NCBI GenBank assembly: GCA_030746635.1
Contig: JASLMH010000002.1
Span: 6,348 to 70,347, forward strand
Length of the DNA stretch: 64,000 nt
DNA from: Alphaproteobacteria bacterium
GTDB lineage: Bacteria > Pseudomonadota > Alphaproteobacteria > GCA-2731375
Reading direction: 5' to 3'
Of the stretch, positions 1-64,000 are shown piece after piece. The position numbers were made by a program, and so were the translations under genes. The notes under the pieces were generated by a model, which did not search any database, was not told the origin of the DNA, and worked only from the letters and a program-made list of their open reading frames with translations. Every line of letters starts with the position of its first letter. Positions within the stretch are counted from its first letter, which is position 1.

Positions 1-1038
1 TTCATAGACCGCCGGCCCCTTGCGGAAGTGGGCCGCCTCTTCCAGGGTCTCGACGAACGGCATATTCGCGGGATACAGCTGCTCGCCGCGCGGCCGCGGT
101 CCGGCCTTCGAGACATGGCCCCACAGCGGATGGCCGACCACTTCCTGGGCGATCGCGGCGGCGTCGATCAGCCTATCGAGGTCATAGCCGGTCTCGATCC
201 CCAGCTCGTGGCACAGGTTGACGAAATCCTCGGTCGGTACGTGACCGGCGGCGCGGCCATTGCCGCAATAGGGGCAGCCGCCCATGCCGCCGAGCGAGGT
301 GTCGAATTCCCCGACGCCCAACTGCAGCGCTTCATAGTAACTGGCCAGGGTCACGCCGCGGCTGTCGTGCAGGTGCATGTGGAAGTCGGTGATTTCCGGC
401 CAACGTTCGCGGATGGCCAAAATCGTCTCGCGCACTTCGTGCGGCATGTTCCAGCCCATGGCGTCGAGGAACGAACAGCGTGTGACCTGGATGCCGGCGT
501 CGTGCCACTTCGCCATCATCAACTCGAGCAGCGCCATTCGCTGGTCCAGGGAGAACGGGCCCTGGAAGTTCGAGCCGAAGGGATTGCCCAGGCCGACCGC
601 GCCGGACTGGGCGTCGGCTTCCTTGGCGGCGGCGACCGCCGCGTCCAGGCCGGCGATCTGCTCGGCCTGGGTGCGGTTGTAGTTGCGGCGCGCGAAGGTA
701 TCGCAAAGCTCGACATTGGTGCGGTGGCGTTTGTCGCGCACGTCGATCTTCGGATAATACCTGTCCGCCCGTTCGAATCCCTTGCGATTGAACACCGCCG
801 CCGTGTATTTCACGCCCGGCTTCGGCACGAAGCGTTCGGCGATCTCGTCGATGCAGGCCATCGACGGCGTCCATTTCGGATGCGCGAAGGAACCGATCGA
901 AATGACCCTGGCGCCGGTCTCGCCCAGTGCATCCAGCAGCCGCAGTTTTTCGTCCACCGGAATGTCGGCGCTCTCGATCTGCAGGCCCTCGCGCATGGTG
1001 TCGTCCGTGATCACCACCGACTTCGGCAACAGGCTCAT
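1..1038 (-). CDS. HMG-CoA lyase-like (DRE-TIM metallolyase family) protein, C-terminus beyond window edge
   Basis: Minus-strand ATG (rc of cat 1036-1038) preceded by GAGGAG SD. Translation MSLLPKSVVITDDTMREGLQ... contains the HMHLHDSRGV...GGMGGCPY motif of HMGL-like lyases. The frame is open to position 1, so it is absent from the ORF track. Confidence 0.6.
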   Translation of the reverse strand, partial: MSLLPKSVVITDDTMREGLQIESADIPVDEKLRLLDALGETGARVISIGSFAHPKWTPSMACIDEIAERFVPKPGVKYTAAVFNRKGFERADRYYPKIDVRDKRHRTNVELCDTFARRNYNRTQAEQIAGLDAAVAAAKEADAQSGAVGLGNPFGSNFQGPFSLDQRMALLELMMAKWHDAGIQVTRCSFLDAMGWNMPHEVRETILAIRERWPEITDFHMHLHDSRGVTLASYYEALQLGVGEFDTSLGGMGGCPYCGNGRAAGHVPTEDFVNLCHELGIETGYDLDRLIDAAAIAQEVVGHPLWGHVSKAGPRPRGEQLYPANMPFVETLEEAAHFRKGPAVYE

Positions 1039-1170
1039 GGTGGGTTCTCCTCGTGGTTTAGGCCTCCCTTTTACTAAGTGTGGCCCGGTCGAGTCGAACG
1101 CCGGTTGACGGCAAAGCAAGACGTCGGCCCCGAGTTGCCACGGGGACCGTTTGAAATTACCCGGATTTTC

Positions 1171-2487
1171 TTAGATTTGTGCCAGCTTCCGGGGCCGCGC
1201 GAAGCCGAGCCCCAGCAGGCCAAGGCTGAACAGCATGATGGCGCCGGGTTCGGGGACATTTATCTCGTCCGGGATGATCTCGGACTGCCATTTGAAAGCA
1301 CAGCGGCCGAAGCGAACGTCGTTGAGGACGATCTTGTCCGCGATGAGCTGCGTACAGCCCTGGGCGTTGTCGATGGCGATGGTGCCGCCCAGCCGGTCCA
1401 GGCTCCAGAACGCCACGCCGTTCAGAATGGTGTTCTGGAAGCTATCGATGGTCTGCGAGATGACGCTGGTCGCGAACAGGACATTGTTCAATCCGATGCC
1501 GCCGGTGCCGGTCAGGATATTGCCATTGCTGATCAGGAAGTTCGCGTTGTCGGCTACCCGAAACACCGCGAAGCCATCGGCGGGGCCGTCGATGACGAGG
1601 TTGGCGTTGGTTAGCTTGAAGTCCTTGTCGCTACCGCCGACCAGGGTGACGACATCGATGACGTTGAGGCCCGGATCGAGGTGGATCGTCAGGGTTTGCT
1701 CGGCCACGTTGGCCGTGGTGAAGGAATTGTCCGAGGCGATCTGGTTGAGCACGCCGGCATCGTCGCCCTTGATCTCGCCCTGAACAGAGCCATCGGTCAG
1801 ATCCAGGATGTCGGTCGCCGCCAGCGCGGGAATGACATTCGCCGCCGAGGCGGGATCGTCGAACAGGTCGTTCATCAGTGCGGTGAAATCCACGTTGCCG
1901 GTGACACCGGCGTAATTGGGATCATCGATGCGGGTGGTTTGATCGGCGTCGTTCGGGTTCACCTGCTGGCCATTGCTGCCGTCCCAGGTGTTCGGAAACA
2001 GGTTGGGATCATTGAAGAACGAGTTCTGGGTGCCGACGTCGCAATCGCTGGCGCTTTGCGTGCAGTGGATGCCCAGGTCGCCATAGACGCCGACGTCCTG
2101 AAGATTGAACACGCCATCGGCGCTGGTGATGGCGATGTTGCCGCCGCCGATCACGCCGCTCGCCACGGGGGCGGCGTTGCTGGGCAGGTCGGGGACGTTG
2201 CCGTCCAGGTCCGGGCCGCCGCCATTGCCGCCGTCCAGGAAGTCCGACGTTGCGGGCACGGGTGCCTTGTTGGCGCCGATCTCGAAATTGTTGACGTTGA
2301 CGGCCTGGCCAACGCCCGGGGCATCGCCCAGATCGTTCACCGGGCCCAGGCCGATCAGGAGATAGTCGTCGGTCTCGCCGGTCGGCACGGCAAGGGGGGT
2401 GGCATGGGCTTGCAGGGAGAAGGAAAGGAAGGTCCCAACCAGTAGCGCTACCCTAACGCCAACACCCGAACATGCTGTCTTCGACAT
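1171..2487 (-). CDS. secreted protein with PEP-CTERM exosortase sorting domain
   Basis: 438 aa ORF with an N-terminal signal peptide (MSKTACSGVGVRVALLVGTFLSFSLQAHA). C-terminal VPEPGAIMLFSLGLLGLGFARPRKL matches PEP-CTERM (VPEP, hydrophobic helix, basic tail). Asn/Gly-rich beta-helix-like body. Confidence 0.7.
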   Translation of the reverse strand: MSKTACSGVGVRVALLVGTFLSFSLQAHATPLAVPTGETDDYLLIGLGPVNDLGDAPGVGQAVNVNNFEIGANKAPVPATSDFLDGGNGGGPDLDGNVPDLPSNAAPVASGVIGGGNIAITSADGVFNLQDVGVYGDLGIHCTQSASDCDVGTQNSFFNDPNLFPNTWDGSNGQQVNPNDADQTTRIDDPNYAGVTGNVDFTALMNDLFDDPASAANVIPALAATDILDLTDGSVQGEIKGDDAGVLNQIASDNSFTTANVAEQTLTIHLDPGLNVIDVVTLVGGSDKDFKLTNANLVIDGPADGFAVFRVADNANFLISNGNILTGTGGIGLNNVLFATSVISQTIDSFQNTILNGVAFWSLDRLGGTIAIDNAQGCTQLIADKIVLNDVRFGRCAFKWQSEIIPDEINVPEPGAIMLFSLGLLGLGFARPRKLAQI

Positions 2488-2571
2488 GACCCTGTACTCT
2501 TCTTCCGCCGGATTCTGGCGATTTGCGCCGACCCGTGCCGATTTTCTTGCCCCCTGTTCACCTATCTGTGA

Positions 2572-2587
2572 TGCAAATGCCGTGCCA
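2572..2587 (-). promoter_or_regulatory. sigma-54 (-24/-12) promoter upstream of PEP-CTERM gene
   Basis: Minus-strand reading TGGCACGGCATTTGCA fits the consensus TGGCACG-N4-TTGCA. It lies about 85-100 nt upstream of the ATG at 2487. Confidence 0.55.
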
Positions 2588-2839
2588 ACTTTTCATGCAT
2601 ATTTGAATCAATGACTTAGGGGAGGTCTGACACATGCCCCAACAGTACATGTAAAGTTTTCCGACACTATTGGCGTGCCGGACAGGACTGGCCGGTCGAA
2701 AGCAACCAGCACACACCGAACGCACGTTCGGGACAAGGCCGGCGACGGGGTCGCGCCGCTGTACTATGGTTGGCCTCGACTTTGGTACCAGCGGTCTGGC
2801 CCTATCGCGCGCGGATCTGTAGCTACCGGGAGGTCCACG

Positions 2840-5167
2840 ATGACCAGCGCCGTTCTCGGCCAGTCCATTCCCCGCCTTGAAGACCGCCGGTTCCTGACCG
2901 GTGCCGCCACCTTCACCGACGACATCGATGTCGAGGGTCAACTGTACGGCGCCGTGCTGCGTTCGCCCCATGCCCACGCCATCATCCGCGCCATCGACAC
3001 GGAGGCCGCGGCGGCCGCGCCGGGGGTGGTGGGGGTGCATGTCGAGGCCGATCTGCGGGCCGACGGCCTGGGTGCGTTCCCGTGCGTTGCCGCCGCCGTG
3101 GTCGCCACGGTCGATCCGATCATCGTGCCGCCACGTTATGCCCTGGCCCGAGACCGGGTGCGGCACGTCGGCGATCCGGTGGCCTTCGTGGCGGCGGAAA
3201 GCCTGGCGGCGGCCCTGGACGCGGTCGAGCTGATCGAGGTCGACTACCAGGCCCTGCCGGCGGTGGCCGACCAGCGCGCGGCCCTGGCCCCGGGCGCGCC
3301 CGAGCTTTGGGCGGAGGCGGCGAACAACCTCTCCTACCGGTTCCGGAAGGGTGATCGGGCGGCGGTCGAGCGGGCCATGGCCGAAGCGGCGCATGTGGTC
3401 GAGCTCGACATCACCAACAACCGGGTCTCGGCGGCGCCGATCGAGCCGCGCGTGGCCATCGGCGCCCACGATCCCGCGACCGATGTCCTGACCCTGACCG
3501 TGGCGGGCCAGGGTGTGCACGGCATCCGCAATCAATTGGCCGGTGCCATATTCAACCTGCCCAACGAAAAGATCCGGGTCTTGGCGCCCGACGTCGGCGG
3601 CGGCTTCGGCCTGAAGAATTTCGTCTACCCGGAGCTGGTGCTGGTGCTGTGGGCGGCCCGGCGCCATGGCCGGCCGGTGAAATGGCGGGCCGATCGCAAC
3701 GAGGATTTCCTCAGTTCCACCCATGGCCGCGACATCCGGACCATGGCCCGGCTGGCGCTGGACCCGGACGGCAATTTTCTTGCTCTCGATGCCGACCTGG
3801 TCGCCAACATGGGCGCCTATCTGTCGGCTTTCGGTCCCGGCTGCTCGACCAATTCGGCCTCCACCGCCATGGGCGGGGTTTACGCCATCCCGGATGTCTT
3901 CATGGAGGTGCGCGGCGCTTTCACCAACACGGTGCCGGTCGATGCCTATCGCGGCGCCGGCAAGCCCGAGGCCAACTACATCATCGAGCGGCTGATCGAC
4001 GCCGCCGCCCGGCGCCTGGGCTTCGATCCGGTGGCCCTGCGCCTGCGCAACGTCATCGACGCCTACCCCTATCGCAGCGCCCTGGATCAGGAGATCGATT
4101 CCGGCGGCTTCAAGGAGAATATCGAGGCCGCCGTGCGGCTGGCGGACCGTGACGGTTTCGAGGGGCGGCGGGTCGCGGCGGCCGCACGGGGGCGCCTGCG
4201 CGGCCTGGGCGTCGCCTGTTTTCTCGAAACCGCGCGGGGCGCGCCGGAGGAGGGGGCGGAAATCCGCTTCCGCGCCGACGGCAAGGTGGAGCTGCTGCTG
4301 GGCACCGAGGCCAACGGCCAGGGGCACGAGACCACCTTCCCACAGATCGCCTCGGCCATGCTTGGCCTGCCGATCGAGAGCTTCCATTACATTCAGGCGG
4401 ATACCGGGCGGACCCGCTCCGGCCACGGGCATGGCGGCGCCCGCTCCATGCACATGGGCGGCAGCGCCCTGGTGCTGGCCATGGAGGGGGCGTTGGACAA
4501 GGGCCGAGAGGTGGCGGCGCAATTGCTGCAGGCCGAGGCGGCCGAGCTGGAGTTCGCCGAGGGCCGCTTCAGCGTCCGGGGCAGCGAGCGCGGCGTCTCC
4601 CTGCTGGAGGTGGCGGCGGCGGCGCGCGATCCGAAGACCGCGCCGGACGACGGCGGCAACGGCCTGGATACCTATGCCCGGCGCGAAGGCGCGCCCTTCA
4701 CCTTCCCCAGCGGCTGCCACGTGGCGGAAGTGGAAATCGACCCCGAGACCGGCGGCGTGACCCTGCTGCGCTATCTGATGGTCGACGACTACGGCCGCTT
4801 GCTCAATCCGCGCCTGACCGAGGGCCAGGTGCATGGCGGCGTCACCCAGGGCATCGGCCAGGCCATGGCGGAGACCATCGCCTACGATCCCGAATCCGTC
4901 CAGCAACTGACCGCCACCTTCCTGGACTATGGTGTGCCGAGAGCGACGCAACTGCCAGCCTACGAGACCCACTTCGAGCAGCGCCCGACCGCGGTCAATC
5001 CCCTGGGCGTCAAGGGTTCGGGCCAGGCCGGCTGCATGTCCGCGCCGCAGACCATCGTCAACGCCATCCTCGACGCCCTGGCGCCCCTTGGCATCGACGA
5101 TATCGACATGCCGGCCACGCCCGACCGCATCTGGCGGGCCATCCAGGCGCCGAAGGGGCGGCGGTGA
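2840..5167 (+). CDS. xanthine dehydrogenase family molybdopterin-binding (large) subunit, CoxL/aldehyde oxidase-like
   Basis: ATG at 2840 with GGGAGG SD 6 nt upstream. 775 aa. N-terminal PRLEDRRFLTG and the overall XDH/CoxL large-subunit family pattern recalled from memory. The upstream part of ORF 2675..5167 is leader read-through. Confidence 0.8.
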   Translation: MTSAVLGQSIPRLEDRRFLTGAATFTDDIDVEGQLYGAVLRSPHAHAIIRAIDTEAAAAAPGVVGVHVEADLRADGLGAFPCVAAAVVATVDPIIVPPRYALARDRVRHVGDPVAFVAAESLAAALDAVELIEVDYQALPAVADQRAALAPGAPELWAEAANNLSYRFRKGDRAAVERAMAEAAHVVELDITNNRVSAAPIEPRVAIGAHDPATDVLTLTVAGQGVHGIRNQLAGAIFNLPNEKIRVLAPDVGGGFGLKNFVYPELVLVLWAARRHGRPVKWRADRNEDFLSSTHGRDIRTMARLALDPDGNFLALDADLVANMGAYLSAFGPGCSTNSASTAMGGVYAIPDVFMEVRGAFTNTVPVDAYRGAGKPEANYIIERLIDAAARRLGFDPVALRLRNVIDAYPYRSALDQEIDSGGFKENIEAAVRLADRDGFEGRRVAAAARGRLRGLGVACFLETARGAPEEGAEIRFRADGKVELLLGTEANGQGHETTFPQIASAMLGLPIESFHYIQADTGRTRSGHGHGGARSMHMGGSALVLAMEGALDKGREVAAQLLQAEAAELEFAEGRFSVRGSERGVSLLEVAAAARDPKTAPDDGGNGLDTYARREGAPFTFPSGCHVAEVEIDPETGGVTLLRYLMVDDYGRLLNPRLTEGQVHGGVTQGIGQAMAETIAYDPESVQQLTATFLDYGVPRATQLPAYETHFEQRPTAVNPLGVKGSGQAGCMSAPQTIVNAILDALAPLGIDDIDMPATPDRIWRAIQAPKGRR

Positions 5168-5261
5168 ATCCAGATGCCCGGGTCAGGCCAGGGCATGACA
5201 TAACTTATTGATATTAATATAAAAATCGTCATTGCCGGGCTCGACCCGTCAATCTCGACGG
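5143..5261. repeat. palindromic MITE/REP-like repeat element, copy 1 (two hairpins flanking an AT-rich core)
   Basis: About 120 bp near-identical to 8035-8154. Contains hairpin TGCCCGGGTCAGGCCAGGGCA, the AT-rich core CTTATTGATATTAATA and hairpin ATTGCCGGGCTCGACCCGTCAAT. Its 5' part encodes the last 8 codons and TGA of the XDH-family gene. Confidence 0.75.
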
Positions 5262-5348
5262 TGCTTGACGCTACCGAATGACCCTAAGCGGGCATGGGGC
5301 ATTAGCCGAGACCGTGGCCGTGAATTTGTGTGTAACATCGTTCATCGT

Positions 5349-6935
5349 TCATCGTTCCGGCACACCTGCCGCCCTGAGGTTGTTCAAATATCTCTCCAGA
5401 TATGGCGGGTGAAAGCTGCGCAGCATCGAGGTGATTTTGCATACCGATACATCGGGCAGCAGTTCCCTAGCCCCATCGAGTGCACGGCGGGCTTCCTTGG
5501 TCCTGCCCAGGGCACTGTAGGAGGCGACGAGCAGCAAATGGGACCAGAAGTTGGCGTTCGGCTGCCGGATCGATTTCATTGCGTCGATAACGGCCTGTTC
5601 ATGATTGCCCAACAGCCCATTTGCGCTGCCCCGGAACAGGTAGAACGAAAATAGTGCCGGATCGTGTGGGCTGAGGCGAATGGCGTGATCCGCCAACGGA
5701 AGTGCCAATGCCGCATTGCCGAACCAAATGTGCGTAACCGCAAGGCCATGATATGCGAGGGCAAAATTCGGGTTCAGGTCAATGGCTGTCTCCATCGCCG
5801 AGATGGCTCGTTCGCGGTCGCCTAAGTCGATGCAAACCTGCCCAAGCGCATAATGATTGAAGCTGTCGCGGTCATCCAAGACGATCGCCCGTTTGGCGTC
5901 GCGCACGCCTTGCTCGAGAACCGGCGCGGCATCCGCCACATAGCCAAGGGCGGACTCCGCGTGGGCGATGATGGCAAGTGTGCCGAACGGGCGGGAAAAT
6001 TCAGGCGCCCGTTTGCTTGCCTGTTCGAAAAGCCGGCGCGCTTCCGATAAATCATTCTTGGAAAACCTGTAGAAGTGCCACATGCCGCGCTGATAAAGAT
6101 CCCAGGCGTTCATGTCGGTCTTTTTCGTGTGGGCGATCCGCCGTTCGCTGCCGGCAAGTTCGGCGTCGACGTTGGCGCTGATGGCTTCGGCTAGCTCATC
6201 CTGCAGATCGAAGATGTCGACCAGTTCCCGGTCATATCGTTCTGCCCAGATGTGGTTGCCGGTTTCCGCCTCGATCAACTGCACGGAGACCCGAACCCGG
6301 CTCCCGTCCTTGCGGACGCTGCCTTCCAGCACATAGCGCACCCCCATCTCCCGCCCGACCTGCTTCACGTCAACAGCTTTGCCTTTGTAGGTGAATGTGG
6401 AGTTGCGCGCGATCACCAACAGCCAGCGCAGACGGGACAGGGCCGTGATAACGTCCTCCGTGATCCCGTCGGAGAAGTATTCCTGTTCCGGATCGCCTGA
6501 CATGTTCTCGAGCGGTAGCACGGCGATGGAAGGCTTGCCAGCAGGCGGGGGGTCCGTCAGGCCGGTCACGATGGCGGCGGAGGCCGCTGTCGTTGCGCCG
6601 TGGCCGGCGGCCTCCCGACCGTCGTCGCGCACCTCGACATTGGCGACAAAGCGAAAGCCCCGGCGCGGTAACGTGCGGATATAGTCCTGCCGCCTGCCGT
6701 TGTCGCCGATGGCCAAGCGGGCGTTCTTGATGCAGGTGCTCAAGGCCCAGTCGGAGACATGGCGGCCGGCCCAGATTTGTTGGTTGAATTCCTCCCGGCC
6801 GATCAAGCGATCCCGATGTTCGACCAGATAAAACAGCAGGTCCAGCACCTTCGGTTCAACGGCAACGGCCCGCCCTTGTTTTTGCAGTTCATGGCGATCA
6901 GGGTCCAGTTCGCAGTCCCCGAAAAGATAGGTCAT
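5349..6935 (-). CDS. winged-helix (OmpR/CadC-type trans_reg_C) DNA-binding domain plus TPR-repeat transcriptional regulator
   Basis: Start at M30 of the track ORF (MTYLFGDCELDPDRH...) with GGTGGGGA SD. N-terminal wHTH, central region and C-terminal TPR-like repeats. GC content is visibly lower than the flanks. Confidence 0.7.
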   Translation of the reverse strand: MTYLFGDCELDPDRHELQKQGRAVAVEPKVLDLLFYLVEHRDRLIGREEFNQQIWAGRHVSDWALSTCIKNARLAIGDNGRRQDYIRTLPRRGFRFVANVEVRDDGREAAGHGATTAASAAIVTGLTDPPPAGKPSIAVLPLENMSGDPEQEYFSDGITEDVITALSRLRWLLVIARNSTFTYKGKAVDVKQVGREMGVRYVLEGSVRKDGSRVRVSVQLIEAETGNHIWAERYDRELVDIFDLQDELAEAISANVDAELAGSERRIAHTKKTDMNAWDLYQRGMWHFYRFSKNDLSEARRLFEQASKRAPEFSRPFGTLAIIAHAESALGYVADAAPVLEQGVRDAKRAIVLDDRDSFNHYALGQVCIDLGDRERAISAMETAIDLNPNFALAYHGLAVTHIWFGNAALALPLADHAIRLSPHDPALFSFYLFRGSANGLLGNHEQAVIDAMKSIRQPNANFWSHLLLVASYSALGRTKEARRALDGARELLPDVSVCKITSMLRSFHPPYLERYLNNLRAAGVPER

Positions 6936-7251
6936 TGCGTCCCCACCTATGCACCATGCGCCGTTTAGGCCGCGCGCAAACACCACATGGCGAGACCCGA
7001 AACGCGGGCACCTGTGCGCCATTATAGGGTTGAATGAACCGCCCTTGAAGTTTCACTGATCGCAAGTTTCCTCAAAGCATCCTCAAGAAACCGTCAAGCC
7101 ATAAACCCAATATCCCTCAAGCAGTCGGTTTTCGTGGGTCTTATTGTTCGATCTACGGGGAACCGGAAAACGCCTGCCGGCGGAACGCCGACAAGAACGA
7201 CCGGGGGCAAACCGACGCGACGTCGCAGCGTCTTATCGATGGAGGCCTACC

Positions 7252-7914
7252 ATGAATGAATTCGCCAAAACGCCTAGGCTAACTGGGCTCGGTCTTCGAT
7301 CATTTCAAAGCGGAATTCTCGTCACCACGTTCATGCTCGTTACCGTGGCCGCGTTCGCCCAAAGCCCCCGCGAAAAGATTGCCGCCCGTGGAGTCGACTA
7401 CACGACCGAAGAGTTCATACACCGCGCGGCGGCCGGCGAATTCGAGACCGTCAAACTGTTCCTGGCTGCGGGTATGGATGTGAATGCAAGAAATTCATAC
7501 GCGACCAAAAGGAGGCGGGGTTTTGGGGGACAAACCGCCCTGCATTCGGCTGCCTCGGGTGGACACGCGAAGATTGTTGCATACCTGCTCGAAAAGGGTG
7601 CTGCCTATGACACGAGGGCCAACCACAATTCATCGCCCCTGTTGGGTGCGGCGCTCGCCGGTCATGCGAAAGTCATCGCGTTACTGGTGGAAAAGGGCGC
7701 GGACATCAACAGGCAGGATACATACAGCCAGACCCCGCTAGTTCTCTCCACAAAGTCGGGGAATATCGATGCCGTGAAAATACTGCTGGCTCATGGCGCG
7801 AAGGTGAACGTAATGGACTTCACCCGTGCCACCGCCCTGGATCACGCCAAGAATCCCGAAATCGTCCGGTTGCTGAAAGACGCGGGTGGAAAGAAAGCCG
7901 GCGAACTGCGTTAA
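7252..7914 (+). CDS. secreted ankyrin-repeat protein
   Basis: ATG 7252 with GGAGG SD 6 nt upstream. Signal peptide MNEFAKTPRLTGLGLRSFQSGILVTTFMLVTVAAFAQ. At least four ankyrin repeats (TALHSAASGGHAKIVAYLLEKGA...). Lower GC than the surroundings. Confidence 0.75.
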   Translation: MNEFAKTPRLTGLGLRSFQSGILVTTFMLVTVAAFAQSPREKIAARGVDYTTEEFIHRAAAGEFETVKLFLAAGMDVNARNSYATKRRRGFGGQTALHSAASGGHAKIVAYLLEKGAAYDTRANHNSSPLLGAALAGHAKVIALLVEKGADINRQDTYSQTPLVLSTKSGNIDAVKILLAHGAKVNVMDFTRATALDHAKNPEIVRLLKDAGGKKAGELR

Positions 7915-8034
7915 GCCTGTAATCGCCCGATGACCGCTGTGGGCTGAAGCCAGGCAGTCCATGACGCGTGCGATGTGTCCGTTTTTTCGGAACCGTGATT
8001 CGGACGACCTTGGCGGCGTCACCGCTGGCAGGCG

Positions 8035-8154
8035 GTCCAGGCGGCGAAGGCACGGGGTTGAATCCAGATGCCCGGGTCAGGTCCGGGCATGACATAACTT
8101 ATTGATATTAATAGTAAACTCGTCATTGCCGGGCTCGACCCGGCAATCTCGACG
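8035..8154. repeat. palindromic MITE/REP-like repeat element, copy 2
   Basis: Direct repeat of 5143-5261. Hairpin TGCCCGGGTCAGGTCCGGGCA, AT-rich core, then a perfect hairpin ATTGCCGGGCTCGACCCGGCAAT. Confidence 0.75.
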
Positions 8155-8250
8155 GCGTGTGGCCTGGCGATACCAGCCTACGCCGTCATCAGCTCCCGCG
8201 CGGCCTGGACGATCGCATCCTTGCCCGGCGGTACAGCCGCTTCCATGGCG

Positions 8251-9012
8251 TTATTCGACCTCCGACATCTCGATGCCGAAGTCGTTGGCCAGGGCGGCGC
8301 CGAAGGCGCGCTCGTCGGCGATCGGTTGTTCCTGCCGACCGGCCGCCGTGGTCTCCACCAGCCTGTCGTCGGTCAGGGTCAGCAGCCGTCCGTCCCGGCG
8401 GCGCGAGCAGACCCTGCTTTGGGTGAAATGGCTGTCGGCCGACGTCTGGTGGTGGTCGCACATGGCGGTGAAATCCGCCAGCCGACGAGGGGTCAGCGAG
8501 AATTGATAGCGATCCCGCCAAGGCCCGCCGGGCGGTCTGGCGGCCATCCGCCAATCGCCGTCCCGCCGGGCGAGGCGATATTCGCTGTCGCCGCGACGCT
8601 GCGGTCCGGCCCCGTCCAGACAAAGCGGCTCGGTAAAGCCATCGCCGAAGCCGACGTCGGCCAGCCAGCGGCCTTCCGTTTCCACCAGCAGGGTGAGGTG
8701 ATCGAATTCCGGTGCGAGGGCGCCGTCCTTGCCGACCACCCGGGCCGACAGCAACGACACGGCGAAGCCCAGTTCCCGCAATAACGCCGCGAACAAGCCG
8801 TTCAACTCGAAGCAGAAGCCGCCGCGTCGGCGGCCGACGATCTTTTCGAACAGCGCCGCCTCGTTCAGGACGATCGGCCGGCCCAGGTGGATATCCAGGT
8901 TCTCGAACGGCACGGTTTCGAGGTGGGCCCGATGCAGCGCCCGCAGGGTTTCCGCATTGACATCCCTGGGGCCGGCGTGGCCGATACGCGCCAGATAGGC
9001 GTCCAGATCCAT
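8251..9012 (-). CDS. arylamine N-acetyltransferase (NAT family)
   Basis: PFENLD motif and catalytic-cysteine motif RRGGFCFELN. N-terminus MDLDAYLARIGH resembles bacterial NATs. An alternative ATG lies 12 nt upstream at 9024. Confidence 0.8.
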   Translation of the reverse strand: MDLDAYLARIGHAGPRDVNAETLRALHRAHLETVPFENLDIHLGRPIVLNEAALFEKIVGRRRGGFCFELNGLFAALLRELGFAVSLLSARVVGKDGALAPEFDHLTLLVETEGRWLADVGFGDGFTEPLCLDGAGPQRRGDSEYRLARRDGDWRMAARPPGGPWRDRYQFSLTPRRLADFTAMCDHHQTSADSHFTQSRVCSRRRDGRLLTLTDDRLVETTAAGRQEQPIADERAFGAALANDFGIEMSEVE

Positions 9013-9097
9013 TGGACCGGGCATCCCTTTGCCGTAGTACTTGCCTGGATCAAGCTAGGGCCATGCCGCTCGGCCCGCAAGGTGGCGCCGGCGGCGG

Positions 9098-11236
9098 CTA
9101 GGCCGCCGCGGCCTGCCATTGCGGTGTTTCGACGAAGCCGCTGTCGACTTCCAGCCGTCGCATGATCTCTTCGATGGTGCCGCGTTCCTCCGGACTGAAG
9201 GTGCCGTCGGCCTCGGCCACGCACATGCACAGCAGGACCAGCAGTTTCGATAGTTCGGGACGCCGCTTCAGCGGGTCCAGCTTGTCCAGATCGACCACCG
9301 CGCCTGCCGCCAGCGGCTCGGCCGGGCGGTCGTCGGCGGCCGCCGATCGGGCCACGATCCTGGCTTGGAGGTCCTGGGCGTATTGGTTGTAGGCGCTGCG
9401 GAACGATTCACCGGTGAAGCGGCCGTAGATGCTCTGGCCGAAACGCTGCCAGAATTCCCCCAGGGCGCGGGTTTCCCGGTCGTCATGGAGTTCGTCGGCA
9501 TAGACCACGTTCGCCGTGGCCACGGTGAAGGCTTGCTCGACCGCCGCGTCGTCGTCGATGCCGCGACACTCGTACCTGATGCGGTCCAGCACTTGCGCGT
9601 CGAGGAACATCGAGCGGATGCGCTCGCTGGAGGTGAGCTGGCGGTTCTTGCGGTACCAGCTCGGGATCAGCGCGCCGACCAGCAGGCCGACGAAGCCGCC
9701 CTTGAGAACGAAAACCCAAGGGTTCCAGCGGCCCCGGAACCCGGCATCCTTGGTGCCGTCGATGATGCCCCCGACGCCCTCCATCCAATAGAAGGCGATG
9801 ACGCTGGCGCAGGACATGACGACACAGGTCAGGATCGCGTCCCAGTAGGCGGGGCGGCGCAGGTCGAGCGTGCCGTGGCTTCTGGTGCGTCCGGTCAGAT
9901 AGGCGATGGTAATGGCCAGCGCCACCGATTGCAGGACATAAGGATACGACCAGGCCAGGTCTCTGCCGACCAGTTGCAGGTTCTCGGCCAGCGGCTTGAA
10001 ATCGACCAGGTTGAGGAAGAACCGCAGCATGAAGGACAGCGACAGCCAGAACACCACCGCACAGGCGCCGGAAATGAAATACTCATGCCAGGGTCGCGAT
10101 GCCTTGCGCCGCTCCGCCGTCGAAGAGCCGAACCAGTTTGGCAGCAGCGCGGCGACCACCGCCGAAGCGTATATGCTGGCCATCAGCACCGCGACGAAGA
10201 ACACCGGGTTCAGGTGCAATTCGCCCTGCTTGGTGCTCATCAGGTTCTTGACGGCGGATTCGCCGATCGCCAACACGACGAAAACCACCACGATGCACCA
10301 GAACAGCAACAGCAGTTGCCCGGTGGTCAGTACGCCGCGGCCGACGCTGCCGTCGCCGAAGCCAAGCGAATGCAACTGTTCCCGTCGGGCCGCTTCGGTC
10401 TTCTCGGCGTACAGCACGGCTCGGGCGATCAGGTTCGTGCTGTCGCGGATCAGGACCTCGTTGAAGGACTGGAATATCCGCTTCTTCTCGTCCAACAGCT
10501 GGTTCTCGTATTCCGACACCTCGTCCTTTTCGGCCAGTTCGCCCTTGAGCTGGAAGAAGGATTTCGCCAGTTCGGTGACCTTGTCGAACTGGGCCTGAGC
10601 CGAGAGGAAGGCCTCGTTGTTCTCCTTGGCGAATTCGATATAGGCCTTGCGCGAGCTTTCCCGCCAGCCCTGCAACAGGCTGCAAAGCGCGGCGGCGACC
10701 GGCCAGCCGTAGGCGGGGCTGTCCTCGGTGTCGAAGCTCAACACATCCTCGTCGATGCCACGTTGCCTTGCCGCCGCATGCACGTTGGTGGCGTTGGCGT
10801 TGTTGAACTCGAACGGCACCCAGGCCATCTGCACCGCCAGTTCGTTTGCCTCCGCTGGAATCTTGCCCAGGCTCCAGATCCGAGCACGCAGGCCGGTGTC
10901 GGCCTTTTCCAGGCCTGGGATGGAGAGCAGCAGCACCGTCAGGCCCAGGGCGACCAGGATCGGCACCGCCAGGCCCTGATCCAGGGTCGTCTTGATCTCT
11001 TCCGGGATGGTGATGCCGAAAATCGGCAGCAGCTTCAGGATCTGCGTCACGATCCCGGGGAAGCTCACCAGCAGCATGCCAACGGTGAAGTAGAAGACGA
11101 GCAGGACGCCGACATAGAGCGCCAGCGCGCGGTAGTATTGAAAACAGGTCGTGGAACTCCGGTGCGATTTCGGCGTGCGGTACCTGGAATAGCCATGTGC
11201 GGCGACGAAAGCCGCGCCTAGAACCCATTCAGACAT
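9098..11236 (-). CDS. large polytopic membrane protein with central coiled-coil region and C-terminal TerB-like domain (hypothetical)
   Basis: Start MSEWVLGAAF with GGGAGG SD 7 nt upstream. Two N-terminal TM helices, a coiled-coil soluble region of about 200 aa, then about six TM helices. The C-terminal LSKLLVLLCMCVAEADGTFSPEERGTIEEIMRRL resembles a TerB-family motif. Confidence 0.55.
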   Translation of the reverse strand: MSEWVLGAAFVAAHGYSRYRTPKSHRSSTTCFQYYRALALYVGVLLVFYFTVGMLLVSFPGIVTQILKLLPIFGITIPEEIKTTLDQGLAVPILVALGLTVLLLSIPGLEKADTGLRARIWSLGKIPAEANELAVQMAWVPFEFNNANATNVHAAARQRGIDEDVLSFDTEDSPAYGWPVAAALCSLLQGWRESSRKAYIEFAKENNEAFLSAQAQFDKVTELAKSFFQLKGELAEKDEVSEYENQLLDEKKRIFQSFNEVLIRDSTNLIARAVLYAEKTEAARREQLHSLGFGDGSVGRGVLTTGQLLLLFWCIVVVFVVLAIGESAVKNLMSTKQGELHLNPVFFVAVLMASIYASAVVAALLPNWFGSSTAERRKASRPWHEYFISGACAVVFWLSLSFMLRFFLNLVDFKPLAENLQLVGRDLAWSYPYVLQSVALAITIAYLTGRTRSHGTLDLRRPAYWDAILTCVVMSCASVIAFYWMEGVGGIIDGTKDAGFRGRWNPWVFVLKGGFVGLLVGALIPSWYRKNRQLTSSERIRSMFLDAQVLDRIRYECRGIDDDAAVEQAFTVATANVVYADELHDDRETRALGEFWQRFGQSIYGRFTGESFRSAYNQYAQDLQARIVARSAAADDRPAEPLAAGAVVDLDKLDPLKRRPELSKLLVLLCMCVAEADGTFSPEERGTIEEIMRRLEVDSGFVETPQWQAAAA

Positions 11237-11641
11237 CGGCAACCCTCCCCATCTCGCAGGCACCCCCGCCTGCCTTCGGGCGGCGTGCCTACGACGCCGC
11301 GCCGGTCATTCCGATAGTCCGGGACCCCTGGGTCCCGCCAAGCCGCTGGCCATCGGCCACACGATCACTGCTTGGACCAACTATTGGACCGCCGGTCTGG
11401 CCGACCGGCGGCGATTGTCGATGGTTCGAGCGATAGGCTCATTCGGTCCGATAATCCGAGGAGCTGCCCCAATTTTGGCTCATGAACCGACGCCCTCACA
11501 CCGACTCCTCAAACTAGACGCGATTCTAGCCCAAGATGGCGCCGCGAGGAAGGTTGGGGCGGTTTTCTCGCCGTATGGTAGCGGCCGCGGCCTCGATGGC
11601 GCACCAGCGGCCGGGGATTTTCCAGCCGCCGCCGACGGGGC

Positions 11642-12433
11642 TCAGCGCGGCCAGGTGCGCAACGCGCACAGGCCGCCGTCCACCGGCAGAAACACGCCGG
11701 TGACCCAGCGGGCCTCGTCGCTGGCCAGGTAGACCGCCGCCCAGCCGATGTCCCAGCCGGTGCCCTCGGTCTGCATGGGCACCATCTGGCGGCGGCGTTC
11801 GCGCGCCTCCTCACCCAGGCGGGCGACCATCGGCGTGTTGACCGAGCCGATGATGATGCAGTTGCAGCGGATACCCTCGGTGGCGTAGTCGGCGGCGATC
11901 GACAGGGTCAGGCCATGCACTCCCGATTTGGTGGCGGCATAGGCGGCGGCGCCCTCGCTGCTGATCAGGCCCAGGGCGCCGGCGATCGAGGAGACGTTGA
12001 TGATCGAACCGCCGCCGCCGCTCTCTCGCATCAGGGGCACGGCGGCGCGGCTGCACAACATGGCCGAGGTCATGTTGACGTGCAGCAGGTTGTGCCAGTC
12101 CTCGTCCGAGACCTCCTCGACCCGGCCCGGGGCGGCGCCGACCCCGACGTTGTTGGCCAGCACGTCCAGGCGGCCGTAGCGCTCTTGTACCGCCTCGGCC
12201 ATGGCCGCGACCTGATCGGCCTGGGTGACGTCGGCGGCGAACACCGAGGCCTCGCCGCCTTCCCCGGCGATCTCCCGCCGCAATTCCTCGGCCCGCTCCG
12301 CCGAGCGATTGACCAACAGGACCTTGGCCCCCTCACGGGCGAACAGCATGGCCATGGCCTTGCCGTTGCCCACGCCTTGGCCGCGCGGCGCGGCCCCCGT
12401 GACGATCGCCACCTTGCCGTCCAGGCGTCCCAT
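11642..12433 (-). CDS. SDR family short-chain dehydrogenase/reductase
   Basis: TGAAPRGQGVG Rossmann motif, NNVG and the YAATK catalytic motif. AAGGAG SD 7 nt upstream. Confidence 0.85.
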   Translation of the reverse strand: MGRLDGKVAIVTGAAPRGQGVGNGKAMAMLFAREGAKVLLVNRSAERAEELRREIAGEGGEASVFAADVTQADQVAAMAEAVQERYGRLDVLANNVGVGAAPGRVEEVSDEDWHNLLHVNMTSAMLCSRAAVPLMRESGGGGSIINVSSIAGALGLISSEGAAAYAATKSGVHGLTLSIAADYATEGIRCNCIIIGSVNTPMVARLGEEARERRRQMVPMQTEGTGWDIGWAAVYLASDEARWVTGVFLPVDGGLCALRTWPR

Positions 12434-12459
12434 GCCGTGATCTCCTTGCTTGTTCCGGT

Positions 12460-13095
12460 TCAGCCGAGCGGCGAAAACGGCGCCGGCAGCAGCACCATCG
12501 AGTTCATCTCTTCCAGCATGCCGCCGGCCTGACCCAGGAAGGCCTGCCAGTCGGGGTCCTGCATGGCAGCGCCGCGGGCCTCGGCCCGGGCGTCCAGGCT
12601 CTGGTAGGCCCAGAGGTGCGAGACTTCGTTCGGCTCGCCCGCCTCGGTCAGCCAGAGGCAGACGTTCTTGGAGTATTTTTCCCGCGCCGGCATCGCCTCG
12701 GATATCGCGGCGACGAAGTTCGGTCCTTCGCCGACCCGGGCCTGGTAGTGGCGGTACTCATAGACATTGCCGCTTTCGGCCGGCGGCGTCAGTGGGCGTT
12801 GCGGATGCATCAGGCGGATCCGCTGATGGCGGATCAGCGATCGGACAAGGGGCACGAAGCCTTCGATCCAATCCTTGTTCTGGGCCAGCCGGGCGCGGGA
12901 TTCCTGGCGGGTGTTCAGATCCTCGTGCGACCAGAGGTGCACGACCTGGTTCAACGGGCCGAATTCCGAGACCCAGAAGCCTTCCATCCTGCCGTAGTCG
13001 TTGCCGCGGATCGGGATGCCCTTTTCCGCCACCGCTTTCAGGAATTCCGGCGCCTTGCCGGGCCACATGGTGTAGGTCCTCATCTCGTGGATCAT
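12460..13095 (-). CDS. NIPSNAP family protein (two tandem NIPSNAP domains)
   Basis: The two halves share the (V/I)xExRxYxxxPG...VxHLW pattern. Start at MIHEMRTYT with GAGGAG SD. Confidence 0.7.
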   Translation of the reverse strand: MIHEMRTYTMWPGKAPEFLKAVAEKGIPIRGNDYGRMEGFWVSEFGPLNQVVHLWSHEDLNTRQESRARLAQNKDWIEGFVPLVRSLIRHQRIRLMHPQRPLTPPAESGNVYEYRHYQARVGEGPNFVAAISEAMPAREKYSKNVCLWLTEAGEPNEVSHLWAYQSLDARAEARGAAMQDPDWQAFLGQAGGMLEEMNSMVLLPAPFSPLG

Positions 13096-13132
13096 CGGGG
13101 ATGTCTCCTCTGTTGACGGTCCTTGCGCCACC

Positions 13133-14260
13133 TTACCGAATGAAGGGCAGCTCGGTCACTTCCGCCCGGCGCTCGCCGGCCGGCGTGGTCACCTGGACCT
13201 GGTTGCCGATTTGCGCGATTTCGCTCTTCAAGAGAGCCATGGCGATGTTGCGGTGCAGGCGCGGCGAATGCACCGCGCTGCTGACCTGGCCGACCGCAGC
13301 GCCGGCCTGGTGCACCGGCCATTTGCCGGCGCTGTTCGGCAACGGCTCACCATCGATGAACAGGCCGACCAGCCGGCGCGGCGGTCCGCTGTCGCGCATG
13401 TGCCGCAAATTCTCCATGCCGATATATTCGCCCGGCTTGTCCAGATCGCAGAAGCGTTCCAAGCCGATCTCCAAGGGACTGACGTCGGCATCCATATCGC
13501 CGCCGTGAGAGAGCAGGGCGCTTTCCGTACGTTCGATCTGATTGGGCGTGCCGGGGCCGATGCCATGGGGCGCCCCGGCCGCCATCACCAGATCCCATAG
13601 CCGGCCGCCCTGGGCACCGTCGGTGAGATACAATTCGTACCCGCCCTGTTTGCTCCAGCCCGAGCGGGCCAGCACCAGGGGGATGCCCTGCAACTCCGTT
13701 TCACGGAACCAGAAATAGCGTAATTCCCGCACCCAGTCGCCGAACAGCTCGGCGATCACGTCCTCCGCCTTGGGGCCTTGCACCGCCAGGGGCGAGGCAT
13801 CCGGCTCGGTGACCAGGACGTACATATTGCGTTCCTTGGCGATGGCGTCGACCCAGAGCAGCAGATCGCCGTCGGCCAGGGACAGCCAAATTTGGTCTTC
13901 CGCCAGCCGCAACAGCACCGGGTCGTTCAGCATGCCGCCGAAATGGTTGCAGATCGGCACGTACAGGCCCTGGCCGACGATGCAGTCCGACAGATCCCGC
14001 GGCGTCAGCAATTGCGCCAGGTTCAGGGCGTCCGGACCGAACAATTCGACCTGCCGCTGGCAGGCAACGTCCCAAAGGCTGACATCGTTGATCAGCCGCC
14101 AATACTCCCCCTCCGCATCGCCGTAGGAGGTCGGCATGTACATGTGGTTATAGATGGTGAAGGCGGTACAGCCGGCCGCCACCGTACGGTCGAAGAAGGG
14201 CGAGGGACGCACCCGGGCGCCAAAGGTGATGTCGGCACGATAGTCCAGCGGCAGCTTCAT
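13133..14260 (-). CDS. aminomethyltransferase (GcvT) family protein, THF-dependent demethylase-like (DmdA/LigM-like)
   Basis: 375 aa with a GcvT-family fold signature along its length. GGGGG SD upstream of the ATG at 14260. Confidence 0.75.
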   Translation of the reverse strand: MKLPLDYRADITFGARVRPSPFFDRTVAAGCTAFTIYNHMYMPTSYGDAEGEYWRLINDVSLWDVACQRQVELFGPDALNLAQLLTPRDLSDCIVGQGLYVPICNHFGGMLNDPVLLRLAEDQIWLSLADGDLLLWVDAIAKERNMYVLVTEPDASPLAVQGPKAEDVIAELFGDWVRELRYFWFRETELQGIPLVLARSGWSKQGGYELYLTDGAQGGRLWDLVMAAGAPHGIGPGTPNQIERTESALLSHGGDMDADVSPLEIGLERFCDLDKPGEYIGMENLRHMRDSGPPRRLVGLFIDGEPLPNSAGKWPVHQAGAAVGQVSSAVHSPRLHRNIAMALLKSEIAQIGNQVQVTTPAGERRAEVTELPFIR

Positions 14261-14389
14261 GATCGCCCCCGTTTGCCTCTGGCGGAGCGACCAAGACGAC
14301 GCCGCCGGCGAGATTATCGCCGACGATGTTAGTCCGCCCCGGCAGGCAAGAAAATCGTTTGCTTTGCCGGGATGATCACCAAGGTCCGG

Positions 14390-14782
14390 TTAGCTGGCGG
14401 TCAGGAAAACCGAGCCGACCATCAACAAGCCGATCAACCCGATGGCCCAGACTCCGGTGCGCAGCCACGGGATGCCGATCAGGTAGACCACGGCATAGAC
14501 CAAACGGGCGATCACGAAGATCTGCGCCCCCAACGCGCTAGTCGCGTTCGACAACCCGGCCAGGTGGGCCGCGATCACCAGGGCCGCGAACAGCACCAGG
14601 CTTTCCAGCATGTTGCGGTGGGCCCGCAGGCCACGGTCGGCCATGCCCTCGTAGGTGACGCCCTCGCGATTGCCCGCCAACGCCGCCATGCCAACCTGCG
14701 GTATGGCCAGGGTCACGGCCACCACCATCTGGACCAGTGTCAGGACAACGGCCCAGAACAGCATCCATAGTTCCACGGTCAT
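14390..14782 (-). CDS. MAPEG family membrane protein
   Basis: 130 aa, four predicted TM helices, MAPEG-like pattern. Confidence 0.65.
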   Translation of the reverse strand: MTVELWMLFWAVVLTLVQMVVAVTLAIPQVGMAALAGNREGVTYEGMADRGLRAHRNMLESLVLFAALVIAAHLAGLSNATSALGAQIFVIARLVYAVVYLIGIPWLRTGVWAIGLIGLLMVGSVFLTAS

Positions 14783-14894
14783 GATGTCTACCCCATGCGG
14801 CCGGGACCGCCCGGGGATCTTCCTAGGCGAATCCCAATGTCATTCAACATAACACAGGCGCTGGCGGCGACGGCCGCCTGCACGCGAACGGGCG

Positions 14895-15308
14895 TCAGGC
14901 GGGACGGATCACCGGCAGGGTCAGATCGTCCGTGGCGTCCTCGAAATCCACCCGCACCGGCAGGCCGATACGCAGCCCTTCGGGGTCCAGGTCGCGGGCC
15001 TGGGCGCACATCCGCACGCCCTCGTCCAGGTCGACGATGACCAGCACCAGCGGCAGGTCCCCCTTGAAGCCGGGGTGGAAGGCGTGGTGCGAGATGGTCC
15101 AGCTATGCACCTGGCCCTTGCCGCTGGCCTCCATCCATTCGGTGTCCATGGAGAAACAGGCATCGCAGACCGGGCGCGGGTAGTGCCTGACCTTGCCGCA
15201 GGCGCCGCATTTCTGCAGCACCAGTCGGTGTTCCTTCATGGCCTCCCAGAACGGCCGGCTTTCCTCGTTCGGCGGGGGTAGCGGCTTGTCGTAAGTGGCG
15301 GCCGTCAT
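14895..15308 (-). CDS. Zn-ribbon/OB-fold DUF35 family protein (thiolase partner)
   Basis: CGACGK...CDAC zinc ribbon followed by an OB fold. GAGGAA SD. Lies 4 nt downstream of the thiolase-like gene, the classic SCP-x thiolase plus DUF35 pair. Confidence 0.75.
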   Translation of the reverse strand: MTAATYDKPLPPPNEESRPFWEAMKEHRLVLQKCGACGKVRHYPRPVCDACFSMDTEWMEASGKGQVHSWTISHHAFHPGFKGDLPLVLVIVDLDEGVRMCAQARDLDPEGLRIGLPVRVDFEDATDDLTLPVIRPA

Positions 15309-15312
15309 GGTC

Positions 15313-16467
15313 CTAGTTCCTCATGATGGCGATGGAACCGTCGCCCAGGTCGCCGTAGCCGGTGACCAGGCCGATCTCGGCATCCGCCACCTGGGCCTTG
15401 CCGCCGTCGCCGCGCAACTGTTTGACCAGTTCGCAGACGTGGTTCATGCCGATGATGTGCGATTGCGAGAGCAGGCCGCCATGGGTGTTGATGGGCAGTT
15501 CGCCGCCCAGGGCGATGCGGCCGCCGGATACGAAATCGCCGCCCTCGCCCTTCTGGCAGAAGCCCAGATCCTCCAACTGGCACAGCACCGTGTAGGTGAA
15601 GCAGTCATAGACCTCGGCGACGTCGATGGCCTCGTGGCCGATGCCGGCCATGGCGAAGGCCCGGGGCGCCGCCTTGGCCAGGCCAATCTTGGTCAGGTCC
15701 GGCCGCTGGCTGATGGCGGAGGGCGAGTCGGGATGGCCCTCGGCCACGCCCATGATGTAGATCGGCCGCCGCGCCAGGTCCTTGGCCCTCTCGGCGCCGC
15801 TGATGATCACGGCGGCGGCGCCGTCGCTTTCCAGGCAGCAATCGAACAGCCGCAGCGGGTCCGAGATCATCCGCGAGTTCTGGTGGTCCTCGACGGTCAG
15901 CGGCTTCTTCATCACCGCGTTGTCGTTCAGCATGGCGTGGTTGCGCATGGTCACGGCGATCTCGGCGAATTGCCGCGAGGTGGTGCCGTACAATTCCATG
16001 TGCCGGCGGGCCATCGGCGCGTAAAGCTGCGCCGGGGCGATGTTGCCGCTGGGCATCTCGTATTCGCCGAAGACCCGGAACTGGGGAATTGCCTGGGCCC
16101 GGCCGCCGATGCGCGGGCCGGAATAGCCGTTGCGGCCGATCGGGATCAGCACGTGGTTGGCGGCGCCGGCGACGATCGCCGATGTCGCGGCCTGGATGGC
16201 GGCCACGGCGCTGGCGCCGCCCAGGGGCGTGACGGCGGAAAACCGCAAATCCTCGATGCCCAGGTTGGTGATGAATTCCTCCGCCACCATCTCCATGTTG
16301 CCATAGGGTATGACGCCGTCGATGTCGCCGGGTTGCAGCCCGGCATCGGCGATCGCCCTCAACGCGGCTTCCATCTGCAAGGCGGCGACGCTCCTGCCCG
16401 AGCCGCGGGTATATTCGGTTTCGCCGACGCCGGTGACGCAGCAGCTTTCCCGAAGACCGGTCATCAT
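15313..16467 (-). CDS. thiolase-like (SCP-x/nonspecific lipid-transfer-protein type) acetyl-CoA acyltransferase
   Basis: Thiolase-fold pattern with catalytic Cys in CVTGVGET. The track ORF starts at a TTG; the first ATG is at 16467. Confidence 0.8.
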   Translation of the reverse strand: MMTGLRESCCVTGVGETEYTRGSGRSVAALQMEAALRAIADAGLQPGDIDGVIPYGNMEMVAEEFITNLGIEDLRFSAVTPLGGASAVAAIQAATSAIVAGAANHVLIPIGRNGYSGPRIGGRAQAIPQFRVFGEYEMPSGNIAPAQLYAPMARRHMELYGTTSRQFAEIAVTMRNHAMLNDNAVMKKPLTVEDHQNSRMISDPLRLFDCCLESDGAAAVIISGAERAKDLARRPIYIMGVAEGHPDSPSAISQRPDLTKIGLAKAAPRAFAMAGIGHEAIDVAEVYDCFTYTVLCQLEDLGFCQKGEGGDFVSGGRIALGGELPINTHGGLLSQSHIIGMNHVCELVKQLRGDGGKAQVADAEIGLVTGYGDLGDGSIAIMRN

Positions 16468-16803
16468 CAACTCTCCACGTTCGATCTCGTTTCCGCCGGC
16501 GATTATCCGGCAACCGCGAAGGCCATGCCAGCCCCGTGAACTGGATTTTTCGGCCGCCGGGCGTTATAAGGGCGCCGGCGCCGCTTGGGCGACCCTGAAA
16601 GGACGATCATCGTGATCCTGCGCGAAGATATTCTGCGCGAACGAATTACCCAGCCGCCGGGCGGCTGTCCCGGCCGGGAAGGCGACGCCGCCGCCGTTGC
16701 CGCCCGATGTTGCGCCTGATCCGGACCTGGCGTTAAGGGCGTATCGCCGCCGAAGGGCGGTATCACAAGCGAAAATCCAAAATCATTGACGGGACGAATC
16801 CCG

Positions 16804-18159
16804 ATGTCCGCACTGCAAATCCACAATACCGCCAATCGGCGCAAGGAAAGCTTCGAACCGCTGCAACCCGACCATGTGCGCCTCTATGTCTGCGGCCCGA
16901 CGGTCTATGACCACCCGCACGTGGGCAATGCCCGGCCGGTGGTGGTGTTCGACAGCTTCGTGCGGCTGCTGCGCCGGCTGTATCCGAAGGTCACCTACGT
17001 CCGCAACATCACCGATATCGAGGACAAGATCATCGACCGGGCGGCGGCCCGCGGCATCTCCATCGCCGAAGTGACGGCGGAGACCATCAAGGCCTTCCAC
17101 GATGACGTGGCGGCCCTGAATGCCCTGTCCCCCGATCACGAACCGCGAGCCACCGATTACGTCACCGGCATGATCGCCATGACGGAAACCCTGCTCGCCA
17201 AGGGCAATGCCTACGAGGCCGAGGGCCATGTGCTGTTCGATACCGCCTCGATGGCCGATTACGGCGCCTTCGCCCGGCGCAGCAGCGACGAGTTGATCGC
17301 CGGCGCCCGGGTCGAGGTGGCGCCATACAAGCGCAACCCCACCGACTTCGTACTCTGGAAGCCATCGGATGAGAGCCAGCCCGGCTGGGACAGCCCCTGG
17401 GGCAAGGGCCGGCCCGGCTGGCACCTGGAATGCTCGGTGATGTCCGAGGCTCTGCTGGGCGAGACCTTCGACATCCACGGCGGTGGCGTCGATCTGGTGT
17501 TCCCCCATCACCAGAACGAGATCGCCCAAAGCACCTGCGCCCATGATGGCGCCTTGTTCGCCAAGTATTGGATGCACAACGGCCACGTCACCGTCGGCGG
17601 CGAGAAGATGTCGAAGTCCCTGGGCAATTTCCTCACCGTGCACGAATTGCTGAAGGAACAGCCGGGCGAGGCGATCCGCCTCTCCCTGCTGTCGGCGCAC
17701 TATCGCCAGCCCCTCGACTTCACCCGCGAAGCCGTGGGGGAGGCCCGGCGCATCCTGGATCGCTGGTACCGGGCGGCGGGCAAGGTTCCGGCCGCCGACG
17801 AACTGCCCGAGGCGGTGCTGGCCGCCCTGTGCGACGATATGAACACGCCCAGGGCAATCACCGAGATGCACCGGCTGGCCGATGCGGCGATGGCGGGCGA
17901 CGGACGGGCGGCGGCCGAATTGCGCAGCAGCGGCGAGATGCTGGGCGTGCTGTGCCAGGATGCCGGCCTATGGTTCCAGGGCGACGAAGACGCCGACGGT
18001 CCGTCCGCCGACGAGATCGAGCAATTGATCGCCCGCCGCGCCGCGGCGCGACGGCAAAAGGATTTCGCCACCTCGGACCGGATCAGGGACGAACTGGCGG
18101 ATCAGGGCATCGTGTTGGAAGACGCCGCCGGCGGCACCACCTGGCGACGGGGGGGATGA
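16804..18159 (+). CDS. cysS: cysteine--tRNA ligase
   Basis: HVGN (HIGH-class) and KMSKS motifs, a zinc-binding Cys, end-to-end class I aaRS similarity. The track ORF begins at an upstream TTG; the ATG is at 16804. Confidence 0.9.
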   Translation: MSALQIHNTANRRKESFEPLQPDHVRLYVCGPTVYDHPHVGNARPVVVFDSFVRLLRRLYPKVTYVRNITDIEDKIIDRAAARGISIAEVTAETIKAFHDDVAALNALSPDHEPRATDYVTGMIAMTETLLAKGNAYEAEGHVLFDTASMADYGAFARRSSDELIAGARVEVAPYKRNPTDFVLWKPSDESQPGWDSPWGKGRPGWHLECSVMSEALLGETFDIHGGGVDLVFPHHQNEIAQSTCAHDGALFAKYWMHNGHVTVGGEKMSKSLGNFLTVHELLKEQPGEAIRLSLLSAHYRQPLDFTREAVGEARRILDRWYRAAGKVPAADELPEAVLAALCDDMNTPRAITEMHRLADAAMAGDGRAAAELRSSGEMLGVLCQDAGLWFQGDEDADGPSADEIEQLIARRAAARRQKDFATSDRIRDELADQGIVLEDAAGGTTWRRGG

Positions 18160-18163
18160 TCCG

Positions 18164-19771
18164 ATGAGCAAGGATAGGCTTTACCTTTTCGATACCACCC
18201 TGCGGGACGGCGCCCAGACCTCGGGCGTGGATTTCTCGGTCGAGGACAAGCGCGCCATCGCCGAGGCCCTGGACCGCCTGGGCGTCGACTATGTGGAAGG
18301 CGGCTGGCCCGGCGCCAACCCCACCGACAGCAGCTTCTTCGACGACCCGCCCCGCCTGCACCGCGCCACCTTCACCGCCTTCGGCATGACCAAGCGGCCG
18401 GGCCGCAGCGCCGACAACGATCCCGGATTGGTTGCCGTGCTGGGCGCCCCGGTCGGGGCGGTCTGTCTGGTCGGCAAGACCTGGGACTACCACGTCGACG
18501 TGGCGCTCGGCATCGAGCGGGCGGAGAACGTGGCGATGATTGCTGAGTCGATCGCCGCCGGGGTGGCCCGCGGCCACGAGGCGCTGTTCGACGCCGAGCA
18601 TTTCTTCGACGGCTACAAGGCCAACCCGCAATACGCCGTCGACTGCCTGCAGGCGGCCCTGGCGGCCGGTGCCCGCTGGGTGGTGCTGTGCGACACCAAC
18701 GGCGGCGCCCTGCCGCACGAGGTCGGCCGCATCGTCACGGAGGTGGCCGAACAGGTGCCCGGCGACCGTTTGGGCATCCATTGCCACAACGATACCGGCA
18801 ACGCCGTCGCCAACACCCTGGCCGCCGTGCTGGCCGGCGCCCGGCACATCCAGGGCTCGCTGAACGGCCTGGGCGAACGCTGCGGCAACGCCGACCTGGT
18901 GGCGCTGATCCCGACGCTGATGCTGAAACCGGGTTTCGCCGAGCGGTTCGAAACCGGCATCGACGCCGACGGCCTGCGCCACCTGACGCCGACCGCGCAT
19001 CTGCTGGACGAGTTGCTGAACCGGGCGCCGGACCGCCAGGCGCCCTATGTCGGCGCCGGCGCATTCGCCCACAAGGGCGGCCTGCACGTCTCGGCGGTCT
19101 TGAAGGAGCCGGAAACCTACGAGCACATCGATCCCGAACTGGTCGGCAACACCCGGCATGTGCTGGTCTCGGACCAGTCCGGTCGCTCCAACATCCTGGC
19201 CCGGCTGGCGGAGATCGGCATCGAACTCGACGCCAAGCACCCCAAGGTCGACCGCCTGCTGGAGGACGTCAAACAGCGGGAGTTCGAGGGCTATGCCTAT
19301 GACGGGGCCGAGGCCAGCTTCGAATTGATGGCCCGGCGGACCTTGGGCCAGGTGCCGGAATATTTCGACGTCACCGGCTTTAGGGTCATGGTGGAGCGCC
19401 GCCACAACGCCCTGGGCCAGCTGATCAGCGTCTCCGAGGCGACCGTGAAGCTGCAGGTGGACGGCCGCGAGATCATGTCGGTGGCCGAGGGCAACGGCCC
19501 CGTCAACGCCCTGGACAACGCCCTGCGCAAGGATATCGGCCGCTTCGCCCAGCATATCGAGGATCTGGAATTGGTCGATTTCAAGGTGCGGATCCTGGAC
19601 GGCGGCACCGGCGCCGTGACCCGGGTGCTGATCGAAAGCGCCGACGGCGCCGGCGAGCGCTGGTTCACCGTCGGCGTCTCGCCGAATATCGTCGATGCCT
19701 CGTTCCAGGCGCTGTTGGATTCGATCACCTACAAACTGTACCGCGACGGCGCCGATCCCGAGGTCTCGTAG
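18164..19771 (+). CDS. LeuA-family (citramalate/2-isopropylmalate) synthase
   Basis: N-terminus [13 protein letters not shown] is a DRE-TIM HMGL-like synthase signature, with a LeuA-dimer-like C-terminal domain. Starts 5 nt after the cysS stop, with GGGGGGA SD. Confidence 0.8.
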
Positions 19772-19777
19772 GGCGCC

Positions 19778-20548
19778 GTGGCCGGCACCGATTCAACCAG
19801 GGCGGCGATCGCGGCCGGCGGGCCGGCGATCATCCTGGTGCGGCCGCAGATGGGCGAGAATATCGGCGCCGCCGCCCGGGCGATGAAAAATTTCGGCCTG
19901 GGCGACCTGCGCCTGGTGGCGCCCCGCGACGGCTGGCCGAACGAGAAGGCGCGGGCGATGTCCAGCCGGGCCGACGAGATCGTCGACGCCGCCCGGGTCT
20001 ATGACACCACCGCCGCGGCGGTGGCCGATCTGCAAACGGTCTATGCCACCACCGCGCGGCGGCGGGAGATGCAGAAACCGGTGCTATCGCCCCGTCAGGC
20101 GGCGGCGGAGGTCCGCCGGCGTATCGGCGACGGCGAGCGCACCGGCATTCTGTTCGGCGGCGAGAAGGCGGGGCTCGACAACGACGACACCACCATGGCC
20201 GCCCGCATCATCCAGGTACCGGCCAATCCGGCCTTTTCCTCCCTCAACCTGGGTCAGGCGGTGTTGCTGCTGGCTTATGAATGGTTCCAGTCCGGACCGC
20301 CGCGCAGCGAAGGGGAGGGCGAGGCGCCGTCATCGCCGCCGGCCACGGCGGCCGAACTGGCCTTCTTCCATGCGCGGCTGGAAGAGGAGCTTGACCGCCA
20401 CGGCTTCCTGAAACCGCCGGAAAAAAGTCCCGGCATGATGCGCAACATCCGCAACGTCTTCCAGCGGGCCGATCTGACCGGCCAGGAGGTGCGAACCCTG
20501 CACGGCATCATATCGTCCCTGATCCGCCGCGATGGCGAGGAGAGCTGA
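19778..20548 (+). CDS. SpoU/TrmH-family RNA 2'-O-methyltransferase (TrmJ-like)
   Basis: GTG start. ILVRPQMGENIGAAARAMKNFG matches the SPOUT N-terminal motif. Confidence 0.75.
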   Translation: MAGTDSTRAAIAAGGPAIILVRPQMGENIGAAARAMKNFGLGDLRLVAPRDGWPNEKARAMSSRADEIVDAARVYDTTAAAVADLQTVYATTARRREMQKPVLSPRQAAAEVRRRIGDGERTGILFGGEKAGLDNDDTTMAARIIQVPANPAFSSLNLGQAVLLLAYEWFQSGPPRSEGEGEAPSSPPATAAELAFFHARLEEELDRHGFLKPPEKSPGMMRNIRNVFQRADLTGQEVRTLHGIISSLIRRDGEES

Positions 20549-20585
20549 GGGTCGAGGAATTGCCGAAAAACCCGCACTCGCCGTT

Positions 20586-20620
20586 TGACTTGCGGCATTG
20601 GATCGGTATAAATCGCCCAG
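20586..20620 (+). promoter_or_regulatory. sigma-70-type promoter of rpsD (TTGACT-17-TATAAA)
   Basis: TTGACTtgcggcattggatcggTATAAAT, about 95 nt upstream of the rpsD ATG. Confidence 0.45.
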
Positions 20621-20718
20621 CCTTGCGCGCCCGTGTATTGCTTGTCCGGGCGCGCGTTCGCGCTTGGCCCGGCGGATCGCCGGCAGGGCGCCAAAAGCCT
20701 TTACGAGAGACGGAATAG

Positions 20719-21336
20719 ATGACGAAGCGACTGACGTCGAAATACAAGCTGAACCGCCGCCTGGGCGAGAACCTGTGGGGCCGGCCGAAAAGCCCGGTCA
20801 ACAAGCGGGACTACCCGCCGGGGCAGCACGCCCAGCAGCGCCGGCGCAAGCCGTCGGATTTCGGCATTCAGCTCGCCGCCAAGCAGAAACTGCGCGGCTA
20901 TTACGGCAACATCACCGAGAAGCAGTTCCGCCGCACCTATGACGAGGCGGTGAAGGCCAAGGGCGACACCACCGAGATGCTGATCGGCCTGCTGGAGCGC
21001 CGCCTGGACGCCGTGGTCTACCGTATGAAGTTCGTGCCCACCGTGTTCGCCTCGCGGCAGTTCATCAACCATGGTCACGTCACGGTCAACGGCCGCCGGG
21101 TCAACATCCCCAGCTACCGGGTGCGCGAGGGCGACGTCATCGAGGTGAAGGAGAAATCCCGCGAGATGATCCTGGTACTGGAAGCGGTGGATTCGCCTGA
21201 ACGCGACGTGCCGGAATATTGCGAGGTCGACTTCAAGAAGATGCGCGGCACCTTCGTGCGCACACCGAAGTTCGCCGAGGTGCCCTATCCGGTGCAGATG
21301 GAGCCGAACCTGGTGATCGAGTACTACTCGCGCTGA
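20719..21336 (+). CDS. rpsD: 30S ribosomal protein S4
   Basis: 205 aa, [26 protein letters not shown]... is a canonical S4 sequence. Confidence 0.95.
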
Positions 21337-21351
21337 CCATCGCAACCTAAA

Positions 21352-21382
21352 TCGATTTTCAAAAGGCCGTCCCTTCGGGCGG
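21352..21382. terminator. bidirectional Rho-independent terminator between convergent rpsD and the DOPA-dioxygenase-family gene
   Basis: AAAAGGCCGtcccttCGGGCGGCCTTTTTT. GC stem flanked by an A-run and a T-run. Confidence 0.65.
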
Positions 21383-21411
21383 CCTTTTTTGTCGCAGCCT
21401 GGCCAGCCCCC

Positions 21412-21750
21412 TCAGTCGTCCTCGAACAGGCTGATCTTCAGGGGCAGCAATTCGCCCATCCAGACCGGGTGGTCGCGGTGGTCTTCCAGGTCCTGGCCGG
21501 TGTTGGGATGCAGGAAGACGGTCAGGCCGCGCCGGTTCAGCATCAGCCAGGGCACCAGTTCGTCGAACAGCGCCGGCTGAAACTTGATCTGATAGCTCCA
21601 GCGCGGGTGCGGGCCAACCAGCTTTTCGTGCCAGCGGCCCATCTCCACCTCGAATCGCTCCTCGACCGCCTCGCGCAGGGCGCGGGCCGGCTCGCGGCTG
21701 TCGGCGTCGAAATAGACGTGGGCGTGATAGTCCCGGATCGCCGCCGCCAT
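21412..21750 (-). CDS. DOPA 4,5-dioxygenase family protein (YgiD-like)
   Basis: About 112 aa, with IRDYHAHVYF and the conserved His pattern. AAAGGA SD 6 nt upstream of the ATG at 21750. Confidence 0.7.
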   Translation of the reverse strand: MAAAIRDYHAHVYFDADSREPARALREAVEERFEVEMGRWHEKLVGPHPRWSYQIKFQPALFDELVPWLMLNRRGLTVFLHPNTGQDLEDHRDHPVWMGELLPLKISLFEDD

Positions 21751-21761
21751 AACTGGTCCTT

Positions 21762-21858
21762 TCGGCTTCCGGGCCACCCGCTCCCCCGTCCCACCCCCCC
21801 CGCGGGTACCTTTCCTTGGGTGTTTGGGAGGGGGGTGGGGGTGGCCCGGCGTCTCGGA
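21762..21858. repeat. C-rich/G-rich imperfect palindrome with G-quadruplex potential (intergenic structural element)
   Basis: CCGGGCCACCCGCTCCCCCGTCCCACCCCCCCC ...loop... GGGAGGGGGGTGGGGGTGGCCCGG. Lies between the grx stop and the dioxygenase-family start. Shares the GGGTGGCC(C)GG and CGCTCCCCC blocks with the hairpin at 35395-35471. Confidence 0.5.
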
Positions 21859-21873
21859 GAAACCGAAAAAGCG

Positions 21874-22212
21874 TCAGGCCGCGACGGTTTCGATGCCCTT
21901 GTCCTTCAGGGTCTCCTGCAATTCGCCGGCCTCGAACATCTCGCGCACGATGTCGCAGCCGCCGACGAACTCGCCCTTGACGTAGAGCTGCGGAATGGTC
22001 GGCCAGTTGCTGAACTCCTTGATGCCCTGGCGCACCGCCTCGTCGGCCAGGACGTCGACGCCCTTGAACTTGACGCCCATGTGGGTCAGCACCTGGACCA
22101 CGGCGGCGGAGAAGCCGCATTGCGGGAACACCGGGGTGCCCTTCATGAACAGCACCACGTCGTTCTGGTCGATTTCACCTTGGATCGTGTCGAAAGCCGG
22201 ATTCTCGCTCAT
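21874..22212 (-). CDS. grxD: Grx4-family monothiol glutaredoxin
   Basis: CGFS active site (FPQCGFS). AAGGGA SD. About 112 aa from MSENPAFD. Confidence 0.9.
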
Positions 22213-22259
22213 CGTCTTTTCCCTTTGGCTTGGCGGTTCCCCACGACCGCCGGAATGGA

Positions 22260-22499
22260 TCAATCCTTCTCGGGCACCGAGGTTTGCAGGGCCAGGGCGT
22301 GCAGTTCGCCGCCCATGCGCCCCTGCAGGGCCTGGTAGACCATCTGATGCTGCTGGACCCGGTTCTTGCCTTCGAACTGCGAGGACACCACCAGGGCGGC
22401 GTAGTGGTCGCCGTCGCCGCGCAGATCCTCGATCGTCACCCGGGCATCGGGTATGCCGTCCTTGATCAGTTTCTCGATCTCACCTGGGTCCATGGGCAT
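22260..22499 (-). CDS. BolA family protein
   Basis: 79 aa, with the BolA-like pattern. Classic pairing upstream of monothiol grx. Confidence 0.8.
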
Positions 22500-22528
22500 C
22501 GTATTCGTCCTCCCTCCCGCGCCGCCCT

Positions 22529-24750
<2,222 letters not shown>

Positions 24751-24754
<4 letters not shown>

Positions 24755-25434
24755 CTCAGGGCCGTGACCAGGCCGTCGAACAGGGCCCGGCCGTCGTTGC
24801 CGCCATGTTGGGGGTCGGCCGCCCGTTCGGGATGCGGCATCAGGCCCAGCACGGTCTTGCGGTCGTTGTAGACGCCGGCGATGTCGTCGGTGGAGCCGTT
24901 CGGATTGGCCGGCCCGGGGGTCTCTCCGGCGGTGTAGCGAAAGGCGATCTGGCCGCCGTCCTGCAATCGTTCCAGGGTGTCACCGTCGGCGAAGTACTGG
25001 CCGTCGTGGTGGGCCACCGGAATGCGCAGCACCTGGCCGCTTTCGTAACCGTTGGTGAACAGGCTCTGGCTGGTTTCGACCCGCAGGTGGACATCCCGGC
25101 AGACGAACTTCAGGCCGGCGTTCGGCAGCAGCGCCCCCGGCACCAGGCCGGTTTCCACCAGCATTTGAAAGCCGTTGCAGATGCCCAACACCGGCACCCC
25201 ATCCTCGGCCCGCGCCACCACCTCCCGCATCACCGGCGAATGCGCCGCCATGGCGCCGCAACGCAGATAGTCGCCGTAGGAGAAGCCGCCGGGCAGCACG
25301 ATCAGGTCGGCGGCGGGTAATTCGCTGTCGCCGTGCCAGACCATGTCGACCGGGCCGCCGGTGCTTTGCTCCAGGGCCACCTTGACGTCGCGGTCGCAGT
25401 TGGACCCGGGGAAGACGATGACCGAGGTTTTCAT
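24751..25434 (-). CDS. purQ: phosphoribosylformylglycinamidine synthase subunit PurQ (glutaminase)
   Basis: Class I glutamine amidotransferase with catalytic GICNGFQ and HPE. Confidence 0.9.
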
Positions 25435-25444
25435 TTCCCGCCGT

Positions 25445-25687
25445 TCAATCCACCAGTTCGATGCTGTAGTTCTCGATCACCGTGTTGGCCAGCAGCCGCT
25501 GGCACATGGCCTCCACCGCCTGGCGGGCGGCCCCGGCATCGGTTTCGGCCAGTTCGATCTCGATCAGCTTGCCCTGGCGCACCTCGCCCACGCCCGCGAA
25601 GCCGAGGTTGCCCAAGGTCTGGCCGATCGCCCGGCCTTGCGGGTCGAGTACGCCGTTCTTGTAGGAAATGTGTACGCGCGCCTTCAC
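25445..25687 (-). CDS. purS: phosphoribosylformylglycinamidine synthase subunit PurS
   Basis: 80 aa, PurS family. Confidence 0.9.
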
Positions 25688-25727
25688 TTGCCGCTTCCGT
25701 CCAAATTACACGCCGCCCCTGGCGGCG

Positions 25728-26492
25728 TCATTGCATGACCGCCGGGCCCTTCATGTCGCGCGGTCCGCCCTCGGGCAGGATGCCCAGGCGCCGCGCCACC
25801 TCCTGATAAGCCTCCGCGACGCCGCTCATATCCTGGCGGAAGCGGTCCTTGTCGAGTTTCTCGTTGCTGCCGCTATCCCACAACCGGCAACTGTCGGGGC
25901 TGATCTCGTCGGCCAGCACGGTCCGCACTTCCTCTTCGTTGTAAAGACGGCCGAATTCGATCTTGAAGTCGACCAGGCGGATGCCGACGCCGGCGAACAG
26001 GCCGAACAGGACGTCGTTGATCCGCAGGCCCAGGGCCATCATGTCGTCGATTTCCGGCGGCGTGGCCCAGCCGAAGGCGGTGATGTGTTCCTCGGTGACC
26101 AGGGGGTCGCCCAACTCGTCGGACTTGTAGCAGAACTCGACGATCGAACGCGGCAGCGCCGTGCCCTCGGGGATGCCCAGGCGCTTGGTCATGGAGCCGG
26201 CGGCGATGTTGCGGACGATCAATTCGACCGGGATGATCTCGACTTCCCGGATCAATTGCTCGCGCATGTTCAACCGACGCACGAAATGCGTCGGAATGCC
26301 CACTTCGTTCAACCGCAGCATGATGTATTCGGAAATGCGGTTGTTGAGCACGCCCTTGCCGGTGATGACGCCCTTTTTTTCGTTGTTGAAGGCGGTGGCG
26401 TCGTCCTTGAAATACTGCACCAGCGTACCGGGCTCGGGCCCTTCGAAGAGAATCTTCGCCTTGCCCTCGTAGACTTTTCTACGCCTGGCCAT
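25728..26492 (-). CDS. purC: phosphoribosylaminoimidazole-succinocarboxamide synthase
   Basis: SAICAR synthetase similarity from [18 protein letters not shown]. The track ORF's 30 aa N-terminal extension is probably not translated. Confidence 0.9.
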
Positions 26493-26716
26493 AAAAACCT
26501 CGGGAATTGGGGCGGCGGCGGCTCCCCGAAGGCAAACCGCCCCCGCCGGATAAATCGACATATAGCCGATAACGTTGGTCAAAACAACGCCGCCGCCGGG
26601 TCGAAAAAACTGGCAACGGGACGGAAAAAATCCCAGATATGAAGTTGATTCGATGCCGCCGGGCGGGTATGCGTTGGGTAGCGAGAAACCTTAGGGAAAT
26701 CGGGAGCCGCGGGCAG

Positions 26717-27037
26717 ATGACCACCTTCGATAAGCGGGAGAAATCCTACGAGGCGAAATTCGCCCACGACCAGGAAAACGATTTCAAGATCCACGCTCGG
26801 CGCAACAAGCTGCTGGGCCTGTGGGCGGCGGAGCAGCTTGGCCTGGACGGCGACGAGGCCGAGGCCTACGCCAAGCAGGTGATCACCGCCGATTTCGACA
26901 AGCCGGGCGACGAAGACGTGTTCGAGAAGGTCTGGGAAGATTTCCAGACCGGGAAGGTCGAGGTTTCCGCCCATCGGCTGCGCAATCGGATGGACGAGTT
27001 GCTGGAAGAGGCGCGCCGCCAGGTCACCTCCGAATAA
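26717..27037 (+). CDS. DUF1476 protein / F1-ATPase inhibitor zeta-subunit-like
   Basis: MTTFDKREKSYEAKFAHDQENDFKIHARRNKLLG closely resembles the Paracoccus zeta subunit family. GGGAG SD. Typical alphaproteobacterial placement between purB and purC. Confidence 0.7.
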   Translation: MTTFDKREKSYEAKFAHDQENDFKIHARRNKLLGLWAAEQLGLDGDEAEAYAKQVITADFDKPGDEDVFEKVWEDFQTGKVEVSAHRLRNRMDELLEEARRQVTSE

Positions 27038-27049
27038 TTCTGAGTGGAA

Positions 27050-28375
27050 TCATCCTGCCGCGTGCTGCTGCCGCGCCGCCGCCGCGCCGAACACCCGATC
27101 GAAAATCGTGTCCACCTGCCTGGTGTGGTAGCCGAGGTCGAACAGGCTTGCCAGTTCGTCGCCGGGCAGCGCCGCCGTGACCTCGGCGTCCGCCTGCAAG
27201 AGCGCCAGGAAGTCGCCGCCCTCGCCCCAGACCCGCATGGCGCTGCGCTGGACCATGGCGTAGGCATCCTCGCGGCTGACGCCGGCCTGGGTCAGGGCCA
27301 GCAACACCCGCTGGGAGAAGATCAGGCCGCCCAAGCGGTCCAGGTTGGCCCGCATGGTCTCGGGGTAGACCGTCAGCTTGTCGATCACGCCGGCCAGGCG
27401 GTGCAGGGCGAAATCCAGGGTCACCGTGGCGTCCGGGCCGATGCCGCGTTCGACGCTGGAATGCGAGATGTCCCGTTCGTGCCATAGGGCCACGTTCTCC
27501 AGCGCCGGCATCGCCGTCATCCGCACCAGCCGCGCCAGCCCGGTCAGGTTTTCCGTCAGCACCGGATTGCGCTTGTGCGGCATCGCCGAGGAGCCCTTCT
27601 GACCGGCCGAGAAGTATTCTTCCGCCTCCAGCACTTCGGTGCGCTGCAGGTGGCGGATCTCGGTCGCCAGCCGTTCGATGCAGGAAGCGACCACCGCCAG
27701 CACCGAGAAATACATCGCATGGCGGTCGCGCGGGATCACCTGGGTGGAAATCGGCTCCGCCGTCAGGCCCATGGCCTCGGCGACGTGCGCCTCCACCGCC
27801 GGGTCGATGTTGGCGAAGGTGCCGACCGCCCCCGAGATGGCGCAGGTCGCGACCTCGTCCCGGGCGAACAGCAGGCGTTGGCGGCAGCGGTCGAATTCGG
27901 CGTAGGCCTGGGCCAGTTTCAGGCCGAAGGTGGTGGGTTCGGCGTGGATGGCGTGACTGCGGCCGATGCAGACGTCGTCCTTGTGCTCGAGGGCACGGCG
28001 CTTCAGGACCGCCAGCAGATGATCCAGATCGGCCAGCAGGATGTCGCTGGCCTTGACCAGTTGCACGTTGAAGCAGGTATCCAGCACGTCCGACGAGGTC
28101 ATGCCCTGATGCACGAAGCGGGCGGCCGGGCCGACATGTTCGGCCAGGTTGGTCAGGAAGGCGATCACGTCGTGTTTGGTCTCGCGCTCGATCTCGTCGA
28201 TGCGGGCGACCTCGAAGGCGCCTTTTTCCCAGACCGCTTTCGCCGCCTCGGCCGGGATCACGCCCAAGTTCGCCTGGGCATCGCAGGCATGCGCCTCGAT
28301 CTCGAACCAGATTTGGAACCGGCTTTCGGGCGACCAGATGGCGGCCATTTCAGGGCGCGTATAACGCGGGATCAT
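27050..28375 (-). CDS. purB: adenylosuccinate lyase
   Basis: MIPRYTRPEM start matches B. subtilis PurB. Fumarate-lyase signature GSSAMPHKRNP. Confidence 0.9.
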   Translation of the reverse strand: MIPRYTRPEMAAIWSPESRFQIWFEIEAHACDAQANLGVIPAEAAKAVWEKGAFEVARIDEIERETKHDVIAFLTNLAEHVGPAARFVHQGMTSSDVLDTCFNVQLVKASDILLADLDHLLAVLKRRALEHKDDVCIGRSHAIHAEPTTFGLKLAQAYAEFDRCRQRLLFARDEVATCAISGAVGTFANIDPAVEAHVAEAMGLTAEPISTQVIPRDRHAMYFSVLAVVASCIERLATEIRHLQRTEVLEAEEYFSAGQKGSSAMPHKRNPVLTENLTGLARLVRMTAMPALENVALWHERDISHSSVERGIGPDATVTLDFALHRLAGVIDKLTVYPETMRANLDRLGGLIFSQRVLLALTQAGVSREDAYAMVQRSAMRVWGEGGDFLALLQADAEVTAALPGDELASLFDLGYHTRQVDTIFDRVFGAAAARQQHAAG

Positions 28376-28543
28376 GCGGTCGATCCTTTTGCGGTCGTTG
28401 GGCCGACTTCATACTCCAATACGCGGCCCGGTGGAAGCCGCCCGGCCGGCCGCCGGAAGGCTTCCGCCGAAGGGGCGGTTGACCAATCGCCGCCCGCCGC
28501 CGATATTCCGCCGGCCCATTCCTGTGTAACAGCGGTCCTAGCC

Positions 28544-30166
28544 ATGCCCAAGATCCAGTCTCAACTCGACACCAACAGCGATGCCTACCTGGAAAACCGC
28601 GCCGGGATGCTGGCCAGGATCGCGGAAATGCGTGAATTCGAAGGGAGGATCCACGCGCGCTCGGAAAAAAGCCGCGAGCGGTTCGAGAAACGCGGCCAGT
28701 TGCTGCCCCGCGACCGGCTGGATCTGCTGCTGGATCGGGGCGCGCCCTGGCTCGAATTCTCCACCCTGGCGGGCTACCAGACCTTCGATGACGATGGCGA
28801 GCAGAACATCACCGGCGCCCGCCTGATCACCGGCATCGGTACGGTTTCGGGGGTTCGCTGCGTCATCATCGTCGACGATTCGGGCATCACCGCCGGCGCC
28901 CTGCATACCTACGGCGTCTACAAGATGATCCGCGCCTTCGACATGGCGCTGGAAAACAAGATGCCGGCGATCCACCTGGTGCAATCGGCCGGCGCCGATC
29001 TGTTGGCCTATGTGCCCGAGACCTGGCAGAAGGCCGGCCACATGTTCCAGCGCCAGGCGCAGCTTTCGGCCGCCGGCTGCCCGGTGATCACCGTGGTGCA
29101 CGGCTCCTCCACCGCCGGCGGCGCCTACATGCCGGGCATGTCGGACTACGTGGTGATGGTGCGCAAGCAGGCCAAGGCCTTCCTGGCCGGGCCGCCGCTG
29201 CTGCGCGCCGCCACCGGCGAGATCGCCGATGACGAGACCCTGGGCGGCACCGACATGCATGCCTCGACCTCCGGTCTGGCCGAGCACGTGGCGGATGACG
29301 ATGCCGAGGCGGTCCAGGTCTGCCGCGACATCGTGCGGCGGCTGAACTGGGCGAACCAACTGCGGCCCGGCCTGGCGCGCCGCCATGAGGAGCCGGCCTA
29401 CGATATCGACGAGATCTGCGGCCTGGTGTCGATGGACTACCAGAAGCCCTATGACGTGCGCGAGCTGATCGCCCGGCTGGTCGACGGCTCGGACTTCCTC
29501 GAATTCAAGGCGATGTACGACAGCCAGACGATCTGCGGGCACGCCGAAATCCAGGGCTTCCCCTGCGGCCTGATCGGCAGCAACGGCCCGATCACCCCCG
29601 AGGGCGCCACCAAGGCCAGCCAGTTCATGCAATTGTGCAGCCAGTCCGACACGCCCTTGATCTATCTGCACAACACCACCGGCTTCATCGTCGGCGCCGA
29701 GCCGGAAGCCCAGGGCATGATCAAGCACGGCGCCAAGATGATCCAGGCGGTGACCAACGCCACGGTGCCGCGCATCACCCTGATGATCGGCGCCTCGTTC
29801 GGGGCCGGCAACTACGCCATGTCCGGTCGCTCCTACCAGCCGCGCTTCCTGCTCGGCTGGCCGAACTACAAGGCCGGGGTGATGGGCTCGAAACAGGCCG
29901 CCCTGGTGATGCGGATCGTCAACGAGGCCGCCGCCGCCCGCAAGGGCGAGCCGATGGACGAGGCCGCCCTGGATGCCTTGCACCAGCAGGTGATCGACCT
30001 CTACGAGCCGATCTCCACCTCCTACTACCACACCGCCCGGCTGGACGACGACGGCATGATCGACCCGCGTGACAGCCGCAAGGTGCTGGGCCTGTTGCTG
30101 TCGGTCTGCGACGAGGAGGCCCGGCGCACCGTCCGTCCCAACACCTTCGGCGTCGCCCGGTTCTAG
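28544..30166 (+). CDS. acyl-CoA carboxylase carboxyltransferase (beta) subunit, MCCase/GCCase-beta-like, tandem copy 1
   Basis: 540 aa. Two crotonase-like CT domains typical of methylcrotonyl/propionyl-CoA carboxylase beta chains. The N-terminal part of track ORF 27575..30166 is antisense of purB. Confidence 0.85.
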   Translation: MPKIQSQLDTNSDAYLENRAGMLARIAEMREFEGRIHARSEKSRERFEKRGQLLPRDRLDLLLDRGAPWLEFSTLAGYQTFDDDGEQNITGARLITGIGTVSGVRCVIIVDDSGITAGALHTYGVYKMIRAFDMALENKMPAIHLVQSAGADLLAYVPETWQKAGHMFQRQAQLSAAGCPVITVVHGSSTAGGAYMPGMSDYVVMVRKQAKAFLAGPPLLRAATGEIADDETLGGTDMHASTSGLAEHVADDDAEAVQVCRDIVRRLNWANQLRPGLARRHEEPAYDIDEICGLVSMDYQKPYDVRELIARLVDGSDFLEFKAMYDSQTICGHAEIQGFPCGLIGSNGPITPEGATKASQFMQLCSQSDTPLIYLHNTTGFIVGAEPEAQGMIKHGAKMIQAVTNATVPRITLMIGASFGAGNYAMSGRSYQPRFLLGWPNYKAGVMGSKQAALVMRIVNEAAAARKGEPMDEAALDALHQQVIDLYEPISTSYYHTARLDDDGMIDPRDSRKVLGLLLSVCDEEARRTVRPNTFGVARF

Positions 30167-30250
30167 ACGATATGCGGCATCTTCGTTGACGGACGCCCGT
30201 CCGCCAACGATAGTTCGCCGGCCTTTTTTGTAGTTGTCACGGTCGATTTC

Positions 30251-31873
30251 ATGCCCAGAATCCAGTCTCAACTCGACACCAACAGCGATACCTTCCAAGA
30301 GAACCGCGCCGGCATGCTGGCCAAGATCGCCGAATTGCGCGGGTTTGAAGGTCGGATCCAGGCGCGTTCGGAACAAAGCCGCGAGCGGTTCGAGAAACGC
30401 GGGCAGTTGCTGCCCCGCGACCGGCTGGATCTGCTGCTGGATCGGGGCGCGCCGTGGCTCGAATTCTCCACCCTGGCCGGCTACCGGACCTATGACGACG
30501 ACGGCGAGGACAACATCACCGGGGCCCGCCTGATCACCGGCATCGGCACGGTCTCCGGCGTCCGCTGCGTCATCATCGTCGACGATTCGGGCATTACCGC
30601 CGGCGCCATCCATACCTATGGCGTGCACAAGATGATCCGTGCCTTCGACATGGCGCTGGAAAACAAGATGCCGGTGATCCACCTGGTGCAGTCGGCCGGC
30701 GCCGATTTGCTGGCCTACGTGCCCGAGACCTTTCAGAAGGGCGGCGGCATGTTCCACCGGCAGGCGAAACTGTCCGCCGCCGGCTGCCCGGTGATCACCG
30801 TGGTACACGGCTCCTCGACGGCCGGCGGCGCCTACATGCCGGGCATGTCGGATTACGTGGTGATGGTGCGCAAGCAGGCCAAGGCGTTCCTGGCCGGGCC
30901 GCCGCTGTTGCGCGCCGCCACCGGCGAGATCGCCGATGACGAGACCCTGGGCGGCACCGACATGCATGCCCAGACCTCCGGCCTGGTCGAACATGTGGCC
31001 GAGAACGACGCCGAGGCGGTACAGATCTGCCGCGACGTGGTGCGGCGGCTGAACTGGTCGAAGGGCCTTCGCCCCGGCCTGGAACGCCATTACGACGAAC
31101 CGGCCTACGATATCGACGAGATCTGCGGCCTGGTGTCGATGGACTACCAGAAGCCCTATGACGTGCGCGAATTGATCGCCCGGCTGGTCGACGGCTCCGA
31201 CTTCCTGGAGTTCAAGGCGCTGTACGACACTCAGACGATCTGCGGCCATGCCTCGGTGCAGGGCTTCCCCTGCGGCCTGATCGGCAGCAACGGCCCGATC
31301 ACCCCGGAAGGCGCCACCAAGGCCAGCCAGTTCATGCAATTGTGCAGCCAGTCGGGCACGCCGCTGGTCTACCTGCACAATACCACCGGGTTCATCGTCG
31401 GGACCGAACCGGAAGCCCAGGGCATGATCAAGCACGGCGCCAAGATGATCCAGGCCGTGAGCAACGCCACGGTGCCGCGCATCACCCTGTTTATCGGCGC
31501 CTCGTTCGGGGCCGGCAACTACGCCATGTCCGGCCGCTCCTACCAGCCGCGGTTCTTGCTGGGCTGGCCGAACTACAAATGTGCCGTGATGGGCTCGAAA
31601 CAGGCCGCCCTGGTGATGCGGATCGTCAACGAGGCCGTCGCCAAGCGCAAGGGCGAACCGATGGACGAGGCGGAATTGGATGCCCTGCACCAGCAGGTGG
31701 TCGACCTCTATGAGCCGATCTCCACCGGCTACTACCACACCGCCCGGCTGGACGATGACGGCATGATCGATCCCCGCGACAGCCGCAAGGTGCTGGGCCT
31801 TCTTTTGTCGGTTTGCGACGAGGAGGCCCGGCGCACCGTCCGTCCCAACACCTTCGGCGTGGCCCGGTTCTAG
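30251..31873 (+). CDS. acyl-CoA carboxylase carboxyltransferase (beta) subunit, tandem copy 2
   Basis: 540 aa, about 93% aa identity and about 90% nt identity to copy 1 over the full length. Confidence 0.85.
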   Translation: MPRIQSQLDTNSDTFQENRAGMLAKIAELRGFEGRIQARSEQSRERFEKRGQLLPRDRLDLLLDRGAPWLEFSTLAGYRTYDDDGEDNITGARLITGIGTVSGVRCVIIVDDSGITAGAIHTYGVHKMIRAFDMALENKMPVIHLVQSAGADLLAYVPETFQKGGGMFHRQAKLSAAGCPVITVVHGSSTAGGAYMPGMSDYVVMVRKQAKAFLAGPPLLRAATGEIADDETLGGTDMHAQTSGLVEHVAENDAEAVQICRDVVRRLNWSKGLRPGLERHYDEPAYDIDEICGLVSMDYQKPYDVRELIARLVDGSDFLEFKALYDTQTICGHASVQGFPCGLIGSNGPITPEGATKASQFMQLCSQSGTPLVYLHNTTGFIVGTEPEAQGMIKHGAKMIQAVSNATVPRITLFIGASFGAGNYAMSGRSYQPRFLLGWPNYKCAVMGSKQAALVMRIVNEAVAKRKGEPMDEAELDALHQQVVDLYEPISTGYYHTARLDDDGMIDPRDSRKVLGLLLSVCDEEARRTVRPNTFGVARF

Positions 31874-31894
31874 GCGGCCCGGGCGCCCTTGCCG

Positions 31895-33106
31895 ATGGAG
31901 TCACGCGGGCGCGAATCCAACTACGCCTGGCTGCGCGCGGTCACCGCCCTGGCGCTGATCACCATATCGGCGGTCGGCATGTACGGGGTGGTGGTGGCGC
32001 TGAAGCCGGTGGGCATGGAATTCGGCGCTTCCCGCGCCGTCGCCTCGGTGCCCTATGCGGCGACCATGCTCGGCTTCGGCTTCGGCGGCCTGCTGATGGG
32101 CCGCTGGGCCGACCGCAAGGGCGTCTTCCCGCCCAGTATCCTGGGCGTGGTGGCGCTGCCCCTGGGTTTTTTGGCGGCCAGCCAGGCCCAGGCGATCTGG
32201 CAGTTCGCCGCCGCCCAGGGCCTGCTGATCGGTTTGCTGGGTGCCTCGGCCTTTTTCGCCCCGCTGATCGCCGACACCACCCATTGGTTCGACCGCCGCC
32301 GCGGCCGGGCCGTCGCCCTGGTGATCAGCGGCACCTATCTGGCCGGCGCCGTCTGGCCGCCGATCGTGCAGCATTTCATCGACGCCGTGGGCTGGCGGCA
32401 GACCTATCTGGGTCTGGGACTGTTCTGCTTCGCCACCATGACGCCGTTGTGCCTGGTGCTGCGGCCCCGGCTGCCGGCGACGACCGCCACCGGCACGGGC
32501 GGTCTCGACCACGGCCCGCGGCGGCTGCCGGATCCGGGCATCCTGCAGGGCCTGTTGTGTTGCGCCGGCATCGGCTGCTGCGTCGCCATGTCGATGCCGC
32601 AGGTGCATATCGTGCCGCTGGTCACCGATCTGGGCCATGCCGCCCAGCGGGGGGCGGAGATGCTGTCGCTGATGCTCGGTTGCGGCATCATCAGCCGCCT
32701 CGGCTCCGGCTGGATTTCCGAACGCATTGGCGGTCTCGATACCCTGCTGCTGGGCTCCGCCCTGCAGGCGCTGGCGCTGATCCTGTTCATGGGGGTGGAC
32801 GGCCTGACCGCCCTGTACGTGATGTCGGCCCTGTTCGGGCTCAGCCAGGGCGGCATCGTGCCTTCCTACACCCTGATCGTGCGCCGTTTCTTTCCCGAAA
32901 GCGAGGCCGGTCGGCGCATCGCCGCCGTGCTGCTGGCGACCATGGCCGGCATGGCCCTAGGCGGCTGGCTGGCCGGCCTGATCTATGATCTGACCGGCTC
33001 CTACCGCTGGGCCTTCATCAACGCCGTCGCCTTCAACATCCTGAACATGGCGATCGCCGCCTGGCTGCGCCTGCGCGCCGGCCGTCCGCAACCAATGCCG
33101 GTGTAG
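31895..33106 (+). CDS. MFS transporter
   Basis: About 12 TM helices with an MFS-like pattern. ATG at 31895 (the track starts at an upstream TTG). Confidence 0.75.
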   Translation: MESRGRESNYAWLRAVTALALITISAVGMYGVVVALKPVGMEFGASRAVASVPYAATMLGFGFGGLLMGRWADRKGVFPPSILGVVALPLGFLAASQAQAIWQFAAAQGLLIGLLGASAFFAPLIADTTHWFDRRRGRAVALVISGTYLAGAVWPPIVQHFIDAVGWRQTYLGLGLFCFATMTPLCLVLRPRLPATTATGTGGLDHGPRRLPDPGILQGLLCCAGIGCCVAMSMPQVHIVPLVTDLGHAAQRGAEMLSLMLGCGIISRLGSGWISERIGGLDTLLLGSALQALALILFMGVDGLTALYVMSALFGLSQGGIVPSYTLIVRRFFPESEAGRRIAAVLLATMAGMALGGWLAGLIYDLTGSYRWAFINAVAFNILNMAIAAWLRLRAGRPQPMPV

Positions 33107-33181
33107 TCGCCCGGCGGGCGCACGAGATTTTGAAGCCGTGGGGCGGTTGCCCGGGCCGTTATCGCCCCATAGCCTGTGGCG

Positions 33182-34399
33182 ATGACCCAATCACTCGACC
33201 GGCGGACATTCCTGGGCAGCGTGACGGGGGCGGGGCTGCTGGGCGAGGGGGCCCTGGCCGCCGCCGTCACGGACCCAGCCGCGCCGCCGCCGCGCATCGA
33301 ACGCTACGTCACCCTGGGACGTACCGGGCTCAGGGTCTCGGACATCTCCTTCGGCTCGTCCTCGTCGGCCGATCCCGACTTGGTGCGCCACGCCCTCGAC
33401 CGCGGCGTCAACTATTTCGACACGGCGGAGAGCTACCGGGGCGGCGATGCCGAGGCGGCCATCGGCGAGGCGCTGATCGGCGTGCGCCAGCGGGTGGTGT
33501 TGAGCTCCAAGACCAAGGCCTGGGCCGGCGATGGCCGCCACGGGATGATGCGGGCCCTGGAAGGCAGCCTCCGCCGCCTGCGCACCGATTACCTGGACAT
33601 CTATTTCAACCACGCGGTCAACGAAGTGGCCCGGATGCGGAACCCCGAATGGTGGGAGTTCACCGAACTGGCCAGGCGTCAGGGCAAGATCCGCTTTCGC
33701 GGCATGTCGGGCCATGGCAGCCAGCTGGCGGAATGCCTGAACTACGCCGTCGACCAGGATCTGGTGGACGTTGTGCTGACCGCCTACAGCTTCGGCCAGG
33801 ATCCGGATTTCTACGACCGGCTGCGCCATCTGTTCCACTTCGTCGCCCTGCAGCCGGAACTGCCCAAGGCGCTCGATCGGGCCAAGGCCCGCGACGTCGG
33901 CGTGATCGCCATCAAGACCCTGATGGGCGCCCGGCTGAACGACATGCGGCCGTACGAGAGCGGCGGCGCCAGCTTCGCCCAGGCGGCCTTCCGCTGGGTG
34001 CTGTCCAGCCCGCGGGTCGACGCCCTGCTGATCTCGATGACCGGGAAGAGCCTGATCGACGAATACGTCAGCGCCTCGCGCGAAGGGGTGGCGCCGGACC
34101 GCCACGACCTGGCGCTGCTGGCCCGCTACGCCATGCGCCAGCAGGCCCGTTACTGCCGCCCTGGCTGTGCCGGCTGTGCCGATGCCTGCCCGCGGGGGGT
34201 GGCGATCGCCGAGGTGCTGCGCACCCGGATGTACGATGTCGACTATGGCGATCGCGACCTGGCCCGGGCCGACTATGCCCGCCTGGGCGATGGCGCCGCC
34301 GCCTGTTTGGCCTGCCGGCCCCAAGACTGCGCCGGGGCCTGTCCGCACGGCCTGCCGATCCCGCAATTCACCCGCGACGCCGCCCGCCGCCTCAGCTGA
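33182..34399 (+). CDS. Tat-exported aldo/keto reductase with C-terminal ferredoxin-like Cys cluster domain
   Basis: Twin-arginine signal DRRTFLGSVTGAGLL. AKR core (GVNYFDTAESY). C-terminal CRPGCAGCADACP and CLACRPQDCAGACP resemble 4Fe-4S binding motifs. Confidence 0.7.
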   Translation: MTQSLDRRTFLGSVTGAGLLGEGALAAAVTDPAAPPPRIERYVTLGRTGLRVSDISFGSSSSADPDLVRHALDRGVNYFDTAESYRGGDAEAAIGEALIGVRQRVVLSSKTKAWAGDGRHGMMRALEGSLRRLRTDYLDIYFNHAVNEVARMRNPEWWEFTELARRQGKIRFRGMSGHGSQLAECLNYAVDQDLVDVVLTAYSFGQDPDFYDRLRHLFHFVALQPELPKALDRAKARDVGVIAIKTLMGARLNDMRPYESGGASFAQAAFRWVLSSPRVDALLISMTGKSLIDEYVSASREGVAPDRHDLALLARYAMRQQARYCRPGCAGCADACPRGVAIAEVLRTRMYDVDYGDRDLARADYARLGDGAAACLACRPQDCAGACPHGLPIPQFTRDAARRLS

Positions 34400-35376
34400 T
34401 GGAGACCGCCGTGAGCCAGCAAGACTTCCAGATGATCGAAACGAACGGCATCCGCCTGCGGGTCGCCGTGGCCGGGCGGGGGCCGTTGGTGGTGCTGATC
34501 CACGGCTGGCCCGAATCCTGGTATTCCTGGCGGCATCAGATCGCCGCCCTGGCCGCGGCCGGCTACCGGGTCGCCACCCCGGACGTGCGCGGCTACGGCG
34601 GCAGCGATAGGCCAGCGGCGATCGAGGCCTATGACATGGCCAGCATGACCGCCGATATCGCCGGCCTGATCGGCGCCTTGGGGGAAGACCGGGCGGCGCT
34701 GATCGGCCACGACTGGGGCGCGCCGATCGCCTGGAACACCGCCCTGTTGCACGCCGATCGGGTGCGGGCCGTGGCCGGTTTGAGCGTCCCCTACACCGGG
34801 CCCGGACCGGCGCCGTTCATCGACGTGGCCCGGCAGGTCTACAAGGACAAGTTCTTCTATCAGATCTATTTCCAGGAGCCGGGCCTGGCCGAGGCGGAAC
34901 TGGAAGCCGACGTGCGCGACAGCCTGCGCAAGATCTACTATTGGATTTCCGGCGAGGGCTTGCGGGCGCAGCCGCCCAGGGCCAAGCCGGCCGATGCGAA
35001 ACTGCTGGATGGCTTGGGCGATCCGGGCGAATTCCCGGCCTGGATGGGTCCGGCGGACCTGGATTATTACGTCGCCCAGTTCGAAGAGAGCGGCTTTCGC
35101 GGCCCGCTCAACCGCTACCGCAATTGGCACCGGGATTTCGCGCTGTTGTCGCCCCTGGCGGCGCAACGTATCCAGCAGCCCGCCGCCTTCATCGCCGGCA
35201 CCCTGGAGCCGGTGCTGAACTTCGTCCCGGGCGTCGACCTGGTCGCCACCATGCGGGAAAAACTGGCCGATCTGCGTTTCGTGGAGATGATCGAGGGCGC
35301 CGGCCACTGGGTGCAGCAGGAACGCCCCGAAGAGGTCAACCAGGCGCTGCTAAGATTTCTGGCCGAGGTCGCCTAG
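34399..35376 (+). CDS. alpha/beta hydrolase (epoxide hydrolase/haloalkane dehalogenase-like)
   Basis: HGWPESWYSWRHQ and GHDWG nucleophile elbow. The ATG overlaps the upstream TGA (TGATG). Confidence 0.8.
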   Translation: METAVSQQDFQMIETNGIRLRVAVAGRGPLVVLIHGWPESWYSWRHQIAALAAAGYRVATPDVRGYGGSDRPAAIEAYDMASMTADIAGLIGALGEDRAALIGHDWGAPIAWNTALLHADRVRAVAGLSVPYTGPGPAPFIDVARQVYKDKFFYQIYFQEPGLAEAELEADVRDSLRKIYYWISGEGLRAQPPRAKPADAKLLDGLGDPGEFPAWMGPADLDYYVAQFEESGFRGPLNRYRNWHRDFALLSPLAAQRIQQPAAFIAGTLEPVLNFVPGVDLVATMREKLADLRFVEMIEGAGHWVQQERPEEVNQALLRFLAEVA

Positions 35377-35394
35377 GTCTCTTCGAGACGCGCC

Positions 35395-35471
35395 TTTGCC
35401 GCCCCGCTCCCCCACCCGGCCACCCAACGAAATCGTACGATGTGGGTGGCCGGGTGGGGGAGCGGGGCGGC
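35395..35471. terminator. 29-bp perfect inverted repeat hairpin (bidirectional terminator candidate) between convergent genes
   Basis: GCCGCCCCGCTCCCCCACCCGGCCACCCA - 17 nt loop - TGGGTGGCCGGGTGGGGGAGCGGGGCGGC. Confidence 0.6.
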
Positions 35472-35494
35472 CAGGTTCTTCCGATGCAATCGGT

Positions 35495-37075
35495 CTAAAT
35501 CGGCGAGATCGGGCGGATGCGCGGTGGGTGTTTGTCGGGGCGGCGTGGGGGACAGCGGTCGAAGGTATTGATCAGGAATTGCCGGGTCTGCCGCGGGTCG
35601 ATCACCTCGTCGATACCGAAGGCCTCCGCCGCGCGCCGGGCGCCCAGCTGGCTCTTGAAGATATCGATCAATTCCTGGCGCCGGGCGGCCGGGTCTTCGG
35701 CCGTTTCGTAGTCCCGGCGGTAGGCCACGTCGACCGAACCTTCCACGGACATGGCGCAGATCTCCGCCGTCGGCCAGGCGAACGTGGCATCGTTGTCGAA
35801 GGCCTGGCCGCCGCCCATGGCGTAATAGCCGCCGCCATAGCCCTTGCGCAGCACGATCGAGACGCGCGGCACCGTGGCCTGGCCCATTTCGAACATCAGC
35901 CGGCCGGAGCGGCGGCCCAGGCCGGCCTTTTCGGCCTCGGAGCCGATGGCGAAGCCGGGCACGTCGATCAACATCACCAGGGGCAGGCCGAAGGCATCGC
36001 ACAGGGCGATGAAATGGGCCGCCTTTTCACACGCCTTGACGTCCAGCATGCCGGCCAGATGCCGGGCCTGGTTGGCGACGAAGCCGACCGGGCGGCCGTT
36101 CAGGCGGGCGAAACTGGTCACCATGTTGCGGGCATAGGACGGCTTCTTCTCGAACACGCTGCCCCTGTCGCTGACCAGTTCGATGATCCGGCGCACGTCG
36201 TATGCCTTGCGTGGGTCCGCCGGAATGATCTCCAGCAGTTCCTCTTCCGCCCGGCCCGCCGGATCGTCGGTCGGCTGGATGGGCAGCGGTTGTTGCGCAT
36301 TGGCGGGCAGGTAGGAGAGAAAGCGCCGCACCGCCTCCAGGGCCCGATCCTCGTCATCCACGGCCAAATCCGAGATCCCGAACCGGTTGGTCTGCATGGT
36401 GGCGCCGCCCAGATCTTCCTTGTCGATCTCTTCGCCCAGGCCGGCCTTGACCAGGGCCGGGCCGGCCATGCCCATGGTCGAACCGCCGCGCACCATGACG
36501 ACGAAGTCGGCCAGGGAGGCGTAGTTGGTCGGCCCGGCGAAGCCCTGGCCCAGCATGGCCATGGCCATGGGCACCCAGCCGGAGTTGCGGGCGAAGTGCT
36601 GAAACACCGGCGAGCCGCTGGCGAAATGGCGTGAATCCTGACCGTCCTGAATGCGATGGCCACCGCCCTCCAGCAACGCGACCAGGGGGATGCCGTGGTC
36701 GCCGGCCTGCAGGATGGCACGGTTGGCTTTGTAGGACCCGTGCCGCCCAGTACTGCCGCCCAGCACCGTGTAGTCGTGCGCCATGATGGAAACGGGCCGG
36801 TCGTCGATCAGGCCGCTGCCGATGATCACGCCATCGGCGGGCGCCACCAGATCCTTGTTGAAGCCGGTATCGCGCAGGGGCTCGACCAGGCTGCCGTATT
36901 CGAGAAAACTGCCATCGTCACAGATTTCCGCTATCCGTTCCCGGGTGGTGTATTTGCCCTGGTCATGCTGATGGGCGACCGCCTCCGGCCGGCCGCCGTC
37001 CAACACCCGGGCCCGGGCCGCCTCGATTCCGTCCAGCAACTCGCGGCCGCCGCCCGCGCCATCGTCCGCCGTCAT
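35495..37075 (-). CDS. acyl-CoA carboxylase carboxyltransferase subunit (PccB/AccD5-like)
   Basis: Start MTADDG with GAGGAG SD. CT-domain pattern of propionyl-CoA carboxylase beta / methylmalonyl-CoA decarboxylase alpha type. Distinct from the tandem pair. Confidence 0.85.
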   Translation of the reverse strand: MTADDGAGGGRELLDGIEAARARVLDGGRPEAVAHQHDQGKYTTRERIAEICDDGSFLEYGSLVEPLRDTGFNKDLVAPADGVIIGSGLIDDRPVSIMAHDYTVLGGSTGRHGSYKANRAILQAGDHGIPLVALLEGGGHRIQDGQDSRHFASGSPVFQHFARNSGWVPMAMAMLGQGFAGPTNYASLADFVVMVRGGSTMGMAGPALVKAGLGEEIDKEDLGGATMQTNRFGISDLAVDDEDRALEAVRRFLSYLPANAQQPLPIQPTDDPAGRAEEELLEIIPADPRKAYDVRRIIELVSDRGSVFEKKPSYARNMVTSFARLNGRPVGFVANQARHLAGMLDVKACEKAAHFIALCDAFGLPLVMLIDVPGFAIGSEAEKAGLGRRSGRLMFEMGQATVPRVSIVLRKGYGGGYYAMGGGQAFDNDATFAWPTAEICAMSVEGSVDVAYRRDYETAEDPAARRQELIDIFKSQLGARRAAEAFGIDEVIDPRQTRQFLINTFDRCPPRRPDKHPPRIRPISPI

Positions 37076-37189
37076 CCCCAACTCCTCACGCCCGCGACCG
37101 AACCCGCGCGGCAATCGTCCACGATGCCGCGCGCGGGAAATCCTAGCAGGAATTGTCCGGCGGAGTGCCGGTGATCTGGGAGGCGTGGT

Positions 37190-38071
37190 TCAGGCGAGGT
37201 GCCGGCGGGCCGCCACGGTGCCGAGGACCGCAACGGCGAACAGCAGGATGCCGGCCGGCTCCGGCACCGAATCGGCCGGCGCGCCGGCCGCCTCTTGCGC
37301 CGTCCGCAGGTCGACCATGGTCGTCAGCGCGGTCATTTCACCATAGGAGAATTGCCGCGACAGCAGGCGCTGGGCGTTGGGCATGTTGCTGGGTGAGGCG
37401 CCTGTGGCCATCAGCGACCAGAGGGACTCGCCCGGATTGAGCTGCTTGCCGACCGCGTGTCCCAGGTTGAGGGTATGGCCGATTTCGTGCGCCACGGTGC
37501 CGGCGATGGCATTGACCGTCTTCATCATGTCGCCGGCGAAATTGGTCAAGCCGCCGATATTGTCGGTGTAGATCGACGCCAGGGTATGGCCCTGCCAGCC
37601 GGTCATCGGATCGCCGTTTTGGTTGCGCGCCTGCCCAAAGGCCTGGCCAAGGTACGAGATCGACTGCCCGACCGCGACCGAACCGATCTGCACGACGAAG
37701 AAGTCCTGGTCGCCGTTCGACGGCAAGGTGTTCGGATCCGGCGCATTGTAGGCGCCGATCACGAAGTCGATGTCCAGTTGGTTGCCGTCGCTGATCGGGC
37801 TGGCGGCGTCGTCGCCCATGGTCGGATATTGTTGAAACTTGCTGGCCACCGAGTTGAGCACCGCGGTGGTCACATCGTCCCTGTCGGCGGCCGTGAAACC
37901 GAAATCGGTGACGTCGAAATCGTCGGTTTTCGAGGTATTGAAGCTGTCGAAATCCAGCACGAAGGTCAGCGCCCTGGCGTCCGTGACGACGGCGAAGACA
38001 AACGCCAAGGCAACCAGCGCCCCCGCCGTCCATCGTAAAACCGCACCCGTGAAGGCGGTGGACCCTGTCAT
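37190..38071 (-). CDS. PEP-CTERM-anchored metzincin-type zinc metalloprotease
   Basis: Signal peptide from M29 of the track ORF. HEIGHTLNLGH is the HExxHxxGxxH metzincin motif. C-terminal DSVPEPAGILLFAVAVLGTVAARRHLA is a PEP-CTERM domain. Start uncertain (38071 or 38155). Confidence 0.7.
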   Translation of the reverse strand: MTGSTAFTGAVLRWTAGALVALAFVFAVVTDARALTFVLDFDSFNTSKTDDFDVTDFGFTAADRDDVTTAVLNSVASKFQQYPTMGDDAASPISDGNQLDIDFVIGAYNAPDPNTLPSNGDQDFFVVQIGSVAVGQSISYLGQAFGQARNQNGDPMTGWQGHTLASIYTDNIGGLTNFAGDMMKTVNAIAGTVAHEIGHTLNLGHAVGKQLNPGESLWSLMATGASPSNMPNAQRLLSRQFSYGEMTALTTMVDLRTAQEAAGAPADSVPEPAGILLFAVAVLGTVAARRHLA

Positions 38072-38407
38072 CACACCAAACGTCCCGCGAACAAACCGTT
38101 TTTGGGCGATCGGCGTGGTTCGATCGCCGCCCCCTGTTGGCGTCGACCATACCATGCGGTGTCGGCGGCCAAAAGCAAGAACGTGGTTAACGGCGACATT
38201 TTCCCTCTTTTCCTGTCACGGTCAACAAAACATCAAGCATTTCGTCGTACGCCCCTGTATGGGTCGGACGAGTATCGGCCGCCGCCAAATTACCTGTCTG
38301 TGATGTCCATCACACTCGGTTGCATGAACCGTCGATCCGAGCGATTTCATGCCACCGTGCGGCAGGGAACCTACCCTGCCGCCGGCGACGCGATCACCCG
38401 GTTGGTA

Positions 38408-39559
38408 TTAGTTCTGCACCACCGCGCCGCTGCCCAGCAGCGCCGACACCTCGTCGTCGGAGAAGCCCCAGGCCGTCAGGCCTTCGGTGGTGTTGGCGCC
38501 CATGCTCGGCGCCTGGCCGGTGACCTCCGCCTTGGTGCGGGAGAATTTCGGCGCCGGCGCCGGCTGCGGCACGCCGGCGATCTCGATGAAGCTTTCGCGG
38601 GCGACGTTCTGCGGATGGTGCGGCGCCTCGGTCATCGACAGCACCGGCGCGAAACAGATGTCCGAGCCCTCCATGATCTCGCACCATTCATCGCGGGTCT
38701 TGCCCTTGAAGACCTCGCGGAAGGTCGCGATCATCTGCGGCCACTTTTCCCGGTCGTGCTGCTCCGGCAGGTCCATCTGGTCCATGCCGGATTTCTCCAG
38801 CAGCTCGGCATAGAACTTCGGCTCGATCGAGCCGATCGAGATCCATTTGCCGTCCTTGGTCTCGTAGACGCCGTAATAGGGCGACCCGGTGTCCAGGATG
38901 TTGGCGCCGCGTTCGTCGGTCCAAAAGCCCGAGCCGTGCATGCCGAAGATGCCCATCATCAGATAGGCCGAGCCCTCGACCATCGAGGTATCGACCACCT
39001 GGCCCTTGCCCGAGCGTTGCGCCTCCCACAGCCCGGCCATCACGCCGAAGGCCAGGAACATCGCACCACCGCCGAAATCGCCGGTCAGGTTCAGGGGCGG
39101 CACCGGCCCGCTGTCGCGGGTGCCGATGGAATAGAGCACGCCTGAGAGGGAGATATAGTTGATGTCGTGCCCGGCGGCATGGGCCACCGGCCCGTCCTGG
39201 CCCCAGCCGGTCATCCGGCCGTAGACCAGGGCTGGGTTGCGTTCCAGGCAGACGTCGGGGCCCAGGCCCAGACGCTCCGCCACACCGGGCCGGAAGCCCT
39301 CGACCAGGGCGTCGGCCTGTTCCACCAGACGCAGCACGGTGGCCACGCCGTCGGGGTTCTTCAGGTCGACCGAGATCGAACGGCGGCCGCGGTTCAACAG
39401 ATCATATCGGGTGTCGTGGCCGGAAATGCCCAGGCCCGAGGGTGCCGTGCGGTCGATGCGCAAGACCTCCGCGCCCATGTCGGCCAGCAACGTGCTGCAA
39501 AACGGCACCGGCCCGATACCGGCCAGTTCCACGACCTTCAATCCCGCCAAGGGTCCCAT
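38408..39559 (-). CDS. CoA-transferase family III (CaiB/BaiF) protein
   Basis: GPLAGLKVVELAGIGPVPFC N-terminus and catalytic-Asp region typical of family III. GAGGAGG SD. Confidence 0.85.
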   Translation of the reverse strand: MGPLAGLKVVELAGIGPVPFCSTLLADMGAEVLRIDRTAPSGLGISGHDTRYDLLNRGRRSISVDLKNPDGVATVLRLVEQADALVEGFRPGVAERLGLGPDVCLERNPALVYGRMTGWGQDGPVAHAAGHDINYISLSGVLYSIGTRDSGPVPPLNLTGDFGGGAMFLAFGVMAGLWEAQRSGKGQVVDTSMVEGSAYLMMGIFGMHGSGFWTDERGANILDTGSPYYGVYETKDGKWISIGSIEPKFYAELLEKSGMDQMDLPEQHDREKWPQMIATFREVFKGKTRDEWCEIMEGSDICFAPVLSMTEAPHHPQNVARESFIEIAGVPQPAPAPKFSRTKAEVTGQAPSMGANTTEGLTAWGFSDDEVSALLGSGAVVQN

Positions 39560-39774
39560 GGCGAACCTCCTCTTCTGTCACCCGAACAAAACCACTGCCG
39601 CCGACAATAGCCGGATGCCCGGCGCGGGGCAAAACCCCCCGCCCGGCAACCATCGTCGGGCGGGCGGTGGCGGTACAACAATTCCGGGCTGTTTGCTATG
39701 CTCGGCGACTGGCTTGCCGATTCATCGGGCCTGTCAAGGGACGCGGCCTGGAGCCACGGGGCAGGGAATAGCCG

Positions 39775-42700
39775 ATGTCCGAACCAGACCAGGACCTTTC
39801 CGTCGAAATCCGCGTGCACCAATCCATGCTGGTGGTGCGCGGCATGCCGGTGCTGATTTTGGGCAATATCGCCGCCGTGGGGTTGGTCGTGCTGCTCGAT
39901 TGGGCGCGGTTTGTTTCCAGCCACGCATGGTTTGCGGCGGTGGTGTTGCTCGTTCTGCTGTTGCCGCTGGCCGTCAATTACGTACGCCTGCGCGACAAAC
40001 CCAGACCGGATCGCGCCAGCCGGCGACGGATCCGCCGCATCGAAATTCATTCGTTATTGATGGGGTTGGCCGTCGCCGCAATGGCCGCGCTGATCACTCC
40101 TAGCCTGGGCGCGATCGAACAAGTCCTGATAGGGACTCTCGCTCTGTTTCTCTGCTACGGCGCGGTAGCGGTGGTTGGGAGTATCCCGGTAGCGGCGCTG
40201 AGCTATATCCTGCCGATTTGGCTGGCGGCGTACTTGGTGCTGATGTTCAGCGGACCCATCGGCCAGGTCACGTTGGGCGTGGTGTTCTGGGTGGCGTTGA
40301 TCGCCTATCTTCAGAATTGTCGGCAGAACTGGCTGGATTTCCGCTCCAACGTGGCGTTGTCGTTGGAACGTGCGCGTATCCTGCGGGAAAAACTGGAAGC
40401 GGAAGCGGCGCGGCAGACGGAAGTCGCCAAGACCCAACGGCGCATGGTCGATGCGATTCCATTTCCGCTGGTTCTAACCAGGGGAAATACCCTGCTGCCG
40501 ATGGGCAAGATGGCCGCGCGCATGTTCAAGGTTGAACTGGAGGAGGTGGACAGCCGTACGGTAACGGATTTTTTCGTCGATCCGGACGAGCAGCAAAACA
40601 TGATCGCATTGCAGGCCGCCGACGGCCAATTGGACGAGTACGAAGTTCGCCTGAAGGATTCCGAGGGCACGCCGTTCTGGGTCATGGTGTCCAGCCGGCC
40701 GATCGAATTCGAAGGGGAGCCTTGTTGGCTGAACTCGATCGTGCCGATCGACCAACGCAAACGGGCCGAGCGGGAATTGAGCGATAGTCGCGACCTCTTG
40801 CAGGCCCTGGCCGACAACATTCCCGAGTTCATGAGTTTCAAGGACCTCGACGGCGGCTTCCGATTCGTCAACAACTGTTTCGAGGAATGGACCGGTCTAA
40901 AACGCGACAACATCATCGGCAGGACGGTTCATGATATCTACCCGGCCGAGCAGGCGGACGCGTTTGCCGTCCAGGACCGCGAATGCCTGGACAGCCGCTC
41001 GACCATCGCCCGGGAAATTCTGCTCGACTATCCGGACGGCAGGTCCCGCACGGTGATCAGCACGCGGTTCCCGGTGCTGACCTCGGCCGGCGGACTGCTC
41101 GGCCTGGGCACCGTCAACTACGACCTCACCGCACGCAAGGCAATGGAGGAAGCCTTGCGGGAGAGCGAGCGGCGGCTGATCGAGATCCTCGACCTCAGCC
41201 CGATCGCCGTGTCGATCGTCGATGCCGACAACGAACGGCTCTACGGCAATTCCCGGCTGGCCGAGATGCTCGACCTCGACCGCGACGCCTTGGTCGGCGG
41301 CGACCGGGTCCGCGCCTTTGCGCCGGAAGACATCGCGCGGCTTTACGCTGGGTATGAAAAGGATGGCGTCGTCAACGACTTCGACATCGAGGGGCGGCGG
41401 CCCGATGGTTCGAGTTTTTGGGCCACCCGCTCGATGGCGCCGATTCACTTCGAAGGCAAGCCGGCCACGGTCCATTGGGCCTACGACATCACCGAGCGCA
41501 AGCGGGCCGAGCAGGCGCTGGCCAATAAAGAGGCGCAGCTTCGGATAGCGCTTGACAACATGCCGGGCGGTCTGGCGCTCAACGATGGCTCGTTGGTCTA
41601 CACTGTGGTGAATGAGAAAGCTCATGACCTGCTGGAATTGCCGGACCACCTCATGCTGCCCGGTGAGCCGGTCGAGGGTGTGGTGCGGTATAGCGCTGCG
41701 CGCGGTGACTATGGCGAGGGGCAGGTCGGGGAGCTGGCCAACCGGCGGCTCGAGGCGATACGCACGGGCGAACAGTTGATGATGGAAGTGCAGATGCCGA
41801 GCGGCCGATACATCAACGTTCAACGCCAACTCCTCGACGATGGCGGCAATGTGTCCATCTTCGTCGACGTCACCGAGCGCAAACGGAACGAGATCGCCCG
41901 CGCGCGGGCCGAACAGGAAGCCTTGGAGAAGACCAGGATCCTCGAGCTGACGCTGACTAACATGGGCCAGGGTCTCACCATGTATGACGCCGATTGGAAG
42001 CTGGTTTCCCACAACCGGCAATATGCCGAGCATTTTGATCTGCCCGATGATGCCTTCGAAGGGGAAAAGACCTTCGACGACGTCGTCGGCGCCACCATGC
42101 GCCAGGACTACGGGGACGAGTGGCGGGAGCGGTTGGCGGCGGTTCGGGATCCGAGCCGCATGAGGGATGTCTGGCGCCGAGAATTCACCCGCCCCGACGG
42201 CCGAAGCCTGGATCTGCTGAGCAATCCCATCCCGGCCGGCGGTTTCGTCGTCACCAGTACCGATATTTCCGAGCGCAAGCGGGCCGAGCGGGAACTGGCC
42301 GAGAAGGAAGCCCAGCTTCGCATCGCCATGGACAGCATGTCCGACGGGATCTTCACCCTCGACGCCGAGCTGAACTACATGATGTTCAATCAGCGCTATA
42401 TCGAGCTGGTGGCAATACCCGAACAGCTCTTCGAGGTCGGCAAGCCGATCCGCGATGTGCTGGTCTATGCCGCCGAACACGGTTTTTACGGGCCCGGCGA
42501 CGTGGACGAGCAGGTCCGCCAGCGCATGGCCTCGTACGAAGACGATTCCTATCTCGAAGTTGAACTGGAACCCCATGAAGGCCGCACGGTCGCCCTGCGC
42601 AAGTCGGCGATTGAGGGAGGCGGCGCGGTCGCCGTCCTCTCGGACATCACCGAACGCAAGCGGGCCGAGCAGGAAGTGGCCGAGGCCAAGGAGCGGGCCG

Positions 42701-43428
42701 AGCAGGCGAACCGCGCCAAATCGCATTTCCTGGCCAATATGAGCCACGAGTTGCGGACCCCGATGAACGCCATCCTGGGCTATACCGAGCTGATACTCGA
42801 CAACATCTACGGCGAGGTGCCCGAGAAGGTCCGCGAGATCATCCGGCGGGTCGAAAACAACGGCAAGAGCCTGCTCGACCAGATCAACGACGTGCTGGAT
42901 CTGTCGAAGATCGAGGCGGGCGAATTCACCATCTCGCTCGACGAATACGTCCTCCAGGACATCGTCGGCAAGGTGATCTCGGACCTGGAATCCCTGGCGG
43001 CCGAAAAGAACCTGACCCTGGCGGCCGAGGTGCCGCCCGACCTGCCCAGCGGCCTGGGCGACGGCCGGCGCATCGTTCAGGTGCTGCTGAACCTGGTCGG
43101 TAACGCCATCAAGTTTACCGACGAGGGCGGGGTTACCGTGGCCGTGTCGCTGGCCGATGACGGGTTTCTGGTATCGGTGCGCGACACCGGTATCGGCATT
43201 TCCCAGGCGGATCAGGCGGAAATCCTCAACGAGTTCCATCAGGTCGACAGCTCCTCCACCCGCACGCGGGGCGGCACCGGACTTGGCCTGACCATCGCCC
43301 GGCGAATGATCGAACTGCACGGCGGCCGGCTGTGGATCGTGTCCGAGTTGGGCAAGGGCTCGACGTTTTCCTTTAACCTGCCGATGCGGGTCGAGCAGGC
43401 CGTCAAGAACATGGGTGAGGCACTATGA
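39775..43428 (+). CDS. membrane-bound multi-PAS sensor histidine kinase (no receiver domain)
   Basis: 1217 aa: N-terminal 6-TM sensor module, about 5-6 PAS/PAC repeats punctuated by DITERKRAE linkers, HisKA (HELRTPMNAI) and HATPase_c (GTGLGLTIAR). Confidence 0.85.
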   Translation: MSEPDQDLSVEIRVHQSMLVVRGMPVLILGNIAAVGLVVLLDWARFVSSHAWFAAVVLLVLLLPLAVNYVRLRDKPRPDRASRRRIRRIEIHSLLMGLAVAAMAALITPSLGAIEQVLIGTLALFLCYGAVAVVGSIPVAALSYILPIWLAAYLVLMFSGPIGQVTLGVVFWVALIAYLQNCRQNWLDFRSNVALSLERARILREKLEAEAARQTEVAKTQRRMVDAIPFPLVLTRGNTLLPMGKMAARMFKVELEEVDSRTVTDFFVDPDEQQNMIALQAADGQLDEYEVRLKDSEGTPFWVMVSSRPIEFEGEPCWLNSIVPIDQRKRAERELSDSRDLLQALADNIPEFMSFKDLDGGFRFVNNCFEEWTGLKRDNIIGRTVHDIYPAEQADAFAVQDRECLDSRSTIAREILLDYPDGRSRTVISTRFPVLTSAGGLLGLGTVNYDLTARKAMEEALRESERRLIEILDLSPIAVSIVDADNERLYGNSRLAEMLDLDRDALVGGDRVRAFAPEDIARLYAGYEKDGVVNDFDIEGRRPDGSSFWATRSMAPIHFEGKPATVHWAYDITERKRAEQALANKEAQLRIALDNMPGGLALNDGSLVYTVVNEKAHDLLELPDHLMLPGEPVEGVVRYSAARGDYGEGQVGELANRRLEAIRTGEQLMMEVQMPSGRYINVQRQLLDDGGNVSIFVDVTERKRNEIARARAEQEALEKTRILELTLTNMGQGLTMYDADWKLVSHNRQYAEHFDLPDDAFEGEKTFDDVVGATMRQDYGDEWRERLAAVRDPSRMRDVWRREFTRPDGRSLDLLSNPIPAGGFVVTSTDISERKRAERELAEKEAQLRIAMDSMSDGIFTLDAELNYMMFNQRYIELVAIPEQLFEVGKPIRDVLVYAAEHGFYGPGDVDEQVRQRMASYEDDSYLEVELEPHEGRTVALRKSAIEGGGAVAVLSDITERKRAEQEVAEAKERAEQANRAKSHFLANMSHELRTPMNAILGYTELILDNIYGEVPEKVREIIRRVENNGKSLLDQINDVLDLSKIEAGEFTISLDEYVLQDIVGKVISDLESLAAEKNLTLAAEVPPDLPSGLGDGRRIVQVLLNLVGNAIKFTDEGGVTVAVSLADDGFLVSVRDTGIGISQADQAEILNEFHQVDSSSTRTRGGTGLGLTIARRMIELHGGRLWIVSELGKGSTFSFNLPMRVEQAVKNMGEAL

Positions 43429-43790
43429 GTAAGCGGGTCTTGGTGGTCGAGGACCAGGAAGACAATCGGCAGATCATGGAGGATATGCTGACCAACGCCG
43501 GTTATCAGGTGTTCAAGGCGAAAACCGGTGACGAGGGGGTGGCGTTGGCGGAAGCCCAGGTTCCCGACCTGATCCTGATGGATATCATGTTGCCGGGGAT
43601 TGACGGCTACGAGGCGACCCGCCGCATCAAGGCCCAGGCGGCGCTGGCACGAATTCCGATTATCGCGGTCACCTCCTACGCCATGCAGGGCGAGGAAGAT
43701 AGGGCAATGGCGGCCGGCTGCGATGCCTATTTCGGGAAGCCGGTCAGTCCGCGGGTCCTGTTGGCCAAGATCCAAGATTTTATCGGCTGA
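43425..43790 (+). CDS. single-domain CheY-like response regulator
   Basis: 121 aa, with the phospho-acceptor D in DLILMDIMLPGIDG. The ATG overlaps the HK stop (ATGA). Confidence 0.85.
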   Translation: MSKRVLVVEDQEDNRQIMEDMLTNAGYQVFKAKTGDEGVALAEAQVPDLILMDIMLPGIDGYEATRRIKAQAALARIPIIAVTSYAMQGEEDRAMAAGCDAYFGKPVSPRVLLAKIQDFIG

Positions 43791-43811
43791 GTGAAACCTC
43801 GGGAGTCTGTC

Positions 43812-44996
43812 GTGAGATCACCGCCATTGATCCTGATCGTCGACGATAATCCGACGAACCTGGACATTTTCGAGACCCGGCTGACCGCCCACGGCTACCA
43901 CGTCATCACCGCCGGCGACGGCGAGGCAGGCCTGGCCTTGGCCCGGGAACGCCAACCGGACCTGATCCTGCTCGATATCATGATGCCGAAACTGGACGGC
44001 ATCGAGGTCTGTCGGCGCTTGAAGGGCGATCCGGCGCTGCCCTTCATGCCGATCATCCTGGTCACCGCCAAGTCGGACGCGGCCGACGTGGTCGCCGGCC
44101 TGGAAGCCGGCGGCGATGAATATCTGATCAAGCCGGTGGACCACGGCGCCCTGGTGGCCCGGGTCAAGTCGATGTTGCGGATCAAGGCGCTGCACGACAC
44201 CACCCGGGAGCAAGCCGGCCAGCTGGAGGCCGAAGCGGCCAAGCTGGCGGCGCTGAACGAAACCCTCGAGGAACGGGTCGCCCAGCAGGTCGAGGAGCTG
44301 GATCGGATCGGCCAGTTGAAGCAGTTTTTCTCGCCGCAGCTCACCGATCTCATCGTGTCTTCCGATTCCGATGACCTGCTGGCAAGCCATCGCCGCGAAA
44401 TCACCGCCGTGTTCTGCGATCTGCGTGGATTTACAGCCTTTGCCGAGGCGGCGGAGCATGAGGACGTGATGCGGCTGCTGGCCGAGTACCACGAGAAGGT
44501 CGGGCCGCTGATCTTCGAGTACGAGGCGACCCTGGAGCATTTCGCCGGCGACGGCCTGATGGCGATCTTCAACGATCCGGTGCCCTGCCCGGACCCCGCC
44601 GCGCGGGCGGTCCGGATGGCGGTGGCCATGCGCGATGCGGTGACCGGTCTGGCGGAGAGCTGGCGGCGGCGAGGCCATGAACTGGGCTTCGGCGTCGGCA
44701 TCGCCCTCGGTTACGCCACCTTGGGCCAGATCGGCTTCGCCGGGCGTTTCCACTACGGCGCCATCGGCACCGTGCTCAATCTGGCCTCGCGCCTCTGCGA
44801 CAGTGCCGAGCCCGGGCAGATCCTGATCACGCCACGGGTCCATGTCGACGTCGAGGCCCTGGTCGAGGCCGAGCCCATCGGCGAACTCGACCTCAAGGGC
44901 TTCCGCAATCCGGTGCCGGCTCTCAATCTGGTGGCCTTGAAGCCAACACCGGGGGCGCGTTCGCCAGATCCAGCAAAAGGAAGGCCGGCGTGGTGA
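43812..44996 (+). CDS. response regulator receiver fused to class III adenylate/guanylate cyclase domain
   Basis: REC domain (LILLDIMMPKLDG), coiled-coil linker, then CHD cyclase domain (FCDLRGFT, FAGDGLMA). GTG at 43812 with GGGAG SD; an alternative GTG at 43791 lies directly after the upstream stop. Confidence 0.8.
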   Translation: MRSPPLILIVDDNPTNLDIFETRLTAHGYHVITAGDGEAGLALARERQPDLILLDIMMPKLDGIEVCRRLKGDPALPFMPIILVTAKSDAADVVAGLEAGGDEYLIKPVDHGALVARVKSMLRIKALHDTTREQAGQLEAEAAKLAALNETLEERVAQQVEELDRIGQLKQFFSPQLTDLIVSSDSDDLLASHRREITAVFCDLRGFTAFAEAAEHEDVMRLLAEYHEKVGPLIFEYEATLEHFAGDGLMAIFNDPVPCPDPAARAVRMAVAMRDAVTGLAESWRRRGHELGFGVGIALGYATLGQIGFAGRFHYGAIGTVLNLASRLCDSAEPGQILITPRVHVDVEALVEAEPIGELDLKGFRNPVPALNLVALKPTPGARSPDPAKGRPAW

Positions 44997-45411
44997 TGTC
45001 GTGGCTCCAGCGCCGGAGATGACGAACGCGGGCGCGGGGGTGCCGGCGGCATGGCGCCGGCGCCGCCTCGTCGAGGCTCCGCCGCAGGCGGGCGGGAAAC
45101 CCGGCATCCTCGAACTTCGGCTCGGGACCGAGATCGATCACCAGATGCCGACCCGTTGCCGTCGTCCGCAGCATGGCGCAGCTTCCCGTGGCCCGCCGCA
45201 GCAGGGCGTGGGCCGCCGTCGTGCTCATGCCGTCAAGATCCACCAGGTAAAGGCTCAGCCCGATCCGGGCGGTGCCCAGGCGCGCCAGCAGTTGTTGCAG
45301 TTCCGCCAACAGGATTTCATCGTCCAGGCCACAGGCGGCCAGCGCCGCAAGGCAGGCCGTGTCGACTTCCTGGCTCAGGGTGGTGGTTTCAGTGCGCCGA
45401 TAACCATGCAT
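44923..45411 (-). CDS. hypothetical protein (approx 160 aa)
   Basis: ORF with high GC3, no recognisable motif and a weak SD. Its 3' end overlaps the convergent cyclase gene by 74 nt. Confidence 0.35.
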   Translation of the reverse strand: MHGYRRTETTTLSQEVDTACLAALAACGLDDEILLAELQQLLARLGTARIGLSLYLVDLDGMSTTAAHALLRRATGSCAMLRTTATGRHLVIDLGPEPKFEDAGFPARLRRSLDEAAPAPCRRHPRARVRHLRRWSHDITTPAFLLLDLANAPPVLASRPPD

Positions 45412-45523
45412 GGCTGAGACCAAATCAATTGCCCTCTTCTTGGTTGCCGGCGCTCTTTGTATTTAGGTCGCCGACGAAGGCATTGGTTGGGCAAATCTGT
45501 GACATTTGCATGGTCGCGACCAT

Positions 45524-45856
45524 TTACGCTCCCAAACGCCAGCGGTAGCCGAACCTCGGATAGTTTTCGATTGCATCGAAGCCGGGGTCGATATCGCGGA
45601 ACTTGCGGCGGATACGCTTGATGAAGGCGCGGACGTTGACCTCGTGACCGGCCGGTCCGGCGCCGGCGGTGAAGCCCGTGCCGCGGACCTGGTCATAGAG
45701 CCGCCGGTAGGACACATCATGGCCGGGCGGCAGGGCCAGGCATTCGACGATGGCGTATTCCCGCAGGGTCAGCCGGATTTCCCGGCCATCCCAACAGGCC
45801 CGGCGGCCCGCCGGGTTCAGGCACAGACGACCATGGACAATTCGCTGCTGCGGCAT
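45524..45856 (-). CDS. standalone OmpR/PhoB-type winged-helix DNA-binding domain protein (no receiver domain)
   Basis: From MPQQRIVHGRL with GAGGGA SD. LTLREYAIVECLA...VRAFIKRIRRKF...YPRFGYRW is a trans_reg_C signature. No N-terminal REC domain exists in the frame. Confidence 0.55.
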   Translation of the reverse strand: MPQQRIVHGRLCLNPAGRRACWDGREIRLTLREYAIVECLALPPGHDVSYRRLYDQVRGTGFTAGAGPAGHEVNVRAFIKRIRRKFRDIDPGFDAIENYPRFGYRWRLGA

Positions 45857-45976
45857 CGCCGTATTCCCTCGGGATCGTGATGCAGTGGCCCGACGTCCCC
45901 CGTTCTCGGGTCGGATCGGCGCTTCTGCGGCCCTCGGGAAGCCACGATTGGGAAACCACAATCGAGGTTCTGGCTG

Positions 45977-46000
45977 TTAATCTTTGGTCATAAAGATTAA
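45977..46000. promoter_or_regulatory. perfect AT-rich palindrome TTAATCTTT-N6-AAAGATTAA (candidate operator) in divergent intergenic region
   Basis: 9-bp perfect arms with a 6-bp spacer, in a GC-rich context between the divergent starts at 45856 and 46056. Confidence 0.45.
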
Positions 46001-46055
46001 CAAATGGTTGCCGCGACACGCCGCGATGCCCATGCCTGGAGTCGGAACGGAAAAC

Positions 46056-46397
46056 ATGCCGCCGAAAAGCAATCCCCTGCGCCTGAACAAATTGCAGCTA
46101 AAGACCCTGACCCTGTTTCAGGAGCTGGCCCGCTCGCCCCAGACCTCGACCGAACAGCAGAACGGCGACGTGCTGATCACCATGCTGCCGCGGCCGCACG
46201 GCAACCATTTCCACATCGGCGAGCGGGTGGTGATGGCGGCCGACGCCTCCGGCCTGCAAAACCCGGCCGCCTGGCGGGCGCTCGAGCGCAAGGGCCTGAT
46301 CATGGGCAATTTCCCCCTGGCCCTGGTCCTCACCCAGGCCGGCCGCGACTACCCCACCGAGATGCGCGATGCCATCCTGATCGGCGCCGATCACTAG
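46056..46397 (+). CDS. hypothetical protein (approx 113 aa)
   Basis: Coding-like codon usage, no recognisable motif. Start ambiguous (46026 or 46056). Confidence 0.4.
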   Translation: MPPKSNPLRLNKLQLKTLTLFQELARSPQTSTEQQNGDVLITMLPRPHGNHFHIGERVVMAADASGLQNPAAWRALERKGLIMGNFPLALVLTQAGRDYPTEMRDAILIGADH

Positions 46398-46431
46398 GGT
46401 GGAGGCGCGACGGCGGATCGCCAAACGCGCC

Positions 46432-46845
46432 TCAATGGATGCCGTTGGCCCGTTGCACCTCGCGGATGTATTGCACGATGGCCTGGATCTCCAGGTGCTT
46501 GACCTGGGGTTGCGGCGGCATGTCGCCGAACCGCCAATGGTGCTGGCGCACGCCCACGGCAGCGGCGCGGCGGAAGCTCTCGTCGCCGTGGTGGCTGGGC
46601 TCGTAGATGCGGTGGATCAACGGCGGCCCCTTGTCGCCGCCGCTGCCATGGTTGCCGTGGCATTGCACGCAGTTCGCCTCGAACACCTTCTGGCCGGCCT
46701 TGGCCAGGCCGCTCAGCTCGGGCACCGTCACGCTGGCGCCGTTGGCCCCCGGCGATCTGGTCAGGTACCAGATCACCCCGGCCGCCAGGACCGCCGCCGC
46801 CAGCACCGCAATGGCCGGCCGTGTTGATTTTCCAACCACCGTCAT
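46432..46845 (-). CDS. membrane-anchored c-type cytochrome
   Basis: Single CVQCH haem-binding motif after an N-terminal TM anchor. GGAG SD. Confidence 0.7.
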   Translation of the reverse strand: MTVVGKSTRPAIAVLAAAVLAAGVIWYLTRSPGANGASVTVPELSGLAKAGQKVFEANCVQCHGNHGSGGDKGPPLIHRIYEPSHHGDESFRRAAAVGVRQHHWRFGDMPPQPQVKHLEIQAIVQYIREVQRANGIH

Positions 46846-46947
46846 TCGCTCAACTCCGCCCATGCAACCGCCGCGAATCCTGAGGCTTACAGTTGGGGGA
46901 AGGTCAAGGCGGGCGCGGGGGTCTTGCGCCCGGCCCGGCCTCGGCCC

Positions 46948-47829
46948 ATGTTCCGGGGCATGAACATCAACGGTCTACTCAGCCGCCTGCCGATCAAGGC
47001 GTTGCGCGACCGGGCGCCCTTGGTGCCGGTGGTGCGCCTCTATGGGGTGATCGCGCCCCAGGGCTCGCCGCTGCGCTCGGCCATCAACCTGGCCGCCCTG
47101 GCCGGTCCGCTGGAGCGGGCCTTCGCCATGCGCGGAGCCAAGGCGGTGGCCCTGGCGGTCAACTCCCCCGGCGGCTCGCCGGTGCAGTCGGCCCTGGTGC
47201 ACGACCGCATCCGTCTGCTGGCGGCGGAGAAGGAACTGCCGGTCTATGTCTTCTGCGAGGACGTGGCGGCCTCGGGCGGTTATTGGATCGCCTGCGCCGG
47301 CGACGAGGTCTATGCCGCCGAGACCTCGATCGTCGGCTCGATCGGCGTCATCGCCGCCTCCTTCGGTTTCGAAGGCGCCCTGGACAAACTGGGGGTGGAG
47401 CGCCGGCTCTACACCTCCGGCGACAAGAAGGGCTTCCTCGATCCCTTCCTGCCGGTGAAGGAGGCGGACGTCAAACGCCTGACCGGGCTGCAGAAGGAGA
47501 TCCACGACGCCTTCAAGCGGCACGTGCGCGAACGTCGCGGCGAGCGGCTGACGGCCGGCGACCGCAAGCTGTTCTCGGGTGAATTCTGGACCGGCGCCAA
47601 GGCGCGGGAGCTGGGCCTGGTCGACGGCATCGGCGACCTGAAAAGCGTCATGCGGGAGAAATTCGGCGACAAAGTGCGCCTGAAGGTGATGGAGCCCGGC
47701 AAGGGCTGGCTGCAGCGGCGCCTGGGCCTGTCGTCGGGCACGGCCCCGGGTTTGTTGGACGGCGGCATCGGCCGCGATCTCTTGGCCACCGTCGAGGAAC
47801 GGGCTTGGTGGTCGCGTTACGGTCTCTAA
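46948..47829 (+). CDS. S49 family signal peptide peptidase SppA-like
   Basis: GSPVQS and the DVAASGGYWIACAGD catalytic-Ser region typical of SppA (36K type). Start uncertain (46948 or 46960; the track starts at TTG 46924). Confidence 0.8.
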   Translation: MFRGMNINGLLSRLPIKALRDRAPLVPVVRLYGVIAPQGSPLRSAINLAALAGPLERAFAMRGAKAVALAVNSPGGSPVQSALVHDRIRLLAAEKELPVYVFCEDVAASGGYWIACAGDEVYAAETSIVGSIGVIAASFGFEGALDKLGVERRLYTSGDKKGFLDPFLPVKEADVKRLTGLQKEIHDAFKRHVRERRGERLTAGDRKLFSGEFWTGAKARELGLVDGIGDLKSVMREKFGDKVRLKVMEPGKGWLQRRLGLSSGTAPGLLDGGIGRDLLATVEERAWWSRYGL

Positions 47830-47852
47830 GGCGCTGCGCCGGGTCCGACATG

Positions 47853-47936
47853 GATTGCCGGATCAAGTCCGGCAATGACAATAAGCCATTGAAATATATA
47901 CATTAATTGTCATTGCCGGGCTTGACCCGGCAATCC
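47853..47936. repeat. palindromic MITE/REP-like repeat element, copy 3 (variant)
   Basis: ATTGCCGGATCAAGTCCGGCAAT hairpin, then the AT-rich core GACAATAAGCCATTGAAATATATACATTAATTGTC, then the ATTGCCGGGCTTGACCCGGCAAT hairpin. Shares the ATTGCCGGG...CCCGGCAAT stem with copies 1 and 2. Sits between convergent sppA and the acyl-CoA synthetase. Confidence 0.65.
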
Positions 47937-47956
47937 ATCATGCCCCTTGGCGCGTC

Positions 47957-49570
47957 TCAAAGCGGCTCGTGGTCGCCGGCCAGAAAGGCGTCGCGCAGGG
48001 CGAATTTCTGGATCTTGCCGGAGCCGGTGAGCGGGAATTCGTCGACATTGAACCACAGGGCCGGTGTCTTTTGCGGCGCCAGATGCTGGCGGCAATAGCC
48101 GCGCAGCTCCATCGGGTCCACCTTCTGTCCCGCTTCCGGGCGCAGGAAGCAGGCGACGATCTCGCCCCATCGGTCGTCCGGCAGGCCGACCACGGCGACC
48201 TCGGCCACCGCGGGATGTTCCAGCAGCACGTTCTCGATCTCGGCCGGGAACAGGTTCTCGCCACCGCGGATGATCATTTCCTTCACCCGTCCGGTGACCC
48301 GGACATAGCCGCGGGCGTCCATGGCGCCGAGGTCGCCGGTATGCAGCCAGCCGTCGGCGTCGATGGTCTCGGCCGTCGCTTCCGGGTTGGCGTTGTATTC
48401 GATCATGTTGCAATAGCCCTGGACGCAGATCTCGCCGACCGTGTCGATCGGCACCACCGTGTTGTCCTCGACGCCGCGGATCGAGATGCCGGTCTGCGGC
48501 ATCGGCTGGCCGACGGTATTGCAGATATCGTCCAGGGCGTCGTCGTGGTGGTGCTGGGTGACCACGGGCGAGACCTCGGTCTGGCCATAGACCGTCTCGA
48601 AGTCGCAGCCGAAGGCGTCGCGGACCCGGCGGACCAGTTCGGGAGCCACCATCGAGCCGCCGGAAATCGCCATTCTCAGCGAGGAGACATCGCGGGGTTC
48701 CTGCTCCAGCGCCTCCAGCATCGCCACCAGCATGGTCGGCACCCCGACCAGGGCGTTGGCCCCTTCGCTTTCGATCAGGCGCAGGATGGCGGCCGGCTCG
48801 AACACCTTGACGATCAACATCCGGGAGGCGGTCTGCAGGCAGCCCAGGGTGGCGATGCCGCAGCCGGAGGTGTGGAACATCGGCATGAAATTGATCCAGG
48901 TCGAACCCTGCCGGACCCGGCCGCGTTTGAAGACCAGCCGGGCATTGTTGGTCAGGCCGCGATGGTGCAGCACGGCGCCCTTGGGAAAGCCGGTGGTGCC
49001 GGAGGTGTATTGGATCTGCGTCGCGTCGTCCGGTGTCACCTCGGGCAGGGCCGGCGCCCGCTCGCCCTGGCGGTAAAGTGCGCTGTGGTCGTCCAGGTCG
49101 ACGATCTCGCGCACGGCGTCCAGGCCCGCGCAGGCTTCCTTGGCGATCACGGCCATCGGATTGCCGCGATAGCTCTCGACCGAGAACAGCGCCGCCGAGC
49201 CCGACTGTTCCAGGACGTAGCGCAACTCCTGCGGCTGATAGGCCGGGTTGGCGGTGACCAGGGTGACGCCGGCCAGGGCGCAGGCATATTCCATCAACAG
49301 CCATTCCGGCGTGTTCGGCGCCCACACGGTGATCCGTTCGCCGGGGGCGAAACGGCTCGACAGCGCCAGGGCCAGCCGTTCGCTGTCCGCCAGCAACTCG
49401 CCGTAGCTCCAGGTCCGGCCGGTCCGCCCCTCCATGTCGACCTCGACCAGGGCCGGGGCCGTGGGGTCTTGGGCCGCCGTCCGGCGGAGGAGTTCGCCGA
49501 CGGTGGTTTCCTCGATGATGTCGTCGTCCTGCGGCGGAACCAGGGATTCCGTCAATTCGAACTGATACAT
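47957..49570 (-). CDS. AMP-dependent acyl-CoA synthetase/ligase (FadD-like)
   Basis: YTSGTTGFPKG AMP-binding motif, GYGQTE, and the C-terminal GKIQK. Start MYQFELTESL with GGGAAAG SD; the track ORF's 41 aa N-terminal extension is unlikely. Confidence 0.85.
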   Translation of the reverse strand: MYQFELTESLVPPQDDDIIEETTVGELLRRTAAQDPTAPALVEVDMEGRTGRTWSYGELLADSERLALALSSRFAPGERITVWAPNTPEWLLMEYACALAGVTLVTANPAYQPQELRYVLEQSGSAALFSVESYRGNPMAVIAKEACAGLDAVREIVDLDDHSALYRQGERAPALPEVTPDDATQIQYTSGTTGFPKGAVLHHRGLTNNARLVFKRGRVRQGSTWINFMPMFHTSGCGIATLGCLQTASRMLIVKVFEPAAILRLIESEGANALVGVPTMLVAMLEALEQEPRDVSSLRMAISGGSMVAPELVRRVRDAFGCDFETVYGQTEVSPVVTQHHHDDALDDICNTVGQPMPQTGISIRGVEDNTVVPIDTVGEICVQGYCNMIEYNANPEATAETIDADGWLHTGDLGAMDARGYVRVTGRVKEMIIRGGENLFPAEIENVLLEHPAVAEVAVVGLPDDRWGEIVACFLRPEAGQKVDPMELRGYCRQHLAPQKTPALWFNVDEFPLTGSGKIQKFALRDAFLAGDHEPL

Positions 49571-49654
49571 GGCTGCTTTCCCATTGCGCCGACGCTGGCC
49601 GGTCAGGTGCCGGACGGCCTTATATGGTCGGATTGTCCCCCCGTGATCAAACGA

Positions 49655-49682
49655 AAAACGGCGGCCCGGAGGCCGCCGTTGA
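49655..49682 (-). terminator. Rho-independent terminator downstream of ilvE
   Basis: The minus strand reads AACGGCGGCCtccgGGCCGCCGTTTTTCGTTTG. Confidence 0.6.
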
Positions 49683-49702
49683 TCGAAATCCAAAGCCTGA
49701 AG

Positions 49703-50587
49703 TCAGGCGGCCGCGCGCCGGCGCACCAGGGATTCGAAATCGCCGATCAACTGCTCGGTCACCTGGCCGGGCGTGAAGGTGTACTCGTCGATCACGCCGA
49801 CCGGTGTCACTTCGGCCGCCGTGCCGGTCAGGAAGCATTCCGTGGCGTCGGCCATCTCCTCCGGCATGATGGCCCGATCGATCACCTCGATGCCGCGCAA
49901 CCGGGCCAGATCGATCACCGTACGCCGGGTGATGCCGTCCAGGAAACAATCCGGCGTCGGGGTGTGCAACTTGCCGTCGATCAGGAAGAAGATGTTGGCT
50001 CCGGTCGACTCGGCCACCTGGCCCCGCCAATCCAGCATCAGGGCGTCGTCATAGCCCTCGGCCTCGGCCGCGTGCTTGGACAGGGTGCAGATCATGTACA
50101 GGCCGGCGGCCTTGGAATGCACCGGCGCGGTCCGGGGATCGGGCCGGCGCCACTTGGTGATCTTCAGCTTGATGCCTTTGGTCCGCGCCTCCGGATCGAA
50201 GTAGGACGGCCATTGCCAGACGGCGATGGCGACGTTGATCTGGTTCTCCTGGGCCGAGACGCCCATCATCTCCGAGCCCCGCCAGGCCACCGGCCGGACG
50301 TAGCCGTCGACGATGCCGTTCTTCAGCACCGTCTCGCGGTTGGCGGCGTTGATTTCCGCCACGGAATAGGGGATTTCGAAGTCCAGCATCCGGGCCGAAG
50401 CGAACAGCCGATCGGTGTGTTCCTTGAGCTTGAAGATTTCGCCGTCGTACACCCGCTGGCCCTCGAAGACGCTCGAGGCGTAGTGCAGACCGTGGGTCAG
50501 GACATGCGCGCTGGCTTCCTGCCAGGGCACGAACCCGCCGTTGTACCAGATCGAGCCTTCCAGCTTATCGTATGCGATCGTTGCCAT
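49703..50587 (-). CDS. ilvE: branched-chain amino acid aminotransferase
   Basis: Fold-type IV PLP enzyme pattern (YVRPVAWRG, EGYDDALMLD, TGTAAEVTPV). GGAGG SD; start at MATIAYDKL. Confidence 0.9.
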   Translation of the reverse strand: MATIAYDKLEGSIWYNGGFVPWQEASAHVLTHGLHYASSVFEGQRVYDGEIFKLKEHTDRLFASARMLDFEIPYSVAEINAANRETVLKNGIVDGYVRPVAWRGSEMMGVSAQENQINVAIAVWQWPSYFDPEARTKGIKLKITKWRRPDPRTAPVHSKAAGLYMICTLSKHAAEAEGYDDALMLDWRGQVAESTGANIFFLIDGKLHTPTPDCFLDGITRRTVIDLARLRGIEVIDRAIMPEEMADATECFLTGTAAEVTPVGVIDEYTFTPGQVTEQLIGDFESLVRRRAAA

Positions 50588-50652
50588 GATCGACGCCTCC
50601 AAGACCTTTTATTGCGCCCTCGATGGACAATACGTAACATTCCCAAAATTAT

Positions 50653-51213
50653 ATGTCAACACTACTGACCAAAAAAATGTCAGCAGCATTGACGCATCTT
50701 GTGTACCATGCGGCCATGTCCGAACTTGGTGGCGGCCCCAATCCCCTGTTCCTGCGCGAGGAGGAGTTGGTGCGCGGGATCGAGATGCTGTTCTACGCCT
50801 ACCGTGATTTCACCTCCGACCCGGACGAGATCCTGAAGAACTACGGTTTCGGCCGAGCCCATCACCGGGTGGTGCATTTCGTCGGCCGCAATCCGGGCAT
50901 GTCGGTGGCCGAGCTGCTGGCCATCCTCAAGGTCACCAAGCAGAGCCTCAGCCGGGTGTTGAGCCAGCTGGTGCGGGAGGATTTCGTGCGTCAGCAAAAG
51001 GGCACCCGCGACCGCCGGCAGCGGCTTCTGTACCTGACCGACAAGGGCCAGGCCCTGTTCGATGAGCTCTCCCGGCCGCAGCGGGCCCGGGTGGCCCGGG
51101 CCTATCGCGAGGCCGGGGCCGAAGCCGTGGCCGGCTATCGCAGGGTATTGATCGGTCTTTTGAATCAGGATGAACGCGATGCCGTCCTGGCCTCGGTGGA
51201 AAAGAACCAATAG
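50653..51213 (+). CDS. MarR family transcriptional regulator
   Basis: wHTH region MSVAELLAILKVTKQSLSRVLSQLVREDFV...DRRQRLLYLTDKG. Start ambiguous (50653, 50677 or 50716; no clear SD). Confidence 0.65.
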   Translation: MSTLLTKKMSAALTHLVYHAAMSELGGGPNPLFLREEELVRGIEMLFYAYRDFTSDPDEILKNYGFGRAHHRVVHFVGRNPGMSVAELLAILKVTKQSLSRVLSQLVREDFVRQQKGTRDRRQRLLYLTDKGQALFDELSRPQRARVARAYREAGAEAVAGYRRVLIGLLNQDERDAVLASVEKNQ

Positions 51214-51245
51214 CCGGCGGGCGGCGACCGCCGTGGCCCAACGCC

Positions 51246-51926
51246 ATGACTGACCGGCAGGTGCATATCCTGGTGGTCGACGACGACGACCGTTTGCGGG
51301 AGTTGTTGCGGCGCTACCTGGGCGAATGCGGCTTTCGGGTCTCGACAGCCGGCAGCGCCGCCGAGGCCTGGGCGGCGATGTCGGGCCTGGTGTTCGATCT
51401 GATCGTGATGGATCTGATGATGCCGGGCGAAAGCGGCCTGGAGCTGACTCGTGATCTGCGCCAGACCAGCGACGTGCCGATCCTGCAATTGACCGCCATG
51501 GGCGAGGCCGCCGACCGCATCGCCGGCCTGGAGGTCGGCGCCGATGACTACCTGGCCAAGCCGTTCGAGCCGCGCGAGCTGGTGCTGCGCATAGAGGCGA
51601 TCCTGCGCCGGGGCGGCCCACGGCTGCCGCCCCAGGACGTGGTGGCGTTCGGCGACTGCCGCTTCGATGTCGAGCGCGGCGAGCTGATCCGGGACGGCGA
51701 GGGGGTGCGCCTGACCTCCGGCGAGACCGAGATGCTGCGGATCTTCGCCCGCCGCCCCGGCACCACCATCGGCCGGGCGGAACTGCTGGCCCAGTCCGGC
51801 GCCGGCAACGACCGGGCCGTGGACGTGCAGATCACGCGCCTTCGGCGTAAGATCGAGCCCAACCCGAAAGAGCCCCGTCACCTGTGCACGGTCTGGGGCC
51901 AGGGCTACGTTTTCTGGTCCGATTAA
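51246..51926 (+). CDS. OmpR-family two-component response regulator (ChvI-like)
   Basis: REC domain (ILVVDDDDRLRELL, DLIVMDLMMPG) plus trans_reg_C (RLRRKIE...CTVWGQGYVF). Confidence 0.9.
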   Translation: MTDRQVHILVVDDDDRLRELLRRYLGECGFRVSTAGSAAEAWAAMSGLVFDLIVMDLMMPGESGLELTRDLRQTSDVPILQLTAMGEAADRIAGLEVGADDYLAKPFEPRELVLRIEAILRRGGPRLPPQDVVAFGDCRFDVERGELIRDGEGVRLTSGETEMLRIFARRPGTTIGRAELLAQSGAGNDRAVDVQITRLRRKIEPNPKEPRHLCTVWGQGYVFWSD

Positions 51927-51960
51927 GCGGATGTCCAGCCGGAAGGGTGGTCCCGGATAG

Positions 51961-53268
51961 ATGTTGAAACGGTTTCTGCCACGCAGTCTGTTCGGACGGG
52001 CCATCATCATCATCATCGCGCCGGTGGTGTTGTTGCAGGTGGTCGCCGCCATCGTGTTTTTCGACCGCCATTTGGAATCGGTGACCCGCCGCATGGCCCG
52101 CAGCGTCGCTGGTGACATCAGCTTCGTCACCGCCGCCCTCAGCCGCAACAGCGAGTCCCTGGCTCGCTTCCGCATCCTGCAGTCGGCCAACCGGCGCCTG
52201 AACCTGAATTTCACCCTGCTGGCGGAGCAGCCCCTGACCGCCGGCCCGCTGCCCACCGGCGGCACGCCGATCGAGGCGCTGCTGATCCGCACCATCGACG
52301 AGGGTCTGGAACTGGCCTTCACCATCGAGAACCAGCCGGCCCAGAAGCACTACCTGATCCGGGTCGCCTTCGAGGACGGCACCCTGCAGGTGCTGGTGCC
52401 GCACAACCGGGTCACCGCCGCCGCCTCGCAGGTGCTGGCCCTCTGGACCATCGGCTCGTCGCTGTTGCTGCTCGCCATCGCCATCCTGTTCCTGCGCAAC
52501 CAGGTGCGGCCGATCCTGCGTTTGGCCCAGGCCGCCGACCGTTTGGGCAAGGGCCAGGAGGTGGAGGATTTCAAGCCGTCCGGCGCCAGCGAAGTGCGCC
52601 TGGCGGCCGATGCCTTCCTGCGCATGCGTGATCGGATCGAGCGGCAGATCCGCCAGCGCACCGAAATGCTGGCCGGCGTCAGTCATGACCTGCGCACGCC
52701 GCTGACCCGCATGAAACTGGAACTGGCGATGCTGGGGGAGACGCCGGCGGCGGCCGAGATGCAGGCCGACGTGGAAGAGATGGAGCGGATGATCGAGGGC
52801 TATCTGGCCTTCGCCCGCGGCGCCGACGGCGAGCGGGCGGTGGAGACCGACCTGACGCAATTGCTGGAGGAGACGGTGGGCGACGCCCGGCGCCACGGCG
52901 CCGAGGTCGATTTCGCCGCCGAGGGCGAGTTGCGCGCCCGGCTGCGGCCGCAAAGTCTGAAGCGCTGCGTCGCAAACCTGCTCAGCAACGCCGAGCGCTA
53001 TGCCCGGCGGACCTCGGTCGAGGCCCGGCGGGACGGCGACATGATCGAGATCACCGTCGACGACGACGGCCCCGGCATCCCGGAAGCCGAGCGCGAGGCG
53101 GTGTTCCGGCCGTTCTACCGCCTGGAGGGATCGCGCAACCCGGGCACCGGCGGCGTCGGCCTGGGCCTGGCCATCGCCCGCGACACCGTGCGCAGCCAGG
53201 GCGGCGACGTCACCCTGGGCGAGGCCCCGGCCGGCGGCCTGCGCGCCACCGTGCGCCTGCCCGTGTAA
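51961..53268 (+). CDS. HAMP-domain sensor histidine kinase (EnvZ/ChvG-like)
   Basis: Two TM helices, HAMP, HisKA (SHDLRTPLTRM) and HATPase_c (GTGGVGLGLAIAR). Confidence 0.85.
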   Translation: MLKRFLPRSLFGRAIIIIIAPVVLLQVVAAIVFFDRHLESVTRRMARSVAGDISFVTAALSRNSESLARFRILQSANRRLNLNFTLLAEQPLTAGPLPTGGTPIEALLIRTIDEGLELAFTIENQPAQKHYLIRVAFEDGTLQVLVPHNRVTAAASQVLALWTIGSSLLLLAIAILFLRNQVRPILRLAQAADRLGKGQEVEDFKPSGASEVRLAADAFLRMRDRIERQIRQRTEMLAGVSHDLRTPLTRMKLELAMLGETPAAAEMQADVEEMERMIEGYLAFARGADGERAVETDLTQLLEETVGDARRHGAEVDFAAEGELRARLRPQSLKRCVANLLSNAERYARRTSVEARRDGDMIEITVDDDGPGIPEAEREAVFRPFYRLEGSRNPGTGGVGLGLAIARDTVRSQGGDVTLGEAPAGGLRATVRLPV

Positions 53269-53269
53269 C

Positions 53270-53292
53270 GAAAACGGCGGCCCCGAAGGGCC
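53270..53292. terminator. hairpin terminator between convergent HK gene and PEP-CTERM gene
   Basis: GGCGGCCCcgaaGGGCCGCC, with T/A runs on both flanks. Confidence 0.55.
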
Positions 53293-53328
53293 GCCGTTCC
53301 ATTCATGGCTTCCTGAAGGTGCAGCGGA

Positions 53329-54135
53329 TCAGGCCGCCAATTTCCGGCGCCGTCGCAGCGCGCCCAGGCCCAACAGGCCGAGGCCGAACAGGCCCAGGGC
53401 CGCCGGTTCCGGGACGTCCGTGTTGGTTTCCAACTCGATCGATGTGTCGATCCGGAAGGTTGAGGCCGAGGTGTGCCGTTCGGCGAAGAACAGATCGAAA
53501 TCGTAGGTATTGCCGATGGTCAGGCCGAGAGTGGTCACGTCAACCGAGCCGGACAGGGCGCCATGCACGCCGCCCAGGTCGATCACCAGTTCGTCGTCGA
53601 TGAACACCCACAGATCGTCATCGCCGGTGAAGCTGAACGTCTCGTCGCCCTGATAGGTGAACTCGGTGTGCAGTTCCAGGGTGAAGTGGTAGTTGTGCAC
53701 CCGCCCCTGGTTGCCGAACAACTCCCCGTCGATGGGGAAGAAGGCGCCGTCGGTGAAGGTATAGACGTCCGGATCGACGGTAATCGTGTTGTCCAGGGTC
53801 AGGGTCTTGGTGGTGGTCATGTTGACGCTGGCGTCGTCGTTGTACCACTGGTCGAAGGCGGCCGCGCCATGGGTCGTCGGATTGCCCGTCGTGCCGGCAT
53901 AGACGGGATTCTTGTCACCGCCCAAGGTGGTTTCGACAATTCCATAGTCGATGGCGATGCCATTCTCGAAATCGGCATGGGTGTCGTTGAAGTCGCGGAC
54001 GGTGACGTCGAGTTCGATGGTCGCGGCGGTCGCGGGCGACAGATCGGCGACGCCAAGGACCGGTACGGCAAGGGCGAGGGCGGCGGTGCCGGCGAGCATC
54101 CGTTTCGGCCATGGTCTGGTCCGGGCTCTGGGCAT
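53329..54135 (-). CDS. fibro-slime domain protein with PEP-CTERM sorting domain
   Basis: Start [28 protein letters not shown] (signal peptide) with [30 protein letters not shown]...[21 protein letters not shown] matches the fibro-slime family. C-terminal [29 protein letters not shown] is a PEP-CTERM domain. Confidence 0.75.
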
Positions 54136-54189
54136 GATCTCTTTCCTCGACAAATCGGCTGCGGTTTCCGCCGCGATTGTCATAAGCTA

Positions 54190-54205
54190 TGCAAGTGTCA
54201 TGCCA
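54190..54205 (-). promoter_or_regulatory. sigma-54 (-24/-12) promoter upstream of fibro-slime PEP-CTERM gene
   Basis: Minus-strand reading TGGCATGACACTTGCA (TGGCAY-N5-TTGCA), about 55-70 nt upstream of the ATG at 54135. Confidence 0.5.
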
Positions 54206-54308
54206 ACTTTGCCGAAGTGAATAAAATCAACGCCTTAGCGGTCATACGCCGCTCGAAATTGTAAAGAACGTGTAAATATTTTCGACAGATGGCCGGGCCG
54301 GTGGTGCC

Positions 54309-54647
54309 CTAGAACAACCGGCCGCCGTTGGGAACCGGACGGTTGGGTTCGATCAGCACCACGGCGCCGCTGTCGTCCGGGAAGCCCAGCACCAGGATCT
54401 CCGACATGAACTTGCCGATCTGCTTGGCCGGGAAGTTGATCACGGCGGCGACCTGCCGCCCGACCAGGTCCTCCGGCGTGTAGTGATCGGTCAACTGCGC
54501 TGCGGTCTTGCGTTCGCCGATCTCCGGCCCGAAGTCCACGAACAGCTTGTAGGAGGGGTTGCGCGCCTCCGGGTACGGCTCGGCGCCGATCACCGTGCCG
54601 ACGCGGATGTCGACCTTCAGGAAGTCGTCGAAACCGATCTCGGCCAT
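54309..54647 (-). CDS. tRNA-binding protein (CsaA/EMAP-II-like OB fold)
   Basis: 112 aa; VDIRVGTVIGAEPYPEARNPSYKLFVDFG is the CsaA/Trbp111 family signature. Confidence 0.8.
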   Translation of the reverse strand: MAEIGFDDFLKVDIRVGTVIGAEPYPEARNPSYKLFVDFGPEIGERKTAAQLTDHYTPEDLVGRQVAAVINFPAKQIGKFMSEILVLGFPDDSGAVVLIEPNRPVPNGGRLF

Positions 54648-54695
54648 GGCCTCGCTCCGGTGCTTGTCCGGCAGGTAGCGGGTTGCTAGGTAGGT

Positions 54696-55379
54696 TCAGG
54701 CTTCCGCCGCCTCGGCCTCGTCGCCGTCGCCCTCGCGGCGGCGCCAGCCGGCCAGGCCGCGCGGCCCCCGGCGCAGGGCGCCGACCAGGGCGTCGGCCCG
54801 GCCCAGTGCCTTGTCCAGGGCGGCCATGGTGTGGGCCAAATCCTCACCCTCGTCGCCGAACCAGACCCGCAGCACGGACAGATAGATCAGGCCCAGGCCC
54901 TTGACCTGCAACGGCTCCAGCGCGCCCCAAGGCTCCACCCGGGCGGCCACCAGCATCCATTCCAGGCTGCGCCGCAACGGGCCGGCGGCCAGGCAGGCCA
55001 TGGCCGGCGGATCGCGGGGCAGATCCCGCGCCACCGCCGCCAGGCCCTCGCGATAGGGGGCGAGGGCGTCCAGCCGCCGCATGATTACGTCGAACAGGCG
55101 GTCGCGGACCGGCTCGTCGGCGATGCCCGGGTCGCTGCCGGCCAGGACGATTTCGTCGACCATCCGGCCCAGGCCGGCCAGGATCGCCAGTTTCGAGCCG
55201 AAAAGCTGCCGCAGTTCCGCCAGGCTCAGGCCGGCCTCGTCGGCGATGTCGGCCATGGTGGTGTCCGACCAGCCCTGCACTGCCGCCAGCCGCATCGCCG
55301 CGTCGATGGCCAGGCCGTTGGGATCCGCCGGTTGCGCCTTTTTCTTGCCGCCGCGCTTGGCTGCTTTCTTTGCCGCCAT
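54696..55379 (-). CDS. TetR-family transcriptional regulator
   Basis: Lys-rich N-terminal tail, then the HTH AIDAAMRLAAVQGWSDTTMADIADEAGLSLAELRQLF. GGAAGGGG SD. Confidence 0.7.
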   Translation of the reverse strand: MAAKKAAKRGGKKKAQPADPNGLAIDAAMRLAAVQGWSDTTMADIADEAGLSLAELRQLFGSKLAILAGLGRMVDEIVLAGSDPGIADEPVRDRLFDVIMRRLDALAPYREGLAAVARDLPRDPPAMACLAAGPLRRSLEWMLVAARVEPWGALEPLQVKGLGLIYLSVLRVWFGDEGEDLAHTMAALDKALGRADALVGALRRGPRGLAGWRRREGDGDEAEAAEA

Positions 55380-55532
55380 GTCGTTTGCCCCTTCCACCTC
55401 ATATGATACCGGCCCGCCGGGCACCCCGGCAACGGTGTTGGCTATCGCCGCGCCGGGCGGGGGCCGCTATGCTGCGCCTCTCGCGGCCGGCGCCGCCGGC
55501 CGTTCCCGGTGATTGATATATAGGAAGTCCGG

Positions 55533-56600
55533 ATGCAAATAGCGGTAGATCGCCTGACCGAGTTGGGCCAGGCCATCGTTCATCATGGCGGCGCCGAGGC
55601 GGCCGAGGCGGCCCAGGTGACCCACTACCTGATCGACGCCAACCTGGCCGGCCACGACAGCCACGGCATCGGCATGCTGCCGGCCTACATGCTGGGTATT
55701 CGCGAGGGGGCGCTGGTGCCGGGCGCCGAAATCAGCGTCGAAAACGACCGCGGGCCGTTCCTGCTGATCGACGGCAACGCCGGTTTCGGCCAAGTGATCG
55801 CCAAACAGGCCATGGAACTGGCCATCGCCCGGGCCAAGGATTTGGGCATCGCCGTGATGGGTCTGAAGAACTCCTACCATATCGGCCGGGTCGGCGCCTG
55901 GGGCGAGATGGCGGCGGCCGAGGGCTTCATCTCGATCCACTACGTCAACGCCCATTCGCCGAATTCCCTGGTCGCGCCCCATGGCGGCACGGACTCCCGC
56001 TTCACCACCAACCCCTATTGCACCGCCCTGCCGGCCACCAACGGGCCGCCGGTCGTGCTCGACATGGCGACCAGCAAGGTGGCCATGGGCAAGGTGCGGG
56101 TGGCCCACAACAAGGGCGTCGAGGTGCCGCCCGACTGCCTGATCGACCACATGGGCAACCCGACCAACGACCCCGGCGTGATGTTCGCCGAGCCCAAGGG
56201 CGCCCTGCGCTCCATGGGCCTGCACAAGGGCTATGCCCTGGCGGTGATCTGCGAGGCCCTGGCCGGCGGCTTCACCGGCGGCGGCACCTTCGGCCCGGAC
56301 AGGGTGGGACCGGGCAAGATCATCAACAACATGCTGACGGTGCTGATCGATCCCGACGCCTTCGGCCAGCGCGCCGCCTTCGAGGCCGAGATCGACCGCT
56401 TCACCGAATGGGTCAAGACCTCGCCGCCGGCCCCCGGCGTCGACGAGGTGATGGTGCCGGGCGACCCGGAGCGCAAGGCGCGGGCCGACCGCCTGGCCAA
56501 CGGCGTGCCGGTCGACGAGCGCACTTTCGAGGAACTGCTGGAAACCTGCGAACTGGTCGGCCTGAGCCGCGACCAGGCGCTGCGCATCGTCGGCAATTGA
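55533..56600 (+). CDS. Ldh2-family (malate/L-lactate/ureidoglycolate/sulfolactate dehydrogenase-type) NAD(P)H oxidoreductase
   Basis: 355 aa; HDSHGIGM and PF02615-like motifs throughout. AGGAAG SD. Confidence 0.8.
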   Translation: MQIAVDRLTELGQAIVHHGGAEAAEAAQVTHYLIDANLAGHDSHGIGMLPAYMLGIREGALVPGAEISVENDRGPFLLIDGNAGFGQVIAKQAMELAIARAKDLGIAVMGLKNSYHIGRVGAWGEMAAAEGFISIHYVNAHSPNSLVAPHGGTDSRFTTNPYCTALPATNGPPVVLDMATSKVAMGKVRVAHNKGVEVPPDCLIDHMGNPTNDPGVMFAEPKGALRSMGLHKGYALAVICEALAGGFTGGGTFGPDRVGPGKIINNMLTVLIDPDAFGQRAAFEAEIDRFTEWVKTSPPAPGVDEVMVPGDPERKARADRLANGVPVDERTFEELLETCELVGLSRDQALRIVGN

Positions 56601-57112
56601 CCGGGCCGTCCCTGACCCTGGTGCTGGGCGGTGCCCGTTCGGGCAAGAGCGCCTTCGCCCAGGCCCGGGCCGAGGCAACCCGGGGCGCCTGCGTCTATCT
56701 CGCCACCGCCCGGGCCGGCGATGCCGAGATGGCGGCCCGGATCGCCGCCCATCGACGGCAACGCGGGCCGCGCTGGCGCACGGTGGAGGAACCGTTGGCC
56801 CTGGCCGCGGCCCTGCGCCGGGAGGCCGGAGCGGACCGCATCGTGCTGGTCGACTGCCTGACCCTGTGGCTGAGCAACCTGTTGGCGGCCGGGGCCGACA
56901 TGGCGGTCGAACGGGACGGCCTGGTCGCCGCCTGTGGCGAACTGCCCGGGCCGGTGATCCTGGTCTCCAACGAGGTCGGCCAGGGTATTGTCCCCGATAA
57001 TGCCCTGGCCCGCCGCTTCATCGACGAGGCCGGCTGGCTGCACCAGCAACTGGCTCGGGTGGCGGGCGAAGTCTTTTTTCTAACCGCCGGGCTGCCGCAA
57101 CGGCTGAAATAG
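56597..57112 (+). CDS. cobU: bifunctional adenosylcobinamide kinase/adenosylcobinamide-phosphate guanylyltransferase
   Basis: P-loop LVLGGARSGKS, about 10 aa from a TTG start that overlaps the upstream TGA (TTGA). About 171 aa, CobU/CobP size. Confidence 0.75.
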   Translation: MTGPSLTLVLGGARSGKSAFAQARAEATRGACVYLATARAGDAEMAARIAAHRRQRGPRWRTVEEPLALAAALRREAGADRIVLVDCLTLWLSNLLAAGADMAVERDGLVAACGELPGPVILVSNEVGQGIVPDNALARRFIDEAGWLHQQLARVAGEVFFLTAGLPQRLK

Positions 57113-57163
57113 GGCGGCCGGCTCGGCGGCGCCACGCCATCCGGCGAACCCGCGAGCTTGGTA

Positions 57164-57859
57164 TCACATGATGCCGGGAATAAGCCGCCAGCGTACCCGG
57201 GTGAGATAGTCGTCGTAGCCTTCCAGTCCCCGGCGCAGCGTCGCTTCCTCGATCAGCATGCGGGGGAGAAATCCGACCATGATCATGGGGATGGCGGCGA
57301 GGGCAAAGGCGGAGGACCCGAACACCAGTCCCAGCCCCACGAATGATGGCACAAGGCCGGCATACATCGGATGGCGGACGAAGCCATAGGGTCCGGTGTC
57401 GATGACCCGCTGCTGCCGGTCGTCCTGCACTTCCACCACCGAGGAGGCGAAGGTGTTTTCATGCATGGTCCACATGACCAGGGCCATGCCGAGGGCGAAA
57501 AGCACCAGCCCCGAGACCAGCGAGACCGCCGCCGGCAATGCCGGCAACAAATGCAGATGGTGCACGTCGACGGCGGCGCCGACGAACCAGCCGAACAACA
57601 GCAGAATGATCAGCGCGGTGGCGACCTTGTCGGCCAGGGGATTGCCGCCGGGGAATGACGTGCGCTTGCGCAGCAGATCCGGGTCGTGCTTCAGGAACCA
57701 AAGCCCGCTCACAAGCTGCGTTCCCCACAGTACGCCGATCGCCAGCCAGCCGCGCGGCCAGTCGAGCGAGCCGGTCAGCAACCAGACAGGCCCGATCGCC
57801 AGCAGGCCGTAAAGCACCGCCGCGATCGCCAGTCCGACGATAGTACGCACAACCAACAT
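57164..57859 (-). CDS. isoprenylcysteine carboxyl methyltransferase (ICMT)/phospholipid methyltransferase family membrane protein
   Basis: Multi-TM protein; the C-terminal RHPMYAGL...EE pattern is typical of the ICMT/PEMT family. Confidence 0.7.
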   Translation of the reverse strand: MLVVRTIVGLAIAAVLYGLLAIGPVWLLTGSLDWPRGWLAIGVLWGTQLVSGLWFLKHDPDLLRKRTSFPGGNPLADKVATALIILLLFGWFVGAAVDVHHLHLLPALPAAVSLVSGLVLFALGMALVMWTMHENTFASSVVEVQDDRQQRVIDTGPYGFVRHPMYAGLVPSFVGLGLVFGSSAFALAAIPMIMVGFLPRMLIEEATLRRGLEGYDDYLTRVRWRLIPGIM

Positions 57860-57967
57860 CGTTCCCCTCCGACACCATTGCTACCGCCAACCATAGATTT
57901 GCAGGACGCCGTCGGATTTCAATGTCTCATCGGCGTATGCTGCGGTGCTACCTGCCCAATCAATGGT

Positions 57968-59407
57968 TCAGCCCGCCGTCGATTCCTCGAGACTGACCCG
58001 GCGCAGGTATTTCTTGCCGATCCTCAGGGCCTTGGCAGGGAAGTGTTCGGCCAGCAGGCCGATGCCGTAAAGCAGGTATTCGCCGTCGACATAGGCGTTT
58101 GGCGCCGTCGGCTTGAGGCTCCAGGGATTTGTCGGGCTGAACAGGGCCGCCTGCAATATTTTCTCGGGATGGCGGCCGTATTTGAAGATGCCGCCGGTGC
58201 CGATCAGGTTTTTCGTATCCAGCAGGTTCTTGCCCTGCTGCACCTGGATCGCCCCCACGACGCTGTATTCCTGGCGGAGCGTGCCGGCGTGCCGCTCGAC
58301 CGCGATGGTCGTGGCCGACTGGGCGAGCATGGCATCGATGCTGAATTCGACCTCGCCGGCGGGAATGTAGCCGACATCCTCCGACAGGGCCCGGGCATGG
58401 GCTTGCAGATCCATCGACTGGCCGGCCGCCGATGGGTCGAGTTCCGCCAGTCTGGCCTGGCAGGTCTCCTCGCCGACCATGTCGTGGATCGACGGCGCGT
58501 TGTACCTGATGCCCAGATCGCCTTCCACGGTGCGCTTCACCCTGGCTTCGGGCAGTCCCTTGACGATGGTCTGGGCATCGCTGGGACGGCCGTCGTCCAC
58601 CGAATGGACGTTGGTGGTGGCGCCGCCGACTTCGACCACCAGCAGACTCCCCAGGCCCGGTTCGTCATCGCTGCCGTCGGCCAGCAGGGCGGCCGCGTGC
58701 AGCGTTGCCATGGGCGTCGGCACGATGTCCCGGCCGGTGAAGTCCCGCGCCTTGCTCAACCCCTTCGCGTCGGTGATCCGCGTGATGAAGATGTCGCGGA
58801 TCAGGTCCTGCGCCGGTTCGACCTCCACCTTGTCCAGGCTGGGCAGGACGTTCCTGGCCGTCGCCACGGTTTTTCCCGCCGCTTGCAGGATCTCCCGTAC
58901 CTGGCCGGTGACCACCCGGTTGCCGGCGACCAGTATCGGGCAATCGATCGTCGAGCCGGCAAGCATGCGGGCATTGTGGATAATCACCGCCTTGTCGCCG
59001 CCGTCGGTGCCGCCGGTGAGCAGGATGATGTCGCAGGACGCCCCTTCGACTTCGCCGATGATCTCCCGGTCGACCTCGAAACCATGGGCGCAAACCACCT
59101 TGGCGCCGGCGCCCAGGGCGGCCCTTCGCGCCGCCTCCAGCGTCAAATCGGGGACCAGGCCGATGGCCGCCATGCGCAGCCCGCCGGCGGCGCTGGAGGA
59201 GGCGTATTTGCCTTGGACGTCCCCCTCGTCGAAGCCGCAGTCGCGGCTGAGATCGGCCAGGGCGTTGTCCAGCCCGATGGTGATGTCATGCTCGATGGTG
59301 GTCAGGGCCTGGGCCCGTCCCAGGACCTCTTCCCGTTCCAGATCGACGGCGATGATCTTCGTATAGGTGCTCCCGAAATCGATCAGCAGGTGGATATCCA
59401 TGGTCAT
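57968..59407 (-). CDS. glmL: glutamate mutase accessory/reactivase-like protein GlmL (ASKHA fold)
   Basis: N-terminal LLIDFGSTYTKIIAVDL actin-like ATPase motif, about 479 aa, sitting next to a glmS-like gene. Confidence 0.7.
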   Translation of the reverse strand: MTMDIHLLIDFGSTYTKIIAVDLEREEVLGRAQALTTIEHDITIGLDNALADLSRDCGFDEGDVQGKYASSSAAGGLRMAAIGLVPDLTLEAARRAALGAGAKVVCAHGFEVDREIIGEVEGASCDIILLTGGTDGGDKAVIIHNARMLAGSTIDCPILVAGNRVVTGQVREILQAAGKTVATARNVLPSLDKVEVEPAQDLIRDIFITRITDAKGLSKARDFTGRDIVPTPMATLHAAALLADGSDDEPGLGSLLVVEVGGATTNVHSVDDGRPSDAQTIVKGLPEARVKRTVEGDLGIRYNAPSIHDMVGEETCQARLAELDPSAAGQSMDLQAHARALSEDVGYIPAGEVEFSIDAMLAQSATTIAVERHAGTLRQEYSVVGAIQVQQGKNLLDTKNLIGTGGIFKYGRHPEKILQAALFSPTNPWSLKPTAPNAYVDGEYLLYGIGLLAEHFPAKALRIGKKYLRRVSLEESTAG

Positions 59408-59421
59408 CGCCTGCCGTGCAT

Positions 59422-59847
59422 TCAGTCGTTCATGCCCAGATCGCCTTTGAGCGCCGCGATCACCTCCGTCACTTTCACCGTGTTGGGATAGACCCGGTCA
59501 AAGCCCATGTCGCCGAACCTCTGTTCGATGGCCGGCCAATTCCTCTCCAGTTCCAGCGGCGCCGCCAGGGTCCCGCCGGCATAAAGAAGGATGTCCTTGA
59601 GCCCCGCCTCGATGCATTTGTCCCGCAGGCCCTCGCAGTCCAGAATCCCCATGCCGTACATCGAGGAAACCAAAATGGCATCGGCGTTGGTTTCGATGGC
59701 GGCATTGACGAAATCCTCCTGCGGCACCACGGCGCCCAGGAAGGTGACCTCGAATCCGGCTTCCGTGAGGGCCTTCTGCAGGACCCAGGCGCCGATCATA
59801 TGGGCATCGGCCCCGATGGTGCCGATGACGATGTTTCCACTCAACAT
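59422..59847 (-). CDS. glmS: methylaspartate (glutamate) mutase S subunit, B12-binding
   Basis: From MLSGNIVIGTIGADAHMIGAWVL; DxHxxG B12-binding motif. Strong end-to-end resemblance to clostridial GlmS (...EDFVNAAIETNADAILVSSMYGMG..DCEGLRDKC.EAGLK....GG....WPAIEQRF.DMGFDRVYP). GAGAGG SD; the track start at 59883 lacks an SD. Confidence 0.8.
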   Translation of the reverse strand: MLSGNIVIGTIGADAHMIGAWVLQKALTEAGFEVTFLGAVVPQEDFVNAAIETNADAILVSSMYGMGILDCEGLRDKCIEAGLKDILLYAGGTLAAPLELERNWPAIEQRFGDMGFDRVYPNTVKVTEVIAALKGDLGMND

Positions 59848-59875
59848 GTCGGCCTCTCGATGTTTCGCCGGGTCC

Positions 59876-61402
59876 TTAGCCATCGCCCAACGCCTGGCCC
59901 TCGGCGGCCAGGCTGGCCGCCATTTCGGCGAGGTTCCGCTGATCCACCTTGTCGCCGACGGTCGGCAGCGCCTCGAGGATAATCAGCCGCTCGGGCACCT
60001 TATAGTAGGCAAAACCCTGGTCCAGGAGATACCGGCGCAGGGGCTCGAGCTCGACGGTGCGGCCGGTCTTGGGAACCACGCAGGCGCAGACCCGTTCGCC
60101 CAGGATCGGGTCGGGCACGGGCACCACCGCCACCTGGTCGATATCCAAATGGGTCCGCAGCAAGGTCTCGATCTCGACCGGGATCACCTTCTCGCCGCCC
60201 CGCACGATGACGTTCTTCATCCGTCCGATGATCGAATAGTTGCCTTGATCATCCAGGCGCGCCAGATCGCCGGTCTGAAACCAGCCGTCGATCCAGCTGT
60301 CGTGGCCCGCGGCGCCCAGATAGCCGCCGGCGCAGCACGGACCGCGACCGATCAAGTGGCCGGTTTCACCCTTGGGCACGTCCGCGCCATCGGCATCGAC
60401 GAGGCGGAATTCGGTGCCGCCGCGGGGCTTGCCGACGGTGCGCCGGCGAACCTCCGGCGGATCGGCGGGTAGGGCGCAGGCCCAGCCACCGAAATCCGCG
60501 CCGCCATAGGTGGAGACGACGGGTGCGCCAGTGGCGGTCTCGAGCTCCTCGGCCAGGGAGGCGGGCATCACCGCACCCGAGGTGTACCAAATGCGGACGC
60601 TGGCGGTGCCGACGCCATCGAGGCCGGGCGCCAGCATGGCCAACTGGGCCGGCGTGGCGCAGACCAGGCTTGGCCCCTCGCTCTCGATCAGTTCCAGCGC
60701 CCGCTCGGTCGAGAAAATCGGCATGGTGACGATACTGGCGCCGATCATGGGCGCCCCCAGCCAGGCCGGCCGGGCCGGGCCGGCGCCGTGCGAGAGGACC
60801 AGGAAGGTGTCCTCCGGCCGCAAATCCAGGATTTCGATCTGCGCCTCGGCGCGCCGGCTGGCGGCCTCGCCGGTGTAGTGGGCGATCTTCGGAATGCCCT
60901 CCGATCCCGACGTCGCCAGCGCATGGACCATCTCGCCCAAGCCCAGCGCCGCCGCCGGCTCCGGTCGCGGTCCTTCGAGACTGGGAAGCCTCTCTTCCGG
61001 TAGTGTCAGCCGTTCCGGCGGCTGCTCCAGGCGGCCGCGGATCTCGGCGCATTCGGCGGCGTAATCGCGGCCGCGGAACTGCCCCTTGGAAATCAGCAGG
61101 GCCGGGCCGGTGCTTTCGAGGATGGCCGTCAATTCCCGCATGCCCTGGCTGGCCGGCACGGGAATAAAGGGGTGTCCGCCACGTTCGCAGGCGAAGCGCA
61201 GCAGGTTCCATTCGACGCAATTGGGCAACCAGGCGACGATGGGCCGGCCGCGGGCGAAACCTTGCGTCGACAACCAGCCGGCGGTGGCGTCCATCCAGGC
61301 GGCGGTCTGCCCCCAGGAGAGCCGGAAGCGGTCGTCGGCGAGCGCCGGGGCGGCGGGCCGCTCGAAGCCGTGTCGGGCGACCGCCGCCGTGATGGTCTCC
61401 AT
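59876..61402 (-). CDS. AMP-dependent synthetase/ligase (acyl/aryl-CoA ligase family)
   Basis: Start METITAAV (ATG 61402); its ATG overlaps the upstream gene's TGA by 1 nt (TGATG). SGSEGIPK (degenerate AMP motif), YGGADFGG and GEKV lysine-region motifs. The track ORF's 45 aa N-terminal extension overlaps the neighbouring gene. Confidence 0.8.
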   Translation of the reverse strand: METITAAVARHGFERPAAPALADDRFRLSWGQTAAWMDATAGWLSTQGFARGRPIVAWLPNCVEWNLLRFACERGGHPFIPVPASQGMRELTAILESTGPALLISKGQFRGRDYAAECAEIRGRLEQPPERLTLPEERLPSLEGPRPEPAAALGLGEMVHALATSGSEGIPKIAHYTGEAASRRAEAQIEILDLRPEDTFLVLSHGAGPARPAWLGAPMIGASIVTMPIFSTERALELIESEGPSLVCATPAQLAMLAPGLDGVGTASVRIWYTSGAVMPASLAEELETATGAPVVSTYGGADFGGWACALPADPPEVRRRTVGKPRGGTEFRLVDADGADVPKGETGHLIGRGPCCAGGYLGAAGHDSWIDGWFQTGDLARLDDQGNYSIIGRMKNVIVRGGEKVIPVEIETLLRTHLDIDQVAVVPVPDPILGERVCACVVPKTGRTVELEPLRRYLLDQGFAYYKVPERLIILEALPTVGDKVDQRNLAEMAASLAAEGQALGDG

Positions 61403-61701
61403 CAGTCTTTTTCCAGCGCCTCCAGCACGGTGAAATAGTCGCTGTAGGGTGGCGCGTCGAAAATCGGCGGCAGTTCCTCGACGATGCGCACGCTGCAGGG
61501 CTCGGTATCCCGGGCGCCGACCACCGAACGCAACCACAACAGCGGCTCGCCCGCGAGGGGCGTTTCGGAAATAACCGCACGCACGGCGATACCCCGATAC
61601 TTGTGCCGCCCCGGCGTCAGGTCGCGAAGGGTCAGCACCACCTCACGGCCCGAAACGGCGCGCTGGCGATCACGGACGAATGCCTCGTATTCCTGTGCCA
61701 T
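61402..61701 (-). CDS. small hypothetical protein (99 aa) translationally coupled between UbiD-like and ligase genes
   Basis: Start MAQEYEAFV with TAGGAGC SD, 11 nt after the UbiD-like stop. Its stop overlaps the ligase ATG. No recognisable motif. Confidence 0.5.
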   Translation of the reverse strand: MAQEYEAFVRDRQRAVSGREVVLTLRDLTPGRHKYRGIAVRAVISETPLAGEPLLWLRSVVGARDTEPCSVRIVEELPPIFDAPPYSDYFTVLEALEKD

Positions 61702-61712
61702 GTCCTGCGCTC

Positions 61713-63134
61713 CTACAGTCCCAGCTTCCGCCAACGCGCGTTCACGCGATCCTGAACATCCTGGGAATACATCGAATCCAGGGTCGCGCGGACCGGTGTC
61801 GTCTCGGCCGGCCAGTCCGGCGGCCAGGTGGCGTCGAACGCGACACTGGCCCCCAGCTTACCCAGCCGCTCCTCCTGGCTGTAGGCGGGGGTCAGGGCGT
61901 TGGCCCGGCCCTCGTAACGATGAATGTGGGTGCCGCGGTCGGGGTGGCATTTGGTGGAGAAAGCGTGGATTACCGCGGACTGGTTGAAGACGTCCACATC
62001 GTCGTCGACGACGATGATCTTGGACATCAGGGCGCGTCGCGCGGTTAGGACTTCGACCACCTGGCGGGCAACCTCGGGGCCGCCCCGGCTGACCGAAACG
62101 ATCGCCATATGGACGCCGCTTTCCGGCGGAATGTAGACCTCGGACACCGGCACCCCGTGCCGTTCCAGACGCCGGCGGATGGCGATGGCGCCCGAGATCG
62201 AAGTCGTCACGGCGCTGGAATCCATGAAGCCGGTGGTGTCGATCGTAAAGATCGGATCGCGGCGGTGGGTGATGGCCGTCACCCGAGCGCAGACGGAATT
62301 GCCCATCTCGCCGCTGCGATAGCCCGGATATTCGCCGTACGGTCCTTCCTGGGCGATCTTGTCGGGATAGATCTCGGCCTCGACGACGATCTCGGCGGAG
62401 GCCGGGACATAAAGGTCCGAGGTCTCGCACTTGATCAATTCCACCGGACTTTCGCCCAAGCCGCCGGCCAGTTCGACCTCGTCGCCGCCGATGCGGAAGG
62501 TCGCCGTGGAGCTCAAATGGCTGGGCTGGTCGGTGCCGATGGCGATGGCGATCGGCATCACTTCGCCCTTTGGCGCGTAGCCGTCCAGCAGCATCTTGCC
62601 CAAGTGACTGGTCGGCCGTGGATAGCCGGTCATGTGGCGTTCGTCGTGGATCATGAAGCGATACATGCCCCAGTTCACCCAGCCGCTGTCGCGGTCCTTG
62701 GAGACCACCAGATCCCAGGTGCCCAGATAGCGGCCGCCATCGCCGTCATGCACCATGGGCACCGGCAAATCGAAAAGATCGATCTCATCCCGCGGGATGA
62801 TCACTTCCTTGCAGGCTGAATCGTTGACCAGGATCGGCGGGATGGGGTTCTGCTCGCGCTCGGCATAGATCCTGTAGAGTTCGCGTATCGGCGTATCGGC
62901 GGGCAGGCCCAGCGCCACGGCATAGCGCCGCCAGCCGGTCACCGGGTTGGCGAGTACCCGCCAGCCGGCATAGTCCTTGACGTTGTTGAACATGAAGGCG
63001 GGGCCGTCGCGCTCGCAACTGAGGCGCCCGATGCCGGCCAACTCCTGGTCCCAATCCACTTCGTCGTCGATGGTCACCAGGTCGCGACTGGCCGCCAACG
63101 CCTCGGTGAACTCCCTGAGATCCTTATGTGCCAT
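61713..63134 (-). CDS. UbiD-family (prFMN-dependent) reversible decarboxylase
   Basis: 473 aa. MAHKDLREFTEAL N-terminus and the EGPYGEYPGY motif (compare UbiD EGPYGDHTGY); UbiD-fold pattern throughout. AAGGAGG SD. Confidence 0.85.
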   Translation of the reverse strand: MAHKDLREFTEALAASRDLVTIDDEVDWDQELAGIGRLSCERDGPAFMFNNVKDYAGWRVLANPVTGWRRYAVALGLPADTPIRELYRIYAEREQNPIPPILVNDSACKEVIIPRDEIDLFDLPVPMVHDGDGGRYLGTWDLVVSKDRDSGWVNWGMYRFMIHDERHMTGYPRPTSHLGKMLLDGYAPKGEVMPIAIAIGTDQPSHLSSTATFRIGGDEVELAGGLGESPVELIKCETSDLYVPASAEIVVEAEIYPDKIAQEGPYGEYPGYRSGEMGNSVCARVTAITHRRDPIFTIDTTGFMDSSAVTTSISGAIAIRRRLERHGVPVSEVYIPPESGVHMAIVSVSRGGPEVARQVVEVLTARRALMSKIIVVDDDVDVFNQSAVIHAFSTKCHPDRGTHIHRYEGRANALTPAYSQEERLGKLGASVAFDATWPPDWPAETTPVRATLDSMYSQDVQDRVNARWRKLGL

Positions 63135-63236
63135 GTTTCGCCTTTCCTCCTTGGCCGGGAACGTTGTTGTTTCCCGAATTGTGTACGAATTGCTCGAAAG
63201 AAGACACTTGTCCCGGCTGGCGGCGGGCGATGACCC

Positions 63237-64000
63237 TCACGGCAGGATCGAGGCGAACTGGATATCTTCGACCACCATGTCGAAGTCCGCCTGGCGGCCG
63301 TCGCGCTGCTCGCGCTCGGCGATCTTTTCGCGATGGTAGTCCTTCACCTCCCTGGGCAGGGGGATATCGCCGGTCTCCAGATAGCGGACGGCGTTTTCCG
63401 CATCCCGTACCAGCAGGACCTTGCCGTTGCTGTGCTTCCACGGCGTCACCATGGTATCGACCCAGCCGGCCTCGACGCCGGCGCACAGACCGATGGCGAT
63501 GTCGCCGTCGCCGATCTCCAGGCATTTCTCCATCAGCGTCCTGACCTCCAACTCGATCATCGCCTCTTCCTGACGGAGTTCGTCGTTATCGGGCAGCTTC
63601 TGGGTGCTCATCAGGGTCAGCATGTGCCGCGCCAGCCTGACCGACTTCGCCATGCCTTCCTTGGTCGGCGTGGCCAGTGCCTCGTCCTGGCATTTCAGGA
63701 TGACGCCCGGGAAGCCGCCCATCACCGGAATGATGGTATTCCAGGCGATCATCGCGTTGGCTTCCTCCTCGCCGGGCGCCCAGGCGCCCAGGAAGGGGAA
63801 ACTGCCGGTGAAGAACTCGACGTCGGCGTAGCCGAAGCGCCGGCAGTATTCGTAACAGAGCCTCTCGGTGACCCGGATCATGGCGATGTCCTGCACCAGG
63901 TTCATGTTCAGGCCGTGGGAGAGGAACTGATATTTCACGCCCTGTTCGGCCGCCAGCAGGGCCTCCGAGACATGCACGAAGCAGTGGAAGCCGGCGCTGT
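63237..64000 (-). CDS. glmE: methylaspartate (glutamate) mutase E subunit, C-terminal part (N-terminus beyond window edge)
   Basis: TEALLAAEQGVK and the C-terminal ...AGVEAGWVDTMVTPWKHSNGKVLLVRDAENAVRYLETGDIPLPREVKDYHREKIAEREQRDGRQADFDMVVEDIQFAS match the C-terminus of clostridial GlmE as recalled from memory. The frame stays open to the window end. Confidence 0.65.
   Translation of the reverse strand, partial: SAGFHCFVHVSEALLAAEQGVKYQFLSHGLNMNLVQDIAMIRVTERLCYEYCRRFGYADVEFFTGSFPFLGAWAPGEEEANAMIAWNTIIPVMGGFPGVILKCQDEALATPTKEGMAKSVRLARHMLTLMSTQKLPDNDELRQEEAMIELEVRTLMEKCLEIGDGDIAIGLCAGVEAGWVDTMVTPWKHSNGKVLLVRDAENAVRYLETGDIPLPREVKDYHREKIAEREQRDGRQADFDMVVEDIQFASILP

Follow-up and report, generated by a model that had tools for sequence, protein, structure and literature searches.

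The 64-kb window, i.e. the whole stretch of alphaproteobacterial DNA that was analysed, contains a 2.76-kb module of two genes that is probably a small horizontally acquired islet, brought in by homology-anchored recombination and marked by duplication of the junction it entered, rather than the cargo of a mobile mini-transposon. A preliminary description had proposed a horizontally acquired module, possibly mobilised or delimited by a flanking MITE-like element. The acquisition is supported by the composition of the module and by its context on the marine contigs L071 and L072, and the repeats do delimit it, but nothing shows that they mobilise it. The MITE-like identity was not borne out; each repeat contains a head-to-head dimer of CGTC-type REP hairpins, and the duplicated unit includes 37 nt from the 3' end of the upstream gene.

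The left neighbor of the module is an XDH/CoxL-family molybdopterin-binding subunit gene (2840–5167, + strand; hereafter XDH), which encodes 775 residues with the Pfam domains Ald_Xan_dh_C, MoCoBD_1 and MoCoBD_2; the same 775-residue gene call is present on contig L002. The module itself (5262–8024, 2763 bp) consists of a regulator gene, a divergent promoter region, an ankyrin gene and two short non-coding tails. The regulator (5349–6935, − strand, 528 residues; Pfam Trans_reg_C and TPR) combines an OmpR/CadC-type wHTH domain with a TolB-like/TPR region, and the exact protein is found on the species' contigs. The ankyrin-repeat protein (7252–7914, + strand, 220 residues; Pfam Ank_2 at 5e-26) has a putative signal peptide, assigned by eye only from a K/R-containing n-region, a hydrophobic core and the residues AFA/QS, which is conserved in its homologue, and the protein is probably secreted. 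A terminator-like hairpin with a T6 run (7963–7989, + strand; consensus match only) lies downstream of the ankyrin gene in the right tail. Shadow open reading frames in the module gave no Pfam match, and the regulator and ankyrin genes are the only genes there. Neither the module nor the called genes spanning window positions 3558–17914 revealed a recombinase domain. The native right neighbor is an arylamine N-acetyltransferase (NAT) gene (8251–9012, − strand; Pfam Acetyltransf_2 at 6e-64), which is convergent with the ankyrin gene.

The GC content of the module is 0.588, compared to 0.658 for the window and 0.66–0.73 for the flanks. The GC3 values of the regulator (0.72–0.726) and ankyrin (0.63–0.643) genes are the two lowest of the 52 open reading frames in the window (z about −3.3 and −5.5, respectively), the other 50 having a GC3 of 0.858±0.040 and a minimum of 0.740. 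Of the two neighbors, NAT has a GC3 of 0.831 and XDH one of 0.875, where it stays at 0.78–0.95 up to the stop codon; no compositional break was found inside XDH. The lower-GC cassette with a divergent wHTH-TPR regulator and ankyrin pair, as first described, is thus confirmed by the GC profile, the GC3 outliers and the Pfam matches for both genes.

The same divergent gene pair is present on L071 and L072 (56–58% GC), where it lies between unrelated genes. Compared with L071, the regulator and ankyrin proteins are 78% and 68% identical, the latter over 220 residues with no gaps, and the nucleotide identities are 80% and 76%. The closest regulator homologue is P0241 (78% identity), and marine Rhodospirillaceae-like MAGs commonly encode members of this regulator family. 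The homology to L071 and L072 is limited to window positions 5346–7915, and no REPs flank the gene pair on these contigs. Plasmid proteins are distant relatives only, at most 41% and 36% identical to the two module proteins, and no relative of the ankyrin protein turned up among viral contigs. Since the module is a compositional outlier, and the same pair occurs elsewhere in a lower-GC marine lineage in a different neighborhood, horizontal acquisition is the best reading of the module. It is composition and context, not phylogeny, that argue for transfer; the identity of the module to L071 (78% and 68%) is not above the identity of the native genes to their best matches. The nearest relatives of XDH (74% identity) and NAT (65%) are not syntenic and have no REP after XDH, and neither an empty site nor a donor locus was found among the XDH and NAT homologues searched, with six contexts examined.

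The module is bounded by a direct repeat of 131 nt (copy A, 5131–5261; copy B, 8025–8155; both + strand), slightly longer than the near-identical, same-orientation copies first reported at 5143–5261 and 8035–8154. The two copies are identical at 117 of 131 positions (89%) without gaps. The ends of the repeat are sharp, with homology stopping at both boundaries of each copy, and the mismatches are scattered over the whole 131 nt with no identical core. In the 64 kb there are exactly two matches each to a 26-mer from the AT-rich core and a 22-mer from the left end (0.00–0.01 expected). Copy A comprises the last 11 codons and stop codon of XDH (5131–5167), a REP dimer and a short tail, and copy B comprises a relic of this gene end, a REP dimer and a tail. 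Independent assemblies (NCBI MAG GCA_030744475.1, Tara/ENA, JGI and Logan) carry the same locus sequence at ~100% identity, and two contigs span both repeat copies; therefore, the arrangement is not an assembly artefact. No population variants were found, as the species' contigs are all ~100% identical with the same layout, the sole divergent stretch being a contig end inside NAT. Seven independent contigs break within hairpin B, which is compatible with repeated or palindromic sequence.

Each repeat copy contains two inverted hairpins flanking a 28-nt, AT-rich spacer. In dimer A (5173–5254, + strand), the left hairpin (5173–5199) is followed by the spacer (5200–5227) and the right hairpin (5228–5254), which reads CGTC-ATTGCCGGG-CTCGA-CCCGtCAAT. 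Both hairpins of dimer B (8067–8148, + strand) are perfect. Copy B folds well (z = −4.5), and copy A, which has stem mismatches, gives z values of −1.4 and −2.5. A third, canonical head-to-head dimer of the same class (C, 47853–47935, + strand) is located between convergent peptidase S49 and AMP-binding genes, and all three dimers in the 64-kb window sit between convergent genes.

CGTC-tagged REPs are a repeat class typical of Alphaproteobacteria (Di Nocera, De Gregorio & Rocco 2013, PMC3733652), defined by a terminal CGTC tag (or a TGTC/CCTC variant) at the hairpin head, a stem of 8–9 bp that opens with complementary A-T and T-A pairs, a loop of 4–5 nt, and a short unpaired tail fitting CCA. 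They are repeated many times in the host genome, mostly as head-to-head dimers with a spacer of 20–100 nt, and have no associated tyrosine transposase; the dRS3 repeats of Neisseria are CGTC-1 REPs (PMC3733652). The right arms of A and B carry the head tCGTCATTGCC; taken on the appropriate strand, the left arms and those of C show TGTCAT. The stem and loop (ATTGCCGGG/CTCGA/CCCGGCAAT) correspond to a 9-bp stem starting from AT and a 5-nt loop, with 8–9 bp in the stem of the left arm. The approximately 28-nt spacer, the heterodimer arms, the intergenic site and the alphaproteobacterial host also agree with this class. The head-to-head arrangement is found in all three copies of the window and in 13 copies from other MAGs, with spacers of 26–31 nt, and across these 16 family members 98.3% of the stem cells are paired, with compensatory changes at five pairs. 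The members beyond the window were obtained from a dimer-pattern scan of genome contigs, in which similar dimers are present in other alphaproteobacterial MAGs (at least eight in contig CBDDPY010000002.1); nearly all matches from the same scan of metagenome contigs are due to chance. Rfam gave no match on the window at the gathering threshold, and the sole match at E≤1 is a chance miRNA; a search of the dimer DNA against plasmids also gave no match. The supposed MITE-like element is thus recognizable as two CGTC-type REP hairpins joined head to head, and this class of repeat is known and widespread in Alphaproteobacteria.

Copies A and B depart from the class consensus in the same way. Copy C and the MAG copies end in CAATCCA(G/T), C thereby having the CCA tail of CGTC REPs (PMC3733652), whereas A and B begin with CCAGAT and end in CAATCTCGACGG. 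Additionally, these two copies share the non-consensus CTCGACGG tail, and their spacer, unusually AT-rich for CGTC REPs, is identical at 25 of 28 positions but highly variable among the other family members.

The first 37 nt of the 131-nt repeat are the coding end of XDH, which reads WRAIQAPKGRR followed by the stop codon. This C-terminus is native to the family, as orthologues match it (e.g. WRAIQDAKGA before the stop codon). The equivalent part of copy B (8025–8061, + strand) reads WQAVQAAKARG and a stop codon, is identical to 5131–5167 at 29 of 37 positions, and has no gene body attached. It is an orphan copy of the 3' end of the upstream gene, located downstream of the insert as 3'-end displacement requires. 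Over the same 37 nt, 14 other family dimers score only 7–15. Because the XDH end is included in both copies and is absent from these 14 members, we interpret copies A and B as one duplicated gene-end/REP junction, not as two independent insertions. The relic is more diverged (8 of 37 positions) than the REP part (6 of 94; Fisher p = 0.023). A longer XDH relic was not detected, the only further match being a 13-nt identity (4834–4846 and 8011–8023) that is not significant (5% of shuffles). The 37-nt relic is the detail that distinguishes a duplicated junction from two mobile-element insertions, and the locus illustrates that a cassette flanked by a repeat pair need not imply transposition.

In the history that we favor, the convergent XDH/NAT junction would already have held a CGTC-type REP head-to-head dimer before the 2.76-kb foreign module was inserted. 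This dimer probably acted as a bidirectional hairpin or terminator for the two converging transcripts; a simple terminator scan did not flag the REP arms and lends no support to such a role. The insertion would have left the junction in two copies, with copy A staying on XDH, where it supplies the working stop codon, and copy B displaced 2.9 kb downstream as a decaying 37-nt XDH relic with a separate REP dimer behind it. The likeliest route would be recombination for which XDH and the REP dimer supplied the homologous anchor, either as homology-facilitated illegitimate recombination ('3'-end displacement') or as a single crossover of a circularised fragment (Campbell-type). Given the lack of a compositional break in XDH, its 3' part cannot derive from a low-GC donor, and a two-step history must be assumed: the proximate donor would be a relative that already carried the XDH-REP-module arrangement, and the ultimate source of the module a lineage of about 55–60% GC. 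On this view, the REP dimer is not the end of a transposon but a bystander or a patch of homology. The data directly show how the repeat is built, which REP class it belongs to, the relic, the composition of the module and its occurrence in another context; which way and by what mechanism the transfer took place, and that the REP dimers act as terminators, are what we infer.

A precedent exists in displaced 3' ends that arise from homology-anchored insertion at rhs loci and in Vibrio T6SS effector-immunity arrays (3'-end or 'C-terminal' displacement, PMC5361080). As in these systems, the new DNA directly follows a conserved gene whose old 3' end persists as a downstream orphan relic, and no recombinase is involved. 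The locus differs from them in that the anchor is a metabolic oxidoreductase, the relic is merely 37 nt with a REP dimer, and there is a single round of insertion with no donor known.

A possible but unlikely alternative is that the module was already in place, and that dimer A, together with 37 nt of left-flanking sequence, was later copied ~2.9 kb downstream into the ankyrin/NAT spacer, by template switching at the hairpins or by REP transposition with carry-over of the flank. The repeat pair would then be unrelated to the arrival of the module. The absence of a compositional break in XDH is consistent with such copying, as are the separate terminator-like hairpin that already follows the ankyrin gene and the features by which dimers A and B appear as sister copies (CCAGAT end, CTCGACGG tail and near-identical spacer). 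However, the low-GC segment, as far as its limits can be made out, extends just to the repeat boundaries, an extra event is needed, and no known mechanism moves CGTC REPs, a class without an associated transposase (PMC3733652).

Site-specific integration seems improbable; the REP dimer and adjacent bases would here serve as the att-like site of a recombinase whose gene lies elsewhere, and the module would be an integrase-less mobilisable islet. Xer-dependent elements are a precedent for the use of a recombinase encoded elsewhere, and filamentous prophages integrate at Neisseria dRS3 repeats, themselves CGTC-1 REPs. Like these prophages and gene-3'-end islands, the insert is flanked by direct repeats, one of which preserves the 3' end of the target gene and leaves the gene intact. 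In contrast to them, the locus has no integrase, the mismatches along the 131 nt leave no identical core, and the insert measures 2.8 kb with two cargo genes. Further points against integration are the lack of a recombinase within the module or among the genes of 3558–17914, of plasmid relatives above about 41% identity and of a viral relative of the ankyrin protein, and the absence of flanking REPs around the module in L071 and L072. The repeat-bounded segment contains no tyrosine or serine recombinase gene and does not fit an integrase-borne genomic island.

We consider it very unlikely that the two genes are native, with vertical inheritance, a low GC content of other cause and a repeat left over from an ancient tandem duplication and deletion. 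The 78% and 68% identities to the only close homologue do resemble the best matches of native genes, and regulators of this family are frequent in marine Rhodospirillaceae-like MAGs, but both genes deviate in GC3 by 3 to 5 sd, their context differs in L071 and L072, and two precise rearrangements would be needed.

Hallmarks of MITEs are IS-derived terminal inverted repeats and a short target-site duplication. Direct reading of the sequence showed no short duplication flanking A, B or C; the arms consist of REP hairpins, no IS from which they could derive was found, and no transposase domain was present in the part of the window scanned against Pfam. Two independent MITE or REPIN insertions that flank the genes by chance, or a composite transposon, are exceedingly improbable and were rejected: REP dimers are repeated elements with a third copy in the window, but the repeat holds 37 nt of unique XDH coding sequence missing from the rest of the family, the A and B spacers are far more alike than those of other members, and there is neither a target-site duplication nor, in the part scanned, a transposase.

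An integron attC site is a single imperfect palindrome that ends in R''/R' core sites (RYYYAAC ... GTTRRRY), and an intI gene lies close by. GTTGAAT occurs in copy B only (8057–8063), copy A reading GGTGAAT, and on direct reading the far end is without an inverse core. An integron cassette was rejected on these core sites; the module also has two divergent genes with their own promoter region, and no integrase is present among the genes of 3558–17914. REPINs, which are mobilised by RAYT transposases (Bertels & Rainey 2011, PMC3116915), share with the present dimers two inverted REP hairpins around a spacer that can fold as two hairpins or one long hairpin; however, RAYT-linked REPs are tagged GTAG, and the heads here are CGTC or TGTC.

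Read as a homology-anchored insertion, the locus would be a clean, small example of integrase-less foreign genes settling in a streamlined marine genome, with the stop codon of the neighbor preserved and each of the two new convergent junctions provided with its own hairpin dimer. An event of this kind is ordinary and does not challenge current understanding. What this cargo, a regulator paired with an ankyrin protein that is probably secreted, does in free-living marine bacteria could be ecologically interesting; a role of the ankyrin protein as a host-interaction effector, raised in the preliminary description, is hypothetical. A broader proposal, that gene-end/REP-dimer junctions are landing pads which marine Alphaproteobacteria use repeatedly to exchange small repeat-delimited gene cassettes without a recombinase, would be a long shot. 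It is hinted at by L071, where direct copies of an unrelated ~145-nt intergenic repeat belonging to that genome lie on either side of the gene pair, and the neighboring two-gene unit is bracketed likewise.

The direct repeat consists of 131 nt (copy A, 5131–5261; copy B, 8025–8155) with 117/131 identities, no gaps and the same orientation in both copies. The two near-identical copies of the preliminary description are therefore confirmed, and are slightly longer than claimed, with a left edge approximately 10 nt beyond the limit given there. Gapped local alignment detected no homology outside either repeat end; the boundaries are thus sharp. There are exactly two occurrences each of the AT-rich core 26-mer and the left-end 22-mer in the 64 kb (chance expectation ~0 for both). 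Independent assemblies (NCBI MAG GCA_030744475.1, and Tara/ENA, JGI and Logan contigs) match the window sequence at ~100% identity, which indicates that the arrangement is real, and two contigs each carry both copies.

Each copy has three parts. The first 37 nt correspond in copy A to the last 11 codons and stop codon (...IWRAIQAPKGRR-stop) of the gene for an XDH/CoxL-family molybdopterin-binding subunit (XDH, 2840–5167, plus strand). These are followed by two inverted hairpins separated by 28 nt of AT-rich spacer (in copy B, ATGCCCGGGTCAGGTCCGGGCAT and, as the right-hand hairpin, CGTC-ATTGCCGGG-CTCGA-CCCGGCAAT) and by a tail of ~7 nt. A third element of the same architecture is found at 47853–47935 (ATGGATTGCCGGATCAAGTCCGGCAATGAC, 29-nt AT-rich spacer, GTCATTGCCGGGCTTGACCCGGCAATCCAT), and no further copies of either hairpin type were found in the window at up to five mismatches. 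Judged by their sequence, the hairpin pairs match head-to-head dimers of CGTC-tagged REPs as Di Nocera et al. 2013 defined them (PMC3733652), the CCA tail of that class being present in the third element. REPs of this class have a CGTC (often TGTC) head, 8–9 bp stems that open with A-T and T-A pairs, 4–5-nt loops and a CCA tail; they predominate in Alphaproteobacteria, are arranged chiefly in head-to-head dimers (spacers of 20–100 nt) and, unlike GTAG REPs, are not associated with tyrosine-transposase (RAYT) genes (PMC3733652).

A dimer-pattern scan of species-representative genomes, which do not include the host genome, identified this heterodimer in several MAGs of Alphaproteobacteria, with at least 8 copies on one 7.3-Mb MAG contig. 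The family consensus is CTGGATGCCCGGATCAAGTCCGGGCATGAC, a spacer with TAAG..ATTGA, and CGTCATTGCCGGGCTTGACCCGGCAATCCAG. Pairing holds in 98.3% of stem cells over 16 dimers, with compensatory changes at five left-arm pairs; the conservation of the right arm was ascertained rather than discovered, this arm being fixed by the search pattern. The dimer has no match in Rfam. Seven contigs from different metagenome assemblies start or stop within the right-hand hairpin of dimer B (8115–8164), which suggests a hairpin sequence present more than once in the genome or a palindrome that breaks assembly graphs; the number is not a copy count.

All three window dimers are located between convergent genes (XDH/regulator, ankyrin/arylamine N-acetyltransferase and peptidase S49/AMP-binding). 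On the minus strand, a T-rich tract (GACGATTTTTATATT in copy A) follows the right arm with its extended CGTC...GACG stem; on the plus strand, a weaker tract follows the left arm. Since T-rich tracts follow both arms, the dimer could plausibly act as a bidirectional terminator or RNA-end hairpin; a simple terminator scan did not call the REP dimer sites.

XDH orthologues of other MAGs share the C-terminal ending (...WRAIQDAKGA, ...WRAIRDAKGAR and ...WRAIQTAKRR, each before the stop), and no REP follows these genes. This identifies the 37 nt as native coding sequence of XDH rather than a piece of a mobile element. In copy B they form a relic (8025–8061) that reads in frame as WQAVQAAKARG with the stop codon at the same position, and the gene body is absent. 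Copies A and B match at 29/37 of these positions, compared to only 7–15/37 between copy A and the equivalent upstream stretch in 14 other family members. Divergence is higher in the relic (8/37) than in the REP part (6/94; Fisher p = 0.023), which fits free drift of the relic with the dimers constrained or homogenised, and also fits a relic derived from a diverged orthologue. With either origin, a single gene-end/REP junction has been duplicated to give the two copies, which rules out a composite transposon as well as separate insertions of a MITE-like element on the two sides. The mobilising element proposed earlier is accordingly not borne out: the repeat belongs to a known REP class, and its copies are a duplicated insertion junction rather than a mobilising element. 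The locus is a new instance of known things: dimers of CGTC REPs, and an islet that lacks a recombinase and has a displaced gene end. The original observation stands and its interpretation was partly right.

The module between the copies (5262–8024; 2763 bp, GC 0.588) contains the divergent gene pair previously described. The regulator (5349–6935, minus strand, 528 aa) combines an OmpR/CadC-type winged helix (Trans_reg_C) at the N-terminus with TPRs at the C-terminus, and its close homologue carries the JGI label 'TolB-like protein'. Across 316 nt of intergenic sequence lies the gene for a 220-aa ankyrin-repeat protein (7252–7914, plus strand), whose signal-peptide-like N-terminus, recognised by inspection, is kept in its homologue. 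A terminator-like hairpin with a T6 run is located at 7963–7989, and three tandem CATCGTT heptamers span the regulator stop codon (5336–5356). Shadow ORFs of the module gave no Pfam match. No recombinase or transposase domain was found in the module, in the upstream XDH and PEP-CTERM genes, or in the called genes covering 3558–17914. The PEP-CTERM-anchored protein (438 aa, 1171–2487, minus strand) lies upstream of XDH, and a 712-aa protein (9098–11236, minus strand) with no Pfam domain except a sub-threshold TerB lies downstream of the arylamine N-acetyltransferase gene (NAT, 8251–9012, minus strand); GC3 is host-like in both.

The lower GC reported between the repeats is evident at the codon level. 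The regulator has a GC3 of 0.726 and the ankyrin gene one of 0.643, compared to 0.83–0.92 for nine neighbouring called genes. These are the two lowest values among the 52 ORFs across the window that show a coding GC pattern (other 50: mean 0.858, sd 0.040, minimum 0.740). GC3 of XDH remains host-like (0.78–0.95) right up to its stop codon, which places the compositional boundary at or after REP dimer A.

The host is a marine, uncultured alphaproteobacterium whose genes have their best homologues in MAGs labelled Alphaproteobacteria or Rhodospirillaceae. A single close homologue was found for the regulator (P0241, 78% identity), all remaining matches being partial or no more than 63% identical. 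Among these lesser matches, many are adenylate-cyclase/TPR proteins of marine Rhodospirillaceae-like MAGs, ~55–63% identical over the C-terminal 75% (TolB-like/TPR) only; from its sequence, the regulator looks like a domain-swapped relative with the winged helix replacing the cyclase domain. P0241 is encoded on two marine contigs of another lineage (L071 and L072, 56–58% GC), divergent with a 220-aa ankyrin gene (68% amino acid identity) as in the window. The pairs share 80% and 76% nucleotide identity, and the homology (window 5346–7915) comprises the two genes and most of the intervening spacer, ~100 nt of which is unaligned, with none outside the two genes. The flanks differ, with Amidohydro_2 and AMP-binding genes to one side and SnoaL_3 to the other; no REP hairpins were found at the L071/L072 module, and its GC3 values (0.59 and 0.76) are in the range of its neighbours (0.51–0.77). 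The pair thus travels as a unit and suits a lower-GC genome better than this one, which supports horizontal acquisition. Of the earlier proposal, a probably acquired module delimited by the repeats is retained, on composition and the L071/L072 pair; mobilisation by the repeat is not, given the duplicated junction.

In L071, direct copies of an intergenic repeat of ~145 nt, unrelated to that of the window, lie at 45–190, 2903–3047 and 5675–5803 (spacings 2858 and 2772 nt), the third copy running on in L072 3254–3400. They bracket the regulator-ankyrin pair and likewise the neighbouring Amidohydro_2/AMP-binding unit. The three copies are on one strand, the second and third just downstream of the plus-strand AMP-binding and regulator genes. 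Conserved blocks are AATGCTCGA..CAAGCGGA..GTGCCATCAACGGACTGTTAG..CTAAT..CTAG.TG..GTCCAC..CATCA, with no Rfam match.

The most probable history, a single step that fits all boundaries, is recombination anchored on XDH and REP dimer homology, with an illegitimate join at 8024|8025. This could be homology-facilitated illegitimate recombination, a process suggested for rhs loci and for T6SS effector-immunity arrays of Vibrio (PMC5361080), shifting the recipient's old 3' end downstream. Equivalently, a circularised [XDH end - REP - regulator - ankyrin - tail] could have integrated by a single crossover. Both routes would require a proximate donor, a host relative, already holding XDH-REP-module, so that the module would first have been captured from a low-GC lineage in an earlier event. 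No empty site or donor locus was found among the contexts of XDH and NAT homologues. Less probably, dimer A and its flank may have been copied later into the ankyrin/NAT spacer. A trans-acting recombinase could also have integrated the module, with the REP dimer serving as an att-like site. In Neisseria, prophages integrate at dRS3 repeats. That these repeats belong to the CGTC-1 REPs (PMC3733652) favours the recombinase reading. Finally, vertical inheritance of the module with an old duplication would be compatible with the 78% and 68% identities, which alone are no proof of transfer since the host lineage is isolated (best non-self matches of the native XDH and NAT, 74% and 65%); composition and the differing L071/L072 flanks point to acquisition.

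Directly left of the relic at the junction, 13 nt (8011–8023, TGGCGGCGTCACC) exactly match 4834–4846 inside XDH; such a match arises in 5% of shuffles, is not significant alone, and could be microhomology in an illegitimate join or chance. The last 100 nt of a Tara-type contig (L004; window 8796–8893, in NAT) contain 14 mismatches, the rest of the contig being identical to the window, and a second strain or species, roughly 86% identical, seems to be present in sample ERZ27286381.

Follow-up and report, generated by a model that had tools for sequence, protein, structure and literature searches.

Aromatic (di)carboxylates are handled by routes in which a UbiD-family decarboxylase acts either before or after a CoA-activating enzyme, examples being HmfF/HmfD for furandicarboxylate and phthaloyl-CoA decarboxylase with its CoA ligase or transferase. 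In Peptococcaceae enrichment cultures, a putative anaerobic benzene carboxylase cluster has the gene order abcD-abcA-bzlA-ubiX, in which AbcD is of the ppcC type (PMC5852087). In glutamate mutase, the migrating glycyl group of glutamate is bound by R66 and R149 (the “upper arginine claw”), E171 makes contact with the substrate amine, and R100 and Y177 are the acrylate-binding residues (PMC10947579). The itaconate cluster of Cupriavidus and Pseudomonas includes an MmgE/PrpD-family methylsuccinate isomerase, which epimerises a 2-methyl-branched dicarboxylate (PMC12290011). Here we describe a locus in which relatives of glutamate mutase and of a UbiD system lie in a single string of genes. We regard it as probably a composite operon, in which a three-gene cassette was inserted between the E and S genes of an uncharacterised AdoCbl-mutase operon.

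The locus is located at the end of a 64,000-nt stretch of alphaproteobacterial contig JASLMH010000002.1 (hereafter the window), and the glmE′ gene could be completed from the JGI metagenome contig L001. The features are:

63237..64000, minus strand: glmE′ (3′ half only), encoding the E subunit of an adenosylcobalamin mutase of the GlmE type (PF06368, E=6e-63; partial ORF)
L001:8447-9898: full glmE′ gene (483 aa)
63135..63236, minus strand: spacer between glmE′ and UbiD, with the UbiD ribosome-binding site AAGGAGG, as read in the sequence
63133..63142, minus strand: 10-nt direct repeat GGCGAAACAT, left-hand copy, which adjoins the start codon of UbiD and overlaps the end of the glmE′/UbiD spacer
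61713..63134, minus strand: UbiD-family prFMN-dependent (de)carboxylase of a PpcA-like clade (473 aa; PF20695, PF01977 and PF20696)
61402..61701, minus strand: PpcC-like small protein, of the phenylphosphate carboxylase gamma-subunit family (99 aa; PF09662, E=5e-4)
59876..61402, minus strand: ANL-superfamily acyl/aryl-CoA ligase (508 aa from ATG; PF00501 and PF13193)
59860..59869, minus strand: 10-nt direct repeat GGCGAAACAT, right-hand copy, 6 nt past the ligase stop codon
59422..59847, minus strand: glmS′, encoding the S subunit, which binds B12 (141 aa if the second ATG is the start; TIGR01501, PF02310)
57968..59407, minus strand: glmL′, MutL/GlmL-type mutase accessory protein (NF040745; PF13941, E=1e-153)

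A sequence-only reading of the window had described six tightly packed minus-strand genes, and all six ORFs and their junctions are as it gave them. As read in the sequence, gaps of 100 nt and 11 nt separate glmE′ from UbiD and UbiD from the small ORF, the latter overlaps the ligase gene by 1 nt (TGATG), 28 nt lie between the ligase stop and the second glmS′ ATG, and 14 nt between glmS′ and glmL′. The longest glmS′ ORF spans 59422-59883, its true start being likely the ATG at 59847. The data are consistent with the single operon proposed in that reading, co-transcription being judged from spacing only; no sigma-70-like promoter was found in the glmE′/UbiD spacer, and promoter and terminator scans were uninformative. 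Extension past position 64000, as it had advised, was provided by L001, which is 100% identical to the window across 12,288 bp, runs beyond it, and supplies the whole 483-aa GlmE-like protein. An identical UbiD protein is present on nine contigs; the six shown each represent a different sample or assembly (three Logan SRA assemblies, two JGI metagenomes and one NCBI MAG). In every one of these contigs that reaches far enough, UbiD is preceded by glmE′ and followed by the small ORF and the ligase gene. Since the same order recurs across contigs of different samples and assemblies, it is not an assembly artefact.

The family assignments made earlier (GlmE/GlmS/GlmL-type, UbiD-type and AMP-dependent ligase) were confirmed by profile matches. 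Both the GlmE-like and the UbiD-like products align with their namesakes at the family level, such alignment being weaker than identity of function. Full-length GlmE′ (L001:8447-9898) is 38-39% identical to crystallised glutamate mutase (1cb7_B), aligning with its residues 4-470, and scores 341.2 bits on TIGR01503, under the equivalog cut-off of 390.1; glmS′ exceeds the cut-off of TIGR01501 (159.5 bits against 135.8) and glmL′ that of NF040745 (546 bits against 475). The hallmarks of GlmES-type AdoCbl mutases in the broad sense are all in place, namely the base-off/His-on cobalamin-binding motif DxHxxG, present in the S′ subunit as DAHMIG, K326 and E330 in the E′ subunit, which presumably contact the adenosyl ribose of the cofactor, and a GlmL-type accessory protein. 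The substrate site is another matter. In the alignment, the GlmE′ signature reads Q66 R100 V149 S171 E177 H181 K326 E330 (position 66 is Q by alignment and F by HMMER), i.e. the replacements relative to glutamate mutase are R66→Q, R149→V, E171→S, Y177→E and Y181→H, while R100, K326 and E330 are retained, the last two being invariant. The acrylate-binding pair is thus half preserved, with R100 conserved and Y177 changed to E. Replacements of the same class at R66, R149 and E171 occur in all 42 of the 42 clade members fetched, and 23 canonical representatives, 35-64% identical to the crystallised enzyme, retain the exact canonical signature, R/R/E included. GlmE′ belongs to a conserved, unnamed clade, which retains R100, K326 and E330 and the members of which carry the NCBI label “hypothetical protein”. 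The glmE′S′L′ genes are predicted to specify the glutamate-mutase fold, yet a mutase other than glutamate mutase, because the R66/R149/E171 site has been lost and the E subunit stays under the equivalog cut-off.

In this clade the mutase genes normally occur without the UbiD cassette. None of the 47 mutase-clade metagenome loci carries it, and glmS′ comes directly after glmE′ wherever sequence beyond glmE′ was recovered. In L087-L091 and L143-L147, too, glmE′ adjoins glmS′ with no cassette in between. At least 20 clade loci have an MmgE/PrpD protein after glmE′-S′-L′; no such gene is present at the window's own locus, and the PrpD-like proteins of the clade matched no NCBIfam model. MmgE/PrpD proteins and carboxylate transporters are the usual neighbours of these mutases, and in one locus (L144) the mutase genes are succeeded by those for an aspartate-dehydrogenase homologue and RidA. 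The sequence-only reading had advised a search for methylaspartate ammonia-lyase (mal) nearby: there is none among the annotated ORFs of the 64-kb window and the 9 kb beyond it, nor in any mutase-clade locus annotated with Pfam.

The UbiD protein scores 258.7 bits on TIGR00148, over the cut-off of 244.85, and its best specific NCBIfam model is phenyl_P_alpha (362 bits, under the cut-off of 564.6). By alignment, none of the catalytic and cofactor residues typical of Fdc1-type enzymes is missing from it: N154, R159, H177, E219, E263 and E268, invariant in 14 relatives, align with N168, R173, H191, E233, E277 and E282 of AnFdc1, of which we take N168, H191 and E233 to be metal/prFMN-phosphate ligands and R173, E277 and E282 to be catalytic. 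Against solved structures it scores 217 bits with Fdc1, 173 bits with HmfF (6h6x) and 55 bits with the phthaloyl-CoA decarboxylase Pcd (8oz5/8pmk); a close relationship to the last of these could be dismissed on the contrast between 55 and 217 bits. The “small unknown protein” of the sequence-only reading turned out to be a relative of PpcC. On its own it yields 20.7 bits on PF09662, under the gathering score of 25, and 21.4 bits on the phenylphosphate carboxylase gamma model, under the cut-off of 135.55, but 18 of 20 members of its family match PF09662 at E<=0.01 (best E=1.3e-10); it is presumed to be the small partner of UbiD. The ligase, with domains PF00501 (E=9e-46) and PF13193 (E=1e-11), reached no NCBIfam equivalog cut-off, and its best solved relatives are the salicylate-AMP ligase 5wm2 (182 bits) and DhbE/EntE. 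The likeness of UbiD to PpcA, of the small protein to PpcC and of the ligase to salicylate- and dihydroxybenzoate-activating enzymes points to an aromatic acid, not mesaconate, as the substrate. Phenylphosphate carboxylase PpcABCD itself was rejected, as the alpha and gamma matches are under their cut-offs and the locus has no second UbiD or phosphatase. No UbiX homologue was found in the 64-kb window, and one lies within 10 kb in only 3 cassette loci, the query sequence being an approximate one; a copy may lie elsewhere in the genome. Nor did the window show any benzoyl-CoA reductase genes.

UbiD, the PpcC-like protein and the ligase form a self-contained and widespread three-gene cassette, which was found in 368 genomes (80 of the 80 examined being MAGs), mostly in Rhodospirillales, Binatia, Actinomycetota and Burkholderiales. 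The small-protein gene follows UbiD in 78/81 loci, and the commonest extra neighbour is a TctC-type carboxylate-binding protein (35/81 loci). The cassette usually sits beside IclR and TctC genes, without Glm genes. Among its best 80 loci, only those of the window lineage and of a Burkholderiales MAG (L032) have Glm genes at a distance of 10 kb or less, so that the synteny of UbiD with GlmE, raised earlier as a check, holds in two lineages and fails in the others examined. In the Burkholderiales MAG (L032/L087) no more than 8 kb separates the two modules: glmE′ and glmS′ have no cassette between them, and the cassette is found further along the same contig. A Rhodospirillaceae MAG (CAZBQG01) has both modules on separate contigs, the cassette being L010 and the mutase L144. 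The cassettes closest to that of the window (L007, L010 and L019) are accompanied by palindromic boxes and an IclR gene in divergent orientation, both of which are absent from the window locus.

We compared the junctions with those at the locus of the closest GlmE′ (L143; 92% identical), where the E-S spacer is uninterrupted and measures 36 nt. The 3′ part of an L143-type spacer is retained upstream of the window glmS′, with a match over the 25 nt that lead up to its ATG (59847), and the ribosome-binding region 5′ of the window UbiD resembles that upstream of UbiD in two other cassette loci, L007 and L009. Across the 64-kb window GGCGAAACAT occurs just twice (0.2 expected), as the copies that flank the cassette; at the equivalent place the L143 spacer reads GGCAAAACAT. 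The repeat could be coincidental microhomology, and for some 70 nt in the left spacer no source was matched. By the evidence of these junctions, the cassette is probably a recent insertion into the E-S spacer of the mutase operon.

As both modules occur independently and the spacer carries signs of insertion, the composite operon is best described as a lineage-specific fusion of two uncharacterised modules. Their chemistry may be predicted from active-site residues, nearest families and neighbours. The mutase would act on a carboxylic acid with a non-glycyl migrating group X, by a radical 1,2-rearrangement of the type X-CH2-CH2-COO- to CH3-CH(X)-COO-; UbiD with its PpcC-like partner would remove CO2 from, or add it to, an acid that is either aromatic or alpha,beta-unsaturated; and the ligase would turn the acid resulting from this step into a CoA thioester. 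Since IclR and TctC stand beside the cassette elsewhere, its usual substrate is probably an imported (di)carboxylate, which makes decarboxylation the likely direction. Having lost its own regulator at this locus, the cassette would have to be transcribed together with the mutase genes, relying on their promoter. Whether mutase and cassette serve a common pathway is close to an even question, with the balance slightly towards mere co-expression. A functional link is plausible because they are also adjacent in the Burkholderiales MAG, and it is a tentative one, as such adjacency was seen in two lineages only.

That the gene order represents an assembly chimera of two loci has practically no chance of being true, even with sources that are all metagenome assemblies or MAGs: the glmE′-UbiD and small ORF-ligase junctions recur in each of the six shown contigs that reaches them, and L001 agrees with the window at 100% identity across 12.3 kb. 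A real fusion might still be functionally meaningless, an illegitimate recombination that was tolerated and left two modules with unrelated substrates sharing a promoter and nothing else. Such an origin would account for the presence of the cassette in 0/47 mutase-clade metagenome loci, for the lack of Glm genes in about 78 of 80 cassette loci and for the lack of linkage in the nearest relatives of both modules, and the flanking 10-nt repeat fits an accidental microhomology event. We nevertheless consider it rather unlikely, in that none of the six genes is disrupted, their coding composition is normal and translational coupling is kept, the arrangement is present in six independent samples/assemblies, the modules are also neighbours in a second, distant lineage, one relative carries both in a single genome, and loss of its regulator has made the cassette dependent on the mutase promoter.

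Two further alternatives concern the reaction. The UbiD and PpcC-like proteins might carboxylate a non-acid aromatic compound, the ligase pulling the reaction by forming an aryl-CoA, much as the best specific model of UbiD (phenylphosphate carboxylase alpha), the PpcC family of the small protein, the resemblance of the ligase to aryl-acid activating enzymes and the match of the gene set to abcD-abcA-bzlA (PMC5852087) would suggest. This direction is distinctly improbable in view of TctC in 35/81 loci, which argues for an imported acid, of hosts mostly from lineages not known for anaerobic arene degradation, of the missing phosphatase (delta) and second UbiD (beta) subunits at the locus, and of UbiX being rarely adjacent to the cassette (by the approximate query). 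The pathway favoured by the sequence-only reading, from glutamate through 3-methylaspartate by GlmE/S/L to mesaconate by a lyase that would have to be encoded elsewhere, followed by UbiD acting on mesaconate or its CoA ester and by CoA ester formation by the ligase, is very improbable. In its favour, the S and L subunits score above the NCBI glutamate-mutase equivalog cut-offs, the E subunit has the PF06368 fold, the catalytic triad of UbiD is of the Fdc1 type, used on alpha,beta-unsaturated acids, and the aspartate-dehydrogenase homologue and RidA of L144 hint at amino-acid chemistry. It does not agree, however, with the replacement in GlmE′ of R66, R149, E171 and Y177, which include the glycyl-binding residues (PMC10947579), with an E subunit under its equivalog cut-off, with the lack of methylaspartate ammonia-lyase among the annotated ORFs of the window or the 9 kb beyond, with a mutase clade found normally with MmgE/PrpD and never with the lyase, with a cassette that is normally independent of Glm genes, or with the aromatic-acid relatives of UbiD, the PpcC-like protein and the ligase. 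Overall, a composite operon accounts best for these observations, and the earlier claim that the gene combination is undescribed still stands.

Comparison with known systems places the mutase half nearest to glutamate mutase GlmE/GlmS with GlmL from Clostridium cochlearium and C. tetanomorphum (PDB 1cb7, 1i9c, 6h9e), with which it has in common the fold, the three-protein organisation, the PF06368 E subunit, the DxHxxG S subunit, the MutL/GlmL accessory protein and R100, K326 and E330. It differs in gene order (E-S-L here, S-L-E-mal in known glutamate mutase loci), in having no ammonia-lyase at the locus, and in an E subunit that is 38-39% identical with five signature residues replaced. The substrate of the MmgE/PrpD-family methylsuccinate isomerase is of the type that a GlmE-like mutase might produce, and clade genes adjoin MmgE/PrpD; the connection is by analogy only. 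As in the HmfF/HmfD and phthaloyl-CoA routes, the cassette pairs a UbiD enzyme with CoA activation; to our knowledge, neither of those systems uses a PpcC-like subunit. Phenylphosphate carboxylase PpcABCD of Thauera and Aromatoleum provides the best specific model for UbiD and the sole family match of the small protein, but the window locus has no beta or delta subunits or phenylphosphate synthase nearby. The closest known architecture is that of the putative benzene carboxylase cluster abcD-abcA-bzlA, where a UbiD large subunit, a PpcC-type protein and an aromatic-acid CoA ligase are likewise side by side, the likeness being one of gene set. The cassette differs from that cluster in having no adjacent UbiX, in hosts that are mostly not strict anaerobes, and in its TctC and IclR neighbours, which suggest an imported acid.

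The locus comprises six intact ORFs between positions 57968 and 64000, all on the minus strand, and the sequence-only reading was correct as to the ORFs, their strand and their families. They are listed here with two neighbouring genes:

55533-56600, plus strand, Ldh_2 malate/lactate-type dehydrogenase (NF007504, 428 bits, over the cut-off)
56597-57112, plus strand, CobU, adenosylcobinamide kinase/guanylyltransferase (PF02283)
57968-59407, minus strand, glmL' (MutL/GlmL; NF040745, 546 bits against a cut-off of 475)
59422-59883, minus strand, glmS' as the longest ORF (B12-binding; TIGR01501, 159.5 bits against a cut-off of 135.8)
59876-61402, minus strand, AMP-dependent ligase (Pfam/NCBIfam assignment)
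61402-61701, minus strand, small protein of 99 aa
61713-63134, minus strand, UbiD (Pfam/NCBIfam assignment)
63237-64000, minus strand, glmE', C-terminal half of a PF06368 (MutE) protein (Pfam/NCBIfam assignment)

Direct reading of the junctions from glmE' to glmL' returned the spacings originally reported, namely 100 nt, 11 nt, a TGATG overlap, 28 nt (counted from the ligase to the second ATG of glmS) and 14 nt. The longest glmS' ORF, 153 aa in the JGI call, runs 8 nt into the ligase stop (59847-59883, minus strand), and comparison with relatives points to the second ATG, at 59847, as the probable true start, with a product of 141 aa. A JGI contig (L001), 100% identical to the window along 12,288 bp, adds the full 483-aa E subunit and 9 kb beyond the window. 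The UbiD protein occurs with identical sequence on nine contigs; six of these, from six different samples or assemblies, were inspected, and all those long enough to show the neighbours have the same ones. Since these neighbours recur across samples and assemblies, misassembly is excluded as the source of the gene order, and a chimera of two loci was likewise ruled out by recurrence of the arrangement in independent assemblies. A promoter scan of 56.9-64 kb yielded no sigma-70-like sites, and terminator-like sites in that region were no more frequent than in shuffles, both scans being uninformative at 65% GC.

Upstream of glmE', L001 carries a divergent FAD oxidoreductase, a cytochrome-c-like protein, a 502-aa Amidohydro_2 protein and a Liv-type ABC transporter, while an ICMT-like membrane protein lies downstream of glmL'. 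The CobU and Ldh_2 genes are situated just downstream of the mutase genes on the opposite strand, so that a cobalamin-salvage gene adjoins a B12 enzyme, perhaps not by chance. Methylaspartate ammonia-lyase and UbiX, which had been suggested as genes to look for nearby, were sought with Pfam scans, JGI annotation and tblastn, and neither turned up among the ORFs annotated in the window. At 14895-16470 (minus strand), 42 kb from the locus, a thiolase-like protein (PF22691) adjoins a DUF35/ChsH2 OB-fold protein, and such a pair also flanks GlmE'-type mutase genes at L087, L088 and L101. Three long ORFs on the minus strand had no Pfam match at E<=1e-5: 1171-2487 (438 aa) and 9098-11263 (721 aa), both of coding-like codon composition, and 28538-31738 (1066 aa), which overlaps another long ORF and is a putative gene only.

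Annotation of the glm genes as glutamate mutase holds at the family level and fails at the level of glutamate specificity. The full-length E subunit is 38-39% identical to the crystallised Clostridium cochlearium enzyme, and its score on the TIGR01503 equivalog model, 341 bits, falls under the cut-off of 390. Crystallographic analysis of glutamate mutase assigned R66, R149 and E171 to holding the migrating glycyl moiety of glutamate, and R100 and Y177 to holding the acrylate part of the substrate (PMC10947579). The first three and Y177 are replaced in the window protein, as seen in HMMER and three MAFFT alignments that agree except at position 66, where HMMER puts F.

Active-site positions in canonical glutamate mutase and in window GlmE'
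66: canonical R, window Q
100: canonical R, window R
149: canonical R, window V
171: canonical E, window S
177: canonical Y, window E
181: canonical Y, window H
326: canonical K, window K
330: canonical E, window E

The same kind of replacement was found in all 42 members of the GlmE' clade recovered from loci. This clade is tight, with more than 100 clusters whose members are 60-92% identical, named "hypothetical protein" at NCBI, and its hosts include Burkholderiales, Desulfobacula, Actinomycetia, Rhodospirillales and others. GlmS' keeps the cobalamin motif DxHxxG, as DAHMIG. We conclude from these residues that GlmE'/GlmS' would be an AdoCbl-dependent mutase in which the carboxylate is still anchored via R100 and the migrating group is other than glycyl.

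Searching 1.84 billion representative proteins with a profile yielded 794 members of the GlmE family. Signatures were read in the 106 full-length representatives among the best 150 (P0241-P0390); because this ranking follows similarity to the GlmE' profile, fractions taken from it are biased. The exact canonical glutamate signature was present in 23 of the 106, at just 35-64% identity to the reference, and about 80 carried other signatures. Since these 23 equally divergent representatives keep the canonical residues, signature loss is not a by-product of divergence; judged from the residues, the lost glutamate signature marks a different specificity. R100, K326 and E330 are nearly universal among the 106. 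Some of the representatives are about 640 aa long, with the GlmE-like part beginning near residue 160, and many of these have the canonical signature.

The usual surroundings of the clade were surveyed in six contexts fetched via protein identity and 47 metagenome loci. The standard order is glmE'-glmS'-glmL', in some loci with two tandem glmE' copies; an MmgE/PrpD-family protein accompanies the mutase genes in at least 20 loci, together with a TRAP or TctC carboxylate transporter and an IclR or GntR regulator as other typical companions, and a thiolase/DUF35 pair, acyl-CoA dehydrogenases, enoyl-CoA hydratase and an AMP-ligase are often nearby. Methylaspartate ammonia-lyase was found in none of the surveyed loci, and the UbiD-small ORF-ligase cassette was missing from all 47 metagenome loci. 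A methylsuccinate epimerase has been characterised within the MmgE/PrpD family (PMC12290011), and, purely by analogy, such an activity would suit a chiral 2-methyl-branched product of this mutase; a literature search on GlmE/GlmL with PrpD/MmgE returned nothing relevant. Tandem glmE' pairs precede a single glmS' at L096, L099, L090/L104/L105, L144/L145 and L146, suggesting that two E subunits may share one S subunit; the copies are about 72% and 80% identical to the window's glmE', and their active-site signatures are unlike (e.g., QRRVTSEHKE vs MRRVISGHKE). In a Rhodospirillaceae MAG (L144:12104-14927), an Amidohydro_2 protein lies before the mutase genes, and an acetolactate-synthase-like TPP enzyme, an aspartate dehydrogenase (NF009825, 351 bits, over the cut-off) and a member of the RidA family come after them; this context is unlike the PrpD-type one and hints at amino or 2-oxo acid chemistry.

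The UbiD and ligase genes, which the sequence-only reading took as part of the glm module, instead belong to an independent cassette that mostly occurs without Glm genes. Relatives of the window UbiD were found in 368 stretches in a scan of one genome per GTDB species, the best 80 of these loci all being from MAGs; among those 80, the window lineage and one Burkholderiales MAG (L032/L087) are alone in having Glm genes within 10 kb of the cassette. The small ORF follows the UbiD gene in 78 of 81 loci, and a ligase accompanies it, either FadD-like and downstream or PaaK-like and up- or downstream. Beyond these, the neighbours met most often are a TctC binding protein and a divergent IclR gene. 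Clustering of neighbouring ORFs was noisy (antisense ORFs in GC-rich DNA) and served solely for the commonest families, of which the PaaK-like ligase and TctC were kept after representative sequences were read. In two distant lineages a second UbiD paralogue, which may be a beta-like partner or act as an enzyme of its own, sits beside the cassette (L087:10618-12087 and L019:11833-13278, both minus strand); it is about 31% identical to the cassette UbiD, and the two copies are 78% identical to each other. A biotin carboxyl carrier, biotin carboxylase and HMGL-like/PYC_OADA carboxyltransferase trio adjoins a GlmE' locus at L090:1563-4938, and homologues 33-51% identical adjoin a UbiD cassette at L093:5161-8536, making the trio a neighbour common to both modules, in different genomes.

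The closest GlmE' relative (92% identical, on TARA scaffold L143) has 36 nt from glmE' to glmS', as do relatives at 80-84%. The last 25 nt of the L143 spacer are recognisable just 5' of the window's glmS' start. The 10-mer GGCGAAACAT occurs twice in the 64-kb window against 0.2 expected, one copy abutting the UbiD start codon and the other lying 6 nt past the ligase stop; at the place equivalent to the latter copy, the uninterrupted spacer of L143 reads GGCAAAACAT. The closest cassettes (UbiD 83-90% identical; L007-L010) stand alone, and in a Rhodospirillaceae MAG (CAZBQG01) cassette and mutase cluster are both present, each on a contig of its own. The simplest reading of these sequences is that the 3.27-kb cassette was recently inserted into the E-S spacer, with the locus a fusion, specific to this lineage, of two modules that are widespread and uncharacterised. 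A divergent IclR gene and palindromic boxes are present in L007, L010 and the more distant L019 (79%), and missing in the window. Two palindrome-like boxes, with a consensus of about TGTGCGCAnTACGCACA / GTTCGnAATGCGCACA, lie in the IclR-UbiD intergenic regions (L007:9843-10000, L010:6054-6160 and L019:9840-10000) and are probably IclR operators; upstream of the window's UbiD there was no clear copy, the resemblance being too weak to claim a remnant. Insertion would have removed the cassette from its regulator and placed it under the mutase promoter.

As predicted from its products, the locus encodes an AdoCbl mutase (E', S' and accessory L'), and the cassette a catalytically complete prFMN (de)carboxylase, a PpcC-like partner and a CoA ligase. 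UbiD residues N154, H177, E219, R159, E263 and E268, invariant among its relatives, align with N168, H191, E233, R173, E277 and E282 of Aspergillus niger Fdc1, which we take to be the cofactor and catalytic residues. The best specific model for UbiD is phenylphosphate carboxylase alpha (362 bits, under the cut-off); phthaloyl-CoA decarboxylase-type chemistry was rejected, that enzyme being a distant relative at 55 bits. The small protein belongs to the PpcC (gamma subunit) family, with 18 of 20 members matching PF09662 (best E=1.3e-10); its family profile had no meaningful match in the PDB. The ligase is closest to salicylate- and dihydroxybenzoate-AMP ligases.

The cassette would form a mono-acid CoA ester from an imported (di)carboxylate, either aromatic or unsaturated; the TctC association favours decarboxylation, with the reverse direction possible. 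The mutase would interconvert a linear/branched carboxylate pair. That both serve one pathway we consider somewhat less than an even chance: the co-expression that insertion would enforce, the other case of adjacency, in a distant lineage, and the presence of both modules in a relative speak for it, and the near-universal independence of both modules elsewhere speaks against it. The glutamate/mesaconate route originally proposed, correct in its family-level assignments, appears wrong as a pathway and is very improbable. Literature searches found no work joining glutamate mutase with UbiD, and no description of a hydroxyglutarate, oxoglutarate, methylsuccinate or glutarate mutase. The fullest version, tentative and on balance unlikely, is that GlmE'/GlmS' is a new AdoCbl carbon-skeleton mutase acting on a non-amino carboxylic acid (candidates being methylsuccinate/glutarate or a propionate/methylmalonate-type pair with a 2-oxo, acyl or aryl substituent), that in this lineage it forms one undescribed catabolic route with the PpcA/PpcC-like prFMN decarboxylase and aryl-CoA ligase, and that PF06368 hides dozens of mutase specificities.

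To our knowledge, B12-dependent carbon-skeleton mutases are few, and within its fold family glutamate mutase alone has been characterised. The GlmE' subfamily, well conserved, widely distributed and with an active site apparently unable to bind glutamate in the known way, is a concrete target in the search for a new radical rearrangement, and the locus is of value chiefly as a starting point for work on a non-glutamate GlmE-like mutase. The nested cassette is a further module yet to be characterised and occurs in hundreds of uncultured ocean, soil and groundwater bacteria; fusion of the two in one operon is a testable hint at their substrates. Automatic labels such as "methylaspartate mutase" and "phenylphosphate carboxylase" are misleading on such loci. 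A literature search on UbiD with a CoA ligase and TctC returned only a bagremycin paper. Although its hosts are different and UbiX is rarely nearby, with none in the window, the cassette is, among described systems, closest in architecture to the putative benzene carboxylase cluster, with its order abcD (ppcC-type)-abcA-bzlA-ubiX (PMC5852087).
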